This document shows, one piece after another, positions 1 to 64,000 of a DNA stretch of 64,000 bases; position 1 is the stretch's first letter, and every line of letters starts with the position of its first letter. The notes beneath the pieces were generated by a model, which did no database searches, was not told the DNA's origin, and worked only from the letters and a program-made list of their open reading frames with translations. Source of the stretch: a virus. Position numbers and translations under genes: made by a program. The stretch is taken from the IMG/VR virus record IMGVR_UViG_3300045988_159790. One strand, given 5' to 3'.

Positions 1-45
1 CGAACATGCGCCGAAACAAATAATTACCAAAACAATTGTAACAAT
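1..45 (-). CDS. 5' end of leftward gene running off window; hydrophobic N-terminus (MIVTIVLVIICFGAC...)
   Basis: ATG at 45 (minus) with AAAGGGG RBS just upstream; frame open to window edge; minus-strand promoters at 121-149 and ~99-116 upstream. Confidence 0.3.
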   Translation of the reverse strand, partial: MVTIVLVIICFGACS

Positions 46-120
46 CATAAAACTCAACCCCTTTCTATATTTATATGATAACATATTTTTTTATAATTGT
101 CAACTCCTTTCTACATTGTT

Positions 121-149
121 ATTATAACATTTTGTAACTTATTTGTCAA
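121..149 (-). promoter_or_regulatory. minus-strand promoter TTGACA-17-TATAAT (proximal, cassette 1)
   Basis: rc hexamers attata 121-126 and tgtcaa 144-149. Confidence 0.6.
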
Positions 150-164
150 GAACTTTCTGAAAAA

Positions 165-192
165 CTTTGTTTTCAATCTCATTTGTTATCTG
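165..192 (-). promoter_or_regulatory. conserved leader motif CAGATAACAAATGAGATTGAAAACAAAG (minus sense), copy 1
   Basis: Near-identical 27-nt block present once in each cassette between the distal and proximal minus promoters. Confidence 0.5.
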
Positions 193-217
193 CTTTTCTC
201 TGTTCCTTACATTGAAT

Positions 218-246
218 AGTATAATACTTTGAGGCAGATATTGCAA
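218..246 (-). promoter_or_regulatory. minus-strand promoter TTGCAA-17-TATACT (distal, cassette 1)
   Basis: Read from rc. Confidence 0.5.
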
Positions 247-255
247 TAGACAATA

Positions 256-295
256 TGCACAAAGTTATGGGAAAATATTTGTGCAGTTTTATGTG
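256..295. promoter_or_regulatory. operator-like inverted repeat TGCACAAAG-N-TTTGTGCA
   Basis: 8-9 bp arms with ~15-bp spacer containing TTATGGGAAAAT; located 10-50 bp upstream of plus promoter. Confidence 0.4.
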
Positions 296-305
296 CGGAT
301 TTCGC

Positions 306-334
306 TTGACAAAATATCAAAAGTATGGTATAAT
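306..334 (+). promoter_or_regulatory. consensus sigma70-type promoter TTGACA-17-TATAAT (cassette copy 1, convergent to flanking genes)
   Basis: Exact hexamers and 17-bp spacer read from sequence. Confidence 0.7.
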
Positions 335-342
335 GGTAAATA

Positions 343-369
343 CCGGCGAAGCCGGACGCCTTCCAGGCG
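343..369 (+). ncRNA. promoter-proximal twin hairpins A (CCGGC-GAA-GCCGG) and B (CGCCT-TCC-AGGCG), copy 1
   Basis: Begins ~9 nt after -10; stems co-vary between copies. Confidence 0.35.
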
Positions 370-394
370 ATGATTTTCTGACGAAAATTTTAGT

Positions 395-426
395 CATAAC
401 TAAAAAGGTAGGCATTTCTGCCTACC
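395..426 (-). terminator. rho-independent terminator of 439..888 (GGGTAGGCAGAAATGCCTACC + TTTTT on minus)
   Basis: Hairpin plus T-run on minus strand. Confidence 0.7.
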
Positions 427-438
427 CGCAACTGACTA

Positions 439-888
439 TTATATTAAATCTTTAAGTCTTTCAATAATGTCCTGTCTCGCGTCTATCGTGCAACCCTGCG
501 ACCAACCGCGTCTTACCTTTTCATTATCATCAACTAATATCTGAAATCCGCCTAAATGTCTAGTACAATTGGCTTTCGTTGTGCCATACTTGACAAGATG
601 TACTTCATCATAAGGGAAACCTATCTGCTCAAGCCATGCTCTCTTAGCACTGCGAACAGCCGCGTCATATTTTTTATTGCTTTCCTTGCTTAACCAACTT
701 ACAATAACAATCTTCCAACCATTAATCTTGAGTGTATTAATCAAATCGTTTAACATTGTAGGCTCATAAACTGGCTGTGCTATCTCATAAGGGCGAGTGC
801 TACAATTCTTTAAATCTTCAAGCCAACCCTCAACTCCATAGAAATCTGCTATTGTTCCGTCCATATCAAAAACTAAAATTTTATTCAT
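439..888 (-). CDS. HAD-superfamily phosphatase (5'-nucleotidase-like)
   Basis: N-terminal FDMDGTIADF (DxDGT motif I), VIVSW (motif II), LVDDN (motif IV); RBS AGAGGT; intrinsic terminator 395-426 just downstream. Confidence 0.75.
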   Translation of the reverse strand: MNKILVFDMDGTIADFYGVEGWLEDLKNCSTRPYEIAQPVYEPTMLNDLINTLKINGWKIVIVSWLSKESNKKYDAAVRSAKRAWLEQIGFPYDEVHLVKYGTTKANCTRHLGGFQILVDDNEKVRRGWSQGCTIDARQDIIERLKDLI

Positions 889-944
889 ATTATATACCTC
901 TTTTCTTTTTTAGATTGTCGGGGCTTTTCAGCCCCAACTTATTA

Positions 945-1916
945 TTAGCAATATCCCTCAAGCATTAACATTAAGCCCTCAATCTTACTTACATAAGAAT
1001 TATGCGTTGTCTGCTGGCTAAGATAGTTGTTAAATGCTTCAATAACTACTGGAATGGCTTTCGGTCTCTTGTTAATAGCATAATCGTAAGTTGTACCCAG
1101 TTCTCTGAAAGGAAAAGCCTTGAGTATTGGTTCAATCTTGCCTTTCTTTAATGCCTTTGTGAGAATATCAGCTTCTATCTCACTATCACTTAATGCGGTA
1201 TGGTCCTCAGTAAAATCGTATCTCTTATTAAGATACTGGAAGCTAGTTTCTGCTGAAGATTTAAAGAACTCTCCGCTGTTAGTGATTAAGCTATTGTCAA
1301 GACAGAAGTTTCTGTACTTATCAATATTTATTAATCTCTCACAAGCTACTGCCCATAAGTCCACGATAGGAAACTCAAAATCTCTTAACTTAAATACTGG
1401 TTTAAGATACTCTGGATTACTCTCTCTATCATCTTTATATCCCCTAACAATCTTCTCACAACTCATTCTCTGCTTATCTTCCCAGTACTGATAGCCTGGT
1501 GCGTAAAGGTGTGCGATGTACTGTTCTGTAAAAGGAATTGCTTTCTTGTAATCAAATGCGGCATTGTATGCACATGTGCAAGTACACATTTCCAAATCTT
1601 CAAGCAATTCTGCAACCATATCATTCCAGTTGCGAACACCTATCTTACCCTCTGCGAGAAGCTGTTCATAAATAGGGCGCTTATTGCGGTAATAGGCTGT
1701 ATTAAAGATAGCCGGTACAAAGAAAGTTTCCTGAATAAGATAATTAACTCTCTTTACTCTATTGCCCAATCTGTCTGTTATTACCCAGCCTATATCATAA
1801 ACAAGTGGCTTGGCAATAGCAATCTTCTGTTTCTGTTTCGGATTCTTTGCAATCTCATTTGCAAAAGGTAGTGTAGCAGTCTCCGTGTCCAATGTTAAAT
1901 AATACTTCTTTTTCAT
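945..1916 (-). CDS. DEDDh 3'-5' exonuclease (DnaQ-like)
   Basis: Exo I LTLDTETAT, Exo II YNAAFD, Exo III HTALSDSEIEAD motifs; RBS GAGGT; co-transcribed with 439..888 (no promoter in 889-944). Confidence 0.85.
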   Translation of the reverse strand: MKKKYYLTLDTETATLPFANEIAKNPKQKQKIAIAKPLVYDIGWVITDRLGNRVKRVNYLIQETFFVPAIFNTAYYRNKRPIYEQLLAEGKIGVRNWNDMVAELLEDLEMCTCTCAYNAAFDYKKAIPFTEQYIAHLYAPGYQYWEDKQRMSCEKIVRGYKDDRESNPEYLKPVFKLRDFEFPIVDLWAVACERLINIDKYRNFCLDNSLITNSGEFFKSSAETSFQYLNKRYDFTEDHTALSDSEIEADILTKALKKGKIEPILKAFPFRELGTTYDYAINKRPKAIPVVIEAFNNYLSQQTTHNSYVSKIEGLMLMLEGYC

Positions 1917-1955
1917 TTCTAAATGATACCTCTTTTCTTTGATTTCTATGTGTTT

Positions 1956-1985
1956 ATTATAACACCCTTTTTATTATTTTGTCAA
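1956..1985 (-). promoter_or_regulatory. minus-strand promoter TTGACA-18-TATAAT (proximal, cassette 2; drives exonuclease-HAD operon)
   Basis: Read from rc. Confidence 0.6.
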
Positions 1986-2001
1986 GTGGTTTTTTAAAAA
2001 A

Positions 2002-2028
2002 CTTGTTTTCAATCTCGGTTGTTATCTG
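2002..2028 (-). promoter_or_regulatory. conserved leader motif copy 2
   Basis: cttgttttcaatctcggttgttatctg. Confidence 0.5.
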
Positions 2029-2057
2029 TTTTTCTCTGTTCCCCTTGAACAATTATA

Positions 2058-2086
2058 ATTATAGACCTACTACAAGAGAATGTCAA
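2058..2086 (-). promoter_or_regulatory. minus-strand promoter TTGACA-17-TATAAT (distal, cassette 2)
   Basis: Read from rc. Confidence 0.6.
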
Positions 2087-2132
2087 GCATTTTTTAGGAA
2101 AAAATTGTTTTTATTTTAGTACATAAAATCGC

Positions 2133-2161
2133 TTGACAAATTACCGAAAGTATGCTACAAT
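2133..2161 (+). promoter_or_regulatory. promoter TTGACA-17-TACAAT (cassette copy 2)
   Basis: Read from sequence. Confidence 0.65.
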
Positions 2162-2169
2162 GCAAAATT

Positions 2170-2196
2170 CCGGCAAAGCCGGTCGCGCAGAGCGCG
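2170..2196 (+). ncRNA. twin hairpins A (CCGGC-AAA-GCCGG) and B (CGCGC-AGA-GCGCG), copy 2
   Basis: Same position relative to promoter; compensatory stem changes. Confidence 0.35.
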
Positions 2197-2205
2197 GTGA
2201 AAATG

Positions 2206-2232
2206 TAAAGAAAAAGTGCGGATTTCCGCACT
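2206..2232 (-). terminator. rho-independent terminator of 2231..2575
   Basis: AGTGCGGAAATCCGCACT + TTTTTC on minus. Confidence 0.7.
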
Positions 2233-2575
2233 AATTCTGATACAAATTTTTTACTTCTATTACATTTCCGCAACTATCACATTTATAATAATAATAGTTA
2301 GTACCTCCTACACCTCTTCCGCGACTGGAAGCACTAACAAATTCATAATGTCCATTTTCGCATTCTGTACAAATTCCATTATTCCATGTTTTTATATCGC
2401 TATCTGCCTCTTGTATAAGACCAAAAGAGAATAAACCCGCAATTATACTTGTAGTTATAATAAATACTAATATTTTTAACCATTTCTTTTTAGTATTCAT
2501 ATTACTAATTATTATTATACCGAAGAATGAACAAATAAGAAACATTAAACAAAACATAACGATATTTCTAAACAT
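2231..2575 (-). CDS. hypothetical membrane protein, two TM helices plus C-terminal CxxC...CxxC zinc ribbon
   Basis: 114 aa ORF, RBS AAAGGGG, hydrophobic segments, CTEC...CDSC; terminator hairpin at 2206-2232. Confidence 0.5.
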   Translation of the reverse strand: MFRNIVMFCLMFLICSFFGIIIISNMNTKKKWLKILVFIITTSIIAGLFSFGLIQEADSDIKTWNNGICTECENGHYEFVSASSRGRGVGGTNYYYYKCDSCGNVIEVKNLYQN

Positions 2576-2613
2576 ATTTTACCCCTTTCTTGGGGCTGTA
2601 TAGCCCCAATCCT

Positions 2614-3084
2614 TTATAATGTTTTACACTCTGCGACGAAATACTTCGCATGATATTTTTCTACAATAGCCTTTACAACAGTGCTTTGCTTTTGTGTCTC
2701 ACAATAGACATTGAATAACATATACTTCTCAATATCTATGTAGCTATATGGAATCCTTAAAGTGTCTAAAGTTTCCATTAACTCTTTAGCATAATGTGGC
2801 TTCACTGTCATTTCCACTTTCCATAGTTTATCTCTTGTACTCTTTTCTTCAATCAGCTTTACAATGTAAACTCCGATAAGATTACACATAGCTATTATGA
2901 AAGCCTTTAAGAGAAGCGGAAGGTCGCACATCATGTATATTACTACAATAGTATACAAACCATAGGCTAATGCGTTGATTGCGGCGGCAGCTCCTTTTCC
3001 ACACTTGACAGTTACTAAAGATTTTGCTGTCTGAATAATAACATTTACAATGTTAAGAATAATAAATAAAACTAATAAATTCAT
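2614..3084 (-). CDS. hypothetical membrane protein (N-terminal TM helices, soluble C-terminal domain)
   Basis: 156 aa ORF with GAGGT RBS; hydrophobic N-terminal half. Confidence 0.5.
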   Translation of the reverse strand: MNLLVLFIILNIVNVIIQTAKSLVTVKCGKGAAAAINALAYGLYTIVVIYMMCDLPLLLKAFIIAMCNLIGVYIVKLIEEKSTRDKLWKVEMTVKPHYAKELMETLDTLRIPYSYIDIEKYMLFNVYCETQKQSTVVKAIVEKYHAKYFVAECKTL

Positions 3085-3101
3085 AATTAATACCTCTTTT
3101 C

Positions 3102-3323
3102 TTAATATTCTTTTACTTCTCTTACTAAATCAACTGGTTCAGGTGGTACATCTGCTTCTGTAAGGTCTAACCAACAATGTCGCTCAAGCCATCTCAAAAG
3201 AACTAACTGTTCTCCTGTTATGTGTAAATATGTTGGCAGATTATCTTCATCATCATAATTGCCCTCAAGGTCTAATTTCTTAATACTTACATCATATTCA
3301 TCTTTCATAATTGAATACCTCAT
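3102..3323 (-). CDS. hypothetical small acidic protein (probable true start at internal ATG 3308, MKDEYD...)
   Basis: ORF; GAGGT RBS sits 8 nt upstream of the internal ATG. Confidence 0.45.
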   Translation of the reverse strand: MRYSIMKDEYDVSIKKLDLEGNYDDEDNLPTYLHITGEQLVLLRWLERHCWLDLTEADVPPEPVDLVREVKEY

Positions 3324-3350
3324 TTCTATTCTATGTTTTTGTCAAGGATA

Positions 3351-3377
3351 CTTGTTTTCAATCTTATTTGTTATCTG
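3351..3377 (-). promoter_or_regulatory. conserved leader motif copy 3
   Basis: cttgttttcaatcttatttgttatctg. Confidence 0.5.
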
Positions 3378-3395
3378 TTCCCTTGAACAATTATA

Positions 3396-3423
3396 ATTAT
3401 AACAGATTATAAGCAAATGTCAA
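3396..3423 (-). promoter_or_regulatory. minus-strand promoter TTGACA-16-TATAAT (distal, cassette 3)
   Basis: Read from rc. Confidence 0.55.
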
Positions 3424-3467
3424 GCAGTTTTGGGAAAATAAAAAAATTTTTTATTTTGATTTTTCTC

Positions 3468-3496
3468 TTGACAAAAATGCCAAAATGTGATATAAT
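3468..3496 (+). promoter_or_regulatory. promoter TTGACA-17-TATAAT (cassette copy 3)
   Basis: Read from sequence. Confidence 0.7.
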
Positions 3497-3505
3497 ATCA
3501 AAATA

Positions 3506-3541
3506 CCGGCGAAGCCGGACGCCCACAGGGCGGTCTTTTTT
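3506..3541 (+). ncRNA. twin hairpins A and B (CGCCC-ACA-GGGCG) followed by T-run GTCTTTTTT; a ~40-nt promoter-to-terminator unit, copy 3
   Basis: Hairpin B plus T7 forms an intrinsic terminator on plus strand. Confidence 0.4.
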
Positions 3542-3545
3542 GAGC

Positions 3546-3582
3546 ATAAAAAGCTGATGACTATTAGTTTAGTCATCAGCTT
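3546..3582 (-). terminator. rho-independent terminator of 3587..3952
   Basis: AAGCTGATGACTAAACTAATAGTCATCAGCTT + TTTT on minus. Confidence 0.7.
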
Positions 3583-3586
3583 ACAG

Positions 3587-3952
3587 CTACTTTTTCTTTC
3601 TATGCTTTATCAGCGACAGTGAGTATTCATTCTCGCCGATGTTAAAGGTCAACTCTTTCTGCGGATTGGCTATCTGAACATTACTAATCTTGCCATTAAG
3701 TACCATTCCTCCAAGTAGAGTTTTTAAACACCCGATAAAATCAACCTTTTCATCATCGAGTTTTACTTCTCGTGGCTTCCGCGGTTTCTTTTCAGCTTCC
3801 GCACCCTTAACATAGTTTTTTATTCCCTTAGCTTTGATTTCCATTTCCGCCATTTCCATAGCTTCTTCTTTTGTGACTGGTTCTCCGTCTGCTTCACATT
3901 CCTTGAAAATCTTTAAAGCTAACTTCTCTAAGGCTTCTTTTTTACTATCCAT
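3587..3952 (-). CDS. hypothetical protein
   Basis: 121 aa ORF, RBS AGAGGT, rho-independent terminator 3546-3582 immediately downstream. Confidence 0.55.
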   Translation of the reverse strand: MDSKKEALEKLALKIFKECEADGEPVTKEEAMEMAEMEIKAKGIKNYVKGAEAEKKPRKPREVKLDDEKVDFIGCLKTLLGGMVLNGKISNVQIANPQKELTFNIGENEYSLSLIKHRKKK

Positions 3953-3974
3953 GCCCTATACCTCTTTCTTTTAA

Positions 3975-3999
3975 ATTGGGCGGTGTATTTCAACCGCCC
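3975..3999 (-). terminator. GC-rich hairpin after 4009..4386 (weak T-run)
   Basis: GGGCGGTTGAAATACACCGCCC. Confidence 0.35.
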
Positions 4000-4008
4000 G
4001 TCCGCAGA

Positions 4009-4386
4009 TTAGACAAGTGAGAAGATTGCCTTGTCCTTTTCCTCTTCTCTCTTTGCTGTGCCATTGGCAACCATAATCTTGAGAAGTGCAACTACTTTCT
4101 GATTAGAAAGCGCCTGAACCGCTTCATCAGCAGGGAAGTCTTTCATAGCCTTGAGCATAATCTGAGTAGAAGTACCCTTGAAACCGTCAAGGACAACCTT
4201 GAGCTTCTCAACCAGTGCTTCATTAGCCTTAGCTTTCTTATCAGAACCAGCCTTAGCCTTAGCTTTCTTCTTCTCAAGGAGTTCCTTTTCGTGCATAAGA
4301 TAAGTCTTATACATCTCATTGTCCTGTACGAACTCTTCTCCAAGCATAGCCTCGATAACCTGTAACTTTGTAATCTTCTTTTCCAT
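4009..4386 (-). CDS. hypothetical protein (K/E-rich, helical)
   Basis: 125 aa ORF, RBS GAGGT; hairpin 3978-3999 downstream. Confidence 0.5.
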   Translation of the reverse strand: MEKKITKLQVIEAMLGEEFVQDNEMYKTYLMHEKELLEKKKAKAKAGSDKKAKANEALVEKLKVVLDGFKGTSTQIMLKAMKDFPADEAVQALSNQKVVALLKIMVANGTAKREEEKDKAIFSLV

Positions 4387-4498
4387 AATGCAATACCTCG
4401 CTTTTATATAATATTTGAAGCTGATTTTTATTTTTTAATGTGGTCGATTGATGGCTCCCTTTCCTTTCCACATATATATGATAGCACATTTTATTGCG

Positions 4499-4789
4499 CT
4501 AGTCAAGCATAAATAATGTCATTCCGGCTATTTCCTTTTCTACCACTTCTAAAGTATCTAAATGAATAGTGGCTCTGACTATCTTCCAACAGCCAGTTTC
4601 AAACTTGTTGTGTTCATGGCGGCGTGGTAGTCTCTCTGCGGCATGGACTGCACTCTGACAATCTTCAAATACACCATCTATAACATAAGCAACTTGCGTT
4701 CCCATGCAATCTAAGTATCTCATTACTTTTAAGACATACTTAGTCTCTGTTTTTCTTGGTACATGCTTAGTCTCTGTTCCCATAACCAT
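4499..4789 (-). CDS. hypothetical protein
   Basis: 96 aa ORF directly downstream of minus-strand TTGACA-17-TATAAT promoter 4810-4838; RBS GGAAG. Confidence 0.5.
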   Translation of the reverse strand: MVMGTETKHVPRKTETKYVLKVMRYLDCMGTQVAYVIDGVFEDCQSAVHAAERLPRRHEHNKFETGCWKIVRATIHLDTLEVVEKEIAGMTLFMLD

Positions 4790-4809
4790 TACTTCCTTTC
4801 TATACCCTT

Positions 4810-4838
4810 ATTATATCACTTAGGTATCTATTTGTCAA
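4810..4838 (-). promoter_or_regulatory. minus-strand promoter TTGACA-17-TATAAT (proximal, cassette 4)
   Basis: Read from rc. Confidence 0.6.
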
Positions 4839-4860
4839 GCACTTCTTTTTTTTTGTTCGG

Positions 4861-4888
4861 GTTGTTTAGCAATCTCATTTGTTATCTC
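4861..4888 (-). promoter_or_regulatory. conserved leader motif copy 4 (more diverged)
   Basis: gttgtttagcaatctcatttgttatctc. Confidence 0.4.
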
Positions 4889-4901
4889 CCTTACAAGTAT
4901 C

Positions 4902-4929
4902 ATTATAGCAGATTGCCCCAAAATTGCAA
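4902..4929 (-). promoter_or_regulatory. minus-strand promoter TTGCAA-16-TATAAT (distal, cassette 4)
   Basis: Read from rc. Confidence 0.5.
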
Positions 4930-4939
4930 TAGTCAAAAC

Positions 4940-4969
4940 TGCACAAGATTTTGGGATAATGTTTGTGCA
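4940..4969. promoter_or_regulatory. operator-like inverted repeat TGCACAAG-N-TTTGTGCA
   Basis: Same architecture in cassette 4. Confidence 0.4.
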
Positions 4970-4988
4970 ATATGTCAACTTTTTTCCC

Positions 4989-5017
4989 TTGACAAAAATC
5001 CTAAAAGGTGGTATAAT
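4989..5017 (+). promoter_or_regulatory. promoter TTGACA-17-TATAAT (cassette copy 4)
   Basis: Read from sequence. Confidence 0.7.
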
Positions 5018-5026
5018 AGGCAAATT

Positions 5027-5050
5027 CCGGCGGGGCCGGACGTGCTCCGC
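5027..5050 (+). ncRNA. hairpin A (CCGGC-GGG-GCCGG) and degenerate hairpin B, copy 4
   Basis: Same spacing from -10. Confidence 0.3.
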
Positions 5051-5059
5051 CCGGTGCGA

Positions 5060-5200
5060 TTATTCTAACTTAAATTAGTTTGAACTAACAAGTGTTTTAT
5101 AAGTCTAACTTAAGTTAGCTTAATCTAACTACAGTTAGTTTGAATTAACAAGGATTAGCTTAATCTAACTAGAGTTAGTTTGAATTAACAACTGTTAAAA
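5060..5200. repeat. tandem ~40-bp iterons (2 near-identical plus 2 degenerate) each carrying palindrome CTAACT-N2-3-AGTTAG followed by TTTGAATTAACAA
   Basis: agcttaatctaactacagttagtttgaattaacaagg at 5117 and 5157; degenerate copies at 5060 and 5098. Confidence 0.7.
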
Positions 5201-5299
5201 ATTGCTAACTTTACTTTTATAAAACGAACTTCAATTCGTCTTCTCTAACTTTAATTTTATACAGCTAATTACAGATATTTGTAGCTAATTAAAATTAGA

Positions 5300-5335
5300 G
5301 AACGCAAATCGAATTTTGGAGGGTTGCCGCTACTT
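5300..5335 (-). terminator. hairpin GGGTTGCC-N7-GGCAACCC overlapping stop of 5330..5614 (weak T-run)
   Basis: 8-bp stem. Confidence 0.35.
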
Positions 5336-5614
5336 GGCAACCCAAACCTTTAATATTATGTCGTCATATTTAGACGACTGGTCATTAATGTCAAATAACA
5401 TCTTGACATTTTGACCCTCCGCGATATCACAGCCATCATATTCCCAGATATCGCCTGCCCTATCAGCAATCCGCACAAATCCATTATCATTGCTGATTAC
5501 CTTACCCTCTCTTGTACAGTGACCCTCAAGGTATATCGCGCCTAAGAATAATATTCCTAAAACTAAACCCAGGGCTATTCTTTTAACTATTGCTTTACTA
5601 TTGTTTTTTCTCAT
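5330..5614 (-). CDS. hypothetical secreted/membrane-anchored protein
   Basis: 94 aa ORF, N-terminal basic stretch plus hydrophobic helix (signal/anchor-like), RBS GAGGT. Confidence 0.5.
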   Translation of the reverse strand: MRKNNSKAIVKRIALGLVLGILFLGAIYLEGHCTREGKVISNDNGFVRIADRAGDIWEYDGCDIAEGQNVKMLFDINDQSSKYDDIILKVWVAK

Positions 5615-5675
5615 TTTAAATACCTCATTTCATTTTTATTTTTATATGTGGGCTTGGCTTCCCAAGCCCTAATCA

Positions 5676-5984
5676 TTAACAATATATCAAACTCATGTCT
5701 GCCCACTTGAGAATAGATATCTGTGCGCATTGTCTACCAAGTGCCAAAGCGTCTCTTTTTGTAGACACTCTGTGGCTCTTGTCTACAAAATAAACGCCAT
5801 TCTCAAGCCAAAGTCCGCAATTACCACCGTATGCTCTAACGGCTTTAATTGCTTCCTCGGGAGTTGTAACCATTACTCCCTCGGTGGCTACTTGATAACC
5901 ACTCTTGTATGTGATTATCTTACCATTCTTGAGTGTTAAACCGCCACACTCCTCAATCTTTCTTATTGTCCTAATGTTTATCAT
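5676..5984 (-). CDS. hypothetical protein
   Basis: 102 aa ORF with RBS GTGAGGT. Confidence 0.5.
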   Translation of the reverse strand: MINIRTIRKIEECGGLTLKNGKIITYKSGYQVATEGVMVTTPEEAIKAVRAYGGNCGLWLENGVYFVDKSHRVSTKRDALALGRQCAQISILKWADMSLIYC

Positions 5985-6026
5985 ACTTATAATACCTCAC
6001 TTTCTTTTCTCTTGGATAGTCCCGGC

Positions 6027-6356
6027 TTAGTAGCCGAGACTTATTAACTTGTCTATGTAAGAGTTCAGAACTGCTACAAACTGCTTGTTTGTCATCTTTC
6101 TAAACCTCTCAAGTGTAAAGTCGATAGGCGGAAGTTCTACACCCTCAACCTTTATGATGTACACCTGCGGACACGCTTTAATTGCATTGACTGCATGGAA
6201 GATGTTCACATCTTCGTATATATAAGTTGTGTCCTCATAGTTTGCAAATCTCATTGAGAACTTCTCTTTTGTATACATATTTAATTTCTTCATAGTAACC
6301 TCTTTTCTGTCTCTCTCTTGAAAGACTATCAATTTTATTTTACGGTTTTCGTTCAC
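6027..6356 (-). CDS. hypothetical protein
   Basis: 109 aa ORF with RBS AGAGGT. Confidence 0.5.
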   Translation of the reverse strand: MNENRKIKLIVFQERDRKEVTMKKLNMYTKEKFSMRFANYEDTTYIYEDVNIFHAVNAIKACPQVYIIKVEGVELPPIDFTLERFRKMTNKQFVAVLNSYIDKLISLGY

Positions 6357-6583
6357 CGCACCATTATAATATCATACCCCGTTTTCAATGTCAACACTTT
6401 TTTCAAAAATTTTTAAAAATTTTTTTATGCCCTATTTTCAAGGCTTTTCACGCACCCAAACACATGCACCAGACGATGATGTGACTACTTTTTTAGTCAG
6501 CAATAGTGACGATGTGTTTACTTTTGTAGTCAAATAGTCATCAATTATGGGATATGATTAGTCTTGTAGTCACACTCAATGTC

Positions 6584-6652
6584 GATTTGAAAAGTTTAAA
6601 TAACTAGTCAAATAGGCAAAATGCGACACGCTTTATGGGAGGAAGCGTGCCG
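6584..6652 (+). repeat. conserved ~70-bp element with hairpin whose loop is UAUGGGAGG (copy A)
   Basis: gatttgaaaagtttaaataactagtcaaataggcaaaatgcgacacgctttatgggaggaagcgtgccg; stem cacgctt/aagcgtg. Confidence 0.5.
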
Positions 6653-6660
6653 TTCAAAAT

Positions 6661-6780
6661 AACTAACCAAAGTTAGTCAAGCCTAACAATAGTTAGACTA
6701 AACTAATTAGATTTCGGGAAGACTAACTAGAGTTAGTTTGAATTAACAAGCATTAAGCTTGACTAACTCAAGTTAGTCTT
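6661..6780. repeat. second cluster of four CTAAC(T)-N-(A)GTTAG palindromes including one full iteron copy (gactaactagagttagtttgaattaacaag)
   Basis: actaac-caaa-gttagt, ctaac-aata-gttag, gactaact-ag-agttag, gactaact-ca-agttagtc. Confidence 0.65.
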
Positions 6781-6790
6781 TCCTAAACTA

Positions 6791-6823
6791 GATGAGTGCG
6801 GATTAGCGGTTTCCGCACTCATC
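6791..6823. repeat. perfect inverted repeat with 11-12 bp arms (GATGAGTGCGG ... CCGCACTCATC)
   Basis: Read from sequence; no adjacent T-run on either strand. Confidence 0.6.
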
Positions 6824-6979
6824 TAATAGACTAGACATGAAGCCGATGATGAACTCCATAAGACTAAGAAGTTCGTCATCAGATATGACTATGTGCGTAA
6901 GCACAAAGTCAACTTTCTGATTGACTTCTGTGACAGTGGAGCATTGCTCCACCATCACTATAGCTTCTAAAAAACTCAT
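6803..6979 (-). CDS. small hypothetical protein (58 aa, MSFLEAIVMVEQCSTVTEV...), not in ORF track
   Basis: Strong RBS GGGGAGGTGG; ATG overlaps the TGA of upstream gene 6976..7461 in ATGA arrangement (translational coupling); stop codon lies in loop of perfect 12-bp-arm palindrome 6791-6823. Confidence 0.45.
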   Translation of the reverse strand: MSFLEAIVMVEQCSTVTEVNQKVDFVLTHIVISDDELLSLMEFIIGFMSSLLDECGNR

Positions 6980-7461
6980 TCTACCACCTCCCCAGTTTTT
7001 TCATTTACTAAGCTACATCTAAGACCTAGTATTTTGCAAGCTTTAGCTGTATTATAGAATACTGATAATGCTGTGCCATAACTTTCAATCCCTGTAAAGA
7101 TTGGAGTGTTGCCATTATAAACTCCGTAGGTTACTTCCTGGAGTTCAAACTCCGCGATTGCGGAGTTTACTTGATTCTGCATTTCCTTAAGTAATGCTCC
7201 ACCGAAAAGCTCCTGAAGCTGATTGCCTTGAGTGAGACAGTCAAGTTCCATCTCTAACTTTGCCCAACACTCTGCTGAATCCTCATAAATAAACCCCTTG
7301 AGGATTATCTTGCAATCTACAGCATTAACTACACTGTGGATTGTATTGATTATCATAAGAGCATTATCTGCTACTGTATCAACACAGAGCCAGTTGCCCT
7401 CTTTAACTTCTTTACCTATTATTGACCTCATTGTTGCAATCAGCTTGTTTCCTTTTATCAT
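6976..7461 (-). CDS. hypothetical protein (ORF track start 7491 is TTG; ATG at 7461 with GGAAAGAGGT RBS preferred)
   Basis: ORF, RBS-supported internal ATG (MIKGNKL...). Confidence 0.5.
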   Translation of the reverse strand: MIKGNKLIATMRSIIGKEVKEGNWLCVDTVADNALMIINTIHSVVNAVDCKIILKGFIYEDSAECWAKLEMELDCLTQGNQLQELFGGALLKEMQNQVNSAIAEFELQEVTYGVYNGNTPIFTGIESYGTALSVFYNTAKACKILGLRCSLVNEKTGEVVE

Positions 7462-7573
7462 AATATACCTCTTTCCGCCCTTGCTTCTCAAGGGCTATCT
7501 AATTTATTTTGCCGCCATTGCCTTGCGACACCATTATAGTACACCCACCGCGCACTCATTGCAATATGCAAAA

Positions 7574-7603
7574 TGCACAAAGTTTGACAGATGTTTTTGT
7601 GCA
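7574..7603. promoter_or_regulatory. operator-like inverted repeat TGCACAAAG-N-TTTGTGCA (third copy, outside a full cassette)
   Basis: Preceded by same ATTGCAATA context as copies 1 and 4. Confidence 0.4.
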
Positions 7604-7741
7604 ATTTGTACAAAAGAGAATGCACCAAGATGGAAGTACCGAACATTTGTTCACCGCTTTAGTCAGCTCCGAGAATAGTTTAGTTTTTTAGACGCATGAG
7701 TTGTGGGAATTTTTATTTGACTACTTGATTAGACTTTTAGA

Positions 7742-7810
7742 ATTTGAAATGTTTAAATGACTAGAAATATAGTAAAATGCGGAGCGCTTTATGGGAGGAA
7801 GCGCGCCGAT
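7742..7810 (+). repeat. conserved ~70-bp element copy B with compensatory stem change (gcgctt/aagcgc)
   Basis: aatttgaaatgtttaaatgactagaaatatagtaaaatgcggagcgctttatgggaggaagcgcgccg. Confidence 0.5.
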
Positions 7811-7987
7811 GATTTGAAAATGTACGGGACTACAGTCTCAGTGTATGCTGATTATTTTTTGATAAAACTACAGACCATACATAAAAGGTGGTCATCAGTT
7901 TAAAATAAAAAAATTTTCTCTTTTTACCCGGGGATATATTATGGGAAAATGAAAAATTAATTCGATGAAATCATATTTAGCTGGTAC

Positions 7988-8050
7988 ATTCACACACCCC
8001 AAATTTTTTGAAATTTAAAAAACGATTCACACACCAAAAATTTTTTCGTT
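7988..8050. repeat. direct repeat ATTCACACACC(C/A)AAAATTTTTT x2 (37-bp period)
   Basis: Read from sequence. Confidence 0.5.
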
Positions 8051-8065
8051 TTTTAAAATACGAGA

Positions 8066-8371
8066 TTAATTCCGAACAACTCTTCCATGTTTCCCTGTTT
8101 GCTTATATGCCATAAACAGATTATTTAATTTAGTATTATTTCCATCCCCTAAGTTAATTAATAGGAAATCACAATTTTTTATAATATCTGAAGTTTCCGC
8201 ATTTTTTATATAGCGGGTCGGCGCGCCAACCGAATCAGCCCATTTTGCGGCAATGCTATCTTTATTTGTTACTAGCATATAAAATAAATAGCATTGACTT
8301 TCCGCAATTAACTTCTGCATTTCCGCATCAATATCTTCAATTTTATTAAAACCAATCGCCGCGACTATCAT
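8066..8371 (-). CDS. hypothetical protein, first gene of leftward arm at the divergent promoter region
   Basis: 101 aa ORF, RBS AAAGGAGTG, minus-strand TTGAAA-17-TATAAT promoter 8394-8422. Confidence 0.5.
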   Translation of the reverse strand: MIVAAIGFNKIEDIDAEMQKLIAESQCYLFYMLVTNKDSIAAKWADSVGAPTRYIKNAETSDIIKNCDFLLINLGDGNNTKLNNLFMAYKQTGKHGRVVRN

Positions 8372-8393
8372 TTTTATTCACTCCTTTATAATA

Positions 8394-8422
8394 ATTATAT
8401 CAAAAATTTTTTTTCTTTTCAA
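8394..8422 (-). promoter_or_regulatory. minus-strand promoter TTGAAA-17-TATAAT for 8066..8371
   Basis: Read from rc; divergent from plus promoter 8440-8468. Confidence 0.55.
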
Positions 8423-8439
8423 ATTATCTACTTTTGTCC

Positions 8440-8468
8440 TTGACTTGTGAAAATTTTTTTGGTATAAT
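8440..8468 (+). promoter_or_regulatory. promoter TTGACT-17-TATAAT for rightward late/structural operon
   Basis: Read from sequence. Confidence 0.65.
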
Positions 8469-8499
8469 TATTATAAGAATAAGAAATAAGGAGAGACTA

Positions 8500-9582
8500 A
8501 TGGAGCAACAAAAAGAAAATAGTGATTATATTAAAATGGATTTTAATATTGAATCACCTGCGGAAAGAGTAGAGAAAGTAAAAGAAATTATTGCCAACAC
8601 TCCTCCTGAAAGATTAACTCATTCTTACTTAGAGAAATTAAGTAATTACATAATTTTTGCTATGGATAAAGAAGAAAGAAAACAAAACAAAATCTTAACA
8701 GATAACCATATGCAAACAGTAAATGTAAGAGAGACATCTTTTGAAGGACTTGTAGGTAGATTAGAAAATGGTGAAGATGGTATATATAATATGATTGCGA
8801 ATGACAAAAATATTATATTTAAACCAAAATTTGAAATTACAGACGCGGATATCGCGGAAATGCCTGAGCTAAGAGAACTCCGCAAGGGCATAGAAGAATT
8901 AAAAGAACAGTTAAAAACAGCAAGAGGCAAAAAAGCATATCAAATAAAAAAACATATCATAGAAGCAAGTCAAGACCAGTATGTAATAAAAAATTCTTAT
9001 AAAAAACCTATCTATTGTATAAATCCCCTTAAAAGTGTAGCAAAATTAGATTTAGATGAACATGTAACTGTTGATGAAAATGATGAAATTCATACTGATG
9101 GTATTTTAAGTTTACTCGTGCCGCGACATATTTGCGCGGTATTATGTAATTATGAAAAATTAAGAATTCAAACTTGGGATAAGTTAAATAGTGATGTTAA
9201 ATGGTTTCTTGTAGACTTAGATAATCTTATAGATGAAACTTTAAAATATGATTATCCAATATATTATGATATCACTCTCTTGAAAATTCGCGGCTACCAG
9301 AATACAGAAATTCAAGAGTATTTAGAAATAAAATATAATGTAAATCACTCTGTTGAATATATTTCTTCTCTTTGGAGAAATAAAATACCAAAATTACTTG
9401 CGGAAAAGGCACAAGAGAAATGGTTAGTTTGGTATTATACTAACAAAGCAGAAGGAAAATGGAAAAAATGTTCAAGATGTGGGCAAATTAAGTTAGCTAG
9501 TAATAGATTCTTTTCAAAAAATAATACAAGCAAAGACCATTTTTACAGTATATGTAAATGTTGCAGAAATAAAAGAAAATAA
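8500..9582 (+). CDS. hypothetical protein with C-terminal Cys4 zinc ribbon; first gene of rightward late operon
   Basis: ATG 8500 with AAGGAGA RBS (ORF track start 8434 lies inside promoter); CSRCGQ...CKCCRNK. Confidence 0.6.
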   Translation: MEQQKENSDYIKMDFNIESPAERVEKVKEIIANTPPERLTHSYLEKLSNYIIFAMDKEERKQNKILTDNHMQTVNVRETSFEGLVGRLENGEDGIYNMIANDKNIIFKPKFEITDADIAEMPELRELRKGIEELKEQLKTARGKKAYQIKKHIIEASQDQYVIKNSYKKPIYCINPLKSVAKLDLDEHVTVDENDEIHTDGILSLLVPRHICAVLCNYEKLRIQTWDKLNSDVKWFLVDLDNLIDETLKYDYPIYYDITLLKIRGYQNTEIQEYLEIKYNVNHSVEYISSLWRNKIPKLLAEKAQEKWLVWYYTNKAEGKWKKCSRCGQIKLASNRFFSKNNTSKDHFYSICKCCRNKRK

Positions 9583-9600
9583 TATAAAGGAGCTGACAAA

Positions 9601-10893
9601 ATGGGCGCACAAGAAGTAGAACCAGGGAAGTATTACTGTGAGAAATGTCGTAAGACAATGGGCGCAGTACAATTCTTTACCTATAAAGATGGTAGTAAAA
9701 GTGAATTATGCAAACAATGCTTAACTATGCATATTAATAATTGGGAGCCAGAAACATTCAAATGGCTATTGGAGAAATTTGATGTTCCATACCTTCCTTG
9801 GGAATGGGATAAAATTAGAGATAAACAATACGCGAAAGACCCTTATAAAATGACTGGAAATAGTGTTTTTGGTCGTTATCTCGCAAAAATGAAATTAAAT
9901 CAATGGAATAAATATCATTGGTCTGATACTGAGCGGCTGGTGCGGGAAGCAGATGAACTTGCTAATAGAGCGGCAGCGGCAAAAGAAGAAGATGAGAAAC
10001 TTGAAAATATGCGGAAACTCGCGGATGAGGGCGCAATTAGTGAATCTCAATATCAAACTTATGCGGAAACGCAGATTGAGAAACCTATACCTAAGTCAGA
10101 GAGTTTACCCAACCCATATGAAAATGGACAAGCTAATCCGGCATATCGAGCTGCTGCGCGAGCATCAGTTTATCCTGTAAATAATAATCCATTTGAAGAA
10201 ATTGATTTACCAGATGTAGGAAATGATTTAACACAAGAAGATAAGATTTATTTAGCCACAAAATGGGGTAGATTTTATTCCGCAGAAGAATGGGTAACTT
10301 TGGAAAAGAAATATAATGATTTTACAAATTCCTTTGATATACACTCTGCGGCGACAATAGATACTTTAATTTTTATCTGTAAGACTTCATTAAAAATGAA
10401 TCAGGCTCTTGATAGTGGAGATATTGAGTCTTATCAAAAATTATCAAGAGTTTATGATGCACAGATGAAAGCTGCGAAGTTTACAGAAGCACAGAACAAA
10501 GAAGATAAAAGTAATGATTTTGATGCTATTGGTTGCATAGTAGAATTCTGTGAAAAAGAGGGAGGATTTATTCCAAGATTTTATACAGAAACTCCGCAAG
10601 ATAAAGTTGATGTTGTTATTGCGGATGAGAAATCTTATGTTAAATCTCTTGTTGATGGCGATTCTGGATTAGCACAACAGATAGAACAGTATCTTAAAAA
10701 GCGTGAAATCCTTGAAGAACAGAAGAGAAATAAAGAAAAAGCAAAATTAGAAGGCAAAGAACAAATTGAATTAACAGATAAAGATATCCAAGAATATATG
10801 GAACATCAACAAAGAGAAAAAGAAAAAGATATTATTGCGGAAGATGATAATGAAGATAATTTTGGAAGCCTCTTTAGTGTGGAGGTTGAGTAA
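9601..10893 (+). CDS. hypothetical protein with N-terminal Cys4 zinc ribbon; possible small terminase/packaging protein by position
   Basis: RBS AAAGGAG; CEKCRK...CKQC; immediately precedes terminase large subunit with TAATG overlap. Confidence 0.55.
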   Translation: MGAQEVEPGKYYCEKCRKTMGAVQFFTYKDGSKSELCKQCLTMHINNWEPETFKWLLEKFDVPYLPWEWDKIRDKQYAKDPYKMTGNSVFGRYLAKMKLNQWNKYHWSDTERLVREADELANRAAAAKEEDEKLENMRKLADEGAISESQYQTYAETQIEKPIPKSESLPNPYENGQANPAYRAAARASVYPVNNNPFEEIDLPDVGNDLTQEDKIYLATKWGRFYSAEEWVTLEKKYNDFTNSFDIHSAATIDTLIFICKTSLKMNQALDSGDIESYQKLSRVYDAQMKAAKFTEAQNKEDKSNDFDAIGCIVEFCEKEGGFIPRFYTETPQDKVDVVIADEKSYVKSLVDGDSGLAQQIEQYLKKREILEEQKRNKEKAKLEGKEQIELTDKDIQEYMEHQQREKEKDIIAEDDNEDNFGSLFSVEVE

Positions 10894-12635
10894 TGAGTTT
10901 ACAAAGTATATTAGACCTTTCCGCGGAAAGAGATAATAAAAAGGTAGGCTGTTCAGAAGAAAGACTAAGAGAATGTCTTCCTGAATTAAGAAAAGCTATT
11001 GCTTTTTATCGTGAATATCCAGATATTTTTGTTGATGATATTAAAGGACCAGATTGTAATTTCCAATTTTATTTTTATCAGAGAGTCTTTTTAAGGTCAG
11101 TTATGCGGCATCGTCGAGTCTATGCAGTATTTCCTCGTGCTTACAGTAAATCATTTTTAACTATGATGGCTTTAATGTTGCGTGCAATTCTTTATCCAGG
11201 TGCAGCATTATTTGTAACTACAGGTGGAAAAGAGCAAGCTGCAAGTATTACAATCGCAAAGATTGAAGAAATTTGTCGACTTATTCCCGCATTAAACAAA
11301 GAAATCAATTGGGACAGAGGAGCCTCAAAAAAATCAAAAGATAATGTAAAATATATCTTTAAAAACGGTTCTACTATTGATATTCTTGCGGCAAGGGAAT
11401 CATCCAGAGGTCAGCGTCGTACAGGTGGAGCAATGGAAGAGTGTGTACTTATTGACGGAACTGCTTTAAATGAAATCATTATTCCAACTACAAATGTCGA
11501 TAGACGACTTGCGGATGGTAGTAGAGACCCTAAAGAAACAGTAAATAAAAGTCAAGTATATATTACAACTGCAGGATGGAAGAATTCATTTGCATATGAA
11601 CACCTTATTGAGATGTTGATTGATTCAATTTTAGACCCTGGTGAAGTAATGATATTAGGTGGAACATATGAAGTTCCAGTTGAAGCTGGTCTGTTGAGTG
11701 AAGATTTTGTAGACCAGTTAAAATTACAAGGTACATTCAACGATGCTTCATTTGATAGAGAATATCGAAGTATTTGGTCAGGAGACGCGGAAAATGCATT
11801 CTTCTCAAATGAATTATTTGATAAATATCGTCAGTTACTTCAGCCAGAATATGAATTTAGTTCAAGAAGTTCAAAAAACGCATATTATATACTATCAGTC
11901 GATGTAGGTCGTTTTGGTTGTACAACTGAGGTTATGGTTATAAAGGTAACGCCGCAAGTGCAAGGAACAGCATTGAAGACTCTTGTTAATATTTACAGTT
12001 ATGATGAAGAACATTTCGGAGTTCAAGCTATAAATATAAAGAAACTTTATTACAAGTATCGTGCAAGAACCGTGGTTATAGATGCTAATGGTTTAGGTGC
12101 TGGACTTGTGGATTTTATGATAATAGGTCAAGAAGACCCGAAAACAGGAGAATATTATCCACCTTTTGGAGTTGAAGGCGGAACTTTTGATGATTGGTAT
12201 GACCAATATAAGAAATTTAAAACTGATGATATGGTTAGAGATGCAATGTATTTAATTAAAGCGAATGCACCAATTAATACTGAAGCACATAGCTATTGTC
12301 AAACTCAAATATCTAGTGGGAAAATTAAATTTTTAATTGATGAAAGAGATGCAAAAATAAAGTTAATGTCTACAAAAGTTGGTCAAGAAATGACTCCAGA
12401 ACAACGTGCGGAAAGGCTGATACCATTCACTTTAACCACGATATTGAAGGAACAGATGTTAAATCTAGTGGAAGAGAATGAGGGCGTAAATATTATTCTT
12501 AAGCAAGCTAATAGAGGAATTAAGAAAGATAAGTTTTCTGCTTTCGAGTATGGATTATATTATATAAAGCAGCAAGAAGATAGGAAAAAAGATAGACATA
12601 GTAGAGATGTTTCAAAAATGATGTTTTTCAGTTAA
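10893..12635 (+). CDS. terminase large subunit
   Basis: 580 aa; N-terminal ATPase region with deviant Walker A-like VFPRAYSKSF, C-terminal acidic nuclease-like region (VVIDANGLGAGLVDF); position before portal; terminator 12640-12676 after. Confidence 0.7.
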   Translation: MSLQSILDLSAERDNKKVGCSEERLRECLPELRKAIAFYREYPDIFVDDIKGPDCNFQFYFYQRVFLRSVMRHRRVYAVFPRAYSKSFLTMMALMLRAILYPGAALFVTTGGKEQAASITIAKIEEICRLIPALNKEINWDRGASKKSKDNVKYIFKNGSTIDILAARESSRGQRRTGGAMEECVLIDGTALNEIIIPTTNVDRRLADGSRDPKETVNKSQVYITTAGWKNSFAYEHLIEMLIDSILDPGEVMILGGTYEVPVEAGLLSEDFVDQLKLQGTFNDASFDREYRSIWSGDAENAFFSNELFDKYRQLLQPEYEFSSRSSKNAYYILSVDVGRFGCTTEVMVIKVTPQVQGTALKTLVNIYSYDEEHFGVQAINIKKLYYKYRARTVVIDANGLGAGLVDFMIIGQEDPKTGEYYPPFGVEGGTFDDWYDQYKKFKTDDMVRDAMYLIKANAPINTEAHSYCQTQISSGKIKFLIDERDAKIKLMSTKVGQEMTPEQRAERLIPFTLTTILKEQMLNLVEENEGVNIILKQANRGIKKDKFSAFEYGLYYIKQQEDRKKDRHSRDVSKMMFFS

Positions 12636-12639
12636 AAAA

Positions 12640-12676
12640 TGCGGGCAGATTTATATAATTTGCCCGTACTTATTTT
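12640..12676 (+). terminator. intrinsic terminator after terminase gene
   Basis: GCGGGCAGA...TTGCCCGT imperfect hairpin + TTATTTTT. Confidence 0.5.
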
Positions 12677-12728
12677 TAATTAATATAGTAAGGATTACAT
12701 CATTGTACACATTGTGGAGGTGAGTAAT

Positions 12729-13085
12729 TTGAGAAGTTCTCGCGGAGAAATAAAAATTGAAGAAATTTTAACAATGGCAAATTTACCTTTTCAGGAAGAA
12801 TATAGCTTTCCAGATTTAGTAAGTTCAAGTGGAAGACCATTACGTTTTGACTTCTGTGTATTTGATGACAATGGAGATATAGATTTCTTAATCGAGTATC
12901 AAGGTATTCAACACTACGAGGCCAAGTCGAAATTTGGAGGTACTAAAGGGTTATATCGCCAGCAATATAATGATAAGATGAAAAGAATTTATTGTCAGCA
13001 ACATAATTATACTTTAGTTATTATTCCTTATTGGGAAGAGGGATTAGTAGATTATGATTATTTATTAAAAGCCGCAGGTTATTGA
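12729..13085 (+). CDS. PD-(D/E)XK endonuclease, DUF559/Vsr-like (free-standing homing-endonuclease-like)
   Basis: RFDFCVFDD...IEYQGIQHYE resembles DUF559 ...DF..IE.DG.QH core; TTG start 12729 with GGAGGTGAG RBS (ORF track GTG 12714 overlaps the RBS). Confidence 0.55.
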   Translation: MRSSRGEIKIEEILTMANLPFQEEYSFPDLVSSSGRPLRFDFCVFDDNGDIDFLIEYQGIQHYEAKSKFGGTKGLYRQQYNDKMKRIYCQQHNYTLVIIPYWEEGLVDYDYLLKAAGY

Positions 13086-13110
13086 CTTTTAACGAAAAAT
13101 TTGATATAAT
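13082..13110 (+). promoter_or_regulatory. internal promoter TTGACT-17-TATAAT upstream of portal gene
   Basis: Read from sequence. Confidence 0.6.
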
Positions 13111-13136
13111 AAGAAAGTAAAGGGGGCGAAAGATTA

Positions 13137-14741
13137 GTGACTGAAAAAACCAAGGAGATTAAAGAAAAAGGTTTCGATATGTTTAATAAAGAACCTTCAG
13201 CTCCAACAACCTTTTACAAAGATATGTTTTCTGAAGATAAATCAGATATCTATTTTAGTAGTGTAAAAGTAGGTCAAAAGAAACTGGATGATGCAACTTT
13301 AACGCTTAGTGATTTAAAGAAAGCAAATCCAAGATTAGCTGATAAAAATACTATTTTACAAGCAATAGATAGATATGATTTAAAACAAATGAGAGAAATT
13401 TCTGATTTCTTTTATCGGACAAGCGGAATTTATTCCAGAATATTACGATATATGGCATTTATGTATAGATATGATTATTTTATCACGCCTTATGTTAATG
13501 ACTCAAATATGAATAAAGAGAAACTTTTAAAAGGTTTTTATAATTCAATGTCAACTTTAGATAATTTTAAAGTTAAGAAAACATTAGGTGAAATAGCATT
13601 AAAAGTATTAAGGCATGGATGTTATTATGGATATAAAGTTGAACAAAACGGCGGAGCGGTATTACAAGAATTACCGCCAAATTATTGTAGAAGTAGATTC
13701 TCAGCTAATGGCAAACCCGCAGTTGAATTTAATATGAAATTTTTTGATGATAATTTTAGAGATATCCAGCAAAGATTACAGGTATTAAACATATTTCCTA
13801 AAGAGTTTTCTAAAGGATATGTAAAATATAAAAAAGGTTTACTGCCACCTCAATTTTCGGGTGACACAAATGGTTGGTATTTATTAGACCCAAAGCAAAC
13901 AGTTAGATTTACTGCAAATGGAGAAGAATATCCTGCTTTTATTTCTGTAATTCCTCTAATACTAGACTTAGATGAAGCGCAAGGTCTTGATAGAAAGAAA
14001 ACTTTACAAAGATTATTAAAACTTGTTGTTCAAAAAATGCCTTTAGATAAGAATGGGGAAATGATTTTTGACATTGATGAAATGAGAGCCTTTCATAATA
14101 ATGCGGTTACGATGTTAAAGAACGCTTTAGGATTAGAAGTTTTAACAACACTCGCGGATGTTAGTGTAGAAGATATGACTGATAGTAATGCTTCTGCGCA
14201 AACAGATGATTTACAAAGAGTTGAGCGTCAATTATATAATGAAGCAGGTGTGTCTCAAATGCAGTTTAATACAGATGGTAATATTGCATTAGAGAAATCT
14301 ATTTTAAATGATGAAGCTACAATGTATAATATGCTTTTACAATTTGAAGATTTTTTAAATGAGCTGTTAGAGCCATATAATAAAAGCCCTAAGAAAGTTC
14401 AGTATAAAGTACAGTTATTAACTACAACTATTTATAATTATAAAGAACTTTCAAAAGCGTATAAAGAGCAAACTCAATTAGGTTATTCTAAGATGTTGCC
14501 GCAGATAGCTTTAGGTCAAACTCAAAGTAGTATTTTAGCTACTGCTTATTTTGAGAATGAAGTTCTTGATTTAGTTAGCTTATTCATCCCACCTATGCAA
14601 AGTAGCGTAATGAACGCAGATATGTTAGATAGAACATCTAAGAAAATTGCAAATGGAGATGAAAAAGAAGCGGGAAGACCTGAAAAAGAAGATGACCAAA
14701 AATCAACTAAAACTTTACAGAATAAAGAAAGTATGAGCTAG
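13137..14741 (+). CDS. portal protein (by size and position)
   Basis: 534 aa, follows terminase; GTG start with GGGGG RBS; consensus promoter 13082-13110 upstream. Confidence 0.55.
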   Translation: MTEKTKEIKEKGFDMFNKEPSAPTTFYKDMFSEDKSDIYFSSVKVGQKKLDDATLTLSDLKKANPRLADKNTILQAIDRYDLKQMREISDFFYRTSGIYSRILRYMAFMYRYDYFITPYVNDSNMNKEKLLKGFYNSMSTLDNFKVKKTLGEIALKVLRHGCYYGYKVEQNGGAVLQELPPNYCRSRFSANGKPAVEFNMKFFDDNFRDIQQRLQVLNIFPKEFSKGYVKYKKGLLPPQFSGDTNGWYLLDPKQTVRFTANGEEYPAFISVIPLILDLDEAQGLDRKKTLQRLLKLVVQKMPLDKNGEMIFDIDEMRAFHNNAVTMLKNALGLEVLTTLADVSVEDMTDSNASAQTDDLQRVERQLYNEAGVSQMQFNTDGNIALEKSILNDEATMYNMLLQFEDFLNELLEPYNKSPKKVQYKVQLLTTTIYNYKELSKAYKEQTQLGYSKMLPQIALGQTQSSILATAYFENEVLDLVSLFIPPMQSSVMNADMLDRTSKKIANGDEKEAGRPEKEDDQKSTKTLQNKESMS

Positions 14742-14753
14742 GAGGATTAAATA

Positions 14754-16103
14754 ATGAAAAGAGCTTTTAATCGTAGTGTTGCTACTATTGATAAGCCAGA
14801 ATTTATAAATGTCACTTCAATTAATCCTCTTATCTCCGAATGTGAAGTAAAGGTTTTATATGTAGGTGAAAACCGCAATAAATCTTTAATCACAAAAGAA
14901 GTTGCTAGAAATATGGCAGAAACACTTCCAGGCTGTCCTATTGTTGGATATTATAGAGCAGATAAAGAAGATTTTTTTGACCATGGCGATATTCTTACTA
15001 TTGATGGAGATGGGATAAAATTTAGTGATGCAACAAGACCTTATGGTTTTGTAGCTCCAAATGCAAAAATTTGGTTTCAGAAATTTATTGATACTGATGA
15101 AAATGGAGTAGAAACGGAAAGAGAATACTTAATGACTACAGCTTTTTTATGGACTGGCTCTTATCCAGAATGTGAACAAGCTTTAGACAATAATAATCCG
15201 CAATCTATGAAATTAGAAAAAGACAGTTTAAAAGGAAATTGGGCAAAAACGGAAAATTCTAATGTTGAATTTTTCATAATAAATGACGCAATAATTCAGA
15301 ACTTATGTATTTTAGGAAATGATATTGAGCCTTGCTTTGAAGGCGCAGATATATCTGAACCAGACATAAGTGCTAATTTTAGTAAAGAAGATAAAGTTAC
15401 TACTTTATTTACTATGATGGAGCAATTAAAAGAATTATTAACTACTCAAAAAGAAGGAGGACAAAGTTCAATGAGTATGGTCGAAGAGACTAAGCTTGAT
15501 GAAACTTCTGTTGAAAATTTTTCAAAAGAACAGGACAAAACTGATGAAACTGTTCAAAAGAAAAATGAAAATACAATAGAAGAGTTCAAGAAACAGGATG
15601 AAGAAGAGAAACCTTCTGACAATAAAGAAGATGAATCTAAGGACAATAAGGAAGAAAAATCTTCTGATAATAAAGACGAAAAAGACAGTGAAGATAAGAA
15701 CGAAGATGAAGATAAAAAGAAAAATGAAAATTTTGAATTACTTCAGTCAGAGTTTGATGCCCTTCAGGCTAAATATACTTCATTAGAAGAGTCTTATAAT
15801 GAACTCGTAGCTTTCAAGAAAAGCATCGAAGATAAGCAAAAAGATGAATTAATTCAGTCTTTTTATATGCTTAGCGATGAAGATAAGAAAGATGTCATTG
15901 AAAACAAATCTAATTATAGTTTAGATGATATTGAAAAGGAACTTTCAGTTATCTGTGTAAGAAAGAAAGTTAATTTCAATTTAGATGATGACAAAGAAGA
16001 TTCTAAAGATGTTTCAACAACATTTAATTTAGATTCTTTAGAATCAGATAGTGATTTACCAGCTTGGTTAAAAGCGGTAGAGTCTACAGCTAAAAAGCAT
16101 TAA
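14754..16103 (+). CDS. capsid scaffolding protein (possibly with N-terminal protease-like domain)
   Basis: 449 aa; highly acidic low-complexity linker (KEDESKDNKEEKSSDNKDEKDSEDKNEDED) then coiled-coil-like C-terminus; between portal and capsid genes. Confidence 0.5.
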   Translation: MKRAFNRSVATIDKPEFINVTSINPLISECEVKVLYVGENRNKSLITKEVARNMAETLPGCPIVGYYRADKEDFFDHGDILTIDGDGIKFSDATRPYGFVAPNAKIWFQKFIDTDENGVETEREYLMTTAFLWTGSYPECEQALDNNNPQSMKLEKDSLKGNWAKTENSNVEFFIINDAIIQNLCILGNDIEPCFEGADISEPDISANFSKEDKVTTLFTMMEQLKELLTTQKEGGQSSMSMVEETKLDETSVENFSKEQDKTDETVQKKNENTIEEFKKQDEEEKPSDNKEDESKDNKEEKSSDNKDEKDSEDKNEDEDKKKNENFELLQSEFDALQAKYTSLEESYNELVAFKKSIEDKQKDELIQSFYMLSDEDKKDVIENKSNYSLDDIEKELSVICVRKKVNFNLDDDKEDSKDVSTTFNLDSLESDSDLPAWLKAVESTAKKH

Positions 16104-16125
16104 TTAAAATAGGAGGAACATAAAA

Positions 16126-16833
16126 ATGGCATTTACTAGAATTGGTTTTGGTCAGGTTGAAGAAAACCAGATGTCTTACTACCATACAGGTCAGATGTTT
16201 GCTAGTTTACCTCTTGATACATCGGTACAGTTACTTCAGAATGGTGAATTCATGTACTATGATTACGCAAGTGGAAAGGTAACAGCAGAGCCTAAAGTTG
16301 AGGGCGTAGAACCTATGTTAGTATTAAATGAAATTAAGGTTTATGAAGATTACCTTGCAAATAAAGATTTTGCTATGATGAGAGTAGGAGAGAACTATGT
16401 TACTAATCCTGCGGCAATCGGTAGAATTACTTCTGTAGTTATTGACCCAGCAACAGGTGGGGCAGCTAATCCTTATGGTGGCGGTTCAAAAACTGTAAGC
16501 GCAACAATCGACCCAGCTCATACAGAGTATGGTTATAGAATGAATGGTATAGCTCCAAGAGTTGTAAAGACTAATATTGGAGATATTTATACAACAAACA
16601 TGGTAGCTACAGGTGTAGATTATGCAGTTGGTAATATTTTAGTTCCAACAGTAACAGAAACAACAGTTAATGATTTAACTAATGGTGGAACAACAACACA
16701 GAAAACTTTAGTTCTTACAAAGAACGCTGATGGTGAGACTGCAGTACCTACTAAGGGTATGGCTTGGGCAGTTGTTAAGGTTTACACAATGCCAGACGGA
16801 CAGCCTGGATTAAAGTTACAAAGAGTACAGTAA
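16126..16833 (+). CDS. head protein (capsid accessory/decoration candidate)
   Basis: 235 aa beta-rich (G/T/V/P/Y) protein with perfect AGGAGG RBS directly upstream of putative major capsid gene. Confidence 0.45.
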   Translation: MAFTRIGFGQVEENQMSYYHTGQMFASLPLDTSVQLLQNGEFMYYDYASGKVTAEPKVEGVEPMLVLNEIKVYEDYLANKDFAMMRVGENYVTNPAAIGRITSVVIDPATGGAANPYGGGSKTVSATIDPAHTEYGYRMNGIAPRVVKTNIGDIYTTNMVATGVDYAVGNILVPTVTETTVNDLTNGGTTTQKTLVLTKNADGETAVPTKGMAWAVVKVYTMPDGQPGLKLQRVQ

Positions 16834-16851
16834 TAGGAGGAAAAGATAATA

Positions 16852-17886
16852 ATGGCATTACAGTATAGTGATATGTTAGCATTATGTAAGACAGTTGCTA
16901 AAGCTAATCCAGCTTCTCCTGTTGCTTATAGCTTCGGAGATAAAAAGTTTGGTTATGAAGATATGCATGAAACACTTCGTTCAGAGTTTCAGGCTTTAGC
17001 TCCAGATTACAGAACTTATGTAGAAAATCAGAATACAATATTCAGATTATTAGAAGAAACTTTCGATGATGTTTTACCAGAGAGAGTTATGCAGCAATAT
17101 TCTCAGTTTGCTGAAATTAAGACATTCGCGCAAGGAGATAAGCCTATTTTCTTACAGAGAATTACAACAGCTTCTCGTAGAAGAGCAAAGCAGTTCATTG
17201 GTAAGGTTGGCTTAAATGGTATGTACGAGGCATTCAGACTTGATGGTCGTGCTTACGAAGTAACAACTAACGCTATTGGTGGCGCTGCTAGAATCGGCTT
17301 TGAAGAATTCCTTGATGGTCGTGTAAATATGGCAGATGTCCTTGATATCGTTCTTGAAGGTCTTGATGAGTGCATCTATGTTGAGATTGAGAAGCAGTTA
17401 ATTGGAGCTGCTAAGAATGTTCAGGCAGCAAATAAGCATTCAGATAGTAAATTCAATGAATCACAGATGGATAGATTACTTTCTATTGCTGATTCTTATG
17501 GAAAGTCAACAATTTATTGTACTTTTGAATTTGCGGCAACAATGATTCCTTCAGAAGGTTGGATTTCAGATGAAATGAGAAATCAGAAGTGGAATAATGG
17601 TTACCTTGGTAACTATAAAGGACATACAGTAATTGTATTACCACAATCTTTTGAAGATGAAACAAATACAACAAAGGTTATTGACCCATCATATGCATTC
17701 ATTATTCCTACTGGTGCTGAAAAGCCAGTTAAGATTGCATTTGAAGGTGGTACAATTGCTAAGAGCTTCACAGGATATGATAACTCAGAAGAAATTCATA
17801 TCTATAAGAAGGTCGGTGTAAGAGCTATATTCTCTAATGCAATTTGTGTATATCAGAACACAACTCTTAAGAGAACAGCAGCCTAA
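16852..17886 (+). CDS. major capsid protein (putative)
   Basis: 344 aa; strong RBS; followed by very strong intrinsic terminator 17900-17934, as expected for the most abundant structural transcript. Confidence 0.6.
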   Translation: MALQYSDMLALCKTVAKANPASPVAYSFGDKKFGYEDMHETLRSEFQALAPDYRTYVENQNTIFRLLEETFDDVLPERVMQQYSQFAEIKTFAQGDKPIFLQRITTASRRRAKQFIGKVGLNGMYEAFRLDGRAYEVTTNAIGGAARIGFEEFLDGRVNMADVLDIVLEGLDECIYVEIEKQLIGAAKNVQAANKHSDSKFNESQMDRLLSIADSYGKSTIYCTFEFAATMIPSEGWISDEMRNQKWNNGYLGNYKGHTVIVLPQSFEDETNTTKVIDPSYAFIIPTGAEKPVKIAFEGGTIAKSFTGYDNSEEIHIYKKVGVRAIFSNAICVYQNTTLKRTAA

Positions 17887-17899
17887 GTAAAATTTAATA

Positions 17900-17934
17900 G
17901 GGGAGATAATTAATTTTATCTCCCCATTTTTTTT
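17900..17934 (+). terminator. strong intrinsic terminator after putative major capsid gene
   Basis: GGGGAGATAATTAATTTTATCTCCCC + ATTTTTTTT. Confidence 0.85.
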
Positions 17935-17958
17935 AGAGATAAAAGGAGAAAAAAGATA

Positions 17959-18552
17959 ATGGATGGAAATAAGTTAATTTCAGTTAGAAATAGAAACAAT
18001 GGTTCTACAGGATATTCTATTCCAGATAGAAACATTACTAGACTTTGGAATGTACCAGGAGAAACAAAAAATATTCCTTTTGCGGAATTACAGAGTTTAC
18101 AATATGTTCCTGGCGGAGAATATATCCTTGAGAATCTTTTAATTGTTGAAGATGATGAAGCTTTAAATGCATTAAATATGCATGTTGAGCCAGAATATAA
18201 ATATACAGAAGAAGATATTAAGAATATTCTTTTATCTGTAGATAATGATAGCCTAGATAGACTTGAAGATTTCTTAAACTTCAGTCCTGCAGGCGGAATT
18301 GATTTAGCTCAAAAATTAGCAGTTGAGTTAGAAATTCCAGATACAAGAAAGAGAAAGATGATTTCTGAAAAAACAGGATTAAATATAGATAACGCTATTA
18401 TGATTAATCATATGATGAATGATGATGATAGTGAAGAAGAAAAAGCTGCAGCTCCAAAAAGAAAAACAACTCCATTAGGAGAGGAAAAGAAGAGTGCTGC
18501 GCCAGTGAGAAAAACAACACCTAAGTATGTTGTAACATCAATGGGAAAATAA
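17959..18552 (+). CDS. hypothetical head-tail joining region protein; C-terminal tandem AAPKRKTTP/AAPVRKTTP repeats
   Basis: ORF with AAAAGGAG RBS. Confidence 0.5.
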   Translation: MDGNKLISVRNRNNGSTGYSIPDRNITRLWNVPGETKNIPFAELQSLQYVPGGEYILENLLIVEDDEALNALNMHVEPEYKYTEEDIKNILLSVDNDSLDRLEDFLNFSPAGGIDLAQKLAVELEIPDTRKRKMISEKTGLNIDNAIMINHMMNDDDSEEEKAAAPKRKTTPLGEEKKSAAPVRKTTPKYVVTSMGK

Positions 18553-18580
18553 TATAGGAAAGAGAGGTGCTTTATTTACA

Positions 18581-19183
18581 ATGAGCAAAATATACACCTC
18601 ATTCTCTACCATATATGATAATTTTTTAACAAGAGTAACTTCTGATATGTACATGGAATGGACTGAATTAGATACTTATAGTCATTTACAAGATTTATTG
18701 ACAGTATCAATTCCAAGATTTGAGTTTCCGCGCTTTAATATTTTTGATTATGAAGAAGGATATTATGATAGTTTAGGTACATATAAAGGAGTAGAAAGTA
18801 ATAATATTGAAGTGCCTGCGGCTGGATGGGTCGGAGGCACTTTTCATAATGACTTAACTCTTGAAGAGATTAATATTATTGCATTAGATATGGTTATAGA
18901 ATGGTTAGGACAGCAGTTATCAACAACAGATAATACTGTTATGAAATATAGCGGAAGTGATTTTAAATTTACATCACAAGCAAATCATATGGCAAAAATT
19001 AAAAATTTACTTGAAAAATATGAACAGGAGTCTAATCATCTTCAAAAGTTATATAAAAGAAGAATTGTTGATAAAGATGGTTCTATAAAAACTACTATTC
19101 CTACATTAATGATGCCTTTCTCTTCTCCGGAAGAAGAACGAATGAAAGGAGTGTTTTTTAATGGTTATGAAATACGACATTGA
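18581..19183 (+). CDS. hypothetical structural protein (connector/adaptor region)
   Basis: ORF with RBS GAGAGGTG. Confidence 0.5.
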   Translation: MSKIYTSFSTIYDNFLTRVTSDMYMEWTELDTYSHLQDLLTVSIPRFEFPRFNIFDYEEGYYDSLGTYKGVESNNIEVPAAGWVGGTFHNDLTLEEINIIALDMVIEWLGQQLSTTDNTVMKYSGSDFKFTSQANHMAKIKNLLEKYEQESNHLQKLYKRRIVDKDGSIKTTIPTLMMPFSSPEEERMKGVFFNGYEIRH

Positions 19184-19472
19184 TATTAGTATTAAAGCAG
19201 TTGAAAAGAATCTGGATAGAATTACAAATCGTATTTTTAAGCTACTTCCTTCAAGAGAAGAAGGAGATGATTGGAAAACTCCTTTAAAAAATTTAATTGT
19301 AGAAATTGGCGGAATGTCAAGTCTGTTATACGACCAAACAGATTTATTACATTTATTATGTAAGTTAGAAGGATTATTAGTCTTAACTGAAGATAATGAT
19401 TTTTTAGTATTTAGAGCAACTATTTTTGAATGCTTAGGACTAATAAATAAAATAAAACAATGTCTGGCTTAG
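19161..19472 (+). CDS. hypothetical structural protein
   Basis: ORF with AAAGGAGTG RBS, overlaps neighbours by a few codons (operon packing). Confidence 0.5.
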   Translation: MVMKYDIDISIKAVEKNLDRITNRIFKLLPSREEGDDWKTPLKNLIVEIGGMSSLLYDQTDLLHLLCKLEGLLVLTEDNDFLVFRATIFECLGLINKIKQCLA

Positions 19473-20410
19473 ACAATATGAAACAAAGACTTGATAGTCG
19501 CGGTGGTTTTCTTAATGGTCGTAATGTAAAAGGAAAATTGAATTCTTTTCATGCCGCACTTAATAACTCCTATCAGTCAGAGTGGATAACAGTAAATAAA
19601 GGAAAAGAAAATGAACAAAAAGTTCATTGCCTTATAAATCCTAGTAGATTAACAGAAGAGTTTGATAAAAAGGTTATTTCTGTTGATTTTGACAAAGGTA
19701 TAACTGAAGGAACTGTGTTCTATTGGGATAGAACAGAGAAATATTGGATTGTAAATTTACAGCAACATACTGAAGAAGCTTATTTTAGAGGAGATATTAC
19801 AAGATGTGATTATCAAGTTGATATTGATGGAGAGCATTATTGGGTTTATCTTCGTGGTCCAATAGAAACAGATATATCTTGGAGTCAAAAACATGGAATA
19901 TATTTTAATAATTTGAATTACTCTATGTTAATGCATATAACAAAAAATAAGAAGACTTTAGATTATTTTTCACGATTTAATGTAGTTAAGGTAAGTTTCT
20001 CTTATATAGATGAGAATGGTGAAAAACAAGAAGAATGGCATAGATGGCAAGTCGCGGCAACTGATAAATATTCTAATAACAATATTATTGAAGTGTATTT
20101 GAATGAATATGCGGATAACCCAATTGAAGAAGATAAAGTCAAGCAAGAAGAGAAAAAATTCTCTCCTGAAGAAGCTTATATCGATGGTCCGCAGTTTATA
20201 AATCCTTACGATGAAAATATTGTCTATACTATTAAAAATAGTGTTTGTGGAAGATTTATAGTTAATTCTAATAAAGTTAAAATTGTTGAATCGAATGACA
20301 ATTCATTAACATTAAATGTTTTAACAGGAAAATCTGCAAAATTTGATATTATATATCGGAAGCCAGAAGAAGATGATGTTGTTCTTAATGTAACAATTAA
20401 ATCATTATAG
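19460..20410 (+). CDS. hypothetical structural protein
   Basis: 316 aa ORF, overlaps previous stop. Confidence 0.5.
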   Translation: MSGLDNMKQRLDSRGGFLNGRNVKGKLNSFHAALNNSYQSEWITVNKGKENEQKVHCLINPSRLTEEFDKKVISVDFDKGITEGTVFYWDRTEKYWIVNLQQHTEEAYFRGDITRCDYQVDIDGEHYWVYLRGPIETDISWSQKHGIYFNNLNYSMLMHITKNKKTLDYFSRFNVVKVSFSYIDENGEKQEEWHRWQVAATDKYSNNNIIEVYLNEYADNPIEEDKVKQEEKKFSPEEAYIDGPQFINPYDENIVYTIKNSVCGRFIVNSNKVKIVESNDNSLTLNVLTGKSAKFDIIYRKPEEDDVVLNVTIKSL

Positions 20411-20428
20411 AGATAAAAGGAGAATAGA

Positions 20429-21037
20429 ATGGGAGTTAGAAGTCAGAAAATGAACTCAACTCTTCAAGGAGAGCCAAAATCCTCTTTTCTTTCATGTGAA
20501 AAAGATTTGGAATCAATTATTCGTAAGCTTTTTATAGAAGATAAAACTGTAAGTAATTATTTAAAAAGATTACTTGCAGTAAATACTTCAGATTGTTTAA
20601 TTGACAAAACAAATCCTGCTTACACAGATAAAGTAAATAAGTTATCTATAAAGAAATTATTAGATGATGGATATATCAGAATAAGTCCAAAGATTGAAAG
20701 AAAAGAAAATGAAGAAGTAAAATCATATATTAGAATTAATTTTGATAATTTTACTGAATCTAGTAATCCAGAATATAGAGACTGTATAGTAGAAATAGAT
20801 GTTTTATGTCATACTGATTACTGGGAATTGGAAAACTATCAATTAAGACCAATAAAAATTGTTGGATATATAGACGCCATTTTAAATAAAGCAAAACTTT
20901 CGGGAATAGGAACATTAAACTTTTTTGGTTGTACTGAAGTAACTTTAAGTAATGATTTATCAGGTTATTGTTTAATGTATCAAGCAACACATGGAAGTGA
21001 TGATTCAATTCCTGAAGAAGATGAAGATAATGATTAA
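20429..21037 (+). CDS. hypothetical structural protein (tail completion/terminator region)
   Basis: ORF with AAAGGAG RBS. Confidence 0.5.
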   Translation: MGVRSQKMNSTLQGEPKSSFLSCEKDLESIIRKLFIEDKTVSNYLKRLLAVNTSDCLIDKTNPAYTDKVNKLSIKKLLDDGYIRISPKIERKENEEVKSYIRINFDNFTESSNPEYRDCIVEIDVLCHTDYWELENYQLRPIKIVGYIDAILNKAKLSGIGTLNFFGCTEVTLSNDLSGYCLMYQATHGSDDSIPEEDEDND

Positions 21038-21779
21038 TGAGTTATTATTACTATCAAAAAATGACATTCCTTTTATTGAAGGACATGCAGTTATTCATAA
21101 TCCAACAATGAACGAGATTGCTCTTATAGGAGAGCGAGCTTTTAATATTGGCACACAATTTTTAAATTTTTCTAAAGAACTTTTATCTTCTAAGGACAAA
21201 AATGATTTAGAGGATAAAAGCGATTTTGATATATTTATGTCAGTAATGAATAGTCATGAGCGCTATGAATATAGAACTGATGCAATGCTAGTATTAGCAT
21301 TATTATTTCCAAACTGTCAATTAAAGATAGATAAAGATAAACTTATTTTAAAAGACCAAAATGGAGAAATCTTTATGGAAATAAATAATGATAATTTTAT
21401 TTCTTTTAGAGATAAAATAAGTGATTTATTTTGTCTTAAAAAAGTTGCAACTACTGCGGCGGTCTATGACCCAGCAGATAAGCAAGCCCGCAAGATAGCT
21501 GAGAAATTGAAAAAGAGACATGAGACTCTTGATAAAAAGAAAAATGGGGAAGAAAATGAGAATCAAAAAGTTTCAATTTTTGTTCGATATATTTCTATTC
21601 TTTCTATTGGTAATCATAAAGATATTAATGAGCTTATGAATTATACAGTTTATCAATTATTAGATGAGTTTACTCGTTTTCAAAAGAAACAAAGCTTTGA
21701 TGCTTATGTTCAAGCTAAAATTGCAGGGGCTAAAGACTTAGAAGAAGTTGAAAATTGGATGGGAGACATCCATTCATAG
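21030..21779 (+). CDS. hypothetical structural protein (start ATG 21030 overlapping upstream stop as ATGATTAA preferred over track start 20991)
   Basis: ORF; coupling overlap. Confidence 0.45.
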   Translation: MINELLLLSKNDIPFIEGHAVIHNPTMNEIALIGERAFNIGTQFLNFSKELLSSKDKNDLEDKSDFDIFMSVMNSHERYEYRTDAMLVLALLFPNCQLKIDKDKLILKDQNGEIFMEINNDNFISFRDKISDLFCLKKVATTAAVYDPADKQARKIAEKLKKRHETLDKKKNGEENENQKVSIFVRYISILSIGNHKDINELMNYTVYQLLDEFTRFQKKQSFDAYVQAKIAGAKDLEEVENWMGDIHS

Positions 21780-21809
21780 CAAATTATTTATTTAAGGAGG
21801 AAAAATATA

Positions 21810-22775
21810 ATGAAGTTTGGTGTCCGCGAAATATGCGATGTAACTTTTAAAGCTACTTCAAATAACCAAAAAATCGGAAAGAAAACTTTCAAAGCTGGAC
21901 AGCCAGCGTTTTTCATTGATAGTGCAAAAACATCTACTTTAGAGCAGGCTACAACAACAGTATATGCTCAAGGTGGTAAAGGTAACTCTCGTCTTATTGC
22001 TTGGGAAGGTGAAAAGACTATGACATTTACAGTTGAAGATGCTTTAATTTCTCCACAGGGTCTTGCTGTACTTTCAGGTGCAGGATTACTTGAAGCTGGT
22101 GAAAACGCAATTCAGCATGTTCATGTTACTATTGATGCAACAGTTGGTGATGAAGGTAAGGTAGAAATAAGCTTAGCAGAACTTAATGATGAATTAGGTA
22201 CAAATGAAGAAGAGCTTACTATCTGCGGAGATATTCCAGTATATGCTACAAAGCTTGATGGTTCAGGTGCAGGTATTGATTATTATTCAGATGTTACACT
22301 TACAGGTGCAACAGGAACAGAAAATGATTATCTTGTAAAAGTTAGCGATAATGCTGAATTTACAATTAAGGATGATGCATCTTTAGCTGTTACTAAGGGT
22401 ACTGTTGTTAAGTTAGACTTCTATGTAGCAATGAAGAAAGGTGTATCTGAAATTACTATTGCTCCAGAAGATTTCGGTGGATATTACTATGTTGAAGCTG
22501 ATACTTTATTCAGAAGTGAAGCTACTGGTAAAGATATGGCAGCTACAATTACAATTCCTAAAGCTAAAGTACAGTCAGCAATGACATTTACAATGGCTTC
22601 TAGTGGAGACCCAAGTACATTCACATTCACAATGGATGCATTCCCTGGATATACTTACTTTGATAGAACAAAGAAAGTTATGTGTACTATCCAGGTTGTA
22701 GGTACAGATGGAACAACAGAGGATGAAACATACCATAAAAATGTTCCAGCAGATACTCACAAAGCTACACCCTAA
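21810..22775 (+). CDS. major tail protein (zero-frame product)
   Basis: 321 aa beta-rich protein with AAGGAGG RBS between head-tail genes and chaperone/TMP genes; followed (after extension ORF) by strong terminator 23101-23140. Confidence 0.6.
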   Translation: MKFGVREICDVTFKATSNNQKIGKKTFKAGQPAFFIDSAKTSTLEQATTTVYAQGGKGNSRLIAWEGEKTMTFTVEDALISPQGLAVLSGAGLLEAGENAIQHVHVTIDATVGDEGKVEISLAELNDELGTNEEELTICGDIPVYATKLDGSGAGIDYYSDVTLTGATGTENDYLVKVSDNAEFTIKDDASLAVTKGTVVKLDFYVAMKKGVSEITIAPEDFGGYYYVEADTLFRSEATGKDMAATITIPKAKVQSAMTFTMASSGDPSTFTFTMDAFPGYTYFDRTKKVMCTIQVVGTDGTTEDETYHKNVPADTHKATP

Positions 22776-23073
22776 AGAAGAGCCGGCAGAGCCGGTATAC
22801 ACTATTTCATTAGGAGAGCCTGATAGTAGTGTTGTAGGAAAAGTATCGTGGGATGTTACAGTTCAGAAAGACGGAAAAACAGAAGGAACTTGTGCATTAG
22901 TAAGCTCTACTGTAAACGCTCTTGATGCAACAGAGAACACAACAGTAGTAGGAAATAAAGTAACAGTTGACTATACAGCAGCAGGAGGAACTACTGATGA
23001 AGAAGTTAAGATTGTCGTTAAGTGTGTAGAAGACAATACTAAGACAGCTACTGGAACTTATACAATCGCGTAA
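22774..23073 (+). CDS. C-terminal Ig-like (Big_2-type) extension of major tail protein reached by predicted programmed +1 frameshift at CCC_UAA (22770-22775)
   Basis: +1 frame ORF with no RBS of its own overlapping end of 21810..22775; sequence ...VTVDYTAAGG...TGTYTIA typical of phage Ig-like domains; shifty stop context CCC UAA A. Confidence 0.45.
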   Translation, partial: KEEPAEPVYTISLGEPDSSVVGKVSWDVTVQKDGKTEGTCALVSSTVNALDATENTTVVGNKVTVDYTAAGGTTDEEVKIVVKCVEDNTKTATGTYTIA

Positions 23074-23100
23074 GCGGGAATCCCGGTCAAGGATTTCTTT

Positions 23101-23140
23101 AGCGGGGTCGGGTTATTATACTCGACCCCGCATTTTTTTT
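23101..23140 (+). terminator. strong intrinsic terminator after major tail protein/Ig extension
   Basis: GCGGGGTCGGGTTATTATACTCGACCCCGC + ATTTTTTTT. Confidence 0.85.
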
Positions 23141-23159
23141 GTTTATAGGAGGTGAGACA

Positions 23160-24314
23160 GTGTCAAGAAAAAGTAATAAAAATACTGATACAGCATTATT
23201 TACTGCTAATGAAATTGAAGAGATAATTACTAATGTAGAAGGAATATTTAATTCTACAGAAGTAGATAATATTAGAGAAAAATTATTCAATATTTTAACA
23301 AAATTAAAAAGCTTAAAAGAAGACCTTATAAATGAATCTAATAAAAGAAATACTGTAAAACAAATGCGAGATTTTATAACAAAGAGATATACTGAATTAA
23401 AACCAAAAGATATACAGACGAAAAATCAAATGATAAAAATATATAACCATCATTTAACACAGTTATATGCTGAAGTTTATTTATGGATTATGAAAACTAG
23501 AGAATTTTTAACAGACCAAATAATTGATTATCATATATATTTTGGTGATGATACAAATAATATTAAATTATTAGATTTGAATGATTATGAGCTATTAAGA
23601 GTTTTAACTGGCTCAGTAAACGAAATTAAAATAGTGACTAGTAAGCTATTAGAACAAATTAGACAAGAAAGATTGGAAGGAAAACAGTTAGTTCAAAAAG
23701 AAGGAATACTTTCTAATGAAGAGAAGCAAAGAATAATAGATAGTCAAAATATTTCAGATTCACAAGGCGCACAACTTTCTAAATATTACAATTTAGCATT
23801 ACAAAGTGGGCATCTTAAAAAAGAAGGAAATTCAACTTATTATGTAAAATTACCATTTCCAAAGTACCAAAAAGGAAAAGGGAAAGAAAAGGAAGAAGTA
23901 AGTTTCAATTTTGGACATGTAGCGGAAGGTTTTGATACAGCTTTTAGTGAGGCACAAAGAGACGAAAAATTATTCACATTAAACGATTTTGCTATTAAAA
24001 TTGAACGAGATAATGTTAAAGCAGCTCAAGGTGGAGATAATTCTACATATATGTTTCATCATTATTCTGTTAAAGCGAATATGAAAGATAGTGGAGCTTC
24101 TCTTCAGCTTACTTCAACTATAATGTTAAATTTAGATAGATTAATCAAATTACTAAATACAAACACTGAAGAACTAAAGAAAAGAGAAGTTCTAAAAGAG
24201 TTGTATTTTAAAGAAAAAAAATATGAAGATTTAAAAAATGGTGCAGAATTAATGAATTCTCAGATAGATAAAGCTTTAGATATCGTTCTAAATGATTTTA
24301 ATAAGAAGACTTAG
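23160..24314 (+). CDS. hypothetical protein in tail assembly chaperone position (K/E-rich, helical)
   Basis: GTG 23160 with AGGAGG RBS (track TTG 23139 less likely); between major tail and tape measure. Confidence 0.5.
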   Translation: MSRKSNKNTDTALFTANEIEEIITNVEGIFNSTEVDNIREKLFNILTKLKSLKEDLINESNKRNTVKQMRDFITKRYTELKPKDIQTKNQMIKIYNHHLTQLYAEVYLWIMKTREFLTDQIIDYHIYFGDDTNNIKLLDLNDYELLRVLTGSVNEIKIVTSKLLEQIRQERLEGKQLVQKEGILSNEEKQRIIDSQNISDSQGAQLSKYYNLALQSGHLKKEGNSTYYVKLPFPKYQKGKGKEKEEVSFNFGHVAEGFDTAFSEAQRDEKLFTLNDFAIKIERDNVKAAQGGDNSTYMFHHYSVKANMKDSGASLQLTSTIMLNLDRLIKLLNTNTEELKKREVLKELYFKEKKYEDLKNGAELMNSQIDKALDIVLNDFNKKT

Positions 24315-24317
24315 AAA

Positions 24318-24346
24318 TTGACAATTTAAAAAAAATATGATATACT
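24318..24346 (+). promoter_or_regulatory. internal promoter TTGACA-17-TATACT upstream of 24376..24903
   Basis: Read from sequence. Confidence 0.6.
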
Positions 24347-24375
24347 ATAATTAAGAAATAAAAGGAGGGCTAATA

Positions 24376-24903
24376 ATGCCAAGTTTTAAAGAGTTAGATA
24401 TATCAGTAAATTCTGATTTATATTATGAGGGAGCAACTATAAATAATCACCCTATAAAAGTAAAGCAATATATCCCTATTGAAGAAAAAATAGAGATTGC
24501 GACAAATGTATTAAAAAATTCTTTTGATGAAAAGAATAGTTTTGCCAATCCTTTTAAAGTATCTGTTTATTTTGCTTTAGAGGTTATATATCATTATACA
24601 GATATTTTCTTTACAGATGAAGAAAAAGAAGACCCTACTAACTTATATAACATTCTTGAAAGTAATGATGTTATAAGTGCGGTTATTTCATTAATACCAA
24701 AAGATGAATATGATTATTTAAAATCAACTACAGATGAATTAATTAAGAATTTTTATGCTTATCGTAATTCTGTGTTAGGTATTTTAGAAGCTGTTAATGA
24801 AGATTATGCTGTTACACAGGCAGATTTAGACAATATTATTAAGGAAGTAGAAGACCCTAATTCATTAGGATTATTAAAAGAAATTATGACAAAATTGGGC
24901 TAA
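24376..24903 (+). CDS. hypothetical acidic protein in tail assembly chaperone position
   Basis: RBS AAAGGAGGG; own consensus promoter 24318-24346; terminator 24960-24996 after. Confidence 0.5.
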   Translation: MPSFKELDISVNSDLYYEGATINNHPIKVKQYIPIEEKIEIATNVLKNSFDEKNSFANPFKVSVYFALEVIYHYTDIFFTDEEKEDPTNLYNILESNDVISAVISLIPKDEYDYLKSTTDELIKNFYAYRNSVLGILEAVNEDYAVTQADLDNIIKEVEDPNSLGLLKEIMTKLG

Positions 24904-24959
24904 AATGTTCTATCGGTTCATAGGTTTCTCGAAATATTTTAGAAAAAGAAAATTATAAT

Positions 24960-24996
24960 GGGAATGTGATATTCATATCGCATTCCCATTTTTTAG
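24960..24996 (+). terminator. intrinsic terminator before tape measure gene
   Basis: GGGAATGTGATATTCATATCGCATTCCC + ATTTTTT. Confidence 0.7.
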
Positions 24997-25020
24997 TATA
25001 GAGAAAAAGGAGAAAAATGA

Positions 25021-28000
25021 ATGGCAGGAAGAAAAAGAATTGATATTGATATAGGGTTCAATACCGATACCTCAAGAGCAAAAGCTCAAATTCAAGATTT
25101 ACAAAAACAGATAGTTAATTTATCGGTTGCCGCAAAGCAGAATACAGCAACTAATACCTTATCTTCTGATATTTCCAAAGCTGTAATAGAAGCTAGTAAA
25201 TTAAATGGTATATTATCACAATCAATGACTTTTAAGGGAGATAACCTTGATTTATCTAAATTTGTTACAAACTTAAATAAGTCTGGTACTACTATTTCTC
25301 AAGTTCGTAAGAATTTAGAATCATTAGGTCCTCAAGGTCAAAAAGCATTTACATCTTTAGCGCAATCTATTATGTCTGCGGAAGTTCCTTTAAGACAGTC
25401 TGAAGGACTTTTAAAGAGTTTTTCTACTACTCTTACAAATAGTGCGAAATGGACTGTAGCTTCAGGTGCCGTTCATCAAGTACAAACAGAATTTAGTAAA
25501 GCTTTTGAATATAGTAGAAAGCTTGATAAATCATTAAATGAAATTAGAATAGTATCTGGAGAAAGTTCAGATAATATGGCTAAATTTGCTAAACAAGCAA
25601 ATGAATCTGCCAAAGCTTTAAATACAACAACAACTGCATATACAAATGCGGCATTAATCTTCTATCAGCAAGGTCTGGATACTGCCGCAGTTAAGGAACG
25701 TACTGATGCAGTTACAAAGATGGCAAGTGTTACAGGAGAGACTGCGGCGGATGTTTCTTCTTATATGACAGCTATTTGGAATAACTTTAATGATGGTTCA
25801 AAAAGCGTAGAATACTTTGCAGATGTTCTTACTGCATTAGGTGCGGCAACTGCATCTAGTACAGATGAAATCGCAGCAGGTCTTGAGAAGTTTGCTTCTA
25901 TTGGTAATACTGTAGGTTTATCATACGAATATGCTACTTCTGCTCTTGCAACTGTTGTTGCAGAAACTCGTCAGTCCGCAGATACTGTAGGTACTGCATT
26001 TAAGACATTATTCGCACGTATCCAGGACTTAGAGTTAGGTAATACTTTAGATGATGGAACAACATTAGGTCAGTATTCTAAGGCTCTTGAATCTATTGGT
26101 GTTAATATTAAAGATTCAAAAGGCGAAGTTCGTGATATGGATGATATCTTAGACGATATGGGTTCTAAATGGAAAACCATTTCTAAGGATACACAGATTG
26201 CAGTTGCGCAAGCAGTTGCAGGTACTCGTCAGTATAGCCAATTAATTGCCTTAATGGATAAATGGGATGTCTTCCAAGAGAACTTAAATATAGCTAAGGG
26301 TGCAGAAGGTTCTTTACAACAGCAAGCTGATATTTATGCAGAATCATGGGATGCCGCATCTAAGAAAATAAAAACTTCATTAGAAGAAATTTATTCAAAT
26401 CTTATTGATAGTAAAACTATGGTTGATTTAATGAAATTCCTTAGTAAAGCTATTGAAGGATTTGGTCATTTTGTTGATTCTGTTGGTGGAGTTAGAACTG
26501 CTTTTATTTTATTAGCAAATACTATAATTTCTAATCAAGGTCCTCAAATAAGCAAATATGTTGATAAAGTTGTTGATAACTTTAAAATTAAATTTGGTAT
26601 TATGGGCAAAGAAATTGAGGCAACCCGAGAGAAGGCTCAAAAAGAATATAAAGCTATGATTGCGGGAATGGATATAAGAACGCCAGAAGACCGTGCGCAA
26701 GTAGCTAATATGAAAGCAAATTATGATATTGAAAATGCTATTTTTGAGAAGAAAAAAGAGTTAGCTAAAATAAATGCAAATTTAACTGAATCTCAAATAG
26801 AACAAATAGCTAATGAAAAAGCTCAATTAAAACAATTAACAGAAGAAGCTGAAGTTACAGCTCAGATTTATGATACTAAAAATAAAGCTAGACACGCTGC
26901 ATCTGACGATATTTCATCTATTGGTCAGAGATTTAAAAGCACTAATTTATCTTTAGACAACGTAGACAGTAAAAAAATTCGTGAAAAAATTACTTCAGAA
27001 GTAAACAAAGCTTATTATGCAAAAAATTTACCTGAAAATACTTTACAAGAGCTTTATGCAAAGAAAGTATTATTAGGTGAAGCAGATGAATTACCTAGTG
27101 AATATTATCTTAGTCAAAACTATAAAGGTATAGAAAAAACCAGAGCAAGAAATAGCCGCTATTGGGATATGATACATCAAGTTGACCCTGCAGATGAGAA
27201 TGGTAATTATAGATTCTCAGAAAAAGAACGAAGACCAACAAATAGTGCGAATATTAATAAAACAGTATATAAATCATACCTTGAAAAATATAGAGATACT
27301 AAAAAGTTAGCTGAAGGCATGGTTAATCCTAATTTTGATGAAGAAGCACAGGAAGCTCTTCAGAATCAATTTTTTGAAGACTATAATGCTGCAGAATTAG
27401 CATATGCTGGAAATGAAACTAATATTTCTACTAGTAATAAAGTTTTAAATTTATTTGATATGAATAAAGTTAAATCAGGTAAATTTTCTTTAAAAGATAT
27501 GCAAGAAACATTATCTACTCTTTATAATTCTTCAAATGAAAATAAGCGAATGATTGATGACCTTATGAAATTAAATGAATATAAAAAAGAAGGTAATATT
27601 AAAAAGCTTATTACTGGTCAGAATGTAGCAGGTGCAGATAAAACAGACTATGCTCATATGCTACAGATGATTGAAAACAATAGAACGAGTTATCTTACAA
27701 ATCGAGATACTCTTAGTGGCAATCTCAGAGGTGTTTTACAAAATTACGGTTTTGAAGCTACAGATGTTACAAAGATATCTGACGCACTTGATGAACAACA
27801 TAAAGCGATAAAGGCTTCAGATAAGTCTTTAGCAGATTATGTAAAATCTTTATTAGATGTTCAAAATCATTCTAAATCAGTAGTTGATTCTATTAATGAG
27901 ATGGGATTTTCTGTAGGTAGTATTGGCGAGAATTTTGCTAATGGCGCGAGTGCTATGAGTAGTTTTGCGATGACTGCTAATAGTGCTTATTCTGTTTTTG

Positions 28001-31000
28001 AATCTATAGAAGAATTATTTTCTGGAGATTTAAAATTAAGTATTGGTTCTATAATTGGACTTTTTACTCAATTGGGCTTTAGTGTGTCTGGTTTTCTTCA
28101 AACAAAGAAATCATTTAATCAATTTTCAAACATGCTTTCGGGAACTATTGGTAATAGAGCTACTTTAAAAGACCAAAAAGCATTAGAAGACAGAAAATAC
28201 AATTTAGCAGAAACAAAAGATAGTATTGATGCTTCATTTAAAGAATATCTTGAAAAGAAAAGTGTATTTGGAAAAGATAAAGGTAAACAAAAGAAATTAT
28301 CAGATTTTGCAAGTTTGATAGGTGAAAGTCAAACAATAGACTTGCCAGATAATTTATCTAAAATGAGTGCTGATGAAAGAAAAGATTGGCTTTCTAAAGT
28401 AAGTGGAGCAAAAATTGATTCGCAATATAGAACTAGAGATTCTAGACTTACAGGAATTACAAAGGGTCTTATTACAAATGATAATGAATGGGCAAACTTT
28501 ACTGAAAGTTTAAAGCAGAGAAAAGCTGCCGCACAAGAAGAGCAAGATATTGTAGCAACAACTCAAGCGGTTGAAGGTCGTGGAATTCAAATCGCAAGTA
28601 AAGTTTCAAAGGCAATGGGCGCAATTGGTATTGCTGTTCAGGTTGCAACAGCAGCGTATGCCGCGTATAACCTTATTCATAAAGCGGTTGTAGCTAATTT
28701 ACAAAAAGAGGCAGAAGAAAGTCTTAGAGTAGCACAAAATACAACAGAAAGAACAAAGCAGTATAAAGAAGAATCAGATAAAGTTAGTGAATTAAAGAAA
28801 GCTTATGATGAATTATATAATAAGTATAATGATGGAGAATTATCAGCTTCCGCATTAAAGAAACAAAGCTATGACCTTTGTATGCAATATGGTGAAGAAG
28901 AGCTTGCAGTAAAAGCATTAAGTGGAGAATATAAGAGTCTCGAAGAAGCTATGAAGTCTATTGAGAGTAAAAAAACAGAGAAAACACTTAATTCTGCAAA
29001 GCAAGAACAGAAAAACTATGAAATAGCTCTTAAAGACCAATTAAGTGCAAGTGCAGAAGAAGATTCAGGTAGAAGAGATTTTGTTAATGGAACTGAGACT
29101 ATTGACTTAAAAGGTATGGTTGCAAGAAATTCTAAAGAAAAGAATTTAGCTAGTCAACTTCAAGAATTAGGAGTTCAATTCCTTACAAATGATAAAATTA
29201 GTCTCCAAAGTTTAGCTACTGCAATTAAGACAGATGCGGATGCAGTTCAATCTGTATTAAATGATTCTGATACTTCTGCAGCAAAACAATTAAGACAGTA
29301 TTTATCAAGTGCAAAAGACCAAATTGATGGTTTAACAGAATCTATAGATACTGCGCATGAAGCCCAAAAGACTATGATTGTAGATGCCCAAAACTTTGAT
29401 GCGATTAATTCTATTGAAGACTATACTACAACATGGAGAAATATGGTCCATGAAGCGTTAAGTAAAGGTGTTTATGATTCTATTGAGGATGCTTCAAAAT
29501 GGGCAAATTCGTATATGTCTGCTATTGATAGTATAAAAGAATATGCTCAAACTGCAACAGTTGCTGACACTATTATGTCTAATACTTCTACAGATGTATT
29601 TAAAGATATTCAAAAACAGAAAGATGAAATTGATAAGAAGACTACTGAAGATTATCTTAATGCTGTTGGGGATAATGCTAAATATATCTATCAAGATAAA
29701 GGTTTATTTGGTACGGGTCTTTTTGCAAAAGGTGAAATAACTGAAGAAGAATACAATAGCCATAATAAGTCTTATAATCAAGTTGGCGCAGGCGGTAATT
29801 ATATATATACTAAAGAAGTTGACCAAAATGCTGTTCAAGAATGGAAAGATAGTCAAAAAATAGCTTCTGAATTAAATAGTTTACAATATTATGAATCTAT
29901 GACGAAAGCTTTAGATAACTATTCTACTTATGAACAAAGTTTCTTTAGTGATAATTTTTCTCAGTTGCTTAGTGAAGCAATGGAGAAGAATAGTAATAAT
30001 ACAGAAAAAGCTTTATCTTCATTGGCAGAAAAGCTTCCTAATGTATTTAAAGGAAGTGCAGAAAAAGGCGAAGCTGATTATGCACAAACTTTAGTTGATG
30101 GTTTAATTACTGATAAAACAGAACTAACAGATAAGCAAAAGAAACAAATTCTTGATACTCTTGATTTTTCCGGTGTTACATCTGAAGGTGTATCAGTTGA
30201 TGAAAAAACTTTAAATAATATGGATTGGTCATCTCAAGCTACTCTTATGGCATCTTTCTATGGCGAGAAATTAAAGTTAATTGAAGAGACTGGTGATGCG
30301 GCAAGAGAAGAAGCTCAATTAGAAGCTGATACATATAAAGAAAAATATAAAGAGCAAATAGATGACTATAAAGAAGCTCAAAAAGAATTAGAATTATTAT
30401 CAGAAGATTCAGATGCTAATTTCACTCAAGATGATATTGGTAAATTAGTTGATAAGTTTAATGGCAATGATTTAAGTGGTCTTAATAGTGACACTATTAG
30501 AGATTTAAAAGATGCTATGAAAAATCAAGGCTATGGCAGTGATGATAGTGATGTTGTAAATTTCTTTAAAAAGCTTAGTAATAAAAAATATTCAGACCAG
30601 TTAGAGAAACTTGATGATTTAGTTAAAGACCTTACCGTTGATTCAGAAGATTGGAACAAGGTTGTTAAAGCTGGCGAAAAAGCGCAAGAAGCTAATAGTA
30701 GTGTTATTGATGAAATTCAAACTGGGTATAAGACTCTAACATCTGCTATGAAGGATTATAATGCTAATGGTTACTTTACTATGGATAATCTTCAAGCTAT
30801 CCTTGAACTTGAACCTAAATATCTTTCAGCATTAGAGTGGGATGGAAGTCAGTTTAAGTTAAATACTGCTGACTTAAAAGAGATGACTAAGGCTAAACTT
30901 GCGGATATGGCAGTAAGTCAAGCAAGAATTACTGTAGCTAAAGTTGAATCTATTTTATCAAGCGATAATGTAGTTAATGCAGCTATGGAATTAGAGATGA

Positions 31001-34000
31001 CTCAAAAGTTGACTACATCGACAATGAGTTATGCAGAGACTTTAATTGCAGAAGCTAGAGGTTTAGCTGCTGCAAACACAGAGCTTCAGAACAATGCTGC
31101 AGCAATGCAACAAGTTACAATGTATATTGATGCGCAGGAAAATGCGATTGCCGCGATAGGCAATGTTTATGATAATATTGATGCGCATTTTGATAAGATT
31201 ATGGGTAGTAGTTCTGCTGCTTCATCTTCAAAGAAGAAATACTTTGAAGATGAGTTCGATAGATATTGGGAATTTAAGAAGGCTATTGATGAAGTTGCTC
31301 ATGCAATGGAGCGCCTTGAAGATGAACAAGATAATCTGTACGGACAAGAATTAATTGATAATCTTAATCAAGTAAATGATTTATTAGTAACTCAAAAAGC
31401 TAATTATGAAGCTTTATATGAAGCACAAAAGGTTGAAGCAGAAGAATTAAGAAGCTCATTAAGTGCTTATGGTGCATTATTTGATGAGGAAGGTCGTCTT
31501 ACAAACTATGCAGATATTACGACATCTATGTTTGCACAGTATGGTAATGTTGATGATTCAGAAACATATGAAGAATTTAAGAAATATCTTGAAAGATATG
31601 ATACTCTTTATTATTCTGAAATGGTCGATACTACAGATAAGATTGTAGAAGAATCTAAGAAGATACTTGAAAATAATCTTAAGATTTGGGAAACAGATAT
31701 CCAAATTAACTTAGATTTAAAACAAGCTGAAAGAGACTGGAATGATTTCTTAAAAGAGATTAACAGAAACTTTAAATCAACATTTAGTGATGCAGGACAA
31801 GAGATTGAATATGCTTTAAAGAAAGCTCAAACATTTAACTTAAATGATGGAACTCTTGCAAGTGATATTCAGAAAGTTGAGAATATCAACTATGAAATAG
31901 ACCAATTGAAGAATGGCGGAACAAGTGATTTATTTAGTTCTTTATCAGAAGCAGAAAATGCTTTAAAAGAAGCTAACAAGACACTTCAAGATGATGCTGA
32001 GGAGCTATTCTCAACATATGAAGAAGGTTGGAACGCTTATTTAGAATATATTGATGATGTAGGAACGCATCTTGATAATATTAATAAGAAATATGAAGAA
32101 TTAAATGAAGAGCTTGAACATCAAGCTAATTTAATTAGTCTTTTATATGGAGATACAGCTTATGATAAACTTGCTAAGTTATATGATACTCAACAGAAAA
32201 ATAATTTAGCTCAATTAAAATCTTTAAGACAACAGACAGATTTTTATCAGGCACAATATGAGAAAGCTGTTCAATTAGATGGTGAAGATAGTAAATCCGC
32301 AGAAAAATGGCTTGAAAAGAAAAAACAAGCTATGCAAGACCTTCGTTCAGAAGAAGAGACTTACATTAAGACTATTCAAAGTAAATATAATAATACTATT
32401 GATAGTATCATTAAAAAAGCTAGAATGGCTACTAATGGCGGAGTTGACACTGATTGGGCTAGAACCATGTATGATTTAACAAAGACTAAATCAGAAGGTA
32501 ATTATGATGATGTTGAAAGAGTATATCAATTAACTTCATTACAATCTAAATGGAATAAATTAATTGCAGATACTACAGGAACTAAAAATCAAGAAAAGTT
32601 AAAGAAGATTATGGATGAGCAATTAGCTAATCTTGAAAAGAAAGCTACTTTAACAGAGTATGACATTGGTCTCGCGGAAAAAGCACTTGCGGTAGAACAA
32701 GCTAGAATAGCGCTTGAGCAAGCTCAGAATTCAAAAGATAGTATGAAGCTTACTAGAAATGCAGAAGGTAATTGGTCTTATCAATATGTAGCAGATGAAG
32801 ATAATGTTGCGGAAAAGCAACAAGATTTATTAGATGCTATTAATGATAAATATGAATATGTAAAATCTGCAAATCAACAAGCTTTAGATGATTTACTTCA
32901 ATATGAAGAAGATTTCTGGAATAAATACGCGGAGATTATGAAAGATGTTTCCTTATCTGATGAAGAAAGACAAAGTAGAATAGCTCAACTTTATGATATG
33001 TATTATGGAAAAGAAGGTATTCTTACTCAAGCTTATCAAGACTCTGCACAAACACAACAAGATTTAAACCTTGTTACAGCAGAACAATTATGGGCTATTT
33101 ACGAATCAGACCAAGAGAAGTATGCTACTATGACTGCTGCAGAACAAGAGTTAATAGATGGTTTAAAGAACGGAACTATTAAATCTTATGAAGATATTCA
33201 AGAAGCTGGTCAAAGAGTTAATGATGAAAGTCTTGACTATTGGAATACAACTGCACAAGCAATGGCAGATGCATGGAATGCAGATGATGGAATGAGTATT
33301 AAATCTCAGGTTAATGAAGCTTTAAAGGATTGCTCATCTGCATTAGGAGATTATAATGCAGATGTTGATGCAGGATGCGCAGCCGCAGGTGAAGATTTTA
33401 CAGATGTGGGTAGTGCGATAGATGATGTATCTAGTGCTATTGATGATTTAGATGGAACAACTGAAGATTATATTGACAATGCAGAAAAATTAATTGATGA
33501 TTACATAAATAGTTTAAAAGAATTAGAATCTCAATGGAAAGAAGTTAAGGCTATTGTTGAACAAAATATTGAAACTATGAAGAAATATGAGTTAGCAGCA
33601 AAGAGTGCTTCTACTGTCAAAACTCCAGCTGCTGCAGCTCCATCAAGCGGAGGTAGTGTAGGTGGAAATTCTACTGATATTGCAGATAATAACCCTCCGG
33701 AAGAAACAGTTCATTACTATTCAGTAGATAGCGCACCAGATGGTGATGGTTTAGTAGTAACAGTATATGAAAGAACGGGAAATAGTGAAAAAGCGATAGG
33801 ACGAGATGGAGAAGAGCCAAAAGATTACAGAGACCATAGAATTAGTTCTGTTTGGGAAGCTAGAGATTATATAAATCAAGTTTTATCTGATAATGGATAT
33901 GATGAAGAGTTAGACCCTAATGTAAATGTTCAAACAAGCGGTTACAAATATTATTTAGATAATGCAAGAGTAAATACATATTCTTTCGATACTGGCGGAT

Positions 34001-34353
34001 ACACTGGAGAATGGGATAATTCAGGAAGACTTGCAGTATTGCATCAAAAAGAGCTAGTTTTAAATAAAGATGATACAGAAAACATTCTTAATGCAGTTGA
34101 ATTTGTTCGTGGAATTGCAAGCTCTATAGGAGCTTCATTATTATCTCAACTTGCGGGAATGACAAATGCTACTTCTAGTATTCATCCAGTTAGTGCAGAT
34201 TACTTATCTTCTAATGTTAGTAATGCTTCTAATAATAATGTCTATAATGTTACTGCAGAGTTCCCTAATGCAGAGAGTGTTCAAGATATTAGAGAAGCTT
34301 TATTAAGTTTACCTAATTTAGTTAGTCAAAAAGTTAATGAAAAAAATATTTAA
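25021..34353 (+). CDS. tail tape measure protein (3110 aa)
   Basis: Very long A/S/Q/K/E-rich, largely helical ORF in canonical position after major tail/chaperones; RBS AAGGAG. Confidence 0.85.
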   Translation: MAGRKRIDIDIGFNTDTSRAKAQIQDLQKQIVNLSVAAKQNTATNTLSSDISKAVIEASKLNGILSQSMTFKGDNLDLSKFVTNLNKSGTTISQVRKNLESLGPQGQKAFTSLAQSIMSAEVPLRQSEGLLKSFSTTLTNSAKWTVASGAVHQVQTEFSKAFEYSRKLDKSLNEIRIVSGESSDNMAKFAKQANESAKALNTTTTAYTNAALIFYQQGLDTAAVKERTDAVTKMASVTGETAADVSSYMTAIWNNFNDGSKSVEYFADVLTALGAATASSTDEIAAGLEKFASIGNTVGLSYEYATSALATVVAETRQSADTVGTAFKTLFARIQDLELGNTLDDGTTLGQYSKALESIGVNIKDSKGEVRDMDDILDDMGSKWKTISKDTQIAVAQAVAGTRQYSQLIALMDKWDVFQENLNIAKGAEGSLQQQADIYAESWDAASKKIKTSLEEIYSNLIDSKTMVDLMKFLSKAIEGFGHFVDSVGGVRTAFILLANTIISNQGPQISKYVDKVVDNFKIKFGIMGKEIEATREKAQKEYKAMIAGMDIRTPEDRAQVANMKANYDIENAIFEKKKELAKINANLTESQIEQIANEKAQLKQLTEEAEVTAQIYDTKNKARHAASDDISSIGQRFKSTNLSLDNVDSKKIREKITSEVNKAYYAKNLPENTLQELYAKKVLLGEADELPSEYYLSQNYKGIEKTRARNSRYWDMIHQVDPADENGNYRFSEKERRPTNSANINKTVYKSYLEKYRDTKKLAEGMVNPNFDEEAQEALQNQFFEDYNAAELAYAGNETNISTSNKVLNLFDMNKVKSGKFSLKDMQETLSTLYNSSNENKRMIDDLMKLNEYKKEGNIKKLITGQNVAGADKTDYAHMLQMIENNRTSYLTNRDTLSGNLRGVLQNYGFEATDVTKISDALDEQHKAIKASDKSLADYVKSLLDVQNHSKSVVDSINEMGFSVGSIGENFANGASAMSSFAMTANSAYSVFESIEELFSGDLKLSIGSIIGLFTQLGFSVSGFLQTKKSFNQFSNMLSGTIGNRATLKDQKALEDRKYNLAETKDSIDASFKEYLEKKSVFGKDKGKQKKLSDFASLIGESQTIDLPDNLSKMSADERKDWLSKVSGAKIDSQYRTRDSRLTGITKGLITNDNEWANFTESLKQRKAAAQEEQDIVATTQAVEGRGIQIASKVSKAMGAIGIAVQVATAAYAAYNLIHKAVVANLQKEAEESLRVAQNTTERTKQYKEESDKVSELKKAYDELYNKYNDGELSASALKKQSYDLCMQYGEEELAVKALSGEYKSLEEAMKSIESKKTEKTLNSAKQEQKNYEIALKDQLSASAEEDSGRRDFVNGTETIDLKGMVARNSKEKNLASQLQELGVQFLTNDKISLQSLATAIKTDADAVQSVLNDSDTSAAKQLRQYLSSAKDQIDGLTESIDTAHEAQKTMIVDAQNFDAINSIEDYTTTWRNMVHEALSKGVYDSIEDASKWANSYMSAIDSIKEYAQTATVADTIMSNTSTDVFKDIQKQKDEIDKKTTEDYLNAVGDNAKYIYQDKGLFGTGLFAKGEITEEEYNSHNKSYNQVGAGGNYIYTKEVDQNAVQEWKDSQKIASELNSLQYYESMTKALDNYSTYEQSFFSDNFSQLLSEAMEKNSNNTEKALSSLAEKLPNVFKGSAEKGEADYAQTLVDGLITDKTELTDKQKKQILDTLDFSGVTSEGVSVDEKTLNNMDWSSQATLMASFYGEKLKLIEETGDAAREEAQLEADTYKEKYKEQIDDYKEAQKELELLSEDSDANFTQDDIGKLVDKFNGNDLSGLNSDTIRDLKDAMKNQGYGSDDSDVVNFFKKLSNKKYSDQLEKLDDLVKDLTVDSEDWNKVVKAGEKAQEANSSVIDEIQTGYKTLTSAMKDYNANGYFTMDNLQAILELEPKYLSALEWDGSQFKLNTADLKEMTKAKLADMAVSQARITVAKVESILSSDNVVNAAMELEMTQKLTTSTMSYAETLIAEARGLAAANTELQNNAAAMQQVTMYIDAQENAIAAIGNVYDNIDAHFDKIMGSSSAASSSKKKYFEDEFDRYWEFKKAIDEVAHAMERLEDEQDNLYGQELIDNLNQVNDLLVTQKANYEALYEAQKVEAEELRSSLSAYGALFDEEGRLTNYADITTSMFAQYGNVDDSETYEEFKKYLERYDTLYYSEMVDTTDKIVEESKKILENNLKIWETDIQINLDLKQAERDWNDFLKEINRNFKSTFSDAGQEIEYALKKAQTFNLNDGTLASDIQKVENINYEIDQLKNGGTSDLFSSLSEAENALKEANKTLQDDAEELFSTYEEGWNAYLEYIDDVGTHLDNINKKYEELNEELEHQANLISLLYGDTAYDKLAKLYDTQQKNNLAQLKSLRQQTDFYQAQYEKAVQLDGEDSKSAEKWLEKKKQAMQDLRSEEETYIKTIQSKYNNTIDSIIKKARMATNGGVDTDWARTMYDLTKTKSEGNYDDVERVYQLTSLQSKWNKLIADTTGTKNQEKLKKIMDEQLANLEKKATLTEYDIGLAEKALAVEQARIALEQAQNSKDSMKLTRNAEGNWSYQYVADEDNVAEKQQDLLDAINDKYEYVKSANQQALDDLLQYEEDFWNKYAEIMKDVSLSDEERQSRIAQLYDMYYGKEGILTQAYQDSAQTQQDLNLVTAEQLWAIYESDQEKYATMTAAEQELIDGLKNGTIKSYEDIQEAGQRVNDESLDYWNTTAQAMADAWNADDGMSIKSQVNEALKDCSSALGDYNADVDAGCAAAGEDFTDVGSAIDDVSSAIDDLDGTTEDYIDNAEKLIDDYINSLKELESQWKEVKAIVEQNIETMKKYELAAKSASTVKTPAAAAPSSGGSVGGNSTDIADNNPPEETVHYYSVDSAPDGDGLVVTVYERTGNSEKAIGRDGEEPKDYRDHRISSVWEARDYINQVLSDNGYDEELDPNVNVQTSGYKYYLDNARVNTYSFDTGGYTGEWDNSGRLAVLHQKELVLNKDDTENILNAVEFVRGIASSIGASLLSQLAGMTNATSSIHPVSADYLSSNVSNASNNNVYNVTAEFPNAESVQDIREALLSLPNLVSQKVNEKNI

Positions 34354-34457
34354 AAAATGGGGCAGGAAACTGCCCCAATATTTTTTTGGTCAGTTTTAAA
34401 TAATTTTGCCCAAAGAAAAATTAATTATTGTAAGAGATTAAAAGGAGGTTTTACAGA

Positions 34458-37400
34458 ATGTCAAATAAGAATAGTCAAGATATTTCTTCAGCTTTATTAG
34501 CGGCATTTGAAACTTATAGTAAAAGTACTGCCGCGTCAGTAAAAGCATCTGCTACTATTGAATGTACAATTACTGGTATCGTAGATAGAGCTGCAGGCAT
34601 TTATACAGTTAAATATCAAAACAATATATTTAATGTATACTCTAATAACGCTGACTACTCTATTAAAGATATTGTTTATGTTTTAGTTCCAGAAAATGAT
34701 TTTTCAAAAAAGAAAATGATTGTAGGATTAATAAAGCATAATACTAATGAATCAGCATCTTCTGCAGAGGAAGATTCTACAGCTAGCCAATATCTTGTAA
34801 TTGCAGACAATGTTTTAGATATTAACTCAAAAGAAGTTATAAACCTTTGTTCTTTTCATACAGAAACGAAAGATGTTTTTTCAAGTAATGTAGATTCCGC
34901 AGACCAAGTTTTAATGCCAAAATACTTAAAACATTATAAAACTTATGCTTTATCTATGAAAGTAAAAACTGCATTAATAGATAGTCAAAGAGTTGGCGGA
35001 GATTATGGTATTATATTACAACTTCCATTTTTTAGATATAGTGAAGATAATGATAAGATGATTAATGATAAGACTTTAACATTTGATATTCATAAGATGT
35101 TAGGTAATCCATATAATTATCAAGTTTGGACACAACAGACTTATTACTTTACATTAGAAGAAAATGATGAAGAATTTTATGATAGCCGCAGAAGCCCTAT
35201 TATTTCTGCTTTTGTGAGAGACTTTAATCAAGATGAAAATATTGATACAAATGATATTTTTATTAAAGATGTTCAATTTTTAGTTGTTCAAGCTTTAACA
35301 GAAACAGAAATGCAAGGTAACTATTTAAAAATAAAATCCGATACTGGAGAATACTTTTTAAAGAACTACTTTGAAACAACGAAAACTTTAAAGCCAATTT
35401 TAAAGATAAAAGGACAAGAAAAAAATATTAATGGTTATGATTGCTATTGGTTTGTAAAAGATGCTTCAGTTAATGCAACTAATAATCCTGACTATTGTAC
35501 AAAAGGTGGACTTGGTTGGAAGTGTCTTAATGAGAAAACTAAAGTTAATACAAATGACAATGGCGATACTTCTTATCAATATGTTACAAATGTATATAGT
35601 TATCAAGTAAAGATAGAAGATGTTAAAACATCATTAATTTATAAATGTGTATTAACAAAAGATACAGAAAGAATTTCTGATGAATTAGAAATTGTAAATC
35701 TTAATTCAGATATTAAGTTTAGTTTGTATTCAACAACAGGAAGTAATAATTTTGTAAAAAATATAGGTAAAGTAAGTCTTGCGGCAGACCTTTATTATCC
35801 AGGAATTACAGATAATGAAAACTCAACAAGTAATTTTAAATATTACTGGGATAGATACGCAAAAGATGGAACTTACTTAGATAGTGACTTCTTAACTTTT
35901 AGTGATATAAATGCTAAAGAGAACGGACATTATATTACTAAAGGTACTTATCCGACTTCTAAAATGCAAGATAGTAATTTAATTACTTGTACAGTATTTG
36001 AAGAAAAACAACGCGCGGATGGTAGTATAGAGAGCATTAACCTTGGTAGCGCAGATTTAGCTGTCGCCGCAGCGGATAGTTATGAATATGTAACTTATTT
36101 ATATAATGCAACTAGATTATATAATTATGATTCAGATGGAGATTCTCCTTTTACAGAATATTATGATAAAGATACAGTAAACTTAAATGAAATTGAACCA
36201 ATTACATTTAAGATATATAAAGCAAATGGAAATGAATTAACAGAAACAGAATATTTAGCTGTTAATATTATTTGGAGAATACCAAAGAAGTCTTTGATTA
36301 ATATTAATCCTGTTTTAATTAGTGAGGAAGACGATAATTATTATTATGTTCGTGGCGAGAGAAATCTTCCTTATACCATTGATGCTACATACAATCCTTC
36401 AAAAAGCAATAATGAGATTACTTTATATACCACTTTTGCGGGAGTTGAGATGTTAAATAATACATCATTTACTTTTGTTAAAGATGGCGGAAATGGTACT
36501 AATGGTACAAATTATAGTGCAGAAATTATCATTGACGGATATGCATATGGACAAAAGAATCCTACTACTAACGGAGTGTATAAACTTTGTTATGTTTATT
36601 TTGCAGATAGTGCAAAATGGATGCTATATGATATGCAAAATAATCAATTAATTGATGATACAACATTAAGGACTCTTGATGTAAGAGTATTTAGTCAAGG
36701 TAAAGTTATTACTGATGATACTTTATATACAGTAACATGGAGTATGTTTGATAATAAAGCAACTAATCCTTGCTTTACTTTTGATAGTACAAAAAATCAG
36801 TTAATTCCATCAAAGATATTTGACCCTTCAGAAGTATATTGTAATATTTTGCAAGCAGAAGTAACTGTTACAGATACAAGCGTTGCTAATAAGAATTGGA
36901 TAATTTATGCTTACTATCCTATTGAAATTACTTATTGTGCAAAAGAGTCAGATGTTATTTATACAGATGAAAAAGGCAATAAGAAATGCGCAGTTCCAGT
37001 GCTTAATGGCGGATATTCAGAAGTCTTATTTGCTTCAGATGGTACAAATCCAAAGTGGGACAATAGTTCTAACTTTACTGTTGTAGATAATCTATATAGT
37101 ATAGATAGTTCAAATGTTTATGATTATGAATGGGAGGCTTCAGAAAACTTAAACATTTCAGAATATAGAAGTGCAGACTTACCAGAAAATCAGAAAGTAA
37201 TTGAGCCTACTTCAAAATTTGATAGTGGTATTAGTAAGAACTATATAAAGACAACACTTACTCTTGATTCAAAAACTAAAGAGGGATTAACTAAAACAAA
37301 AGCAGAATATGATAAAGAAGCAGAAGATTATCAAAATCAAATTACTACTTTAACAACTAATTATTCAACTTTAAAAAATGTTTTAAGCTATTTCCAATAT

Positions 37401-39896
37401 AAACCTTGGTTAAATGTTTTAACAGAAGTAAAAGATTATATTTCTCTTAATAATGATATGATTAGAACTTTAAGAGAAAGTGAAAGTCTTTTAAGTGATG
37501 TTAGTAAATATTATCAACAACATACTGAAATTGGCGGAATTGTAACTATTGATTTTGTTACTTATAATAACTATATCAATAGAGATGTTACAAATGCATT
37601 GTTAGGTAAAACTTTGCCAGTTTCTTTTTCAACTAGAAAAATTGATTTAACAGATAGACAGCTTGCTAGGTTAAAAGAAAAACTTGATATTTCTGTTTAT
37701 AATGTATTTATAAATTATGTAAATATATATAATGATAAAGTAGAAGTAGTTCTTCAATATAAGAATCAATTAATCGCAGAAGAAGGCGGTGCTAGAAAGT
37801 ATGAAAGTAAAAGAGAAAAACTCTATAATCTTTGCTCTGGAGATTCTACTAGTGCAATTACAGGAGGAATCTATCCTGTTTCCCGCATGATTTCTACTTT
37901 TGATAAGATTAAAACAACATATAAAAATTCTTATGATAATTTGGTCGCATTACAAAATCATTTCACAGAGATAAGTTCTTATTCTGAATACAGCGATATT
38001 TTTGAAAATATGAAAAAGACACTGTTAGATTATGGAAAATTATCAGATTCAGAAGAGAATATGGAAATTAAAGAAAATCTTACAAATGATTATAATGAAC
38101 AATTAAAATCATTATATAGTTCTAAAATGGCAGCTATAACTCATGCTAATGCGTATGATGTATTAATTGGTGTTGAAATGAATAGAATTATTCATATTAA
38201 ACCAATTATTATGTTGTATAATAGATATGCTATGTCTAACATTAATGGTTGGGATGGTAATAAAATATATACAGGTGATGAAGATAGCTTCTTATTAGCT
38301 CCGCAAGTAGGCGCAGGTAAAAAAGATAGTAATAATAAATTCACAGGTATGGTTATGGGACTTAGAAATTTGAATAAGACATCTGCCGCAGAAGATACCC
38401 AAGTAGGTCTTTTTGGATATAGTGGCGGCGCGCAATCACTTTTCTTAAATGCGGAAGATGGTTCTGCAATATTTGGTCTTCATAAAAGAGGACAAATTAT
38501 TATTGACCCATTAACATCACAAGCCTTGTTATACAGTGGTAATTTTTATAAAGAATTCGGTAAAGATGGAAAGCCAACTGGTTATTCTTCTCAAAATAGG
38601 AATAATCAAGGTATGCAGATTGATTTAACAACACCTAAAATTGAGTTTGGTTCTGGTAATTTCATAGTTACTCCTGAGGGGCATGTAACTGCAAAAGGTG
38701 GAGGCTCAATCGCGGGTTGGCAAATTGGAAATACAACTTTAAAAAGTTCTGATGGGAATGTTACATTAGATTCTCAAAATACTAAGATTTATGGTCATGG
38801 TCACTCTACTCTTGACAATACTACTGATGGATTCTACTTAGGTCCAGATGGTATTAGTATAGGTTCTTGTTTTAGAGTAAATCAAGATACTTTATTATTA
38901 GGAAGCTTAAGAAGCGGTAGTAGACATTGGGAATTAAAGTATGATGCAGATAATAGCTATTTAAGTTACGGTAGAAAAGGAAGTAGTAGTTCTGTTTATG
39001 TAGGAACAGATGCAATCACTTTAGGTCGAAAATTCAGTGTTAATAACGAAGGTGAACTAACTGCAACATTAGGTCACATAGGCGGCTGGAGTATTGAAGA
39101 TAAAAGTTTATCTTGTGATAGTAGGAGTGCTTCTATGTATAGTGGTAGTCATACTACTTTAGATTCAACATCTGGCGGATTTTATTTAAGTTCAGATGGA
39201 TTTAGTCTTGGTAAACATTTTAAATTTAAAGAAAATGGAGAAGGAACAGTTGGTAATCTATATGTTTCTGATTCGGGTTGGTTAGCTTTAAATGTAAATG
39301 AAGATAATGAGTGTGGTATAGGCACTAATTCATCTGCATTTTATGGTGGAAGTCCAGATTCGAGTACTGCGCCTTTTAGAGTTACATATGATGGTCATTT
39401 ATATTCAACTAATGCTACAATATCTGGTGATATAACTGCTTCAAGTGGAACTATTGGTGGTTGTACGATTGAAGAAGGTGTCTTAAAAGTAGACACTATA
39501 AATATTAGAACTGGAGCTATTACTGCAAATGAAATTGCTTCACATACTATTACATCTGATGAAATAGATACTGATAGACTATATTGTAATGCTGCGAATG
39601 TTAAAGGAACTCTTACTGCAAATCAAATAGATTGTCAAGGTGTTATTGATGCTGGAACTATTAATGCAGACAATATCACAACAGGAACTCTTTCTGTAGA
39701 AAGATTAAGTAGTCCAAAGCATACGAAGGCTATTGAATGGTATAGCTATTTTATACCTGGTTTTACGCAAAAAACAATTCAGGTTAATGAAAAACAGGCT
39801 GATGGGACATATCTTTTTCATGATGTTACAATTGATGTAATTCAAAGTAATACTCAACATTACTTCTTAGCAGCAGTACCTGATACTGGTAATTAA
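34458..39896 (+). CDS. large tail/baseplate-associated protein or tail fibre (1812 aa) with C-terminal GGW/IGGW beta-repeat region
   Basis: RBS AAAGGAGG; repeated ...SIAGWQIG.../...IGGWSIED.../...TIGGCTIEEG... motifs and G/S/T-rich C-terminus typical of phage fibre proteins. Confidence 0.55.
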   Translation: MSNKNSQDISSALLAAFETYSKSTAASVKASATIECTITGIVDRAAGIYTVKYQNNIFNVYSNNADYSIKDIVYVLVPENDFSKKKMIVGLIKHNTNESASSAEEDSTASQYLVIADNVLDINSKEVINLCSFHTETKDVFSSNVDSADQVLMPKYLKHYKTYALSMKVKTALIDSQRVGGDYGIILQLPFFRYSEDNDKMINDKTLTFDIHKMLGNPYNYQVWTQQTYYFTLEENDEEFYDSRRSPIISAFVRDFNQDENIDTNDIFIKDVQFLVVQALTETEMQGNYLKIKSDTGEYFLKNYFETTKTLKPILKIKGQEKNINGYDCYWFVKDASVNATNNPDYCTKGGLGWKCLNEKTKVNTNDNGDTSYQYVTNVYSYQVKIEDVKTSLIYKCVLTKDTERISDELEIVNLNSDIKFSLYSTTGSNNFVKNIGKVSLAADLYYPGITDNENSTSNFKYYWDRYAKDGTYLDSDFLTFSDINAKENGHYITKGTYPTSKMQDSNLITCTVFEEKQRADGSIESINLGSADLAVAAADSYEYVTYLYNATRLYNYDSDGDSPFTEYYDKDTVNLNEIEPITFKIYKANGNELTETEYLAVNIIWRIPKKSLININPVLISEEDDNYYYVRGERNLPYTIDATYNPSKSNNEITLYTTFAGVEMLNNTSFTFVKDGGNGTNGTNYSAEIIIDGYAYGQKNPTTNGVYKLCYVYFADSAKWMLYDMQNNQLIDDTTLRTLDVRVFSQGKVITDDTLYTVTWSMFDNKATNPCFTFDSTKNQLIPSKIFDPSEVYCNILQAEVTVTDTSVANKNWIIYAYYPIEITYCAKESDVIYTDEKGNKKCAVPVLNGGYSEVLFASDGTNPKWDNSSNFTVVDNLYSIDSSNVYDYEWEASENLNISEYRSADLPENQKVIEPTSKFDSGISKNYIKTTLTLDSKTKEGLTKTKAEYDKEAEDYQNQITTLTTNYSTLKNVLSYFQYKPWLNVLTEVKDYISLNNDMIRTLRESESLLSDVSKYYQQHTEIGGIVTIDFVTYNNYINRDVTNALLGKTLPVSFSTRKIDLTDRQLARLKEKLDISVYNVFINYVNIYNDKVEVVLQYKNQLIAEEGGARKYESKREKLYNLCSGDSTSAITGGIYPVSRMISTFDKIKTTYKNSYDNLVALQNHFTEISSYSEYSDIFENMKKTLLDYGKLSDSEENMEIKENLTNDYNEQLKSLYSSKMAAITHANAYDVLIGVEMNRIIHIKPIIMLYNRYAMSNINGWDGNKIYTGDEDSFLLAPQVGAGKKDSNNKFTGMVMGLRNLNKTSAAEDTQVGLFGYSGGAQSLFLNAEDGSAIFGLHKRGQIIIDPLTSQALLYSGNFYKEFGKDGKPTGYSSQNRNNQGMQIDLTTPKIEFGSGNFIVTPEGHVTAKGGGSIAGWQIGNTTLKSSDGNVTLDSQNTKIYGHGHSTLDNTTDGFYLGPDGISIGSCFRVNQDTLLLGSLRSGSRHWELKYDADNSYLSYGRKGSSSSVYVGTDAITLGRKFSVNNEGELTATLGHIGGWSIEDKSLSCDSRSASMYSGSHTTLDSTSGGFYLSSDGFSLGKHFKFKENGEGTVGNLYVSDSGWLALNVNEDNECGIGTNSSAFYGGSPDSSTAPFRVTYDGHLYSTNATISGDITASSGTIGGCTIEEGVLKVDTINIRTGAITANEIASHTITSDEIDTDRLYCNAANVKGTLTANQIDCQGVIDAGTINADNITTGTLSVERLSSPKHTKAIEWYSYFIPGFTQKTIQVNEKQADGTYLFHDVTIDVIQSNTQHYFLAAVPDTGN

Positions 39897-39915
39897 AAAA
39901 GGAGATAAAAGGATA

Positions 39916-40095
39916 ATGGAAAAATTAAGATTAAAATTAATAGAAGATATTAATGCAAGCGGACTTCCGCTTGAAGCAATTGTTTTTGTAGTTAGAGATG
40001 TTTATAGAGATGCTCAAGAAACATATCAAAAATATCAACTTGCACAACAAACTCAAACTACAGAAGAAAAGAAAGAAGATATAGACCACCAGTAA
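39916..40095 (+). CDS. small hypothetical protein (59 aa), not in ORF track
   Basis: AAAGGAG RBS, ATG 39916, ends immediately before strong terminator 40085-40114. Confidence 0.45.
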   Translation: MEKLRLKLIEDINASGLPLEAIVFVVRDVYRDAQETYQKYQLAQQTQTTEEKKEDIDHQ

Positions 40096-40114
40096 TGGTG
40101 GTCTTATTTTTTTG
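40085..40114 (+). terminator. intrinsic terminator after small ORF 39916..40095
   Basis: GACCACCAGTAATGGTGGTC + TTATTTTTTT. Confidence 0.8.
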
Positions 40115-40182
40115 GTCTAAAATATGTAATTTATATTTTTTAGATTTTAAATGTAATATAGGATAGGAGGTAGCTTATCTAA

Positions 40183-40635
40183 ATGTTAGCTTTATTGAAA
40201 TCTTATTCTGTTGGAGAAATTTTTATCTTCATAGTTGTGCTTGCTTTGGCGGTAAAGGAAGCTATCTCATTATATCAATATTTTGCAAAAGGAATTTCTG
40301 ATAACTTTGATAAGAAGTATAAAAAGCAGGAAACTCTTAATAGTTTAAGTGAGAAAATAAACCAATTAACAATAATGGTTAAACAACTTCAAGAAAATAA
40401 TGAACAGCAAAATAAGAAAATCGAGAACTTAATTGATTCTGATGTACAAGATATAAGAAGTTGGATTGTGCAACAACATCATGCGTGTCAACAAGGAAAA
40501 CGCTTAGACTCGTTTGAAATGGATTGTATTGAAAAAAGATATGCGTGTTATGATAAAGAAGGCGGCAATTCATACATCCATAATCTTGTAGAGGGGATTA
40601 GAAAAATGAATAATAGTCAAGAACAAGAGAAATAA
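40183..40635 (+). CDS. hypothetical protein with N-terminal TM helix and coiled-coil
   Basis: 150 aa ORF with AGGAGG RBS. Confidence 0.5.
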   Translation: MLALLKSYSVGEIFIFIVVLALAVKEAISLYQYFAKGISDNFDKKYKKQETLNSLSEKINQLTIMVKQLQENNEQQNKKIENLIDSDVQDIRSWIVQQHHACQQGKRLDSFEMDCIEKRYACYDKEGGNSYIHNLVEGIRKMNNSQEQEK

Positions 40636-40651
40636 AAGGAGGCATATTTCG

Positions 40652-43231
40652 ATGGCAAGTAATACTTTATATGCACCAACATTAAGTAGTTATATGCCAG
40701 CTTTTCTTGCAAGTAGCAATTCTTGCAGAATATATTTTTCTCTATCTAAATTTAATACCGCCGCAGATATTAAGTCCGCTCATATTTCAGTTGTTAAACA
40801 ACCGAGCGGACTTAGTGTTGTTGAAACAAATTCTGGAGCGAGAATAAATAATAGATATAGAAATACTGGTATTATAGTTAATGCGGAAGTCCATGCCGCA
40901 GATAATGATTTATATTATGTTGAGTTATTTGGAAATGAATTAAAAAATAATAATTATGATAAAGATTCTTCTTCAGGCATAACAGCTCTTGGTCGTGTAG
41001 GTTTTACAGCCGGATGGATTTATAAAATTCAAATTCGATTATGCGGAACGGAGAATTATACAGCTTCTTCTATTGGTCTAGCACAATGGCTCGTAGATAA
41101 TTCAAATAGTTTTTCTGAATGGTCTACAGTAACTTTAACTAAAGCTATTGATGATACGAGAATCCAGATTAGCACTTTAGATTTTGATTCCTCTGTTATT
41201 AATAATGTAAATGAAGATAAAAGTCTATATTTATCCACACTGGATTTAAAGGGTAAATATAGTTGTAAAGACACAACTGAATTACTCTATTCATATCAAT
41301 TAAAATTATATGGAGAAGATTATATTGCCGCAGATTCTGAGGAAGGTTTATTAGAAGATAGCGGAATTAAATATGGAAACCAGTATGAGGCAAGTCAAAA
41401 TGAATTTGGACATACTTTTAAAACAGAATTAAAAGATGGGCAGAATTACACATTAGTATTTTCATATATGACTACCAATAAATATGAAAAACAACTAATT
41501 ATTCCTTTTGATGTTATAGTAGATGAGCTACCCGAGGTTGATGCGGAAGTTTATACAATAGATAGTTTTAGCCCTTATAATCATCATAAGCCTGAAACTA
41601 AAAATTTTATGCGAGCTATTACAGATTTAGCAACAGAAGAAGAAGAAGGTTATATTTGCTTAAAGTTACATACATCAAGTGAAAATTTATATAATGGAGT
41701 TATTTGTTTGCGCAGAGCAGATAGTAAAGATAATTTCAAGACATGGCAAGATATTAAATTGATTTATATTAAAAATCAAAATATTAATGATATTCCTGAA
41801 GTATATGATTTTGCTATTGAAAGTGGTGTTTGGTATAAATATGGTATTCAGACATATTCAGAGTTAGGTCGTGGCATATTAAAGTCTATGTCTGTACCTG
41901 TTATAAGAAATTTTGAGCATATGTTTCTTTTAGGAGAGAATAATCAACAATTAAAGATTGAATTTAATCCAAAGATAAATAGTTATAAATATAATGTATC
42001 AGATGGGAAGACTGATACTATTGGCGGCAAGTATCCATTTATTACAAGAAATGGCGCAGTTCGATATAGAACAATTCCACTTGAAGGTCTTATTTCTTTT
42101 AACATGGATGAGAATGGACATTTTATAACAAAAGATAAAGTATATGGGAAAGAGATTGCGGATTTACATAGAGCTTATGAACAAGAACATGGAATTGATT
42201 TTTATAATTATAATTATGAAAAAGATTTTCGTGAAGAAGTATTAAAGTTCTTATTAGATGGAAAACCAAAACTTTTCAAATCTCCAACTGAAGGAAATAT
42301 TATTCTGAGATTAATGGATGTCAGTTGTACACCAAATCAACAGTTGGCAAGAATGATATATACATTTACCGCAAATGGACATGAAATTGCGGAGAATACT
42401 TTAGAGAATTATGTAAAATATAATTTCTATGACCCAGGTCAATATGGAGAAGATGAAATGTCAACAGAAGTAAGACTTGGGCAATATTGCGGAACTATTA
42501 AATTAGGAGAGAATATCCTTGCGAAAGTAAAAGAGAAATATAATTTTAAAAATGAAAGTTTAAATCTCCAAGAAGAGCTTATTAAATTATCAAATGTAAG
42601 AATCGAAATTCAAGATGGAAAAGGTGTTACATCTAATATTCTTCAAAAACCTGGATACACTTTAGTCTATAATAATAATATACCTATTAACTTATTTGGA
42701 CCAAATGAAGAATATCAATTTGACGAAATGATAGAGATTGCCGCGGATGATAATTTACATATTGTAAGTGCAGAAGAGACTAATCCAAACACTACAGTTA
42801 CTATACAAATGGATTATTTATATACTGTTTCTATTGGCGCTTATACTGCAAAGCCAGTAAAATCAAGAATTATTAGAAGAAATATTGGACAGATATATGA
42901 TGTATTTGAACCTAATACTTCTCTATATAATGAAATATATTATAAATATTATATTGACTGGGATAATCAATATAGAAAATTATATAATTTAAGTTCTATT
43001 TCTATTGAAGCAGAACCTGGAGCAACTTTTAGTATCAAAACTAAAGATAACAAAGAAGCTAATAAGTATATAATTGGCGAAAATGGACGATTAACATTAG
43101 GAGATATTACAACTATTACTGCAATAGATTTTATTGGATATACTACTGCAGATGGTCAAGCAGAAGAAAAGGCTATGCAGATTATGCTTGACTATACTTA
43201 TAGTGTAATATCTGGTGAATATATAGGATAG
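40652..43231 (+). CDS. baseplate/distal tail structural protein (859 aa)
   Basis: Large ORF with AAAGGAGG RBS in tail-tip gene block. Confidence 0.5.
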   Translation: MASNTLYAPTLSSYMPAFLASSNSCRIYFSLSKFNTAADIKSAHISVVKQPSGLSVVETNSGARINNRYRNTGIIVNAEVHAADNDLYYVELFGNELKNNNYDKDSSSGITALGRVGFTAGWIYKIQIRLCGTENYTASSIGLAQWLVDNSNSFSEWSTVTLTKAIDDTRIQISTLDFDSSVINNVNEDKSLYLSTLDLKGKYSCKDTTELLYSYQLKLYGEDYIAADSEEGLLEDSGIKYGNQYEASQNEFGHTFKTELKDGQNYTLVFSYMTTNKYEKQLIIPFDVIVDELPEVDAEVYTIDSFSPYNHHKPETKNFMRAITDLATEEEEGYICLKLHTSSENLYNGVICLRRADSKDNFKTWQDIKLIYIKNQNINDIPEVYDFAIESGVWYKYGIQTYSELGRGILKSMSVPVIRNFEHMFLLGENNQQLKIEFNPKINSYKYNVSDGKTDTIGGKYPFITRNGAVRYRTIPLEGLISFNMDENGHFITKDKVYGKEIADLHRAYEQEHGIDFYNYNYEKDFREEVLKFLLDGKPKLFKSPTEGNIILRLMDVSCTPNQQLARMIYTFTANGHEIAENTLENYVKYNFYDPGQYGEDEMSTEVRLGQYCGTIKLGENILAKVKEKYNFKNESLNLQEELIKLSNVRIEIQDGKGVTSNILQKPGYTLVYNNNIPINLFGPNEEYQFDEMIEIAADDNLHIVSAEETNPNTTVTIQMDYLYTVSIGAYTAKPVKSRIIRRNIGQIYDVFEPNTSLYNEIYYKYYIDWDNQYRKLYNLSSISIEAEPGATFSIKTKDNKEANKYIIGENGRLTLGDITTITAIDFIGYTTADGQAEEKAMQIMLDYTYSVISGEYIG

Positions 43232-43241
43232 GAGGAATTGA

Positions 43242-45533
43242 ATGAATAGCAATGATTATTTACAAGATTATTCTTTTTTAAAAGAGTTAGATAATGAAAG
43301 AATAAAAGTCTATTATGTTAAAATCATTGTCTTAACATTAGATGAACTTCCTATTAGAGCTATTGAAGGAAGAGTCGGGATTGGCTCTTCTATATCAATA
43401 GCCGCAAACTCTGCGGTTCGTAGAACATGTAGTTTAAATTTTGTCGCAGAAGATTCTGATAATGATTTAAGCGATATTGATAACTTATTAAGTATGAATA
43501 GAAAGATTAAAATACTTATAGGTTTTGAAAATACAATTAATAACAAATATGATAAAATAGTGTGGTTTCCGCAAGGAATTTATGTTATAAATCAAATTTC
43601 TTTAACGCATGGTATAACAGGAGTTAATGTTTCAATCTCTTGTAAAGATAAGATGTGTTTATTAAATGGTGAGAATGGCGGTAATTTTCCTACTTCAGTT
43701 ACATTTAATCCATATGACCAATTATATGGTTATATGAAAATTGACTATGATAGTGATGAGATACCGTTTCCCGCAGATTATAATGATTATACAATTTATG
43801 GATTCTATAGTACTGTTACTAAAAGTATTTCTTATTATTATCATAGTAAAGATACTGGCTTATGGACAGAGGGTGGAGAAGATTTAATCAACTCTACTGT
43901 TTCTATTGAAACAAAGATATATGATATCATTCAGACAGTTGTATGTAATTATGGCGGAGAATCTATAGATAAAATTTTAATTACTGACATTCCGCTTAGA
44001 ACAAAACAGCTATCTCATTATGGCGGTTCTAATGTTTTATATTATAACAGTAAAAATAATTATTACACCACTAATGAGAAGTATGTTGCAGAAGATACAA
44101 GAAGTAACACAGAAGAAACATCCGCATGGCAGCAATTTTCTTTTAATGAAGATGTAGGATATGAATATGTTGATTTTGTTTATCCAAAAGAACTTACTGG
44201 CGGAATGGGAGATAATGTTTGCACTATCCTAGATACTATTGTTTCTACATTAGGTAATTATGAATATTTTTATGACATAGATGGAAATTTTGTTTTTCAA
44301 GAGAAAAAGAATTATCTTAATAATTCTTATACTCCTGATAATTATTATAGACTAGATAATGGAAAGCCAATGGCTTTAAATAGTTTAAATAATATGGTTG
44401 TATTAGATAATACTAATTATCAAGTTGATTTTACAGGAAATACCGAATCTGTATATACCTTTAATGAAGGTAATGGATTAATTTCATCTTATTCAAATAA
44501 TCCTTCTTATACAAATATTAAAAATGACTATCATATCTGGGGTAAAGATGATAATTCTAATGCTATTCACTATCATTTAGTTATAAAAGAAAAACCTAAA
44601 ATAGAAAATGAATATAAAGTTATTTTCTTAAAAAATGAAGATGGACAGTATAATGGTAAAATTAGATTAGCTTTGCCTAATGAGATAAGCGCCATGTTAG
44701 AGTATAATGAAAATCAAAAATCACTTGATATGAGCGGTAATGCTTCATTCAAGTATGATGAAGAAAGTGGTACTTATATTATTGATACTAATTATTATGG
44801 TCAAGTTGACAAATCTGCATTACAAATTGACGGTAATACAATTTATAATTATATTCCGGATGATTGGCGTGCGGAGATATACTTACAAGGTTTAACAAAA
44901 TTACAAGCTTCTCAAAGACCAGATATTTATGAACAAGAATTATTAGATAATTTTAATTCTATTTATGAATTTTGTTATTATAATGAAGATAATGAATTCA
45001 TTCCGCATGGTCGTTTTAAAGAAGATGTATTTAAGCCAAATAATTTAAAATACTATATTGATTATTTAGAACCTGTAGATAGTATGTATGATTTTTCTGT
45101 TGATGCTATTAATAGCAAGATATATACTTACCAACAAGACAGTATTAAAAAAATTTATGATAGAGATGTTCCAAATGTTATTTTAATAGATATCAATGAT
45201 GAACAAAGAGATTCTCTTATAAAAGAATGTGAACTAGCAGGACAAACTTATTCAAATATTGATTCTGCATTATTTAAAAATATTATTCCAACAACAGTAG
45301 GATATTCTGCCGCGGAAATAGCTAGACAAGCATTATACCAATATATTACTTATAATGAGTCAATTTCACTTCAAAGTAGACCTATTTACTATTTAGATGT
45401 AAATAGAAGAATTACAGTAGAAGACAAAGCATCAAAGATATCAGGAGATTATATTATATCATCTATCTCAATGCCATTAGATGCGTCTGGCAATATGTCT
45501 ATAACAGCCACTCGTGCAGCAGATAGATTATAA
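43242..45533 (+). CDS. baseplate/tail-tip structural protein (763 aa)
   Basis: Large ORF with AGGAGG RBS. Confidence 0.5.
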   Translation: MNSNDYLQDYSFLKELDNERIKVYYVKIIVLTLDELPIRAIEGRVGIGSSISIAANSAVRRTCSLNFVAEDSDNDLSDIDNLLSMNRKIKILIGFENTINNKYDKIVWFPQGIYVINQISLTHGITGVNVSISCKDKMCLLNGENGGNFPTSVTFNPYDQLYGYMKIDYDSDEIPFPADYNDYTIYGFYSTVTKSISYYYHSKDTGLWTEGGEDLINSTVSIETKIYDIIQTVVCNYGGESIDKILITDIPLRTKQLSHYGGSNVLYYNSKNNYYTTNEKYVAEDTRSNTEETSAWQQFSFNEDVGYEYVDFVYPKELTGGMGDNVCTILDTIVSTLGNYEYFYDIDGNFVFQEKKNYLNNSYTPDNYYRLDNGKPMALNSLNNMVVLDNTNYQVDFTGNTESVYTFNEGNGLISSYSNNPSYTNIKNDYHIWGKDDNSNAIHYHLVIKEKPKIENEYKVIFLKNEDGQYNGKIRLALPNEISAMLEYNENQKSLDMSGNASFKYDEESGTYIIDTNYYGQVDKSALQIDGNTIYNYIPDDWRAEIYLQGLTKLQASQRPDIYEQELLDNFNSIYEFCYYNEDNEFIPHGRFKEDVFKPNNLKYYIDYLEPVDSMYDFSVDAINSKIYTYQQDSIKKIYDRDVPNVILIDINDEQRDSLIKECELAGQTYSNIDSALFKNIIPTTVGYSAAEIARQALYQYITYNESISLQSRPIYYLDVNRRITVEDKASKISGDYIISSISMPLDASGNMSITATRAADRL

Positions 45534-45550
45534 TATTAGAAAGGAGAATA

Positions 45551-46300
45551 ATGAATTATAGTATTGGACAATATAATAATATAAATGAGTCTTTACAAAT
45601 TATGAGTCCTGTGAGCCAAAGTGGTGACCCATATGAAGTAGAAACTGTTATTGAAGATACAGGTATTGTTTTTAAAGACCCCGCAGTTAAATTAAGTGGG
45701 TCTTTATCTAGTAATAACAATTACTTTTTACATTGTAAAATAAAACGACTTAGTACAGAACAAACTTTTTATGTTAAATTAAGAACTGCAAATGATGCAG
45801 AAACAAAAGAACAGAATATCAAGATTGTAACTGTAAAACAAGGTGCGGGATGGTTTGACCTTCAAATAATTTTTAATCCAATTATAAATTCTTTTAATGA
45901 AATTTTATTTAATTTAACAAGAAGTACAATTGACTATACTAGCGCTCCAAGAAAACCAATTATTATTTTTGAAGAATTATCTGAATTACAAAATTTATTA
46001 GGCGGAAGTGCGATTCCCGCGAGTGTAGTTTTAAAATTAGGAGTTCAAGCAGGACCAGGTCTTAATATGTGTATTAACGGGGAAGGTGTTATGGTTGGTA
46101 ATAGTGGAAAATATGAAGTTAATAATGGAAAAGTTTATGTAACTTTTCTTTCTATTGTTACAACCGCAACAGATACAGATATAGAAGATAAGCAAGCTGA
46201 AAATAAAACAATCTGTTTATTTAACAGAGTGGATGGAGATAATAGAGTACGAAAAGTACGACCATTTACTATTGATTATATTTATGAGGAAGGAGAATAA
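45551..46300 (+). CDS. baseplate-associated hypothetical protein
   Basis: 249 aa ORF with AAAGGAG RBS. Confidence 0.5.
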   Translation: MNYSIGQYNNINESLQIMSPVSQSGDPYEVETVIEDTGIVFKDPAVKLSGSLSSNNNYFLHCKIKRLSTEQTFYVKLRTANDAETKEQNIKIVTVKQGAGWFDLQIIFNPIINSFNEILFNLTRSTIDYTSAPRKPIIIFEELSELQNLLGGSAIPASVVLKLGVQAGPGLNMCINGEGVMVGNSGKYEVNNGKVYVTFLSIVTTATDTDIEDKQAENKTICLFNRVDGDNRVRKVRPFTIDYIYEEGE

Positions 46301-46303
46301 TAA

Positions 46304-47983
46304 ATGGAAAGCTTTTATGGCGGAAGACAAGGTAAATCATTTATTCTAGTTGACCATTTTGACACAATTGCGGATATGGAAAAATGCTTTGCCGCAGGTG
46401 GTAGTACAACAGATAGAGTGAATTATGGAGAATATGTTATTATTGATACTATCATAAATAGACATGATAAACAAGATTTGGACAATGGTAAAGTCTATAT
46501 GCGTAAGATAGATAATACTGCAGAATATATAGGTCAAATTGTAGGACCACAAGGTAATTGTCCTATTGTTGATTTTCAAGAATTTAATGACCCTAATCAT
46601 TATTTAACTGATGGTACGCAGATTTCTACTATTTCTAATACGGGACTTGTACCGGGTAAAGATAGTGCGGGTAATTATAATGATAGTGTAACTACTAAAT
46701 GGGGAATTATGAGAGACAAATATAACAATGTAATAGGCTGTTATATTGGTTTAAAATTTCCTTATTTAGTTGAAGATTATACTGCAACAAGCGTTTCTGC
46801 GTATGTAGATGCATCTATTGATAAGATAGAAGATGAACATCCATTTTATAAGAAGTGGAGAATTAATGTTCCAAAAGGTATTAAAGGTGATGCTGTTACT
46901 GGAGTTGAAACAGTAACAAATAGCGGAAGACAGTATTATAGATTTACAATTACTAACTATGATAATTCAACTCCAACAACAAGAACTGTTGATTTTGATT
47001 ATAATGTAATTAGCAATATTACAGTAGCGGATAATGGTACTTTAACAATATCCTTAACTTGCCATGATGATATTATATTTAGTAATAGATTAAGATGGAT
47101 TGATGAAATGACATTAAATGATAGTGGTGTCTTAAGTGTTACATATAATAATGTTAATAGCCCAACTATTATTAATCAAGATAATCCAGTTAGATGGGTT
47201 AATGGTATGAATATTGCGGCAGATGGTAAAGTTTCTACAACATATAACACTTCAACAGCACCTGTTATTATTAACAATGATAATCCTATTAAATGGATTG
47301 AATCTATATCATTTGCGCAAAATGGTCAGGTTAGTGTAAAATATAATACACAAGAAACTGCTACAATAGTAAATAGTGAAAATCCTATTTTATGGATTGC
47401 CGCAATGTCGATTGATGATGAAGGTCATGTCGTTGCTACCATGAATGATAATAGTGAAAAGAAATCAACTGGTCATTTAAAGTGGTTTGATAATGTCACA
47501 CTCGCGGCAGATGGTACACTTACTTTTGTTTATCATAATTCAGAAGATGGAAATGTTATTTTTAGTAAAGCTATTAAATGGATTAGCGGTATTAAAGTTA
47601 ATACAGGAGATAGTGAAGGCGAAGGGAATCAAAAGCTTAATATAAGTTATAATAATGGAACTAATGAAGATATTGGTAATCCTATTAACTATATTATGGA
47701 AGCTATTGTTTCTCAACCAAATATTGAAAATTCAACAGCAGAACCTTATCATTTATTAATTTTATATGCAGACCCTGCATATCGTGCAGCATTAGCCTCA
47801 CCAGTTAGTTATCCAAGTCAGAAATTTAATACTTTAAGAACAGATTGGTTTGATGCGGGTATGATTCGTGGAGAAAAAGGTGAAGTGACTGGAATAGTTC
47901 CAAGTCAGATTATTAGTACATCTGCAGATAGTTTAGTAGAGAATGGTATTTTATTAAATACAGTAACAATAAAACATGCTTAA
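46304..47983 (+). CDS. tail fibre protein with six to seven ~22-aa tandem repeats (NP.rW..g...dG.vsv.YN)
   Basis: RBS AAGGAG; internal periodic repeats; strong terminator 47988-48016 after. Confidence 0.55.
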   Translation: MESFYGGRQGKSFILVDHFDTIADMEKCFAAGGSTTDRVNYGEYVIIDTIINRHDKQDLDNGKVYMRKIDNTAEYIGQIVGPQGNCPIVDFQEFNDPNHYLTDGTQISTISNTGLVPGKDSAGNYNDSVTTKWGIMRDKYNNVIGCYIGLKFPYLVEDYTATSVSAYVDASIDKIEDEHPFYKKWRINVPKGIKGDAVTGVETVTNSGRQYYRFTITNYDNSTPTTRTVDFDYNVISNITVADNGTLTISLTCHDDIIFSNRLRWIDEMTLNDSGVLSVTYNNVNSPTIINQDNPVRWVNGMNIAADGKVSTTYNTSTAPVIINNDNPIKWIESISFAQNGQVSVKYNTQETATIVNSENPILWIAAMSIDDEGHVVATMNDNSEKKSTGHLKWFDNVTLAADGTLTFVYHNSEDGNVIFSKAIKWISGIKVNTGDSEGEGNQKLNISYNNGTNEDIGNPINYIMEAIVSQPNIENSTAEPYHLLILYADPAYRAALASPVSYPSQKFNTLRTDWFDAGMIRGEKGEVTGIVPSQIISTSADSLVENGILLNTVTIKHA

Positions 47984-47987
47984 TATA

Positions 47988-48016
47988 GGGCGGCTTAATT
48001 GCCGCCCATTTTTTTA
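47988..48016 (+). terminator. intrinsic terminator after repeat-containing fibre gene
   Basis: GGGCGGCTTAATTGCCGCCC + ATTTTTTTATT. Confidence 0.85.
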
Positions 48017-48084
48017 TTGGTCAAAGTTTTGTAATTTATTAATTGAGATTTTTATATTATATATAAATATGGAGGTGTTGTTTA

Positions 48085-48300
48085 ATGAGTAAAAGTGATT
48101 CATCTAAGTTCATCTCACAAATAACACTTGGAGAAGATAAAGTTGTATTAAAAGACCCAAATGCTATTGAGAGAGAAAAAGATAGTGATGTTGAAGCTGT
48201 TTTAAATTTTGTAAATGGTTTTAATATTTTTGGTATGAATATAACTTTAAACAAGGAAGATAATACAATTAATTTTGGAAAACAGGAGGGTGAAGAATGA
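48085..48300 (+). CDS. small hypothetical protein, paralog of next gene
   Basis: RBS GGAGGTG; shares V.LKDPNAI...DSD...LNF.NG..FG...TINFG with 48297..48641. Confidence 0.5.
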   Translation: MSKSDSSKFISQITLGEDKVVLKDPNAIEREKDSDVEAVLNFVNGFNIFGMNITLNKEDNTINFGKQEGEE

Positions 48301-48641
48301 GTGATAAAGTAAGTACGAAGATTACTTTTGAAAATGAAGTTTATACTGTAAAAGACCCAAATGCAATAAATAAATATGAAGATAGCGCTGATTCTGATGA
48401 AGTACAAGGTCAGGGTGATGTAACTGGAATTTTAAATTTTTCAAATGGAATGAAATTATTTGGAATTACTGGTGTCGATTATGATAAAGATACTGAAACA
48501 ATTAACTTTGGGGAATATAATCCTGAAGACAATGCGCCAGTATATAAATTTAAAATAATGACAGAAGATGAGTATTCTGTTTTAACTGATAAAGACCCTT
48601 ATACTTTTTATTTATTAGAAAAAAGTAGTAAGGAGGAATAA
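48297..48641 (+). CDS. small hypothetical protein, tandem paralog; C-terminal ...DKDPYTFYLLEK motif
   Basis: RBS AGGAGGG, ATGA overlap with previous gene. Confidence 0.5.
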   Translation: MSDKVSTKITFENEVYTVKDPNAINKYEDSADSDEVQGQGDVTGILNFSNGMKLFGITGVDYDKDTETINFGEYNPEDNAPVYKFKIMTEDEYSVLTDKDPYTFYLLEKSSKEE

Positions 48642-50545
48642 TGCAAGAATATTATTTAGATGGTAATGATAATAAAACTAAAACAAGTTTTTATCAAGAT
48701 ATTAATAGTGGAATATATAATAATGTTGCTATTGGTAAAATATATTTTGATAATAGATTACTTTGGACTGCACCAAAGAAAAAATATGCTATTATTAATA
48801 TCTATAAAATGAGCAGAATTAGAACAATAGAAAATAATCAGTATAATTATTTAACTTATGATATTAATTTTACAAAAGGCGCCTTACCAGAATATTATAA
48901 TGTAGCAGAAAAAGACTCTCCTGCCGCAATTTATGCAAAAGAAGGTAAGCTTTATTCAACTGCAGATTATGCTTATTTTAGTGAATTAAGATTATTAAAT
49001 TCATATATGGGGTTCGGTGGCATACCGACAGAAGGACCTATCACAAGTCAACCAATTGATATAGGTAATTCAAATATATGGTTTAATAAAAGCAATTATC
49101 ATGGTAGTTATAATGATGATGGATTTATGACTTTTTCAGATTGTTACTGGAATTATCAAAATATTATTTTTCCCAATACTGTAACTAATCTATCCTATAC
49201 TTTTTCAAATGCTTGGGGATTAACTTGGCAGTTACCTCTTAAATCTAGTGATTTTGTATTAAATATGTATTATACTTATTTTAATGCGGGTGGCGGTATA
49301 GAAATTATAAATAATAAAGTTCAAAGAAAATCTATTAATAATTGGAGTACTTTATGTTTAATGCATGAAGGCGGAATTGGCAATAATGTATTAGATATGC
49401 AAAGTACTTTTGAAGGTAGTTCTTTAACGGTTCCACCTTGGCCTCATGCTATGGATAATTCATGGGGTTTTTTTGGTCCTAATACGGTAAGAGCTATATC
49501 TACTTATCGTAGCTGTCCTATGATTACTGCAGTAGGGATTGATTGGATGGGACATAGTGATTCTAATATTTTTCCTACTAATTTAAAATATATTAGTCAA
49601 GTTTTTTATAATTGTCAAAATTTAACAACTGCAGTAGTTGGAGTACAAGACCCAGCAAATACTTATATTTGGGAAGTATATCGTGATTGTCCAAATATAA
49701 ATTTAATACTTATGGACCCAACGGTATCTAATTTTGGAGGTAGTATTTTTGGAGGCTGGAATTGGTGCATTGGTGGGGATTGTGCTTTACTTAAAGATAA
49801 TATAGTTTTTAGAGCTGGTGGTTGTGGTGCTTTGTTAAATGCCAGTGCTTTAGGACCTAGTTTAGGTTATAATGCTAGAAGACAAGTTAATAATATGAGT
49901 TTTAGTATGTCATTAAATGTAGTAGATTTTTCTTATTGCGCAGATTCTTGTTCAAATCTAAATTATTTTGAATTTGAAGGTGAAAATGTTATTAATATAG
50001 CATGGTGTTTTAATAACTGTAATAATTTAAGAAATGTATATCAAAGACAATTAATGCAAAATTGTAATACTGTAGATATGAGCTTTACTTTTTCTTATTG
50101 CCCTAAATTAGAATATGATGAAACTTTATTAATAACTTCAAAAAACTTAATGACTATTCAATGTTGTTATTTTGGTTGTACTAATTTAAAACATATTCAT
50201 GACCGTTATATCACTAGTAATTGGACAAGAATTGGCGGAGATAAATTGGTAAATGTAAGTGCTGCATTTCAAGGATGTCCATTATTAGGTGGTAATTATT
50301 ATTTTGCTTCTGAAAATATCATATATGGAGATTTATTAGGATATCAATCTTCACCTGGAAGAGGGAATATCTTAAATATTTATATTAAATCAAATACTTT
50401 AACAAATAATAGTTTTGCAAAACATTATGCAAAAAATATTTGGTCTAATGGGAATGGTTATGATGATGCTGCAAATAATATTTTTATATATTATGCTGAA
50501 AGACAACCAGAATATAATCGTTATAAAGAAGCTAATTGGGGATAA
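48641..50545 (+). CDS. LRR_5 (BspA-type leucine-rich repeat) protein; putative receptor-binding/fibre protein
   Basis: Repeated F.nC.nL/YY.C.NL units; C-terminal WSNGNGYDDAANNIFIYY motif shared with 51679..54312. Confidence 0.55.
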   Translation: MQEYYLDGNDNKTKTSFYQDINSGIYNNVAIGKIYFDNRLLWTAPKKKYAIINIYKMSRIRTIENNQYNYLTYDINFTKGALPEYYNVAEKDSPAAIYAKEGKLYSTADYAYFSELRLLNSYMGFGGIPTEGPITSQPIDIGNSNIWFNKSNYHGSYNDDGFMTFSDCYWNYQNIIFPNTVTNLSYTFSNAWGLTWQLPLKSSDFVLNMYYTYFNAGGGIEIINNKVQRKSINNWSTLCLMHEGGIGNNVLDMQSTFEGSSLTVPPWPHAMDNSWGFFGPNTVRAISTYRSCPMITAVGIDWMGHSDSNIFPTNLKYISQVFYNCQNLTTAVVGVQDPANTYIWEVYRDCPNINLILMDPTVSNFGGSIFGGWNWCIGGDCALLKDNIVFRAGGCGALLNASALGPSLGYNARRQVNNMSFSMSLNVVDFSYCADSCSNLNYFEFEGENVINIAWCFNNCNNLRNVYQRQLMQNCNTVDMSFTFSYCPKLEYDETLLITSKNLMTIQCCYFGCTNLKHIHDRYITSNWTRIGGDKLVNVSAAFQGCPLLGGNYYFASENIIYGDLLGYQSSPGRGNILNIYIKSNTLTNNSFAKHYAKNIWSNGNGYDDAANNIFIYYAERQPEYNRYKEANWG

Positions 50546-50558
50546 AAGGAGGGCTTAA

Positions 50559-51671
50559 ATGAAAAATTGGAACTTTAATGGTTCATTAAAAGAAAATAAT
50601 AAAAGAGTTCTTACTGAAGCAGAAGGTACTGTAAACATGATTGGCGCAAGAAAAGACCCTTCTGTATCTTTTAATAATGACAATGGTAAGCTTAAAATGA
50701 CATTAAATATACCTGCGGGAGGCGGTTCTTCTGGTGGAGGCAGTGAAGAATCTGGAGTAGGTAGAACATATGTTACTGAAGATGGCGAAAGCCGTGGAGA
50801 ATATTTTAATGTTTATGAAGCACCTGAAGGAACTGATTATATTGGAAATGCATGGGGGTATGGCTCTCATGCAGAGGGCGGAGATTTATGGAGAAGTGAT
50901 GTTTCTCAAACACCTTCTTATTTAGAATATGATGCAGAAAAAATACCCTATAATATAATAGCTAGAGATACTCTTTTTGCAGCAGGGTCTTGTGTATATA
51001 TTCACACTTCTGCAGCGATAGGCTTAAATTCTCATGCCGAGGGGTATCAATGTATTGCTGCGGGAGATGCTTCTCATGCAGAAGGATATAAAACATTTGC
51101 AGATAGTAGTGCATGTGGAGCGTCGCATGCTGAAGGTTATAAAACAAAAGCAACTGGTAAATATAGTCATGCAGAAGGATATCAATCAGAAGCTAGTGGA
51201 GGAGCATCTCATGTAGAGGGTACTAATACAAATGCTACTGGATGGGGTTCTCATGCAGAAGGATGTAGTACAATAAGTGCGTGTGATTATAGTCATGCAG
51301 AAGGATACTATACAAAAGCTAATAGAAGTATGTCTCATGCTGAAGGTAACAATACTATTGCAGATGGAGTAGCTGCTCATGTAGAAGGTAATACAACTAT
51401 TGCAGGTAGCGATTATCAGCATGTACAAGGAAGGTATAACATTGCAGATTATAATAATAAATATGCTATGATTATTGGAAATGGAACTGGTAGTAGTAGT
51501 AATCGTAGAGCCAATGCCTTAACGGTAGATTGGGGAGGAAATCAAACAATTGCAGGTGAATTATATATTAAGAATTCATCCCAACCTTTGATTAGATGTT
51601 TAACTCAATCAGAATATGATAATTTAGCTACTAAAAATCCATATACATTATATTTAATAAAGGAGGAATAA
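50559..51671 (+). CDS. fibre protein with YadA-head/Hep_Hag-like beta-roll repeats (SHAEGY...A.G ~14-aa period, >=10 copies)
   Basis: Periodic SHAEGY.T.A.G repeats; C-terminal ...KNPYTLYLIKEE motif shared with 48297..48641. Confidence 0.55.
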   Translation: MKNWNFNGSLKENNKRVLTEAEGTVNMIGARKDPSVSFNNDNGKLKMTLNIPAGGGSSGGGSEESGVGRTYVTEDGESRGEYFNVYEAPEGTDYIGNAWGYGSHAEGGDLWRSDVSQTPSYLEYDAEKIPYNIIARDTLFAAGSCVYIHTSAAIGLNSHAEGYQCIAAGDASHAEGYKTFADSSACGASHAEGYKTKATGKYSHAEGYQSEASGGASHVEGTNTNATGWGSHAEGCSTISACDYSHAEGYYTKANRSMSHAEGNNTIADGVAAHVEGNTTIAGSDYQHVQGRYNIADYNNKYAMIIGNGTGSSSNRRANALTVDWGGNQTIAGELYIKNSSQPLIRCLTQSEYDNLATKNPYTLYLIKEE

Positions 51672-51678
51672 ATATTAT

Positions 51679-54312
51679 ATGTTAATTATTAATAATTTTA
51701 ATATTTGCGATGGATACTATAATAATAGTCCTCTTATAGCAGCTTATTGGGGTAGTAATTTAGTTTGGCAGAAACAACTTTCTAATCCATATGTTAGATA
51801 TTTAAACGGAATTGCTTTTAAAAATATTTTCGATACTTTAGAATATGGAGCCTATTCTGAAAATATTGCTAATATTTGTTTTTATAATGCTTCTAATGAG
51901 ATAGCTAATCATTTTACAAAAAATATCTTTTTTGCATATAATGAACCAATAAATTTTAGAACTACAACCCGAAATATCTTTATTGAAGATAATAAAGAGC
52001 CTCCTTCAGAAATTTTTCTTGTAGGAGATTGTAGCTATTTATTATCAAAATGGCAAACGCAAGCTTATTATTTTGATATTAAAAATAATAAAAATAAAAT
52101 TCCTTCTTTAAATTTTCATTATGCAGAAAATTTAGCTTTTTTTTTAGGGGACCCCTATTATTATAATTATAAAGTTTATTCAAGATATTCCAAAAATAAT
52201 ACTTTTTATTACTATCTCTTTGATGAAGTACCATTTTCTATAGATTGTGGAGATAATACTTTAAATTTATATTGTGCATATTATAATCAAAATACTATTA
52301 TAAAAGCAAAAAATCTATGTGGTGAAAATACTATTTCACTATATGGTAGTTATGAGAATTGTTCCAATTTAGTAGCTTTTCCGCAATGTAAGAATAATGT
52401 TATAGATATGTCTCGTACTTATTATAATTGCAGCAACTTGATAGGTACTCCAGTATGTGGAGATAATGTTATAAATATGGATTGTACATATTATAATTGT
52501 AGTAATATTACTGGGCAGGCAAGAATAAGCAAAAAAGCTACTATGGTATCTCAGACTTATGCTTTTTCAGGCGTAAATGAGGTAGCTCGAGAATTAAATC
52601 CTCTAATGACCCATTATAATTGGGTATATTTAGGTTGTCATAATATAAAAAATATTTATTGGGATTCAAAAATAAATTATAGAAATATTGGAGAACTAGA
52701 CCATTATGGTTTTTTTAATCATTATTTTAGTGGAGTGTATGCAGATACTGGAATTGAAGAGGCTTTTTTCCCTTTTATTAACAATAATTCATATTATGAA
52801 TTAGAGTCTGGCTACTCTATGTTTCAATCTTGTCAAAATCTTCATAAAATAAATTATTCTTTTGATAATAATATAACTAAAATAAGCGGACATGTCTTTA
52901 TAAATAATAGTTTCTCATATTGTCCTAATTTAAAAAATATTCATTTTCCAAATTATGCAACTTCAGTATCTTTTTTATCTCAAAATACAGGAGTGACTTC
53001 TATTAATTTTGATAATCTTATTAATACTTCTAGTGTTACATTAGACTTATCTTATAGTCAAAATTTAATAGAGGTTAATAGTTGTAATATAAATTATTTA
53101 CGTTCGTATAGAACTGTTTATTATTATTTTGAAAATTGCAGTAATTTAAAAATTTTTAATGTTAGTAATTTAAACCTAGGAGGCGATACCTGGGCTGGAG
53201 GTGTAAAGTTAAATAACTGTATTAATTTATATTCTGCCAAAGTAGATGAGTTTCCTCATGTAAACTTTTATAATTGTAGAAATTTAAAAAATATAGTTCT
53301 TGGAAAAAAAATAAGAGAATTATATCATACTTTTGAAAATTGTATAAGTTTATCATCTGCAATACTACCAGAAGATTTTTCTAATAGTAATAAAACAGGA
53401 CATTATCCAGATAGAGGCTTGCTCTTCTGTATGGAAGCAGCTTTTAAAAATTGTACAAATTTATTATCTGTTAATGGAGGTTTACAATTATTTAGAAGCG
53501 CTGCGGATAGAAAGGAAATTTTTTGTAATTGTTATAATCTTGTAAATGTGCCAACTTCTTTTTATAATAATGCAAAATATAATTTTATTATGTTTCAATA
53601 TGATTATAATACTAATAATTATGGTATTTGGAATAATACTTTTGCAAACTGTTATAATTTAATTACAGCTCCTTTTATTCCTGTTAGGAGTTACAATGGA
53701 TGCTATTTCTATGATACTTATTGGAATTGTACAAATTTAAGGTATTTAAAAGTAGAAGGTATTGATATGAATGATTATTATAATATAAATAAAGATATGC
53801 TTCAATATAACATATCTTTAAGTAGAACTTTTGGATATTGTAGATGTTTGAACAAAGAGGGCTTCGGACCTTTATTTAATAGAATATTAAATAATGTATC
53901 CTTTTTATTTGAAACTTTTATTGGTTGCGATAATTTATATGAAGCTTTTGAAATGCCAAATGTTAGACTAATGGAAGGTGCATATAGTAATTGTAAAAAT
54001 TTAATTACTGCATATAGTGGACCAAATACAATAGATTTATATTCAACATATTCAGATTGTCCTAATTTAAGAGGCAATCTTTATCTTCAAAATAATAATA
54101 TGAATAATATTAGTCGTTGTATTTATAATAGGAATAATCAGAATATTTTAAATATTTATGTAAATTCAAACACAAAAACCAACAATACTTTATATTATAA
54201 TAATTTATATGAAATATGGAGTAATGCAAATTATTGGAATATATGGTCTAATGGTTTAGGATATGATGATGCAAAGAACAATGTTTATGTTTATTACTTA
54301 GATAAAATGTAA
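51679..54312 (+). CDS. LRR_5 (BspA-type) repeat protein, larger paralog of 48641..50545
   Basis: Many NCxNL repeat units; shared C-terminal WSNGLGYDDAKNNVYVYY motif. Confidence 0.55.
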   Translation: MLIINNFNICDGYYNNSPLIAAYWGSNLVWQKQLSNPYVRYLNGIAFKNIFDTLEYGAYSENIANICFYNASNEIANHFTKNIFFAYNEPINFRTTTRNIFIEDNKEPPSEIFLVGDCSYLLSKWQTQAYYFDIKNNKNKIPSLNFHYAENLAFFLGDPYYYNYKVYSRYSKNNTFYYYLFDEVPFSIDCGDNTLNLYCAYYNQNTIIKAKNLCGENTISLYGSYENCSNLVAFPQCKNNVIDMSRTYYNCSNLIGTPVCGDNVINMDCTYYNCSNITGQARISKKATMVSQTYAFSGVNEVARELNPLMTHYNWVYLGCHNIKNIYWDSKINYRNIGELDHYGFFNHYFSGVYADTGIEEAFFPFINNNSYYELESGYSMFQSCQNLHKINYSFDNNITKISGHVFINNSFSYCPNLKNIHFPNYATSVSFLSQNTGVTSINFDNLINTSSVTLDLSYSQNLIEVNSCNINYLRSYRTVYYYFENCSNLKIFNVSNLNLGGDTWAGGVKLNNCINLYSAKVDEFPHVNFYNCRNLKNIVLGKKIRELYHTFENCISLSSAILPEDFSNSNKTGHYPDRGLLFCMEAAFKNCTNLLSVNGGLQLFRSAADRKEIFCNCYNLVNVPTSFYNNAKYNFIMFQYDYNTNNYGIWNNTFANCYNLITAPFIPVRSYNGCYFYDTYWNCTNLRYLKVEGIDMNDYYNINKDMLQYNISLSRTFGYCRCLNKEGFGPLFNRILNNVSFLFETFIGCDNLYEAFEMPNVRLMEGAYSNCKNLITAYSGPNTIDLYSTYSDCPNLRGNLYLQNNNMNNISRCIYNRNNQNILNIYVNSNTKTNNTLYYNNLYEIWSNANYWNIWSNGLGYDDAKNNVYVYYLDKM

Positions 54313-54328
54313 TAAAGGAGAGCAGATA

Positions 54329-54763
54329 ATGATAACAACCACAATAAATAGCTTAACTAAAAAAGCTGAAAATTCAGATACTACATACCAAATTGCAGTA
54401 AAACAATTTCTAGTAGAACCTTTAAGAGGTTCTACTGGAGTTAATAATCTTGAAGAACAATTTTTATTAGGAGTTGATTGTGTAACAACAGAGCAAGAGG
54501 ATTCTAGTACACATGTAAAAACAATAGTACAAGAATTTAGAAACGCGGATTCTGTTACAACTAATTATTATACAATCACTTCAACTATACAACCAGAACT
54601 AAGTGCGGGATACACCGCTGCATATACTGAAATAGAAAGACATGTTCTCTCTTTTGTTTCTGCGGCTGGCACTATTACTGTAGCAACTAAGGTTGTATCA
54701 AAAAAGAAAGAGAACAATATTACTTCTACTAAGACAGTAATTACAAATAGTCTGGCGGGTTAA
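54329..54763 (+). CDS. hypothetical T/S-rich protein, last gene of fibre operon
   Basis: RBS AAAGGAG; strong terminator 54754-54783 overlaps its stop. Confidence 0.5.
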   Translation: MITTTINSLTKKAENSDTTYQIAVKQFLVEPLRGSTGVNNLEEQFLLGVDCVTTEQEDSSTHVKTIVQEFRNADSVTTNYYTITSTIQPELSAGYTAAYTEIERHVLSFVSAAGTITVATKVVSKKKENNITSTKTVITNSLAG

Positions 54764-54783
54764 AATACCCGCCTTCTTTTTTG
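54754..54783 (+). terminator. intrinsic terminator ending fibre operon
   Basis: GGCGGGTTAAAATACCCGCC + TTCTTTTTT. Confidence 0.85.
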
Positions 54784-54974
54784 TAATTAGCTGTAATCTA
54801 ATTTTCTTTGTCAATTCGGACAAGTTTTCACTTTAAAAAATAATCGTATGTCTCCTGTTAAATTGCGAATTTCTACATGAAATAGTTAAAATTTTCCAAA
54901 ATTTCATGACAATTCTACATAAATCACTTAACGCTATTTTTATATAGTATTGCAAGGGAAAGGAGAAAAGAAAA

Positions 54975-55385
54975 ATGTATAATCAAATGCCTTATTTTGG
55001 TCAACAAACTCAGTCGCCATATAGCTTGCCACAATACTACCAGCAAGCACCAACGCCGCAACCACAGTTTGTAGCACCACAACCACAACAACCTACATTA
55101 AAAGGAAGACCGGTTTCTTCAATAGATGAGGCTAAAGCCTCTCAGATTGATTTTGATGGAAGTCTATATCTATTCCCAGATATTGCTAATAAAAGAATTT
55201 ATACAAAGCAGATAAGCGAAAATGGAATAGCTATAATGAATTCTTATTCTTTGCAAGAAGAAATTTCCACACTTCCGCAAGAATATGTAACTAAGGAAGA
55301 GTTTGACAAGGTTGTTGCACAATTGAAGTCTCTATTGGAAGAAAGAGATAAAAAGGAAACACCCAAAGCAACTATGAGTTTTTAA
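54975..55385 (+). CDS. hypothetical protein with Q/P/Y-rich low-complexity N-terminus
   Basis: RBS AAAGGAG; first gene of a separate five-gene unit. Confidence 0.5.
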   Translation: MYNQMPYFGQQTQSPYSLPQYYQQAPTPQPQFVAPQPQQPTLKGRPVSSIDEAKASQIDFDGSLYLFPDIANKRIYTKQISENGIAIMNSYSLQEEISTLPQEYVTKEEFDKVVAQLKSLLEERDKKETPKATMSF

Positions 55386-55397
55386 TAGGAGGTTTTA

Positions 55398-55634
55398 ATG
55401 AGTAATGGAATAAATCCAATGCAACTACTTGGAATGATAAAAAATGGTTCTAACCCACAGCAATTAATGCTGTCAATCTTAGAACAAAATCCTAATATGA
55501 AGACATTAACAGACTTAGCAAAAGCTAATAATGCAAATGGTATTGAGAATTTTGTTAGAAATTATGTTAATAGTCAAGGTGGAGATTTTGATAAAGATTT
55601 TAATGCCTTTAAACAAATGTTAGGCGTTAAATAA
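55398..55634 (+). CDS. small hypothetical protein (N/Q-rich)
   Basis: RBS AGGAGG. Confidence 0.5.
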   Translation: MSNGINPMQLLGMIKNGSNPQQLMLSILEQNPNMKTLTDLAKANNANGIENFVRNYVNSQGGDFDKDFNAFKQMLGVK

Positions 55635-55661
55635 ATAAATTTTATAAGGAGGACAAAAGAA

Positions 55662-56444
55662 ATGTTCAATTCAAACAGTGGTTATTCATTAGCCGATATT
55701 GCTGCGGCAACCGGCAATAATAACTGTAACAATGGCGGTTGGAATGACGGAGGTGCCTGGTGGATTATTATCTTGTTCTTATTCTGCTTTGCTGGCGGAT
55801 GGGGAAATGGACGAGGTGGACTCTTCGGAGGTTCAGATTCTACAGGTAGTGGTATAACAGATGGTTATATTTTAACTTCAGATTTCGCTAACATCGAAAG
55901 GAAAATCGACAATGTAAACAACGGTATCTGCGATGGATTCTATGCTATGAATACTGGTATGTTAAATGGCTTTGGTCAGGTAAATAACAATATTACACAG
56001 CAAACAATAGCAGATATGCAGAATACTAACGCAGTAACTGCTCAAATTACCGCGTTAAGTAATCAGATGAGTCAGTGCTGCTGCGATAACAAATTCCAGT
56101 CTGCAACGCAATCAGCTGACTTAAATTATCGCTTAGCTGAACAGAGTTGCCAGACTCGTCAGACTATAGCGGATGCTGCGCAGGCAATAACATTAGGAAA
56201 TGATGCTAATACTCGTAGTATCTTAGCTGCTATCCAGGATATGAATACTCAAGCATTACAAGATAAGATTGCTACTCTTACAGCAGACAATCAGGCTCTT
56301 AAGTTTGCTGCTTCTCAGCAAGCTCAGAATGCATATCTTGTTCACACTTTAGCACCAAGTCCAAACCCAGCATATATTGTTCCTAATCCTTACACAGGAA
56401 ATTATGGATACAATAATTGTGGTTGTTGTGCATGTGCAGGCTAA
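55662..56444 (+). CDS. hypothetical protein with one TM helix, Gly-rich segment, Q-rich helical middle and Cys-rich termini (QCCCDN; NNCGCCACAG)
   Basis: RBS AAGGAGG. Confidence 0.5.
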   Translation: MFNSNSGYSLADIAAATGNNNCNNGGWNDGGAWWIIILFLFCFAGGWGNGRGGLFGGSDSTGSGITDGYILTSDFANIERKIDNVNNGICDGFYAMNTGMLNGFGQVNNNITQQTIADMQNTNAVTAQITALSNQMSQCCCDNKFQSATQSADLNYRLAEQSCQTRQTIADAAQAITLGNDANTRSILAAIQDMNTQALQDKIATLTADNQALKFAASQQAQNAYLVHTLAPSPNPAYIVPNPYTGNYGYNNCGCCACAG

Positions 56445-56460
56445 TTAAAGGAGGTCTATA

Positions 56461-56883
56461 ATGGAGATTACAGCAAATGCAGTTCAGACAGTAACAGCAA
56501 ATTCAAATGTAATATTTACAGACACTCCGGTGTCAGGTAATTGCTCTATTGTTCATAGAGAAGGTTCAGGTCTCGTAAAATTACGCGGCCTGACTTCTAC
56601 CCAATGTAGAGCAAGATTTAGAGCTAGTTTTGGAGCAAATATCGCATTGCCAGATGGCGGTACTGCTGGTCCAATTTCAGTAACTATCTCTCTTGATGGA
56701 GAACCAATCTCCGCTACTAGAATGATTGTTACACCAGCCGCAGTTAGTAATTATTTTAATGTTTCTGCAGATATTTTTGTAGATGTGCCTAAAAATTGTT
56801 GTGCTACAATAGCAGTTACAAATACAAGTGGAGTAACTATCTTAGTACAAAATGCTAATTTAATTGTTGAGCGAGTAGCTTAA
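56461..56883 (+). CDS. beta-sandwich protein resembling C-terminal (C1q/TNF-like) domain of exosporium protein BclA (ends ...NANLIVERVA)
   Basis: RBS AAAGGAGG; all-beta composition; C-terminal ...LIVERVA resembles the BclA ending ...IIIEKVA as I recall it (not checked). Confidence 0.4.
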   Translation: MEITANAVQTVTANSNVIFTDTPVSGNCSIVHREGSGLVKLRGLTSTQCRARFRASFGANIALPDGGTAGPISVTISLDGEPISATRMIVTPAAVSNYFNVSADIFVDVPKNCCATIAVTNTSGVTILVQNANLIVERVA

Positions 56884-56897
56884 AGAAAGGAGTCCTT

Positions 56898-57443
56898 ATG
56901 AATAACTTAAAAAGTATGAAAGAGCAATTAACCAGTGTTGTCCAAGCGCAAATGGGAAATATGCAAAATGTAAATGCTAAAGAGTTAGGCGAAGCTGTTG
57001 ATATGATAAAGGACCTATCTGAAGCTATTTATTATTGCACAATTACAGAAGCTATGGAAGAAAAAGAGAAAGAAGAAATACATTATTATACAGATAAAAG
57101 ATATCCAGATTACTATAGAGACGTAGATAGAGAATATGGAAGAATGTATTATGATGACAAACCTGGTGCGGGAACTGGATATACTGGTACACGAATGATG
57201 TATACAGAACAAATTCCAAAGACAATGATGCGTGATTCTAGAGAGGGTAGAAGCGGTATGAGCCGCCGCATGTATATGGAATCTAAGGAAATGCACAAAG
57301 ATAGTACTACTCAAATGCATGAATTAGATAACTATATTAAAGAATTAGGTAGTGATATCACAGAAATGATAAAAGATTCTACTCCAGAAGAAAAACAAGT
57401 TCTCCAACAGAAAATAGCTAATTTAGCTGCAAAGATAAAATAA
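56898..57443 (+). CDS. hypothetical Tyr/Met/Arg-rich low-complexity protein
   Basis: RBS AAAGGAG; YYTDKRYPDYYRDVDREYGRMYYDD. Confidence 0.5.
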   Translation: MNNLKSMKEQLTSVVQAQMGNMQNVNAKELGEAVDMIKDLSEAIYYCTITEAMEEKEKEEIHYYTDKRYPDYYRDVDREYGRMYYDDKPGAGTGYTGTRMMYTEQIPKTMMRDSREGRSGMSRRMYMESKEMHKDSTTQMHELDNYIKELGSDITEMIKDSTPEEKQVLQQKIANLAAKIK

Positions 57444-57760
57444 TGAAAATAAATGGTATTGATTGGAGGGTTTATTTTGTTGAAAAAGATAATGAAAAAT
57501 TACAAAGAAGTGATGGCTCATATACCCTCGGTTCATGCGATAATAATACTAATATTATTTATCTTAGAGAGGATTTGTATGGAAGGTCATTAAAAAAAGT
57601 CTTATGTCATGAACTAGCGCATGCGGCAATGTTTTCGTATCAAATTAATTTGACATTAGACCAAGAAGAGCTAATTGCAGATTTTATTGCAACTTATGGA
57701 GAAGAAATTATTGATATTACGAATTTTCTTTTTAATAAATTAAAGGAGAGGTCTTATTGA
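57443..57760 (+). CDS. small HExxH zinc metallopeptidase-like protein (SprT/ImmA-like)
   Basis: CHELAHAAMF motif; TAATG overlap with previous gene; stop inside bidirectional terminator hairpin. Confidence 0.5.
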   Translation: MKINGIDWRVYFVEKDNEKLQRSDGSYTLGSCDNNTNIIYLREDLYGRSLKKVLCHELAHAAMFSYQINLTLDQEELIADFIATYGEEIIDITNFLFNKLKERSY

Positions 57761-57780
57761 CCTCTCCTATTTTTTTGTTT
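57745..57780. terminator. terminator hairpin at convergence of rightward and leftward arms
   Basis: GGAGAGGTCTTATTGACCTCTCC + TATTTTTTTGTTT on plus; sits between convergent genes. Confidence 0.7.
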
Positions 57781-58304
57781 TAAAAAGCAGATTTACTAGG
57801 TATACTATTAGCTTTAACTTTTTGGGCATTTGTAGTCCCATTTACTAAATAGGCATCTAAGATGCAAATAGCATCTGCTTCATCATCATTTACTATTTTA
57901 TTATAATTATTTTTTACATATTCTATATCTGCCGCTTTTAACCTATCTCTTGTTATTCCACGTCCCGTATGAATACCAATAGCACTTCTCCAAGAGCTTG
58001 GTAGTATAGTCTCAATTTTTATATTTTTATTATATTCCCAAACTGCAACTCTTAAACATCCTTGTAACCAATTTAATTTTTGATTAACTGTTGAATTATG
58101 CGTATACTCTGCATGAACTTCTTCTATTACTATTATATCTATATTATATTTTTTTATAAGTTTTAGTATCTCATCTCGCATATATGCAATTCTTTTCTCT
58201 ATTGATGTACTTGCGGAAGCTATACATCCTGAGTCTCTTACTTCTTCACTTTTAATACTCCAACCTGTTGATTTAGTACTGGCATCTAATGCTAATATAT
58301 TCAT
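57780..58304 (-). CDS. RuvC-like Holliday junction resolvase
   Basis: N-terminal ILALDASTKSTGWSI and C-terminal DDEADAICILDAY catalytic motifs; RBS AGGAGA. Confidence 0.8.
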   Translation of the reverse strand: MNILALDASTKSTGWSIKSEEVRDSGCIASASTSIEKRIAYMRDEILKLIKKYNIDIIVIEEVHAEYTHNSTVNQKLNWLQGCLRVAVWEYNKNIKIETILPSSWRSAIGIHTGRGITRDRLKAADIEYVKNNYNKIVNDDEADAICILDAYLVNGTTNAQKVKANSIPSKSAF

Positions 58305-58454
58305 TGTTTTTTTCTCCTATCTAAAATTTGATTTAAAAAAATCCAAAACCTAATTTTGTTTTCTATTTACGAGTGTCTGCAACCTGAGCAGATTTTTTCT
58401 CTTACATTTAGTATATCAAATTTTTTCTTTAGAGTCAATGAGTTTAATGTAGAA

Positions 58455-58489
58455 AATAAAAAAAAATGGAGAGTGAATTAACACTCTCC
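58455..58489 (-). terminator. intrinsic terminator after dut-region genes
   Basis: GGAGAGTGTTAATTCACTCTCC + TTTTTTTTT on minus. Confidence 0.8.
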
Positions 58490-58729
58490 ATCAAACATAC
58501 AAGTAAAATTTTTATTTCCTTTATAGTAATATTCTTTCATCATCTTATTATGATAATATTCTAAATCTCTAAAAGTAACAAATTTATTTCCAAAATCATC
58601 ACGTATATCATTGGCAACAATTTTTTCTGCTGTTATCACTCCAGTACTTAAATTACTTGCATCAATAGTAGTTGAAATATTAGTTATTTCCGGAAGAACC
58701 AAAACCGCCATCTCCTCTATCTGTTTCAT
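58478..58729 (-). CDS. small hypothetical protein overlapping 3' end of dut in another frame
   Basis: ORF only; no clear RBS; ends at terminator 58455-58489. Confidence 0.3.
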   Translation of the reverse strand: MKQIEEMAVLVLPEITNISTTIDASNLSTGVITAEKIVANDIRDDFGNKFVTFRDLEYYHNKMMKEYYYKGNKNFTCMFDGEC

Positions 58730-59138
58730 TCAAATCATTAACTTCTGTGAATTCCATTGATTGATATGGTAATAAAATCATTTGCGCAATTCTATCCCCA
58801 GGCGAGATAACTGTATTTCTATTCGAGTCATTATGAATAGCTACGATAACTTCGCCTCGATAGTCACAATCAACCACACCTACGCAATTAGCTGGTCTAA
58901 GCCCTTGCTTAGTAGCCAATCCGCTTCTAGCAAAGATTCCTGCAAAGAATCCTTCAGGTAACTCAAAAGCTAAGCCAGTTCCAATTTTAACAGTTTCTTC
59001 AGATTTTATTGTAATTGGAGCATCTATAGCTGCATAGAGGTCATATCCGGCAGCATACTTTGAACCCTGAGTAGGAATAATAGCATCGTCCCGCAATTTT
59101 TTAACATTAATCATAAATGTATTACTTAAAAGACTCAT
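58680..59138 (-). CDS. dut: dUTP diphosphatase
   Basis: AAGYDLYAA, GVVDCDYRGEV, RGDGGFGSSG dUTPase motifs; RBS GGAGGA. Confidence 0.95.
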   Translation of the reverse strand: MSLLSNTFMINVKKLRDDAIIPTQGSKYAAGYDLYAAIDAPITIKSEETVKIGTGLAFELPEGFFAGIFARSGLATKQGLRPANCVGVVDCDYRGEVIVAIHNDSNRNTVISPGDRIAQMILLPYQSMEFTEVNDLNETDRGDGGFGSSGNN

Positions 59139-59431
59139 TAATCTTCATCCTCCTCATCATTCCTTGCTATTGTTGGGAAACTGCCAAATTTTCTTGAATA
59201 ATCTACTGAAATAGTAGAATCTGGTTCTTTCTCTTCCTGGAATACTCTATTAAGAGTAACACGATACCATGACTGAACAACTTCACCTTTAACCTTCTGC
59301 TCTTTATATTCTGATGAATATTTTGCTAAAATAGAAGTTTTTTCATTTTTAGCTTCTTCAATAAGAGCTTTTGCTTCAGACTCTGAGTCTACTCTCCATT
59401 GCTCTTGTGTTTTTATTAAATATTTTGACAT
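59138..59431 (-). CDS. hypothetical protein
   Basis: 97 aa ORF with AAAGGAG RBS. Confidence 0.5.
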   Translation of the reverse strand: MSKYLIKTQEQWRVDSESEAKALIEEAKNEKTSILAKYSSEYKEQKVKGEVVQSWYRVTLNRVFQEEKEPDSTISVDYSRKFGSFPTIARNDEEDED

Positions 59432-59445
59432 TTTATTAACTCCTT

Positions 59446-59706
59446 TTATCTCGAAACAATATTTATATTCAAATCTTCACAATCATACTTAGTAAAGAAA
59501 TCTTTTTTATATTTTTCAAGATAAGCTGTATTTCCTACTAAGTCTATATCATTTATTGAATACTCTTTACAAAAACCAATTATAGCATCGACTAAAGAGT
59601 CAGTAGGCGCAGATTGTAACTCTACGCCTATACCACGCTTATAGATAGCTATTGTTTGGTCATAATCTCCTATATTAAACAATACAATTATTTTATCCAT
59701 TAGCAC
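59446..59706 (-). CDS. hypothetical protein
   Basis: 86 aa ORF with AAGGAG RBS. Confidence 0.5.
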   Translation of the reverse strand: MLMDKIIVLFNIGDYDQTIAIYKRGIGVELQSAPTDSLVDAIIGFCKEYSINDIDLVGNTAYLEKYKKDFFTKYDCEDLNINIVSR

Positions 59707-60068
59707 TCAATTACTCCTTGTGACCAATCTGCTAAATAATATACAAAGCTATCATTTAACTGCGGATTTCTTATCCATATCTCATAGGCATCTCCCTCAG
59801 ATTGCTTAATAATATCCATAACCTCTCCAAGAGAATGAAGAATTTCTGATAACTTTAAAGTAATGTTATCCCAATCTGCATTCTTGCAATTAAACAATGT
59901 ATAATAATGTGTTTCATTATTTACAAGTATAAAATATGTCTGTTTATCACTCATATATCCAGAAACTTGATTAAGCTTTTTATTATACTCAAGGGGGTCT
60001 AAAGGCTGACCTTGATTTATAATCTGTTTATTAATCTCATATATAGTTCCTAACTGAATATTAGCCAT
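59700..60068 (-). CDS. hypothetical protein
   Basis: 122 aa ORF. Confidence 0.5.
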   Translation of the reverse strand: MANIQLGTIYEINKQIINQGQPLDPLEYNKKLNQVSGYMSDKQTYFILVNNETHYYTLFNCKNADWDNITLKLSEILHSLGEVMDIIKQSEGDAYEIWIRNPQLNDSFVYYLADWSQGVIEC

Positions 60069-60119
60069 TCTTTTCTTACCTTTCTTCTTTTTATTAATTA
60101 TATCATAAATTTTTAAAAA

Positions 60120-62288
60120 TTACAAATGTAATACTCTATCTCTTATTTCTTCTGTTCTCCCCTGATTCCAAAAATTCGTGCCTATATATCCACATGTTCT
60201 TCTGGCAACATTCATCTTGCTAGTATCTGTATTACCGCAGTTAGGACATCTCCAATAAAGTTTATGATTGTCATCTTCTTCAATCATTATTTGACCGGTG
60301 TATCCACAACATTGACAATAATCAGATTTGGTGTTAATTTCTGCATACATAATATTGCCATAAATAAATTGTAAAACTGATTCAATAGCCTCAATATTAT
60401 TCTGCATATCTGGAACTTCAATATAACTGATTGCACCACCAGGAGAAAGTTTCTGAAATTCTGATTCAAGTTTTAATTTCTTAAAAGCATCTATTTTCTC
60501 TCTTACACATACATGATAAGAATTTGTAATATAATCATGGTCTGTTACATTTTCAATAATACCAAATCTTTTCTTCAAACATTTTGCAAATTTATATGTT
60601 GTTGATTCTAGAGGGGTTCCATATACAGAATAATCTATATCTTCTGCAGCTTTCCATTGTTCGCATTTATCATTAAGATACTGCATTACGGATAAAGCAA
60701 AATGCTTTCCTTCTTCTGTAGTATGAGATTTTCCTAACATTCGATATGTCATTTCATATAATCCTGCATAACCTAAAGATATAGTGGAATAACCATGATA
60801 TAATAATTCATTAATATTATCATCCTTACTTAATCTTGCTATTGCGCCATGTTGCCATAATATTGGTGCAATTTGAGAAGATGTATTTAATAATCTACCA
60901 TGTCTACATTTTAAAGCTATATGACATAATTCAAGTCTTTCCTCTAATATTTTCCAAAATTCATCAAAATCTCCATTAGAAGAACATGCAACATCTACTA
61001 AATTAATAGTAACAACACCTTGATTAAATCTGCCATAGTATTTACCTTTATTTTTATCATAATTTAAGGCATGAGCATAATTTTCCTTCATTCTATCAAC
61101 TGTCAAGAAGCTACGACAGCCCATACAAGGATATAAATCGCCTTCCTTAATTTCTTTTTCAATCTTATTAGAAATATAGTCTGGAACCATTCTTTTAGCA
61201 GTACATTGAGCAGCTAAGTGTGTTAAGTACCAATATTTACTATCTTTATGAATATTTATATCATCAAGAGCGTAAATTAATTTAGGAAAAGCCGGAGTAA
61301 TATAAACACCTTTTTCATTCTTTACACCTTGTATTCTTTGTTTTAACACTTCTTCAATAACAAGAGCTAAATCTTCTCTGTCTTGTCCTTCTTCAGCTTC
61401 TATTAAGTTCATATAAACAGTAATAAAAGGAGCTTGACCATTTGTAGTCATCAAAGTAACTATCTGATATTGTAAGGTTTGAACACCTGCGCGAACATCA
61501 TTTAAAACCATTTTTTCAATAGTCTCTTCTGAAAGCTCTGGATAATCTTTTCTAAATTTCTTTCTACTTTCTTCAACAAAAGGAGATAAATGAGCTAAAC
61601 TTACTGACTGTCCTCCATATTGAGAACTTGCAACTTGAGCAATTATTTGTGTGGCAATGTTACAAGCTGTTGAAAATTTATGAGGTTTATCAATCTTTGT
61701 TTTACTTATAACAGTTCCATTTTGTAGCATATCTTCCAAATTTATTAAACAGCAATTATAAATTCTTTGAATAAAATAATCTGCATCATGGAAATGCAAA
61801 ATTCCTTTTTCATGAGCATCTACAATTTCCTGTGGTAATAGAAATCTTTTAGTTACATCTACTGAAACTTCACCAGCTACATAATCTCTCTGTGTAGTAG
61901 CAAGCATTGCGTCCTTATTTGAATTTTCATGTAAATAATAATCATTTGAAGAATCTACAATTTCATTAATTGTGTCATCTATTGTATTCTTTCTTTTTTT
62001 ATTTCTTTTTTCACGAAATAATATATAAGATTTTGCCACATCTTTTCTTTTTGTTGACATAAGACCTTTTTCAACATAGTCTTGAATCTCTTCTATTGTT
62101 AAAGTTTTTTCTTCTGCAATATCGCTAATATAATCTGCAATATTACCAGCTTTCTCAATAGCATAATCATCTACATTACCATTGTCAACATCTTTAAACG
62201 CGGCAAGCACAGCATCAATAATTTTATTTCTATCAAATTTCTGTACTCTTCCATCTCTTTTTATAATAGTTTTCATTAGAACCTCCAT
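60120..62288 (-). CDS. nrdD: anaerobic ribonucleoside-triphosphate reductase (class III RNR)
   Basis: N-terminal ATP-cone, C-terminal Zn ribbon CQCCGYTG...CPNCG and glycyl-radical motif RRTCGYIG; RBS GGAGGT. Confidence 0.93.
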   Translation of the reverse strand: MEVLMKTIIKRDGRVQKFDRNKIIDAVLAAFKDVDNGNVDDYAIEKAGNIADYISDIAEEKTLTIEEIQDYVEKGLMSTKRKDVAKSYILFREKRNKKRKNTIDDTINEIVDSSNDYYLHENSNKDAMLATTQRDYVAGEVSVDVTKRFLLPQEIVDAHEKGILHFHDADYFIQRIYNCCLINLEDMLQNGTVISKTKIDKPHKFSTACNIATQIIAQVASSQYGGQSVSLAHLSPFVEESRKKFRKDYPELSEETIEKMVLNDVRAGVQTLQYQIVTLMTTNGQAPFITVYMNLIEAEEGQDREDLALVIEEVLKQRIQGVKNEKGVYITPAFPKLIYALDDINIHKDSKYWYLTHLAAQCTAKRMVPDYISNKIEKEIKEGDLYPCMGCRSFLTVDRMKENYAHALNYDKNKGKYYGRFNQGVVTINLVDVACSSNGDFDEFWKILEERLELCHIALKCRHGRLLNTSSQIAPILWQHGAIARLSKDDNINELLYHGYSTISLGYAGLYEMTYRMLGKSHTTEEGKHFALSVMQYLNDKCEQWKAAEDIDYSVYGTPLESTTYKFAKCLKKRFGIIENVTDHDYITNSYHVCVREKIDAFKKLKLESEFQKLSPGGAISYIEVPDMQNNIEAIESVLQFIYGNIMYAEINTKSDYCQCCGYTGQIMIEEDDNHKLYWRCPNCGNTDTSKMNVARRTCGYIGTNFWNQGRTEEIRDRVLHL

Positions 62289-62362
62289 TATTTTTATATT
62301 TTTGAGTCTATAAATATATAACTTTTATTATATAAAAGTTATATATTTTTGACCAATGGAAA

Positions 62363-62635
62363 CTATTCTGTGTAACCTAATTTTACATCATCACTAGGTC
62401 TTGGTATATCACATAGTTCCTTATATTTATTGATATACCAATCTGATTTCCGCATATCTTCCTCACCATTCTTAAAAAGCGCTCTTTTTCTATATTTCCA
62501 AGCATTTAATTTACAAAAAGATTTAACCTCTTCTTTACCAAAAAGTAAAATCATTTCATCTATACATTCCATAGACCCTTCTCTACAATAATGAGAAGGG
62601 TGGTTTACAGCATCATGTTTTTGTGATTCTGACAT
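62363..62635 (-). CDS. DUF3310-family phage protein
   Basis: NHPSHY signature near N-terminus; RBS AAAGGAG. Confidence 0.6.
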   Translation of the reverse strand: MSESQKHDAVNHPSHYCREGSMECIDEMILLFGKEEVKSFCKLNAWKYRKRALFKNGEEDMRKSDWYINKYKELCDIPRPSDDVKLGYTE

Positions 62636-62647
62636 TTTTTATCTCCT

Positions 62648-64000
62648 TTAATCATAATATTCTTCTTCTTCAAAAGCGTCTACAGATGTCCATCTTTCAT
62701 GGGTAATTTGCATTTTATCTCCCATAACATTTGTAATTTTATACAACTGATGCGCATTTGTTGATTTATAAGTTTTTCCAACAAAAGTATCTTCTCTTCT
62801 GAAGCCTGTTATCATTAACATTGTTCCTCGTGTGAACCAACCTTTTTCCATAACAGTTTTAGTTCCATCAGGGTTTCTTCTACTAATCTGTTTTTTAAAC
62901 ATTGCATAATACTCTCTTGTAAATTTTACATTCACAACACCTGTTGTTGTTAATAAAGAAATTGATGATTTACTATCATTCTTTGCAACTACAGTACCAA
63001 TAATAGTAGAAAGTTTAAAGATTGGAATTCTAGACTTTCCTCTCTTAAAGAAGTAGTCTACTTCTGGTTCTGAACTTAAATCATTAAAATCACTTAATCC
63101 ATAAGTATATTTATTTATATTACTTAATTCATGTGGATGGAAATAAAAACATAAAGATTGCATTTCCCAATGCGAAATTGTTCCTAATGCATATTTATTC
63201 CACATTTGTTTAAATAATAATAAATTATAATCATACAATAATTGATTTTGGTTTTCAGATAACCATGCTCTTACCATGTCCATTTTCTTTTTATAATAAT
63301 TGTCCCAAACTGTTTGTTTAAAACAAATATAATTATTTATATTTTCTGTATCATTCATAGCTTCAGGGATAAATTTTTCTATAAAGCTAATACAACTTCC
63401 ATCTAAAACATAATATAAACCTGTTCGATGAGTTTTTAGATACTTATTAAAATTATATATTCTCACATATAACTCTAAATCTTTTGGAACTAAATTATTT
63501 TGTATTAAGCCATTAAAATTCTGTAATGTTAATTTCTTTTTAGGCTCGCAAACTTGACTAATATAATATATCATAATAGATTGTCTATTAGAAAAATCTT
63601 TATCAACTTCATCAAAAGCTCCACTCTTAATCAAATTAATCATTGCCGTTTTTGGTAATTGTATTTTAAACATAAAGTCTTTTATACCATAAAATGGTCT
63701 TAATTGTTTAATTACATCTATTGTATTTTTATTAATTCCACTAATAGCTTTTAATCCATACAAGATTCGATTATTTTCAACATCTGGCTTAAAACCATAA
63801 TCCGAAGTATTTATATTAACAAGAGATACTTCAATTCCCTTTGATGTAATCGCGCCAATGGCTTTTGCTATTTTTGTATAATCAGTACCTTTTTCTTTTT
63901 TCTTTAACTCATCTTCATTATCATATTCATACTCTATATCTTCATCTTCTTCAAGAGACCCGCTATTTACAACTAAGCACGCAGTATCCCAATATATAGG
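62648..64000 (-). CDS. DNA polymerase III alpha (DnaE-type) C-terminal region, gene continues off window
   Basis: Frame open upstream of track start (TTG 63763) to the window edge, with ...GFKPDVENNRILYGLKAISGINKNTIDVIKQLRPFYGIKDFMFKIQ...IKSGAFD matching the DnaE helix-hairpin-helix/PDVN region, then OB-fold-like C-terminus. Confidence 0.75.
   Translation of the reverse strand, partial: PIYWDTACLVVNSGSLEEDEDIEYEYDNEDELKKKEKGTDYTKIAKAIGAITSKGIEVSLVNINTSDYGFKPDVENNRILYGLKAISGINKNTIDVIKQLRPFYGIKDFMFKIQLPKTAMINLIKSGAFDEVDKDFSNRQSIMIYYISQVCEPKKKLTLQNFNGLIQNNLVPKDLELYVRIYNFNKYLKTHRTGLYYVLDGSCISFIEKFIPEAMNDTENINNYICFKQTVWDNYYKKKMDMVRAWLSENQNQLLYDYNLLLFKQMWNKYALGTISHWEMQSLCFYFHPHELSNINKYTYGLSDFNDLSSEPEVDYFFKRGKSRIPIFKLSTIIGTVVAKNDSKSSISLLTTTGVVNVKFTREYYAMFKKQISRRNPDGTKTVMEKGWFTRGTMLMITGFRREDTFVGKTYKSTNAHQLYKITNVMGDKMQITHERWTSVDAFEEEEYYD

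Follow-up and report, generated by a model that had tools for sequence, protein, structure and literature searches.

Backward-facing promoters with GC-rich hairpins between the early operons of a large gut phage

Results

The window analysed here is a 64 kb stretch of DNA (31.4% GC) from a large gut phage. Within the early-gene region, four elements sit between minus-strand early operons, each consisting of a plus-strand promoter and a GC-rich palindrome that begins 8-9 nt past its -10 element (Table 1); all credible ORFs flanking them lie on the minus strand. Exact matches to TTGACA-N16-18-TAYAAT number nine in the 64 kb against a chance expectation of 0.22, a count reached in none of 100 shuffles, and every one falls within 121-5017. 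Four are the plus-strand promoters, each with an extended -10 (TG before the -10; TGn), and a sequence-only reading of this DNA had correctly placed them facing minus-strand genes. They are maximal-strength, host-type promoters; they are predicted to fire in vivo, and the transcript lengths given below are likewise predicted. In copy 1 the Y-1/R+1 pattern would put the start site at A340-A342. Other promoter regions of the same window (4506, 6394 and 8422) are without the unit. The carrier phage is large and siphovirus-like, with uncultured hosts of Clostridia type.

Table 1. Coordinates of the backward promoters, their hairpins and the surrounding module in the window.
Feature	Position	Strand	Details
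Whole module, copy 1	90..430	.	other copies ~1920-2235, 3325-3585, 4790-5060
Gene-proximal promoter P2, module 1	121..149	-	equivalents 1956-1985, 4810-4838
Divergent coding-direction promoter P1, module 1	218..246	-	TTGCAA-17-TATACT
P1 equivalents, other modules	2058-2086, 3396-3423, 4902-4929		
Inverted repeat TGCACAAA...TTTGTGCA	256..285	.	between divergent promoters of module 1
Inverted-repeat equivalent, module 4	4940-4970		
Copy 1 non-coding promoter	306..334	+	TTGACA, 17 bp, TGg-TATAAT
Copy 1 hairpin A	343..355	+	CCGGC-GAA-GCCGG; 1-3 nt past probable start site
Copy 1 hairpin B with weak T-rich tail ATGATTTTCT	357..379	+	CGCCT-TCC-AGGCG, stem-loop 357-369
Intrinsic terminator, convergent operon (945..1916, 439..888)	406..427	-	
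Copy 2 non-coding promoter	2133..2161	+	TTGACA, 17 bp, TGc-TACAAT
Copy 2 hairpin A	2170..2182	+	CCGGC-AAA-GCCGG
Copy 2 hairpin B	2184..2196	+	CGCGC-AGA-GCGCG; no T-run after
Intrinsic terminator, convergent operon (3102..3323, 2614..3084, 2231..2575)	2215..2232	-	
Copy 3 non-coding promoter	3468..3496	+	TTGACA, 17 bp, TGa-TATAAT
Copy 3 hairpin A	3506..3518	+	CCGGC-GAA-GCCGG
Copy 3 hairpin B with GTC-TTTTTT	3520..3541	+	CGCCC-ACA-GGGCG, stem-loop 3520-3532
Intrinsic terminator, convergent operon (4009..4386, 3587..3952)	3551..3582	-	
Copy 4 non-coding promoter	4989..5017	+	TTGACA, 17 bp, TGg-TATAAT
Copy 4 GC block	5027..5058	+	one longer imperfect hairpin; faces palindrome array 5060-5300

The four GC blocks are the top four GC islands by score in the whole window, and the hairpin A motif (CCGGC-NNN-GCCGG) follows the -10 element in all of them (at 5027 in copy 4), as had been claimed, against a chance expectation of 0.02. 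A second hairpin with compensatory stems, hairpin B, had been proposed for every copy; RNAfold supports two 5-bp hairpins in copies 1, 2 and 3, whose transcripts score z = -3.5 to -7.3 relative to dinucleotide-shuffled sequences, but not in copy 4, because its 32-nt GC block folds as a single imperfect longer hairpin (z = -0.7), the GGTGCG arm of which is missing in close relatives. T-rich tails are weaker in copies 1 and 4 than in copy 3 and absent in copy 2. Hairpin B and the T-run of copy 3 form a canonical terminator-like end that would yield a transcript of ~38-40 nt, in line with the proposed ~40-nt promoter-to-terminator unit. Antisense transcription into 3' gene ends, suggested for copies 1, 2 and 4, would be possible for the first two, which are without a strong plus-strand terminator, but not for copy 4, which points at a 240-bp repeat array rather than a gene end, directly upstream of the CTAACTnnAGTTAG palindromes with their 20- or 40-bp spacing. 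A fifth CCGGC-NNN-GCCGG, at 22783, is promoterless and lies downstream of a structural gene.

Each element makes up one half of a larger module with promoters in both directions, which had been missed previously. This intergenic module of ~300 bp is repeated four times, at four operon boundaries, with a mean column identity of 67% among copies, and the inverted repeat TGCACAAA...TTTGTGCA is conserved over the whole phage family. The relative L001 has an extra 1.4-kb cassette with the module on its flanks. The possibility that the hairpins are simply parts of bidirectional terminators was also addressed, and they are separate from the three minus-strand terminators in Table 1.

The element is real and widespread, and apparently undescribed so far; no Rfam family matches it. 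We found the same design in many phage contigs of 80-180 kb from Clostridia-rich gut and rumen samples, although the class is absent from Enterocloster phage PMBT24, the one cultured relative checked. A survey of 877 unique perfect promoters at 142 loci split bimodally into 592 coding-type and 210 GC-hairpin-type promoters, of which ~80% and 9%, respectively, have a ribosome-binding site and start codon within 70 nt. The sequence past the -10 differs accordingly (TATAAT-AAA..Y-A(+1) in the coding class, TATAAT-GG-AA..T-C-S-G in the GC class), and the GC core of the latter, with a median of 29 nt, starts 7-8 nt past the -10. Of the GC-class promoters that stand alone rather than face to face, 110 point against the coding promoters next to them and 31 are co-directional. 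An opposite-strand intrinsic terminator lies within 85 nt of 51% of the GC class versus 4% of control promoters, and a same-strand terminator is found for 21% versus 2%. A divergent partner within 130 bp accompanies 109 of the 210 (83 coding-type, 7 GC-type), at helically phased spacings that peak at 48, 58-59 and 68 bp, and in the divergent pairs each -35 box has a shared TTTGTGCAA element on its upstream side. By strict criteria, neither a divergent partner nor a convergent terminator was detected for about half of the GC class. About a quarter (51 of 210 scored) have a second perfect promoter facing the first across the hairpin, with only ~32-38 nt from one -10 element to the other. In most family members the GC hairpin is followed by an A-run and is not itself a terminator, and many relatives have the order hairpin, A-rich linker, terminator hairpin. 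Phass-1, a complete genome, carries the class only at its immediate-early end.

Covariation persists and widens across homologous genomes. Two clades differ in the stem of hairpin A (CCGGC/GCCGG versus CGGGC/GCCCG), the seven different stems of hairpin B are paired at 55 of 55 positions, and 181 unique cores give a median z of -1.9 relative to shuffled sequences; the structure of the cores is under selection. Stems and loops vary even among copies within one genome, the loops are 3 nt long and variable (GAA, AAA, GGG, GGA, TTT, TGC), and no loop or single-stranded sequence is conserved across the class. For the earlier argument that conserved structure marks a functional RNA, strand-specificity is weak: the stems are palindromes of Watson-Crick pairs, in which G-U pairing is not biased towards the promoter strand, and the only strand-specific signal is that loops are A-rich on that strand (A 143, T 82, p = 3e-5 versus flanks). 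Since the units are conserved and covariation is kept, the tiny-transcript and convergent-transcription readings offered at first both stay viable.

Discussion

Our favoured reading, held tentatively and at somewhat less than an even chance, is that each element is a tiny, self-contained and non-coding unit of transcription, which would separate one early operon from the next by acting in cis as a boundary. Its host sigma-A promoter, of maximal strength, would fire opposite to the early-gene direction and start 1-4 nt ahead of a 27-32-nt GC-rich palindrome, so that the nascent RNA would be structured nearly from its 5' end, as two 5-bp hairpins (copies 1-3) or one longer hairpin (copy 4 and most relatives). 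This RNA would end at ~40 nt by hairpin B and the T-run (copy 3 and, more weakly, copy 1), or alternatively run into the back of the convergent operon's intrinsic terminator. The polymerases so launched would collide head-on with those reading through the upstream operon's terminator, and such programmed collisions would enforce termination and protect the divergent P1/P2 of the next operon against occlusion; the structured RNA would reduce backtracking and RNA-DNA hybrids and allow quick polymerase clearance. In single-molecule work, convergent gene pairs were protected against read-through only when polymerases collided head-on, at sites set by a nascent stem-loop (bioRxiv 10.1101/2022.10.23.513370). 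The boundary reading is supported by the module at four operon boundaries, the bimodal promoter classes with a GC class rarely linked to genes, its opposed orientation, its adjacency to convergent terminators, the phased divergent coding partner, the selected structure and the confinement of the class to the immediate-early end of Phass-1. Against it, a second terminator would be a cheaper insulator than a promoter, the face-to-face arrangement is not predicted by simple insulation, the GC hairpin is mostly no terminator, and about half of the class is without a detected partner or convergent terminator; the three window promoter regions and PMBT24 without the unit, and the missing G-U bias, also count against it.

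A trans-acting mini-RNA is a serious rival, although we consider it unlikely. From 4-6 gene copies would come a very abundant, very stable RNA of 40-90 nt with a 5'-triphosphate GC hairpin, which would inhibit a host factor or serve it as a structure-specific decoy; such factors could be a nuclease, a defence system that senses RNA or an RNA-binding protein. Maximal-strength promoters in several copies per genome, defined promoter-to-terminator units (copy 3 and the many relatives with a terminator hairpin after the linker), covarying and conserved structure, A-rich promoter-strand loops and a 5' hairpin 1-4 nt from the start, the classic RNA-stability arrangement in Firmicutes, are all consistent with it. 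However, the lack of a conserved single-stranded sequence that a partner could recognise speaks against action in trans by base-pairing or in a sequence-specific manner, stems, loops and architecture (one or two hairpins) vary, an Rfam match is absent, and tight coupling to convergent terminators and to phased divergent or face-to-face promoters would not be predicted. The spacings of the divergent coding partners, the shared TTTGTGCAA element and the very short transcription unit favour a polymerase capture and recycling hub, in which host polymerase freed after a ~40-nt transcript would be retained or slide and re-initiate at P1/P2. After intrinsic termination polymerase often stays on DNA and diffuses, and re-initiates at nearby promoters, oppositely oriented ones included (PMC6978380, PMC6978322, PMC10372574). 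In a topological variant, divergent firing would keep the inter-promoter DNA underwound. Taken jointly the two are improbable, as P1/P2 are already near-consensus, a short untranslated RNA would hardly resist rotation enough to build supercoils, a partner is detectable in only about half of the family, and the need for a hairpin in the transcribed segment is left unexplained.

The remaining alternatives concern what lies ahead of the units. A cis-antisense regulator comparable to lambda oop, in which RNA extending past hairpin B would anneal to the convergent early mRNA at its 3' end and so alter the stability or termination of that mRNA, suits copies 1 and 2, where no strong plus-strand terminator precedes the 3' ends of 439..888 and 2231..2575, and in relatives the overlap always includes at least the convergent operon's terminator hairpin. 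In most relatives, however, it stops there, copy 3 ends ahead of any gene, copy 4 faces the array and the targeted genes are mutually unrelated, leaving this reading with a low probability. All four units do aim at the plus-strand structural block starting at 8434, with the same geometry in Phass-1, and copy 3 recalls lambda PR'-tR', in which a terminator immediately follows a strong promoter. Such an antitermination switch, RNA-based (put) or protein-based (lambda Q at PR'), would keep strong constitutive promoters on short terminated transcripts until a modified polymerase reads through, silences early genes by antisense and enters the co-oriented late block. We regard it as very improbable: 3.4-8 kb of antisense early genes precede the first plus-strand gene, a promoter at 8440 already serves the structural block, face-to-face pairs would send polymerase straight into another promoter, the minimal, variable hairpins have loops unlike boxB, and a Q-, N- or LoaP-like protein was not seen among ten early proteins. 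Some T4 origins have non-coding early transcripts, and priming or activation of a replication origin, with transcription into it, would apply mainly to copy 4 before its iteron-like array; L079 has a similar palindrome array after one unit. Copies 1-3 and most relatives face terminators instead, what is transcribed is GC-rich DNA and not an AT-rich element suited to unwinding, and GC skew follows gene orientation only, which makes an origin role the least probable of these readings.

Several known systems resemble the element in part. As in HK022 put and lambda nut, hairpins are transcribed just past a strong phage promoter, and hairpin A shares a 5-bp GC stem with lambda boxB, an analogy drawn in the sequence-only reading. 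It does not hold: the loops are 3 nt and variable, no boxA-like sequence was found near the units, downstream there are no co-oriented genes or terminators for read-through, copy 3 self-terminates and 176 of the 210 GC-class members form one long hairpin, and a nut/put antitermination element is not supported. Lambda oop, with its defined antisense target cII, and phage 186 pR-pL likewise set short non-coding transcripts or convergent promoters against a coding unit, the latter resembling our face-to-face pairs. In the lysis-lysogeny switch of phage 186, a strong promoter and a weak one, separated by 62 bp, act by transcriptional interference (PMC7498355). Here, by contrast, both face-to-face promoters are consensus and much closer, and the units are multi-copy and oppose unrelated genes.

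PeSL (promoter-early stem-loop) cassettes of T4-type phages also combine near-perfect sigma-70-type promoters with G/C-rich stem-loops, repeated between genes in plastic early regions rich in small orphan genes, but their promoters face downstream genes that have Shine-Dalgarno sequences, and the stem-loop attenuates upstream transcription (PMC2839356, PMC4122927). Both systems show repeat-bounded indels between close relatives, here the L001 cassette. The hairpin-bearing promoter described here is geneless, opposes gene flow and has its hairpin transcribed first, in large siphovirus-like phages of Clostridia-type hosts rather than T4-type myoviruses. Bidirectional terminators of convergent gene pairs have stem-loops common to two convergent units, both of them ordinary genes (bioRxiv 10.1101/2022.10.23.513370). 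In our phage a strong operon meets a strong opposing promoter across the terminator hairpin, and a non-coding promoter would take the place of one of the genes, dedicated solely to supplying the opposing polymerase. Stable hairpins a few nucleotides from the 5' end are also typical of the stem-loops that stabilise mRNA in Firmicutes and in their phages (ermC, the aprE leader, SP82). Unlike these, the hairpin transcripts in the window carry no coding sequence. Where promoters stand face to face, an mRNA made from the coding-direction promoter would have a 5' hairpin of exactly the stabiliser type.

Backward promoters and hairpins in the window

The window has a GC content of 31% and is organised like a large tailed phage, with a region of small minus-strand genes, a plus-strand packaging and structural block and, following this block, replication genes on the minus strand (see table). 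Its portal is 33-38% identical to those of ~140 kb Enterococcus phages and the human-gut phage Phass-1, and near-identical or related IMG/VR contigs are 133-150 kb in length. A megablast search of positions 1-6000 against deposited phages gave no match, and a distant blastn search returned nothing beyond a weak match to Phass-1 and, in Pseudomonas LUZ24-like phages, similarity of a generic promoter kind. No tRNA or tmRNA genes were found.

Nine exact TTGACA-N16-18-TAYAAT promoters are present (0.22 expected), all confined to the early region, and four of them (copies 1 to 4) lie on the plus strand, each with a TGn extended -10. The credible genes adjoining these four copies are all on the minus strand, confirming the claim of the sequence-only reading that the promoters oppose their flanking genes. 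The hairpin that it placed about 9 nt after each -10 was also recovered; CCGGC-NNN-GCCGG (hairpin A) starts 8-9 nt past the -10 in all four copies, with a chance expectation of 0.02. A second hairpin with compensatory stems (hairpin B) holds for copies 1-3, where it begins one base after hairpin A and has three different stems, each fully complementary, but not for copy 4, the 32-nt GC block of which folds into a single imperfect longer hairpin no more stable than shuffles, and whose supposed hairpin B 3' arm is missing from close relatives. The GC blocks of the four copies are the strongest four GC islands of all 64 kb.

An intrinsic terminator was taken to need a GC-rich stem-loop with a T-run (at least 5 T in 8) directly after it. 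On the plus strand, hairpin B and GTC-T6 of copy 3 make a canonical terminator-like site, as had been proposed for this promoter-to-terminator unit; the T-rich tails of copies 1 and 4 are weak, so that these two are borderline, and copy 2 lacks one. In relatives, T5-T9 follows copies 1, 3 and 5. No ribosome-binding site with start codon was found downstream of the plus-strand promoters in the window. The minus-strand operons have intrinsic terminators of their own, which in copies 1-3 lie 37-58 nt beyond the hairpins. The hairpins are thus more than components of those terminators, whereas the sequence-only reading had named, as a refuting condition, that they merely belong to bidirectional terminators. 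We likewise rejected the hairpins as mere extra terminators of these operons, as the real minus-strand terminators are other hairpins and the minus-strand T-rich tail after hairpin A is missing in distant relatives. Further GC-rich hairpins occur elsewhere in the window (see table); the four situated within early operons may act as attenuators, or else in the processing or stability of mRNA.

The entire ~300-bp intergenic region is present four times. Read in the minus (coding) direction, each copy of this module has first the upstream operon's terminator, followed by hairpins B and A, the plus-strand promoter in reverse and an inverted repeat (TGCACAAA...TTTGTGCA). Next come P1, which is a divergent promoter in the coding direction, a conserved box of ~30 nt, another promoter (P2) and finally the ribosome-binding site of the next operon. 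Unlike the plus-strand promoters, P1 and P2 do drive the adjacent gene, being followed by a Shine-Dalgarno sequence and start codon. Lying between them, the box is in the 5' leader of P1 transcripts, just upstream of P2. A close relative (L001) has an extra ~1.4-kb cassette, consisting of one module and a gene, inserted between copies 3 and 4 and bounded by the repeated module, which suggests that early genes are shuffled by recombination between modules.

Positions of features in the window and in related sequences
Feature	Sequence	Position	Strand	Remarks
Small genes	window	1-8400	minus	
Packaging and structural block	window	8434-57443	plus	contains terminase, portal and 3110-aa ORF
Nine exact promoters	window	121-5017	both	four plus-strand
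Plus-strand promoter units, copies 1-4	window	306, 2133, 3468, 4989	plus	
Separate intrinsic terminators of minus-strand operons	window	406-427, 2215-2232, 3551-3582	minus	
Conserved ~30-nt box CTTTGTTTTCAATCTCATTTGTTATCTG	window	165-194, 2001-2030, 3350-3379; weaker at ~4868-4890		between P1 and P2
GC-rich hairpins without T-run	window	920-935, 2590-2609, about 3968-3991, about 5651-5672		between minus-strand genes, stop codon to next ribosome-binding site
Fifth hairpin, CCGGC-AGA-GCCGG	window	22783-22795		5 nt past stop of virion structural gene 21810..22775; no promoter, no T-run
Palindrome array	window	5060-5300		directly downstream of copy 4
Extra cassette	L001	3609-5077		compared with window 4843-5055
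Face-to-face promoter pairs	Phass-1 (L023, OQ749652)	130714-130832, 132917-133036	both	
Inverted repeat and promoter ahead of ~43-aa ORF	L147 (bacterial)	1890-2125		

A non-coding class of consensus promoter

Relatives collected by pattern scans of IMG/VR were of two kinds, near-identical phages with five copies, and more distant phages of ~80-180 kb in which hairpin A is CGGGC/GCCCG in place of CCGGC/GCCGG and hairpin B has still other GC stems. Hairpin A is 100% paired in the alignment, with one pair altered on both sides. Since MAFFT was out of structural register for hairpin B, its pairs were counted by script in register from each sequence's own fold, an approach that inflates the paired fraction; the 11 sequences comprise 7 distinct stems with 55/55 positions paired, a value reached by 0/2000 column shuffles. 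The covariation noted within the window is thus maintained in homologous genomes.

An unbiased sample was obtained with a scan keyed solely on the promoter and its upstream context, without use of the hairpin. The 877 unique perfect promoters in 142 pooled loci include two classes distinguished by the GC content of the first ~30 transcribed bases, a coding class (592) and a GC class (210). A ribosome-binding site and start codon lie within 70 nt in ~80% of the former and 9% of the latter, a TTGTGCA-like element is found just upstream in 6% and 63% respectively, and the sequence following the -10 differs (TATAAT-AAA..Y-A(+1) versus TATAAT-GG-AA..T-C-S-G). The GC core, of median length 29 nt, sets in 7-8 nt past the -10, corresponding to the inferred start site. 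It folds into one hairpin in 176/210 cases and two in 25, and the 181 unique cores are more stable than shuffles (median z = -1.9). Whatever the mechanism, this defines a second, non-coding class, to which roughly one in four perfect promoters belongs in these early regions of a large group of uncultured gut and rumen phages; gene callers and promoter-based annotation would otherwise take such promoters for gene starts.

GC-class stems are essentially Watson-Crick palindromes with equal fold energies on both strands. G-U pairs are not commoner on the promoter strand (65 vs 92 of about 1,850 pairs) and stable tetraloop motifs are rare on both strands, so neither is informative as to which strand folds. 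The sole strand-specific signal is in the promoter-strand loops, with 143 A to 82 T (flanks 50%; p = 3e-5, which is optimistic because the sequences are related); the six loops of copies 1-3 together contain 11 A and 1 T. These A-rich loops mildly favour the backward transcript as the folded molecule.

Arrangement of GC-class promoters

Orientation was scored against neighbouring coding promoters, ORF-based calls being too noisy; 110 single GC-class promoters are opposed to their neighbours and 31 are not. An opposite-strand intrinsic terminator lies within 85 nt past the GC core in 51% of the class (4% of controls) and a same-strand terminator in 21% (2% of controls). A divergent promoter is found within 130 bp of 109/210, the partner being coding-type in 83 and GC-type in 7, and the distances separating the divergent -35 boxes have maxima at 48, 58-59 and 68 bp, in phase with the DNA helix. 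In 51/210, face-to-face promoters flank the hairpin with their -10 elements ~32-38 nt apart, an arrangement seen in Phass-1 and also in L015, L016, L025, L041, L047 and L053. The two promoters of such a pair should be occupied in a mutually exclusive manner, as two polymerases could not sit on both at once, and over their first ~20 nt the two transcripts would be complementary to each other. We rejected the idea that the palindrome is a DNA motif needed by face-to-face promoters and present in two inverted copies, since the stems of different loci have unrelated sequences.

Across the complete Phass-1 genome, GC-class promoters are restricted to the upstream-most ~8 kb of the long minus-strand block; the paper describing this phage makes no mention of promoters or hairpins. 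This genome (L264-L266) has 49 consensus-type promoters (<=1 mismatch), 45 of them on the minus-strand early/middle block; those on the plus strand are the four GC-class promoters only, with zero in the plus-strand structural block. Late genes of the Phass-1 clade are presumably transcribed via another route. The GC class is absent altogether from the cultured relative Enterocloster phage PMBT24.

Possible roles and known systems

The element requires a promoter of maximal strength, a stable hairpin (of whatever sequence) from the 5' end, orientation against gene flow and a location that separates the end of an early operon from the promoters of the following one, but no conserved single-stranded sequence, gene or fixed hairpin number. 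A role in cis is therefore favoured. We tentatively suggest, at somewhat less than even odds, that this architecture may form a collision-based boundary between early operons. The backward promoter would supply polymerases that meet those reading through from the upstream operon, the head-on meeting would enforce termination and keep P1 and P2 free, and the short, fully structured RNA would limit backtracking and hybrid formation. A single-molecule study found that head-on collisions, placed by a nascent stem-loop, are needed against read-through at convergent gene pairs (bioRxiv 10.1101/2022.10.23.513370). Against a collision boundary, a second terminator would be cheaper than a promoter, and face-to-face pairs are not predicted by it. 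If it exists, these phages make operon insulators from a dedicated promoter rather than a terminator, a natural compact case of programmed polymerase collisions and a useful genetic part. An abundant mini-RNA acting in trans is unlikely, and its decoy version distinctly so; here, 4-6 maximal-strength promoters would flood the cell from the first seconds with 5'-triphosphate GC-hairpin RNAs, blunting host nuclease or RNA-sensing anti-phage defence in a sequence-independent, structure-specific manner, which if true would be a new class of RNA-based counter-defence. Polymerase capture, with the element serving as a recycling hub for the divergent promoter, is supported in principle by published work (PMC6978380, PMC6978322, PMC10372574) and is similarly doubtful here. 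An oop-like antisense RNA, which we regard as improbable, could overlap the convergent gene for copies 1 and 2 only where hairpin B does not terminate, and is excluded for copy 3 by its own terminator and for copy 4, which faces a repeat array and not, as had been claimed, the 3' end of a gene. There is very little likelihood that copy 4 primes an origin.

An antitermination switch, put forward in the sequence-only reading by analogy to lambda boxB and HK022 put, is scarcely more credible. Lambda boxB has a 5-bp stem and a conserved GNRA-like pentaloop (GAAAA or GAAGA), with boxA (CGCTCTTTA-like) just upstream, whereas hairpin A loops are 3 nt and variable (GAA, AAA, GGG, GGA, TTT, TGC, CTT), and a boxA search of the window allowing one mismatch gave 16 matches against 13.3 expected, none near the four units. 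HK022 put RNA is ~65-70 nt with two extended stem-loops and conserved internal features, in contrast to the two 13-nt hairpins of free sequence found here and the single hairpin of 176/210 relatives. For put and Q-type antitermination, the promoter points the same way as the terminators downstream of it and the genes that it is to express, whereas here no gene start follows and the next plus-strand gene, 3.4-8 kb off beyond antisense early genes, has its own promoter. The analogy is thus unsupported, while the tiny structured or convergent transcription units also proposed stand.

No match to Rfam 15 covariance models was obtained in the window at gathering thresholds, and at E<=5 matches were at chance level, none fitting the promoter-hairpin unit. 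We found no prior description of the element in the open-access literature. The closest described systems are the PeSL cassettes of T4-type phages, and systems with convergent promoters (phage 186, lambda oop and collision-enforced bidirectional terminators) are also close. PeSLs similarly combine a near-consensus sigma-70 promoter with a G/C-rich stem-loop, repeated intergenically in a plastic early region, and share a role in gene shuffling, their repeat-bounded cassettes being gained and lost (PMC2839356, PMC4122927) like that of L001. PeSL promoters drive the adjacent gene, however, unlike the plus-strand promoters here (gene starts in 9% vs 80% of the coding class). Collision-enforced bidirectional termination involves two active, convergent units with stem-loops between them, and is matched here at the sequence level only. 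Copy 2 loosely resembles a type I-C CRISPR repeat; a CRISPR-repeat mimic (RNA anti-CRISPR) was rejected, as the copies of a single genome have different stems.

Link to probable clostridial hosts and a palindrome array

The motif TTTGTGCAA-N6-10-TTGACAAA..TATAAT occurs >120 times in bacterial genome records against an estimated ~0.25 expected by chance, mostly in Clostridia (Oscillospiraceae, Ruminococcaceae, Lachnospiraceae, Faecalibacterium prausnitzii and Ruminococcus albus 8). Some matches are mis-binned phage contigs carrying the GC class, and many of the rest are promoters in chromosomes that share the inverted repeat of the phage modules and lie ahead of a conserved unannotated ORF of ~43 aa (e.g. 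MKDKLLRQYEAKILREMEESKAFSWKRIWKAIELSSIYNVLGE). Numerous genomes of Oscillospiraceae and Ruminococcaceae have this arrangement, TTGCACAAA-N10-12-TTTGTGCAA and a consensus promoter preceding the ORF (L144-L263), as does Faecalibacterium prausnitzii, and neither Pfam nor NCBIfam gave a significant match to the ORF. As TTGCACAAA-N10-12-TTTGTGCAA is also found upstream of phage GC-class promoters, the chromosomal occurrences indicate that the phage modules probably have a host-type site as their upstream element and that Clostridia are the probable hosts. The common TTTGTGCAA element ties phage immediate-early control to a candidate regulatory site in Clostridia chromosomes.

The array downstream of copy 4 consists of 14-bp palindromes (CTAACTnnAGTTAG) spaced by 20 or 40 bp and interleaved with TTTGAAyTAACAAG units, together with an imperfect inverted repeat of 37 nt. 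It resembles an array bound by protein at multiple sites, whether as origin, partition site or operator. A similar palindrome array lies downstream of a GC-class promoter in L079.

Follow-up and report, generated by a model that had tools for sequence, protein, structure and literature searches.

Phased arrays of an operator-like unit in the early regions of uncultured gut phages as candidate sites for a host DtxR-family ferrous-iron repressor

The early region of a large phage carries two arrays of a short palindromic unit, GTTAG-N6-CTAAC, which is also found in bacterial promoters for ferrous-iron uptake (feoA/feoB). Judged from the sequences, these arrays are probably promoter-less tandem operators of the host DtxR-family repressor that controls feoAB, and binding of this repressor is predicted. 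They are read as promoter-less host operators because they do not overlap promoters, because they hold several-fold more units than a host promoter does, and because their copy number changes in whole units.

The window (the whole stretch of DNA that was analysed, 64,000 nucleotides of the IMG/VR virus record IMGVR_UViG_3300045988_159790) is part of a large phage, with roughly 85 kb of genome beyond it. From 8.4 kb on, the + strand encodes the portal, the large terminase, a sigma-like protein, a 3110-aa protein and a 1812-aa protein, and at 57-64 kb the - strand encodes RuvC, dUTPase, the anaerobic ribonucleotide reductase NrdD and a polymerase. The portal is 25-38% identical to those of SPbeta-like phages, of large siphophages of Enterococcus and Bacillus, and of the gut phage phAss-1. 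The first 8.4 kb are occupied by small genes on the - strand, with a perfect TTGACA-17-TATAAT promoter ahead of each operon, and this early region encodes a HAD 5'-nucleotidase together with a 323-aa protein in which DEDD-exonuclease-like motifs were recognized by eye. Two independent contigs of close relatives begin at an identical point, about 3.5 kb left of the window. A fixed genome end is proposed on this basis, and the leftward early genes would then make up the first ~12 kb, or ~8% of the genome. A BLAST search of GenBank phages with the array intergenic region and its 6-kb surroundings gave no match.

The repeats that a preliminary description had placed at 5060-5200 are real, as the rows of Tandem Repeats Finder, the palindromes and the shuffled controls agree. 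They had been described as 40-bp repeats. The repeats themselves stand, but when the sequence is laid out in rows of 20 the true period proves to be 20 bp without a single indel, and the feature is larger than the segment described. The search for further copies across the window, which the same description had proposed, uncovered a second array that was missing from it. The two arrays and one divergent unit are as follows.

5054-5309, no strand: array 1, 13 units with an exact 20-bp period; units with at most one mismatch start at 5074, 5114, 5134, 5154, 5174 and 5194
6652-6787, no strand: array 2, 7 units in the same 20-bp register; units with at most one mismatch start at 6672, 6692, 6732 and 6772
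5225-5238, no strand: unit variant CGAACTTCAATTCG, which differs at one position from the LexA box of Firmicutes, CGAAC-N4-GTTCG

Both arrays repeat GTTAG-N6-CTAAC with 4 bp after it. Of the 13 units of array 1, whose right half is degenerate from the unit at 5214 on, 6 have at most one mismatch, and so do 4 of the 7 units of array 2. The second array is paralogous to the first: a 28-nt block at 6723-6750 equals 5165-5192 at 27 of 28 positions, and the two regions align lengthwise through a common ATAGGCAAA motif, a GC hairpin preceding the array, and this block. Tandem Repeats Finder reports 5115-5191 with a period of 40, 1.9 copies and 97% matches, and overlapping rows with periods of 20 and 60 across 5060-5268. 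Palindromes of the form CTAACT-NN-AGTTAG lie at 5105, 5125 and 5165, and at 5065 there is a further one that has a single mismatch. With at most one mismatch allowed, CTAAC-N4-GTTAG occurs 8 times in the 64-kb window against 1.75 expected, a count that was reached in 0 of 100 shuffles, and all eight matches fall within two clusters that correspond to arrays 1 and 2; no further array copy was found in the window. The non-coding, AT-rich setting given in the preliminary description was correct, with no coding sequence in the array 1 region and a GC content of 0.25 in array 1 versus 0.31 for the window.

Both arrays occupy gaps between early transcription units. Array 1 fills the space from the end of the operon for the 94-, 102- and 109-aa proteins to the promoter at 4838-4810, and array 2 the space from the end of the 171/58-aa operon to the promoter at 6394-6366. 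The surrounding features are listed here.

4009-4386, - strand: 125-aa protein that combines a long helix and, at the C-terminus, a winged-helix domain; the sole phage-encoded candidate binder identified, and a weak one
4810-4838, - strand: perfect promoter of a leftward operon (96-aa protein, 125-aa winged-helix protein, 121-aa protein), 227 bp from array 1 and overlapped by no unit
4989-5017, + strand: perfect sigma-70-type promoter (TTGACA-17-TGgTATAAT) facing array 1
5027-5053, + strand: two tandem 5-bp GC hairpins (CCGGC-ggg-GCCGG, a, CGTGC-tcc-GCCCG) in the gap between this promoter and array 1
5321-5343, no strand: GC hairpin GGGTTGCC-N7-GGCAACCC, which closes array 1 and overlaps the 3' end of the convergent 94-aa gene
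5330-6356, - strand: genes for three small proteins of 94 aa (membrane-anchored), 102 aa and 109 aa, flanked by the arrays
6366-6394, - strand: promoter of the three-gene operon between the arrays, ~270 bp from array 2 and overlapped by no unit
6623-6653, + strand: GC hairpin that abuts array 2 on the left and follows the shared motif ATAGGCAAA
6790-6824, no strand: 13-bp hairpin, which closes array 2 and overlaps the 3' end of the 58-aa gene (6803-6979, - strand)

Each array is bracketed by GC hairpins, array 1 by those at 5027-5053 and 5321-5343 and array 2 by those at 6623-6653 and 6790-6824. The hairpin at 6623-6653 keeps its pairing in the close relative L003 through a two-sided change from A-T to G-C, along with one change from C-G to T-G and the replacement of a mismatch lower in the stem by a G-C pair. 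The pair of hairpins at 5027-5053 could be either 5' hairpins or an attenuator of the + strand transcript, or a terminator for transcription of the - strand. The combination of promoter and double hairpin recurs at each operon boundary; three further boundaries of the window and one of a relative have it without an array, so that this module belongs to operon boundaries rather than to the arrays.

The absence of the repeats from related phages, which the preliminary description had named as an outcome that would speak against it, is not what is found, as relatives do carry arrays. The exact two-unit pattern occurs in 29 stretches of IMG/VR, about 19 IMG/VR contigs (13-164 kb) have phased arrays of at least three units, and many related, uncultured Firmicutes phages of the gut have phased arrays of 3 to 27 units in their early region. 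The longest, with 18-27 good units, belong to the loci L021, L016, L007 and L112. Some loci have several separate arrays, and a count of phased runs gives at least four within ~7 kb in L013. Over 134 arrays, the step from one unit to its neighbour is a multiple of 20 bp in 544 of 640 cases. Both arrays recur at matching positions in two close relatives of 147 and 150 kb, and strict matches to the pattern in the 150-kb contig occur at these two positions only. Array 1 of the close relative L005 is longer by exactly one 20-bp unit, which indicates that copy number shifts in whole units. Many of the array contigs have genes in common with the window, including the HAD nucleotidase, the sigma-like protein and the terminase. 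Near arrays, the most frequently encoded families are the HAD nucleotidase, the 125-aa protein (4009-4386), the 121-aa protein (3587-3952), the 323-aa protein and the 102-aa protein (5676-5984), the last of which has homologues 0.3-3 kb from arrays in at least eight other contigs. When a long array from a relative was used as the query, no match was found among 72,556 plasmids, and among GenBank phages the query matched a single record, an uncultured phage from faeces. The cultured phages and plasmids that were searched have no such arrays. Array-bearing phage-like contigs have been binned with genomes of Oscillospiraceae, Eubacterium, Erysipelotrichaceae and Saccharibacteria.

What kind of molecule reads the unit can be approached from its variation. 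A logo of 329 unique 26-nt windows gives RA-CTAACT-NN-AGTTAG-TY with a 20-bp period. Since a lone GTTAG opens and a lone CTAAC closes most arrays, the natural unit is GTTAG-N6-CTAAC. From the column compositions, Watson-Crick pairs between the arms of the palindrome occur at about the expected frequency for all seven arm pairs, and where both arms have changed, the changes are mostly non-complementary. The half-sites vary independently, and this favours a dimeric protein that reads half-sites on duplex DNA over a hairpin. The preliminary description had taken the array for sites of a dimeric DNA-binding protein, and the independence of the half-sites points the same way as to such predicted binding. 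Reading the unit as a hairpin or as RNA was dismissed on this arm-covariation count, in which compensatory changes are not in evidence. Two other candidates were considered and rejected. The unit resembles the LexA box CGAAC-N4-GTTCG and might have been a LexA decoy, yet relatives have true LexA boxes beside their arrays, which means that the host LexA consensus differs from the unit. A late-promoter or sigma-factor sink was rejected as well, the half-sites having no enrichment elsewhere in the window.

The same unit occurs in bacterial chromosomes. When one genome per bacterial species was searched with the two-unit pattern, 22 stretches were returned, some of them phage-like contigs and others chromosomal. 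The chromosomal units, usually in three copies with a 20-bp period, are situated in feoA/feoB promoters. Eight feoA/feoB loci with the unit were collected (L037, L042, L045, L061, L066, L078, L091 and L095), and in five of them (L042, L061, L066, L078 and L095) the adjacent gene matches the DtxR-family regulator of L042 by tblastn, with Pfam Fe_dep_repress domains confirmed in the regulators of L042, L061 and L066. These and other bacterial loci with the unit are arranged as follows.

L042 (Spirochaetales): three units separating feoA/feoB from a 125-aa gene in divergent orientation, the product of which has the Pfam domains Fe_dep_repress and Fe_dep_repr_C
L061: two perfect units, regulator P0336 (NCBI 'Ruminococcaceae bacterium') divergent from feoA-feoA-feoB
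L078 and L095 (from a three-unit metagenome scan): DtxR-like gene, TTGACA, 5 nt, three units with a 20-bp period, feoA, feoB
L091: TTGACA, 5 nt, three units, feoA and feoB as in L078 and L095, with no regulator gene in the stretch examined
L037 (Lachnospiraceae): units overlapping a TTGACA...TATACT promoter immediately 5' of feoA-feoA-feoB
L045 (Lachnospiraceae): units 5' of feoA/feoB
L066: one unit, 54 bp upstream of feoA
L062 and L064: units upstream of the regulator gene
L034 (Succinivibrio): units upstream of genes for a radical-SAM protein and a TonB-dependent receptor

In the host feo promoters, the first unit fills the spacer and its cTAACtt serves as the -10 element, a layout that is the standard design of a repressed promoter. 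Nine loci with homologues of the regulator were examined. All three that adjoin feoAB (L042, L061 and L066) have the unit in the shared intergenic region, where a match with at most one mismatch is expected by chance ~0.008 times per 250 bp. The unit was not found in four of the nine, namely L060, L063 and L067, which have other gene contexts, and L065, in which the sequence is cut 60 nt upstream. The homologues carry the NCBI names Ruminococcaceae bacterium, Ruminococcus sp., Eubacterium sp., Clostridia bacterium and Bacillota bacterium, and the Eubacterium assembly GCA_017539165.1 holds both an array contig and a regulator gene with its operator (L062) in one MAG. Host and phage units also agree in their flank preferences: GTTAG tends to follow an A, and CTAAC to precede a T (r = 0.55 for the unanchored positions). 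The TTAG...CTAA orientation of the half-sites is that of the IdeR box (TTAGGTTAGGCTAACCTAA; PMC4598388) and of the Haloferax TroR box (TTTAGGC-N3-CCTAAA; PMC10783522), though the spacing is unlike that of the 19-bp IdeR box.

An array of operators or repressor sites had been among the options of the preliminary description, and the match between the unit and the operator of host feo promoters argues for that option. The binder it had suggested, a small early phage protein, is in turn weakly supported, the unit being an operator in host feoAB promoters beside a DtxR-family gene. The two-unit pattern was also seen upstream of Xre-type genes (Saccharibacteria) and of a GH32 gene (Tessaracoccus), so other proteins may read similar sites. 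As a separate observation, the GC-rich metagenome matches L077, L092 and L119 are telomere-like perfect satellites.

Phage arrays and host promoters differ in how the unit is placed. None of the 339 strong promoters in phage loci overlaps a unit, and the arrangement of TTGACA, 5 nt and a unit is confined to four host feo loci and L071, with no example in a locus identified as phage. The phage arrays are built of operator units but are not classical operators, as they do not overlap -35 and -10 elements in the way that the host units do. A search of the window and of part of the array loci returned no DtxR homologue. L071 itself has the promoter-operator layout but no recognizable iron gene.

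Taken together with the matching site, these features suggest a model in which the arrays would be bound by a protein of the host. The repressor would be a two-domain DtxR-family protein of ~125 aa that controls feoAB in gut anaerobes; its binding to the phage arrays is a step that we infer from the matching site, and its presence in the host of this phage is likewise presumed. One repressor dimer would occupy each unit, and the 20-bp period, which copies the spacing of the two to four units in a host promoter, would place successive dimers on nearly one helix face. The phage units have no promoter of their own, lying between early transcription units and bracketed by hairpins, and with 6 to 27 good units per array they exceed a host promoter several-fold. 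The most likely role of such arrays would be that of a high-capacity platform for the iron-loaded host repressor.

What the platform would do can be pictured in two ways, both of them conjectural. As a sink, the arrays would drain free repressor and so switch on host Fe2+ uptake as phage DNA accumulates. As a roadblock, they would impose an iron-dependent stop on a short + strand transcript or on read-through between early units. The sink fits the copy numbers of the arrays and the absence of regulated promoters, and the roadblock fits the position between hairpins as well as the sink does. The perfect promoter that points into array 1 would be odd for a passive sink, but the same module stands at boundaries without arrays. 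A sponge in the full sense, in which hundreds to thousands of sites sequester the repressor, feoAB is turned on and more iron becomes available for phage replication, is a tentative proposal that we regard as possible but doubtful. The iron would then serve, for example, the anaerobic ribonucleotide reductase system of the phage; its NrdD is a possible motive for iron supply and not evidence of it.

Other explanations have to be weighed against binding by a host repressor. One is that the arrays are operators for the phage-encoded 125-aa winged-helix protein (4009-4386), perhaps together with its 121-aa partner, and act in early shut-off or insulation. This is unlikely, as the co-occurrence of the 125-aa family with arrays is mostly explicable by synteny and breaks down at a distance: no arrays lie within 10 kb in loci with 125-aa homologues of 30-36% identity (L054-L058), nor in L059, which has the 121-aa partner at 59% identity and a neighbouring 131-aa gene. 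Moreover, the putative recognition helix LSNQK is conserved in 1566 cluster representatives of the family, whereas arrays occur in one phage clade, and the unit of the phage is that of a host operator. Among at least 20 early proteins, scans with Pfam and PHROGs found no DNA-binding family, two small acidic protein families of distant array loci have no homologue in the window, and relatives of known structure were not detected for the 102-aa neighbour protein. A binder encoded in the roughly 85 kb of phage genome beyond the window is nonetheless conceivable. An iteron-type replication origin, which the preliminary description had put forward, would account for tandem 20-bp direct repeats in non-coding, slightly AT-rich DNA, and it could draw on the four DnaA boxes directly after the array of L021 and on a minimum of the cumulative GC skew within 2-3 kb of the arrays. 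We consider it very unlikely nonetheless. An iteron origin has its direct repeats of about 17-22 bp in a single cluster, at or within the initiator gene, but there are two arrays in the window and several per locus in relatives, no adjacent initiator gene is present among the scanned ORFs, the window has no DnaA-box cluster, and L021 is alone in having DnaA boxes beside an array. The replication genes are on the other arm at 57-64 kb, far from the gaps between early transcription units in which the arrays lie, and what is repeated is a palindromic operator that host feo promoters have as well. The GC-skew analysis that had been proposed as a check lends the origin no support, since the minimum at ~8.4 kb coincides with the switch in gene orientation. 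The partition site of the same description, here a centromere-like site of the parC/parS type in a plasmid-like prophage, fares no better and is highly improbable. Repeats phased to one helical face and the presence of several arrays do recall the type II parC and pSM19035 parS arrays (PMC5016525), but no ParA, ParM, TubZ or centromere-binding gene was found in the scanned ORFs of the window and the scanned flanks of array loci, the plasmid search was negative, the arrays are not upstream of any operon open to their regulation, and the unit is that of a host feo operator. The absence of recognized initiator, ParA, ParM and TubZ genes applies to part of the ORFs of the window and to a few ORFs of other array loci.

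The least credible alternative is a structured non-coding RNA, with the promoter at 4989 transcribing a row of small hairpins that acts as an RNA decoy. A perfect promoter and a 5' GC hairpin do read into array 1, a hairpin stands at its far end, a consensus promoter faces an array in several relatives, and the fold z-scores are -7 and -9. However, low folding energy is a trivial outcome of palindromes, the palindrome arms are without covariation, the promoter-hairpin module is also found where there are no arrays, and many arrays lack a facing promoter, while some are read from the left as well as from the right. Rfam gave no match at the gathering score, the hits with E up to 1 being chance-level eukaryotic miRNA models, and an ARAGORN tRNA scan found nothing relevant. 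The arrays might also be a cis-acting structural signal of stepwise infection, comparable to the pre-early repeats or the injection-stop signal of T5, a possibility to which we attach very little weight. It would suit the suggested fixed genome end with leftward early genes in the first ~12 kb, the early HAD 5'-nucleotidase and the 323-aa protein with exonuclease-like motifs, and the conserved repeats with host DnaA boxes in the T5 pre-early region (bioRxiv 10.1101/866236). This is an analogy only, and the arrays are at several internal positions rather than at one boundary; such a signal would moreover not compete with binding by the host repressor, since both could hold at once.

If the arrays are sites for the host repressor, the nearest relatives among known systems would be the DtxR and IdeR boxes, including the tox operator of corynephage beta. 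These boxes share the inverted TTAG...CTAA half-sites and are read by a metal-loaded dimeric repressor, and in corynephage beta a phage genome has a site for the iron repressor of its host, as is proposed here. The classical DtxR/IdeR box is a single 19-bp site over the promoter that it regulates, in contrast to a unit that is repeated 6 to 27 times without promoter overlap, and the presumed regulator is a short two-domain DtxR homologue of Clostridia and Spirochaetes, unlike classical DtxR or IdeR. In the Fur titration assay, which uses multicopy Fur boxes, and at datA, which acts on DnaA, extra sites lower the amount of free protein and de-repress its regulon. The former is a laboratory construct and the latter a chromosomal locus, whereas the arrays are viral and their role as a sink is a proposal.

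Tandem short repeats with cooperative binding are known from type II parC (pSK41, R1) and from the omega/parS system of pSM19035, in which the protein forms a continuous helical array and several arrays per replicon are possible (PMC5016525). The likeness lies in the tandem repeats and in the number of arrays. Those arrays are in par promoters and their ribbon-helix-helix protein is encoded alongside, unlike the phage arrays, which have no par genes in the scanned ORFs and no promoter overlap. The untranslated repeat regions of the T5 pre-early segment carry host DnaA boxes (bioRxiv 10.1101/866236) and resemble the present arrays as conserved non-coding repeats between host-takeover genes of strong expression at the left genome end, with sites for a host protein that are predicted in our case. 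The host protein, the repeat architecture and the phage lineage differ. SPBRE of SPbeta, finally, is a single 15-bp promoter site bound by the phage-encoded recombinase-like repressor MrpR (PMC10516654). It is a recurrent, intergenic repressor site in a large siphophage that is distantly related (portal ~25-38% identity), but it is neither a tandem array nor a host operator.

A natural viral array of decoy sites for a host metal regulator was not described in the literature searched. Host metal-repressor sites on phages are known as single operators at regulated genes, and, as far as was searched in the literature and sequence collections, long promoter-less phased arrays are not known. If the proposed reading is true, a virus would use arrays of decoy sites, and not a protein, to manipulate or sense a metal regulator of its host, and in the sponge version the host would be reprogrammed by non-coding viral DNA alone. 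For the bacteria, it would predict the operator of a short DtxR-family repressor (GTTAG-N6-CTAAC, usually three copies at 20 bp, the first of which is the -10 element), with feoAB as the core regulon of that repressor, widespread in gut Clostridia and Spirochaetes. For the phages, the arrays would provide a sequence marker that ties uncultured gut phages to hosts with this DtxR-family regulator.

Two close relatives give a hint of where the left end of the genome may lie. Their independent contigs, L052 and L053 (147,336 and 150,460 bp), share one start point roughly 3.5 kb to the left of window position 1. The shared start suggests that the genome has a fixed end and that leftward early genes make up its first ~12 kb (~8%). 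Two of the genes in this left-end early region, one for a HAD 5'-nucleotidase and one for a protein of 323 aa that shows DEDD-exonuclease-like motifs, recall the pre-early region of T5.

Features of the early region of the window
54-149, 46-bp tandem duplication holding two successive leftward consensus promoters (75-103 and 121-149)
439-888, HAD 5'-nucleotidase gene
945-1916, gene for the 323-aa protein
306-365, + strand promoter, promoter-hairpin module
2133-2200, + strand promoter, promoter-hairpin module
3468-3542, + strand promoter, promoter-hairpin module
4989-5053, + strand promoter, promoter-hairpin module

The module listed here recurs in every early inter-operon gap and consists of a + strand promoter followed, after about 8 nt, by two tandem 5-bp GC hairpins; a further copy is found in the relative L052 (9301-9383, - strand). 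The promoter is a perfect or near-perfect match to the consensus, the first hairpin reads CCGGC-nnn-GCCGG and the second CGCCY-nnn-RGGCG, with covariation of the second stem across copies and a T run after the hairpins in one of them. The module could represent a family of tiny RNAs of ~35-90 nt or, if read on the - strand, a terminator.

Several small genes lie near the arrays of operator-like repeats. Two of them (4009-4386 and 3587-3952) form a neighbouring, co-conserved pair. The 125-aa product of the first contains both a long helix and a winged helix; it belongs to a large family (1566 representatives) that matches no Pfam family above threshold. The second encodes a 121-aa protein with 381 homologues, which has a helical hairpin and a small alpha-beta domain along with a linker that is basic and disordered. 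For a third protein of 102 aa (5676-5984), no family was detectable. Its homologues lie within 0.3-3 kb of arrays in at least eight other contigs and immediately adjoin the array in L001, L029 and L035, and the protein may be functionally linked to the arrays.

Sites resembling those of other host regulators are also found beside the arrays. In several relatives (L001, L006, L012, L025, L028, L029 and L035), perfect Firmicutes LexA boxes (CGAAC-N4-GTTCG) are found next to arrays and directly after strong promoters. The window itself has just two copies with one mismatch each (5225-5238 and 7640-7653). Some members of the array-bearing phage clade may be under SOS control. Next to the longest array, in L021, there are repeats of AGTCAAAgaaAGTCAAA, which resembles the CtsR operator, and four perfect, evenly spaced DnaA boxes immediately upstream of a promoter (sites at 4150-4300 and 4865-4909 of that contig). 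Array-type regions thus hold further host-regulator sites.

Other repeats occur within the clade and beyond it. Between the promoter at 6394 and the second array, TAGTCA(A/C) occurs five or six times in the window (6490-6615), with some of the copies paired (gtagtcaaatagtcatc, ttagtcttgtagtcac), and L003, a close relative, conserves them. Different repeat types are present in the early regions of phages that are less closely related:

L059 1003-1266, several copies of the hairpin AAACCCAGTATTCATGCGGGTTT
L056 9661-9722, five tandem 12-bp palindromes TTGACATGTCAA, directly upstream of a gene homologous to that of the 125-aa winged-helix protein

Look-alike pentamers also occur in bacteria. In Saccharibacteria (L030, L044, L048 and L051), CTAAC-N4-GTTAG pairs stand immediately upstream of an Xre-type HTH gene, an assignment confirmed by Pfam for L030 only. 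In Patescibacteria, identical pentamers form GC-extended stems capped by loops of UUCG or CGAA (loci for these and others: L031, L033, L039 and L041). Both kinds of element are probably unrelated, with the pentamers in common by chance.

Perfect TTGACA-17-TATAAT promoters are extremely dense in the early region, with nearly one per small gene and many arranged as divergent pairs. This holds for window 1-8470 and for L012, L013, L021, L029, L035, L036, L086 and L103, with L086 carrying 26 within 12 kb. Such a promoter-dense early region is of the host-takeover style and depends on the host sigma-70-type polymerase.

What the first reader, a model, noticed from the sequence alone, without database searches (positions are those of the whole stretch)
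6584..7810. Two copies of a ~70-bp element with a hairpin displaying UAUGGGAGG in its loop, with a compensatory stem change
Copies at 6584-6652 and 7742-7810 share ATTTGAAA-GTTTAAAT-ACTAG...AAAATGCG...CGCTTTATGGGAGGAAGCG. The stem differs by a compensatory pair (acgctt/aagcgt versus gcgctt/aagcgc), supporting selection on structure. The loop exposes a perfect SD-like GGGAGG but no real ORF follows (only a 9- and a 13-codon frame). Candidates: a small RNA, an SD-mimic that titrates ribosomes or a regulatory protein, or a structured promoter-proximal element. Copy B has a plausible TTGAAA-18-TATAGT promoter just upstream.
Basis: partly seen in the sequence, partly recalled or inferred. Interest (0 to 1): 0.55.

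Follow-up and report, generated by a model that had tools for sequence, protein, structure and literature searches.

The report
Repeated phage promoter with start-proximal hairpin
The two 70-bp copies are real and are most likely two copies of a regulated rightward promoter whose transcript begins with a GC-rich hairpin, a local variant of a cassette that recurs throughout the early region of a large group of SPbeta-like gut phages; the ribosome-binding-site look of the loop is probably incidental.

Summary
Copies A (6584-6652) and B (7742-7810) are 84% identical, are the only two in the window, and recur in four close relatives. Each is a TTGAAA-type promoter region followed by a 10-bp interrupted GC stem with loop UAUGGGAGG. 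No conserved ORF follows.

In related SPbeta-like phages, GC-rich hairpins sit 4-10 nt after the -10 box of perfect sigma-A promoters. I found this arrangement on the late-gene strand, and only twice on the other strand as well. Leftward promoters instead lead into unstructured leaders with SD and ATG. In a phage whose sigma factor is 83% identical, three such modules carry the same stems as A and B behind perfect promoters.

So A and B are best read as promoter plus 5'-proximal hairpin of non-coding rightward transcripts, probably a 5' protective structure. B has a fair promoter. A has a degenerate one.

The SD-like loop is not a feature of the wider family: loops vary, there is no enrichment, and hairpins at B's position elsewhere read UGGACUGAC. 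The compensatory pair is a single event. A minus-strand terminator reading is not excluded. No transcript data exist. Interest is modest.

The parts
6584..6652 (+). Copy A of the repeated element: promoter-like block plus hairpin
   Evidence: Conserved in relatives L011, L012, L060 and L274.
6587..6615 (+). Copy A promoter-like region: -35 TTGAAA (6587-6592) with a poor -10, either TCAAAT at 6608-6613 (15-nt spacer) or AAATAG at 6610-6615 (17-nt spacer)
   Evidence: Read from the sequence. The promoter scan did not flag it. It aligns with the perfect promoter of the L267 module at 3999.
6624..6652 (+). Hairpin A: arms CGACACGCTT / AAGCGTGCCG, loop TATGGGAGG (6634-6642), one A.C mismatch
   Evidence: The stem is nearly identical to L267 3999-4025, CGGCACGCT...AGCGTGCCG.
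7742..7810 (+). Copy B of the repeated element
7744..7773 (+). Copy B sigma-A-type promoter TTGAAA-18-TATAGT; the -10 box is invariant in the three aligned B copies
   Evidence: 10 of 12 matches.
7780..7808 (+). Hairpin B: arms CGGAGCGCTT / AAGCGCGCCG, loop TATGGGAGG (7790-7798). It starts 6 nt after the -10 box. One internal mismatch varies among relatives (A.G, U.U, A.A).
   Evidence: The 5' arm equals that of L267 5177-5203, CGGAGCGCA.
6478..6572 (.). Three 22-nt repeats carrying GACTA-N6-TAGTC operator-like palindromes upstream of copy A (6483-6498, 6556-6571)
   Evidence: family D2; 11 sites in the window, 1.5 expected.
7719..7774 (.). Operator-like palindromes at copy B: 7719-7734 upstream of the -35 box, and 7759-7774 overlapping the -10 box
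6662..6777 (.). Array of ACTAAC-N4-GTTAGT palindromes in strict 10/20-nt register, directly downstream of copy A
   Evidence: It is 98-100% conserved in close relatives.
6789..6825 (.). Perfect hairpin with a 14-bp stem closing the A unit. It overlaps the stop codon of the minus-strand 58-aa ORF.
   Evidence: In L011 three substitutions give G.U pairs on the + strand and A.C mismatches on the - strand.
306..370 (+). r1: perfect sigma-A promoter followed by two GC hairpins (sister family of rightward non-coding modules)
2133..2197 (+). r2: the same kind of module
3468..3533 (+). r3: the same kind of module; its second hairpin is followed by GTCTTTTTTG
4989..5055 (+). r4: the same kind of module. 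It is followed by a second palindrome array (5064-5299) and a closing hairpin (5321-5343), the same layout as copy A.

Best explanation
A and B are two paralogous copies of a regulatory cassette made of two halves.

DNA half: a host sigma-A-type rightward promoter with -35 box TTGAAA. The -10 box is good in B and degenerate in A. The promoter is preceded and overlapped by GACTA-N6-TAGTC operator-like palindromes, so it is probably controlled by a phage DNA-binding protein.

RNA half: the first ~30-35 nt of the transcript fold into an interrupted 10-bp GC stem, leaving only about 1-5 unpaired nucleotides at the 5' end.

The cassette is the local form of a module that recurs in the early region of this SPbeta-related phage clade. 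That module is a rightward promoter followed by a GC hairpin and no ORF, pointing against the 3' end of the neighbouring leftward early operon.

The most likely role of the hairpin is a 5'-terminal protective stem-loop that makes a non-coding or antisense transcript long-lived. The transcript from A would carry or cross the palindrome array and end near the 6789-6825 hairpin. The transcript from B would run towards the conserved GGGG-TATAT-GGGAAAA box. The SD-like loop could add 30S binding, as in STAB-SD or the aprE leader, but this is the weakest part of the model.

Shown here: the repeat, the fold, the family architecture, its strand bias, and the absence of an ORF. Inferred: that transcription actually starts at these promoters, the stabilising role, and any ribosome binding.
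For: - Promoter B is flagged at 10 of 12 matches. Its -10 box is invariant in three phages.
- Of 95 promoter-like sites in the 64-kb window, only 7 are followed by a 45-nt stretch that folds at -11 kcal/mol or better. Five of those are r1-r4 and B. All five are on the + strand within the first 8 kb.
- Across 14 phages, + strand consensus promoters in the early region run into GC-rich hairpins (-14 to -34 kcal/mol). About 98 - strand consensus promoters run into AU-rich leaders with SD and ATG, median -1.2 kcal/mol.
- Of 61 GC hairpins, 17 have a promoter of at least 10/12 ending 3-13 nt upstream on the + strand, 0 have one on the - strand only, and 2 have both.
- L267 (sigma factor 83% identical) has modules TATAAT-N8-CGGCACGCT-TGGAGAGCT-AGCGTGCCG and CGGCGCGCA-GGGAGTGAT-TGCGCGCCG, with the same stems as A and B.
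- A covariance model built from 10 members of other phages ranks A and B second and third in the window, full length and on the + strand.
- In those 10 members the stems keep pairing through 8 double-sided changes.
- In r1-r3 and in several relatives, canonical - strand terminators lie between the - strand gene and the hairpin. The hairpin is therefore not needed as that terminator.
- Operator-like palindromes are enriched, and one overlaps the -10 box of B.
- Known precedent: 5' stem-loops and SD-like sequences stabilise Bacillus mRNAs against RNase J1 (PMC4113751 section 3.2; PMC3997798 references 95, 106, 109, 179).
Against: - There are no transcript data, so no start site is shown.
- Copy A lacks a credible -10 box (one search does not flag it).
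- Hairpins at B's position in L267, L273 and L022 have no recognisable promoter upstream.
- The covariance-model E-values are weak, 0.22 and 0.7.
- Covariation within the six A/B copies is not significant.
- The family alignment was selected for perfect stems, which inflates its statistics.
- G.U versus A.C substitutions do not discriminate the strand for the A/B stem: one event favours each strand.
- For A and B, unlike r1-r3, no other GC-rich hairpin lies between the upstream - strand gene and the element apart from 6789-6825, so a - strand 3'-end role is possible.
- The SD-like loop is not conserved outside the closest relatives.
Confidence: 0.5

Rival explanations
1. Minus-strand reading. 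The hairpin is the 3'-end structure (a weak intrinsic terminator or 3' stabiliser) of the leftward transcripts. One comes from the 171-aa and 58-aa genes plus the array (copy A), the other from the 101-aa gene (copy B). On that strand the loop reads CCUCCCAUA, an anti-SD-like C-rich loop of the kind used by Firmicute sRNAs to pair with ribosome-binding sites. This would make the element a 3'-UTR-derived regulatory RNA end.
For: - The - strand folds as well or better: -14.4 kcal/mol, z = -4.6 for A.
- The stem is followed on that strand by CAUUUUG / CAUUUUA, and the AAAATGCG block is invariant in all six copies.
- No other GC-rich hairpin lies between the 101-aa gene and B.
- The hairpin after the 58-aa gene has only GUUUAGG as a tail.
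- Window copy A makes a full 10-bp stem on the - strand through a G.U pair.
Against: - The terminator scan does not flag either copy on either strand; there are only 4 U in the first 8 nt.
- In the wider family the hairpins lie beyond canonical - strand terminators. They keep a fixed 4-10-nt distance from a + strand -10 box, which a - strand terminator has no reason to keep.
- The A copies of L011 and L012 have an A.C mismatch on the - strand.
- No anti-SD-like loop is seen in 24 other family members.
Confidence: 0.2
2. Protein- or polymerase-recognition hairpin. The nascent hairpin, with its conserved loop and tolerant stem, is bound by a phage factor or acts on RNA polymerase in cis. This is the logic of lambda nutL/nutR boxB with N protein, or of HK022 putL/putR. 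It would alter elongation or termination of the rightward transcripts.
For: - There are two promoter-proximal copies per genome. The loop is nearly invariant while the stem varies.
- Hairpins at B's position in other phages likewise keep a loop (UGGACUGAC or UGGACUGCG in L267, L022 and L273) while the stems covary.
- The + strand transcripts meet strong hairpins without U-tracts.
Against: No N-like or Q-like protein was identified: neighbouring genes have no Pfam, PHROG or PDB matches. There is no Rfam match. No boxA-like motif was identified. This reading rests on analogy only.
Confidence: 0.12
3. DNA-level site. The GC inverted repeat, or the whole 69-bp block, is a binding site for a dimeric phage protein, or part of an origin or partition region together with the neighbouring palindrome arrays. 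RNA folding would then be irrelevant.
For: - The neighbouring arrays look like DNA sites: conserved arms, free centres, and strict 10-nt register.
- Operator-like palindromes surround both copies.
- The promoter spacer is unusually conserved.
- Precedent: the SPbeta repeated element is the operator of the master repressor MrpR (PMC10516654).
Against: - Within the family the stems differ in sequence between paralogous modules of one genome while staying self-complementary. That is the signature of folding, not of a sequence-specific operator.
- The internal mismatch is tolerated and variable.
- A 9-bp centre conserved more strongly than the arms is atypical for a palindromic operator.
Confidence: 0.1
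4. SD mimic that titrates ribosomes or an SD-binding regulator, or a micro-ORF starting at the in-loop ATG. The ORF would read MGGS(A/V)P..., 8 aa in B and 13 aa in A.
For: - GGGAGG is a strong match to the anti-SD sequence and is displayed in a loop.
- The B micro-ORF keeps its stop codon in three phages, and codon 5 varies synonymously: GCG, GCT, GCA.
Against: - L012 copy B reads GGGAGU.
- There is no enrichment of SD-like loops in the family.
- Hairpins at B's position elsewhere have unrelated loops.
- RNAfold pairs the last G of the motif.
- Two weak-to-moderate promoters could not plausibly titrate the cell's ribosomes (inference).
- The micro-ORF has no conserved SD: GGAG at -12 occurs in only 2 of 6 copies. 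It also differs in length and sequence between A and B.
Confidence: 0.06

Closest known systems
5'-terminal stabilising stem-loops and SD-like 5' stabilisers of Bacillus mRNAs: aprE leader, cry3A STAB-SD, and the SP82 phage polypurine stabiliser
   Same: A structured element or SD-like sequence within a few nucleotides of the RNA 5' end. It is not used for translation and can block 5'-to-3' decay by RNase J1 (PMC4113751 section 3.2; PMC3997798 references 95, 106, 109, 179). One precedent, SP82, is itself a Bacillus phage early RNA.
   Different: Here the SD-like motif sits inside the hairpin loop rather than in single-stranded RNA. No protein-coding message follows. The motif is not conserved across the family. 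Neither the 5' end nor any stabilisation has been measured.
PeSL cassettes (promoter-early stem-loop) of T4-like phages
   Same: Short repeated intergenic cassettes (~70-100 bp) that combine a strong host-type early promoter with a GC stem-loop, concentrated among small variable early genes (PMC2839356, PMC4122927). In L274 a ~1.5-kb gene insertion is flanked by a duplicated r4-type module.
   Different: In PeSLs the stem-loop lies upstream of or overlapping the promoter and terminates transcription on the same strand, and an SD with a gene start follows. Here the hairpin lies downstream of the -10 box, the neighbouring genes are on the opposite strand, and the breakpoints of the variable segment between A and B lie inside genes, not at A or B.
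SPbeta repeated element (SPBRE), the operator of the master repressor MrpR
   Same: A short motif repeated in promoter regions of about ten operons of an SPbeta-type phage, serving as a repressor binding site (PMC10516654). The GACTA-N6-TAGTC and TGCACAAA...TTTGTGCA palindromes here have the same distribution logic.
   Different: SPBRE is a 15-bp DNA motif with no associated RNA hairpin. Sequence similarity to it and the presence of an MrpR homologue were not tested.
Cis-antisense RNAs of SPbeta type I toxin-antitoxin systems (SR4, SR6)
   Same: Small stable RNAs transcribed convergently into the 3' end of a neighbouring phage operon (PMC5848175, PMC3531473).
   Different: The adjacent ORFs here (58, 101 and 94 aa) do not look like small hydrophobic or basic toxins. 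No overlap with a toxin mRNA has been shown.
lambda nutL/nutR and HK022 putL/putR (from my own knowledge)
   Same: Two promoter-proximal copies per genome of a hairpin with a conserved loop and a tolerant stem.
   Different: No boxA, no N-like protein and no two-stem put architecture were identified. This resemblance is a lead only.

Membership tests
Clade-wide rightward promoter plus start-proximal GC-hairpin module (defined here) | GC-rich hairpin with a 7-10-bp stem and a 7-13-nt loop | tested here: met
   10-bp interrupted stems, 9-nt loop, -13 to -20 kcal/mol.
Clade-wide rightward promoter plus start-proximal GC-hairpin module (defined here) | Sigma-A-type promoter whose -10 box ends 4-10 nt upstream of the stem on the same strand | tested here: inconclusive
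   B: TTGAAA-18-TATAGT, 10 of 12 matches, 6 nt before the stem. A: same -35 box, but the -10 box is only 2-4 of 6, with a 17- or 15-nt spacer, and it is not flagged.
Clade-wide rightward promoter plus start-proximal GC-hairpin module (defined here) | Orientation on the late-gene strand, within the block of leftward early genes, with no SD plus ATG following | tested here: met
Clade-wide rightward promoter plus start-proximal GC-hairpin module (defined here) | Detected by a covariance model built from members of other phages | tested here: inconclusive
   A scores 12.5 bits (E = 0.22) and B 11.0 bits (E = 0.7). They rank second and third over 128 kb searched, full length and on the + strand. 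A terminator ranks first.
Clade-wide rightward promoter plus start-proximal GC-hairpin module (defined here) | Stem sequence shared with bona fide members | tested here: met
   L267 3999 has CGGCACGCT/AGCGTGCCG, against CGACACGCTT/AAGCGTGCCG in A. L267 5177 has CGGAGCGCA, against CGGAGCGCTT in B.
STAB-SD / SD-type 5' stabiliser | SD-like sequence complementary to the 16S rRNA 3' end that does not direct translation | tested here: met
   GGGAGG sits in the loop, and no conserved ORF follows.
STAB-SD / SD-type 5' stabiliser | The SD-like sequence is conserved among homologous elements | tested here: not met
   GGGAGU in L012 copy B. Hairpins at B's position elsewhere have UGGACUGAC or UGGACUGCG loops. 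No enrichment in 24 family members, P = 0.38.
STAB-SD / SD-type 5' stabiliser | Location near the mapped 5' end, 30S binding, and stabilisation that depends on RNase J1 | not testable with these tools
   Needs 5'-end mapping, toeprinting and half-life assays.
Rho-independent terminator (minus strand) | GC-rich stem followed directly by a U-rich tract | tested here: not met
   The scan requires at least 5 T in 8 nt and flags neither copy on either strand. The tails are CAUUUUGC and CAUUUUAC.
Rho-independent terminator (minus strand) | Lies downstream of a gene on that strand with no earlier terminator | tested here: met
   the 101-aa gene ends at 8066 with no GC hairpin before B. The 58-aa gene is followed by 6789-6825, which has a poor U-tract.
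PeSL (T4-like promoter-early stem-loop) | Stem-loop upstream of or overlapping the promoter, acting as a same-strand terminator, with the SD and start of a downstream gene at the 3' end | tested here: not met
   The hairpin is downstream of the -10 box and no gene follows on that strand. Definition taken from PMC2839356.
PeSL (T4-like promoter-early stem-loop) | Cassettes are the recombination breakpoints of variable ORFan modules | tested here: not met
   The variable segment between A and B breaks at about 7128 and 7456, inside genes. One r4-type duplication does flank an insertion in L274.
Any Rfam family | Match at the gathering score, or a suggestive E-value | tested here: not met
   nothing at gathering score. 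Only chance-level hits overlap the element (EF3314_EF3315, 14.9 bits against a threshold of 100).
SPBRE-type repeated operator | Short motif repeated at several promoters and bound by the phage repressor | not tested
   GACTA-N6-TAGTC is enriched, 11 sites against 1.5 expected. Binding was not tested, and neither the sequence relation to SPBRE nor the presence of an MrpR homologue was examined.

The most novel reading that the evidence does not exclude
This large clade of SPbeta-like gut phages has 5,860 sigma-factor homologues at E <= 1e-40. On this reading, the clade devotes a set of its strongest host-type promoters to making short, 5'-hairpin-capped non-coding RNAs, and these are aimed at the 3' ends of its own early operons. 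They would form an undescribed RNA layer that times or limits early (host-takeover) gene expression. A and B would be the repressor-controlled members. Their GGGAGG loop would be functional, for example by recruiting 30S subunits or by kissing a CCUCC-containing partner.
Probability: 0.15. Interest if true: 0.65.

Novelty: new variant of a known kind. Interest (0 to 1): 0.36.

Why it matters
If these cassettes really fire, the phages run systematic convergent transcription: every leftward early operon is met by a strong rightward promoter making a capped non-coding RNA. That would be a simple and testable way to time or limit early gene expression in a very abundant and uncultured group of Firmicute phages. 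The hairpins would also be portable 5' stabilisers. For the finding as stated, the result is sobering. The ribosome-binding-site look of the loop, which made the element eye-catching, is not what is conserved.

Tried and rejected
- Rfam at gathering score and at E <= 5: nothing relevant.
- Phage collection, blastn with the 1.8-kb region: no match.
- Exact-pattern scans of viral contigs. Only the two close relatives are true hits; the other hits are coding-sequence coincidences.
- Metagenome and genome scans with AAAATGC-N7-TTTATGGGAG. The pattern was too loose: 120 and 106 hits, of which only L060 is real, and L060 is identical to the window. No host was identified.
- nhmmer with a profile of the six copies against the loci holding sigma homologues of 53-83% identity: no significant hit.
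- Pfam, PHROG and PDB searches for the flanking small genes: no function.
- Late-promoter hypothesis: candidate late promoters look different, TTGGTC...TGTAATTTAT.
- tRNA-like reading of the 'hairpin plus CCA' seen in relatives: ARAGORN finds nothing, and A and B lack the CCA.
- Strand assignment from G.U versus A.C substitutions: ambiguous for the A/B stem and for the arrays. It is suggestive of the + strand only for the 6789-6825 hairpin in L011.
- Micro-ORFs: rejected as inconsistent between copies.
- PeSL-type recombination at A and B: breakpoints lie elsewhere.
- Enterococcus phage VRE9_2 (sigma factor 42% identical): it has a palindrome-rich 1.3-kb non-coding region but no promoter-hairpin modules.
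Full report
**1. The observation.**
Self-BLAST of the window pairs 6585-6652 with 7742-7808 at 84% identity, E = 4e-12. The loop-and-stem 17-mer and the upstream 23-mer each occur exactly twice in 64 kb, even with 3 mismatches allowed. By chance, 0.07 and 0.02 matches are expected.

Each copy has three parts:
- a promoter-like block, ATTTGAAA-N-GTTTAAAT-N-ACTAG;
- an invariant AAAATGCG;
- an interrupted 10-bp GC stem (A: 6624-6633/6643-6652; B: 7780-7789/7799-7808) with loop TATGGGAGG.

RNAfold gives -13.4 kcal/mol for A and -15.2 for B, and closes the loop to 7 nt with a U.G pair. Similarity between A and B ends right after the stem. The repeated unit is therefore promoter block plus hairpin and nothing more.

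No conserved ORF follows. The GTG in A and the ATG in B that lie downstream of GGGAGG are not kept in relatives. The in-loop ATG gives peptides of 13 and 8 codons that differ between copies.

**2. Context.**
The window is part of a ~150-kb phage with SPbeta-like packaging and structural genes. The evidence is the TerL relatives and YonG_N, YonD_N and YonB domains in relatives. It also encodes a phage sigma factor (phrog_5767) and anaerobic NrdD.

Positions 1-8400 carry small leftward genes of unknown function, separated by 300-600-nt control regions. From 8434 onward the genes run rightward. A and B lie in two of these control regions and point rightward, against the 3' end of the next leftward operon.

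**3. Conservation of the exact element.**
Both copies occur in IMGVR_UViG_3300045988_154566 and 3300014039_000016 (sigma factor 96% identical), in a Logan contig (L274, 99%), and in a short metagenome contig identical to the window. One relative's copy B has loop TATGGGAGT.

Among six aligned copies, 7 of 10 stem pairs never vary. One is a variable mismatch (A.G, U.U, A.A; U.G or C-G in the A copies). One is an A.C mismatch in window copy A. The covariation measures do not exceed shuffles, 322 of 500.

Beyond these close relatives the exact element is absent.

**4. The wider family.**
The window has a second set of rightward modules, r1-r4. Each is a perfect CTTGACA...TGnTATAAT promoter followed after 8-9 nt by two small GC hairpins. 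The second stem of r1-r3 changes by compensatory pairs.

Across the loci that hold sigma homologues of 53-83% identity, the same architecture recurs:
- Perfect 12-of-12 promoters on the + strand are followed 4-10 nt later by a GC hairpin. The consensus is AAUU-CGGCGCGC-loop(7-13 nt)-GCGCGCCG-CC.
- The roughly 98 consensus promoters on the - strand lead into unstructured AU-rich leaders with a Shine-Dalgarno sequence and ATG.
- Of 61 GC hairpins, 17 have a promoter just upstream on the + strand, none on the - strand only, and 2 on both.
- In the whole 64-kb window, r1-r4 and B are five of only seven promoter-like sites followed by a strongly folding start region. None of the seven is on the - strand.

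L267 (sigma factor 83% identical) links A and B to this class. Its modules at 3999 and 1340 have perfect promoters and stems CGGCACGCT/AGCGTGCCG and CGGCGCGCA/TGCGCGCCG. These are essentially the stems of A and B.

A covariance model built from ten members of other phages ranks A and B second and third in the window. The E-values are weak, 0.22 and 0.7. In that alignment all 70 cells pair and 8 cells carry double-sided changes; no shuffle reaches the observed covariation score. Because I chose sequences with perfect stems, that statistic is inflated.

**5. What the element most likely is.**
The fixed short distance between the -10 box and the stem, the strict strand bias and the lack of an ORF all fit a hairpin at the very 5' end of a rightward non-coding RNA. 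If transcription starts about 7 nt after the -10 box, the family consensus leaves about 3 unpaired nucleotides, B leaves about 1, and A leaves 3-5. This is my inference from the sequence. That geometry is what 5'-terminal protective stem-loops need, according to established work listed in PMC3997798 (references 95 and 109).

In r1-r3 and in several relatives a canonical leftward terminator lies between the leftward gene and the hairpin. The hairpin is therefore not needed to end the leftward transcript.

GACTA-N6-TAGTC palindromes are enriched, 11 sites against 1.5 expected. They sit upstream of both copies (6483, 6556, 7719), and one overlaps the -10 box of B at 7759. This marks the A/B promoters as regulated, in contrast to the apparently constitutive r1-r4.

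Copy A and r4 share a larger layout: promoter, 5' hairpin, array of CTAAC-N4-GTTAG palindromes, closing GC hairpin. In L011, three substitutions in the closing hairpin 6789-6825 all give G.U pairs on the + strand and A.C mismatches on the - strand. That is a small hint of + strand RNA.

**6. The SD-like loop.**
GGGAGG is a strong anti-SD match, and known precedents exist for untranslated SD-like 5' stabilisers: STAB-SD (PMC4113751) and the SP82 phage polypurine stabiliser (cited in PMC3997798, reference 179). Four results count against it being the selected feature:
- It is not invariant even among close relatives.
- The hairpin at B's position in L267, L022 and L273 has loop UGGACUGAC or UGGACUGCG, with covarying stems.
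- Among 24 other family members, SD-like tetramers occur 5 times against 4.0 expected from loop composition, P = 0.38.
- The loops are simply purine-rich on the + strand, 62%.

I therefore treat 30S binding as an optional extra and ribosome titration as unlikely.

**7. Rivals.**
- Minus-strand terminator or 3'-end hairpin with an anti-SD loop. This remains possible for A and B specifically. There is no other good terminator for the 101-aa gene, the AAAATGCG block is invariant, and the - strand fold is equal or better. Against it, the U-tract fails the scan, and the family geometry argues against a terminator.
- nut- or put-like recognition hairpin. This fits the pattern of conserved loop and tolerant stem, but it has no other support.
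- DNA operator. This fits the neighbourhood: the arrays have conserved arms, free centres and strict 10-nt register, and SPBRE/MrpR is a precedent (PMC10516654). It does not fit stems that differ between paralogous modules while staying complementary.
- Micro-ORFs. These are inconsistent between copies.

**8. Comparison with PeSLs.**
T4-like PeSL cassettes also combine an early promoter and a GC stem-loop and mediate shuffling of ORFans (PMC2839356, PMC4122927). Here the hairpin lies on the other side of the -10 box and the genes are on the other strand.

The segment between A and B is variable: 1147-1832 nt in four phages, and the 171-aa protein is only 44-56% identical. Its breakpoints lie inside genes, not at A or B. 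One r4-type duplication does flank a 1.5-kb insertion in L274.

Control regions are 85-100% conserved. The small genes between them are the variable parts.

**9. Verdict.**
The repeat is real and non-random. The SD-mimic idea is not supported. The compensatory pair carries little weight alone. The element is a local variant of an undescribed but conceptually familiar promoter-hairpin cassette. Everything about transcription remains inferred.

Noticed in passing
window 7927-7950; also L267 5401-5424, L273 ~305-330, L023 3156, L031 3776, L032 2696, L027 4859, L028 4631, L017 4758, L013 3725, L014 5250, L019 1974, L025 2127: A box is conserved in the window and 12 other phages of the clade, upstream of the sigma gene: (CC)GGGG(G)-TATAT(T)T-(C/T)GGGAAAAAA. 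It is usually preceded by ACGTAC(T/C) and followed by a T-run. Its function is unknown; it could be a promoter for a phage polymerase, an origin, or a packaging site.
   Followed up: partly
window 5064-5299 and 6662-6777: Two arrays of CTAAC-N4-GTTAG palindromes sit in strict 10/20-nt register over 230 and 115 nt. Arms are conserved and centres are free, and the arrays are 96-100% conserved in close relatives. They look like arrays of DNA-binding sites (iteron-like or centromere-like). Relatives have arrays with other arms: L027 has ACTTTA...TAAAGT with a period of 50, and L022 3890-4100 also has one.
   Followed up: partly
window ~250-290, ~2080-2120, ~4925-4975, 7570-7615; L023, L027, L031, L267: A TGCACAAA...TTTGTGCA palindrome lies between the divergent leftward and rightward promoters of most early control regions. 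It is conserved across the clade and is a candidate master-repressor operator, by analogy with SPBRE/MrpR of SPbeta.
   Followed up: no
L017, L022, L027, L028, L267, L269, L270 (coordinates listed): 14 of 24 promoter-proximal hairpins are followed by CCA at position +1 or +2 after the stem (consensus CCAAA), reminiscent of a tRNA acceptor end. Copies A and B lack it, and ARAGORN finds no tRNA in the window.
   Followed up: partly
L269 1783-1877 and L270 1790-1885: Two hairpins are flanked by near-perfect promoters facing each other (12/12 on both sides in L269; 10/12 and 12/12 in L270), with -10 boxes about 40 nt apart. Both strands would start with the same hairpin, a face-to-face arrangement like the phage 186 and P2 switches.
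   Followed up: no
L274 1570-3377 versus window 4922-5055: In a relative whose sigma factor is 99% identical, a ~1.5-kb block of small genes is inserted between two copies of the r4-type promoter-hairpin region. This fits cassette shuffling through these repeats.
   Followed up: partly
window 6050-6350 and 7150-7450: The small leftward early genes are far more divergent between close relatives than the control regions around them: 30-70% nucleotide identity, and the 171-aa protein is 44-56% identical, against 85-100% for the control regions.
   Followed up: partly
window 7988-8058: Two tandem 34-nt repeats, ATTCACACACC(C/A)AAATTTTTT..., lie between the conserved box and the 101-aa gene. Similar paired repeats occur at the same place in L027, L028 and L273.
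   Followed up: no
window ~34385, ~40105, ~48010: A shared motif TTGGTC(A/T)...TGTAATTTAT lies just after terminators and upstream of late genes. It is a candidate promoter for the phage sigma factor.
   Followed up: no
window 25021-34353 and 34458-39896: Two very large ORFs of 3110 and 1812 aa lie in the structural region. I presume they are tape-measure or tail proteins; I did not examine them.
   Followed up: no
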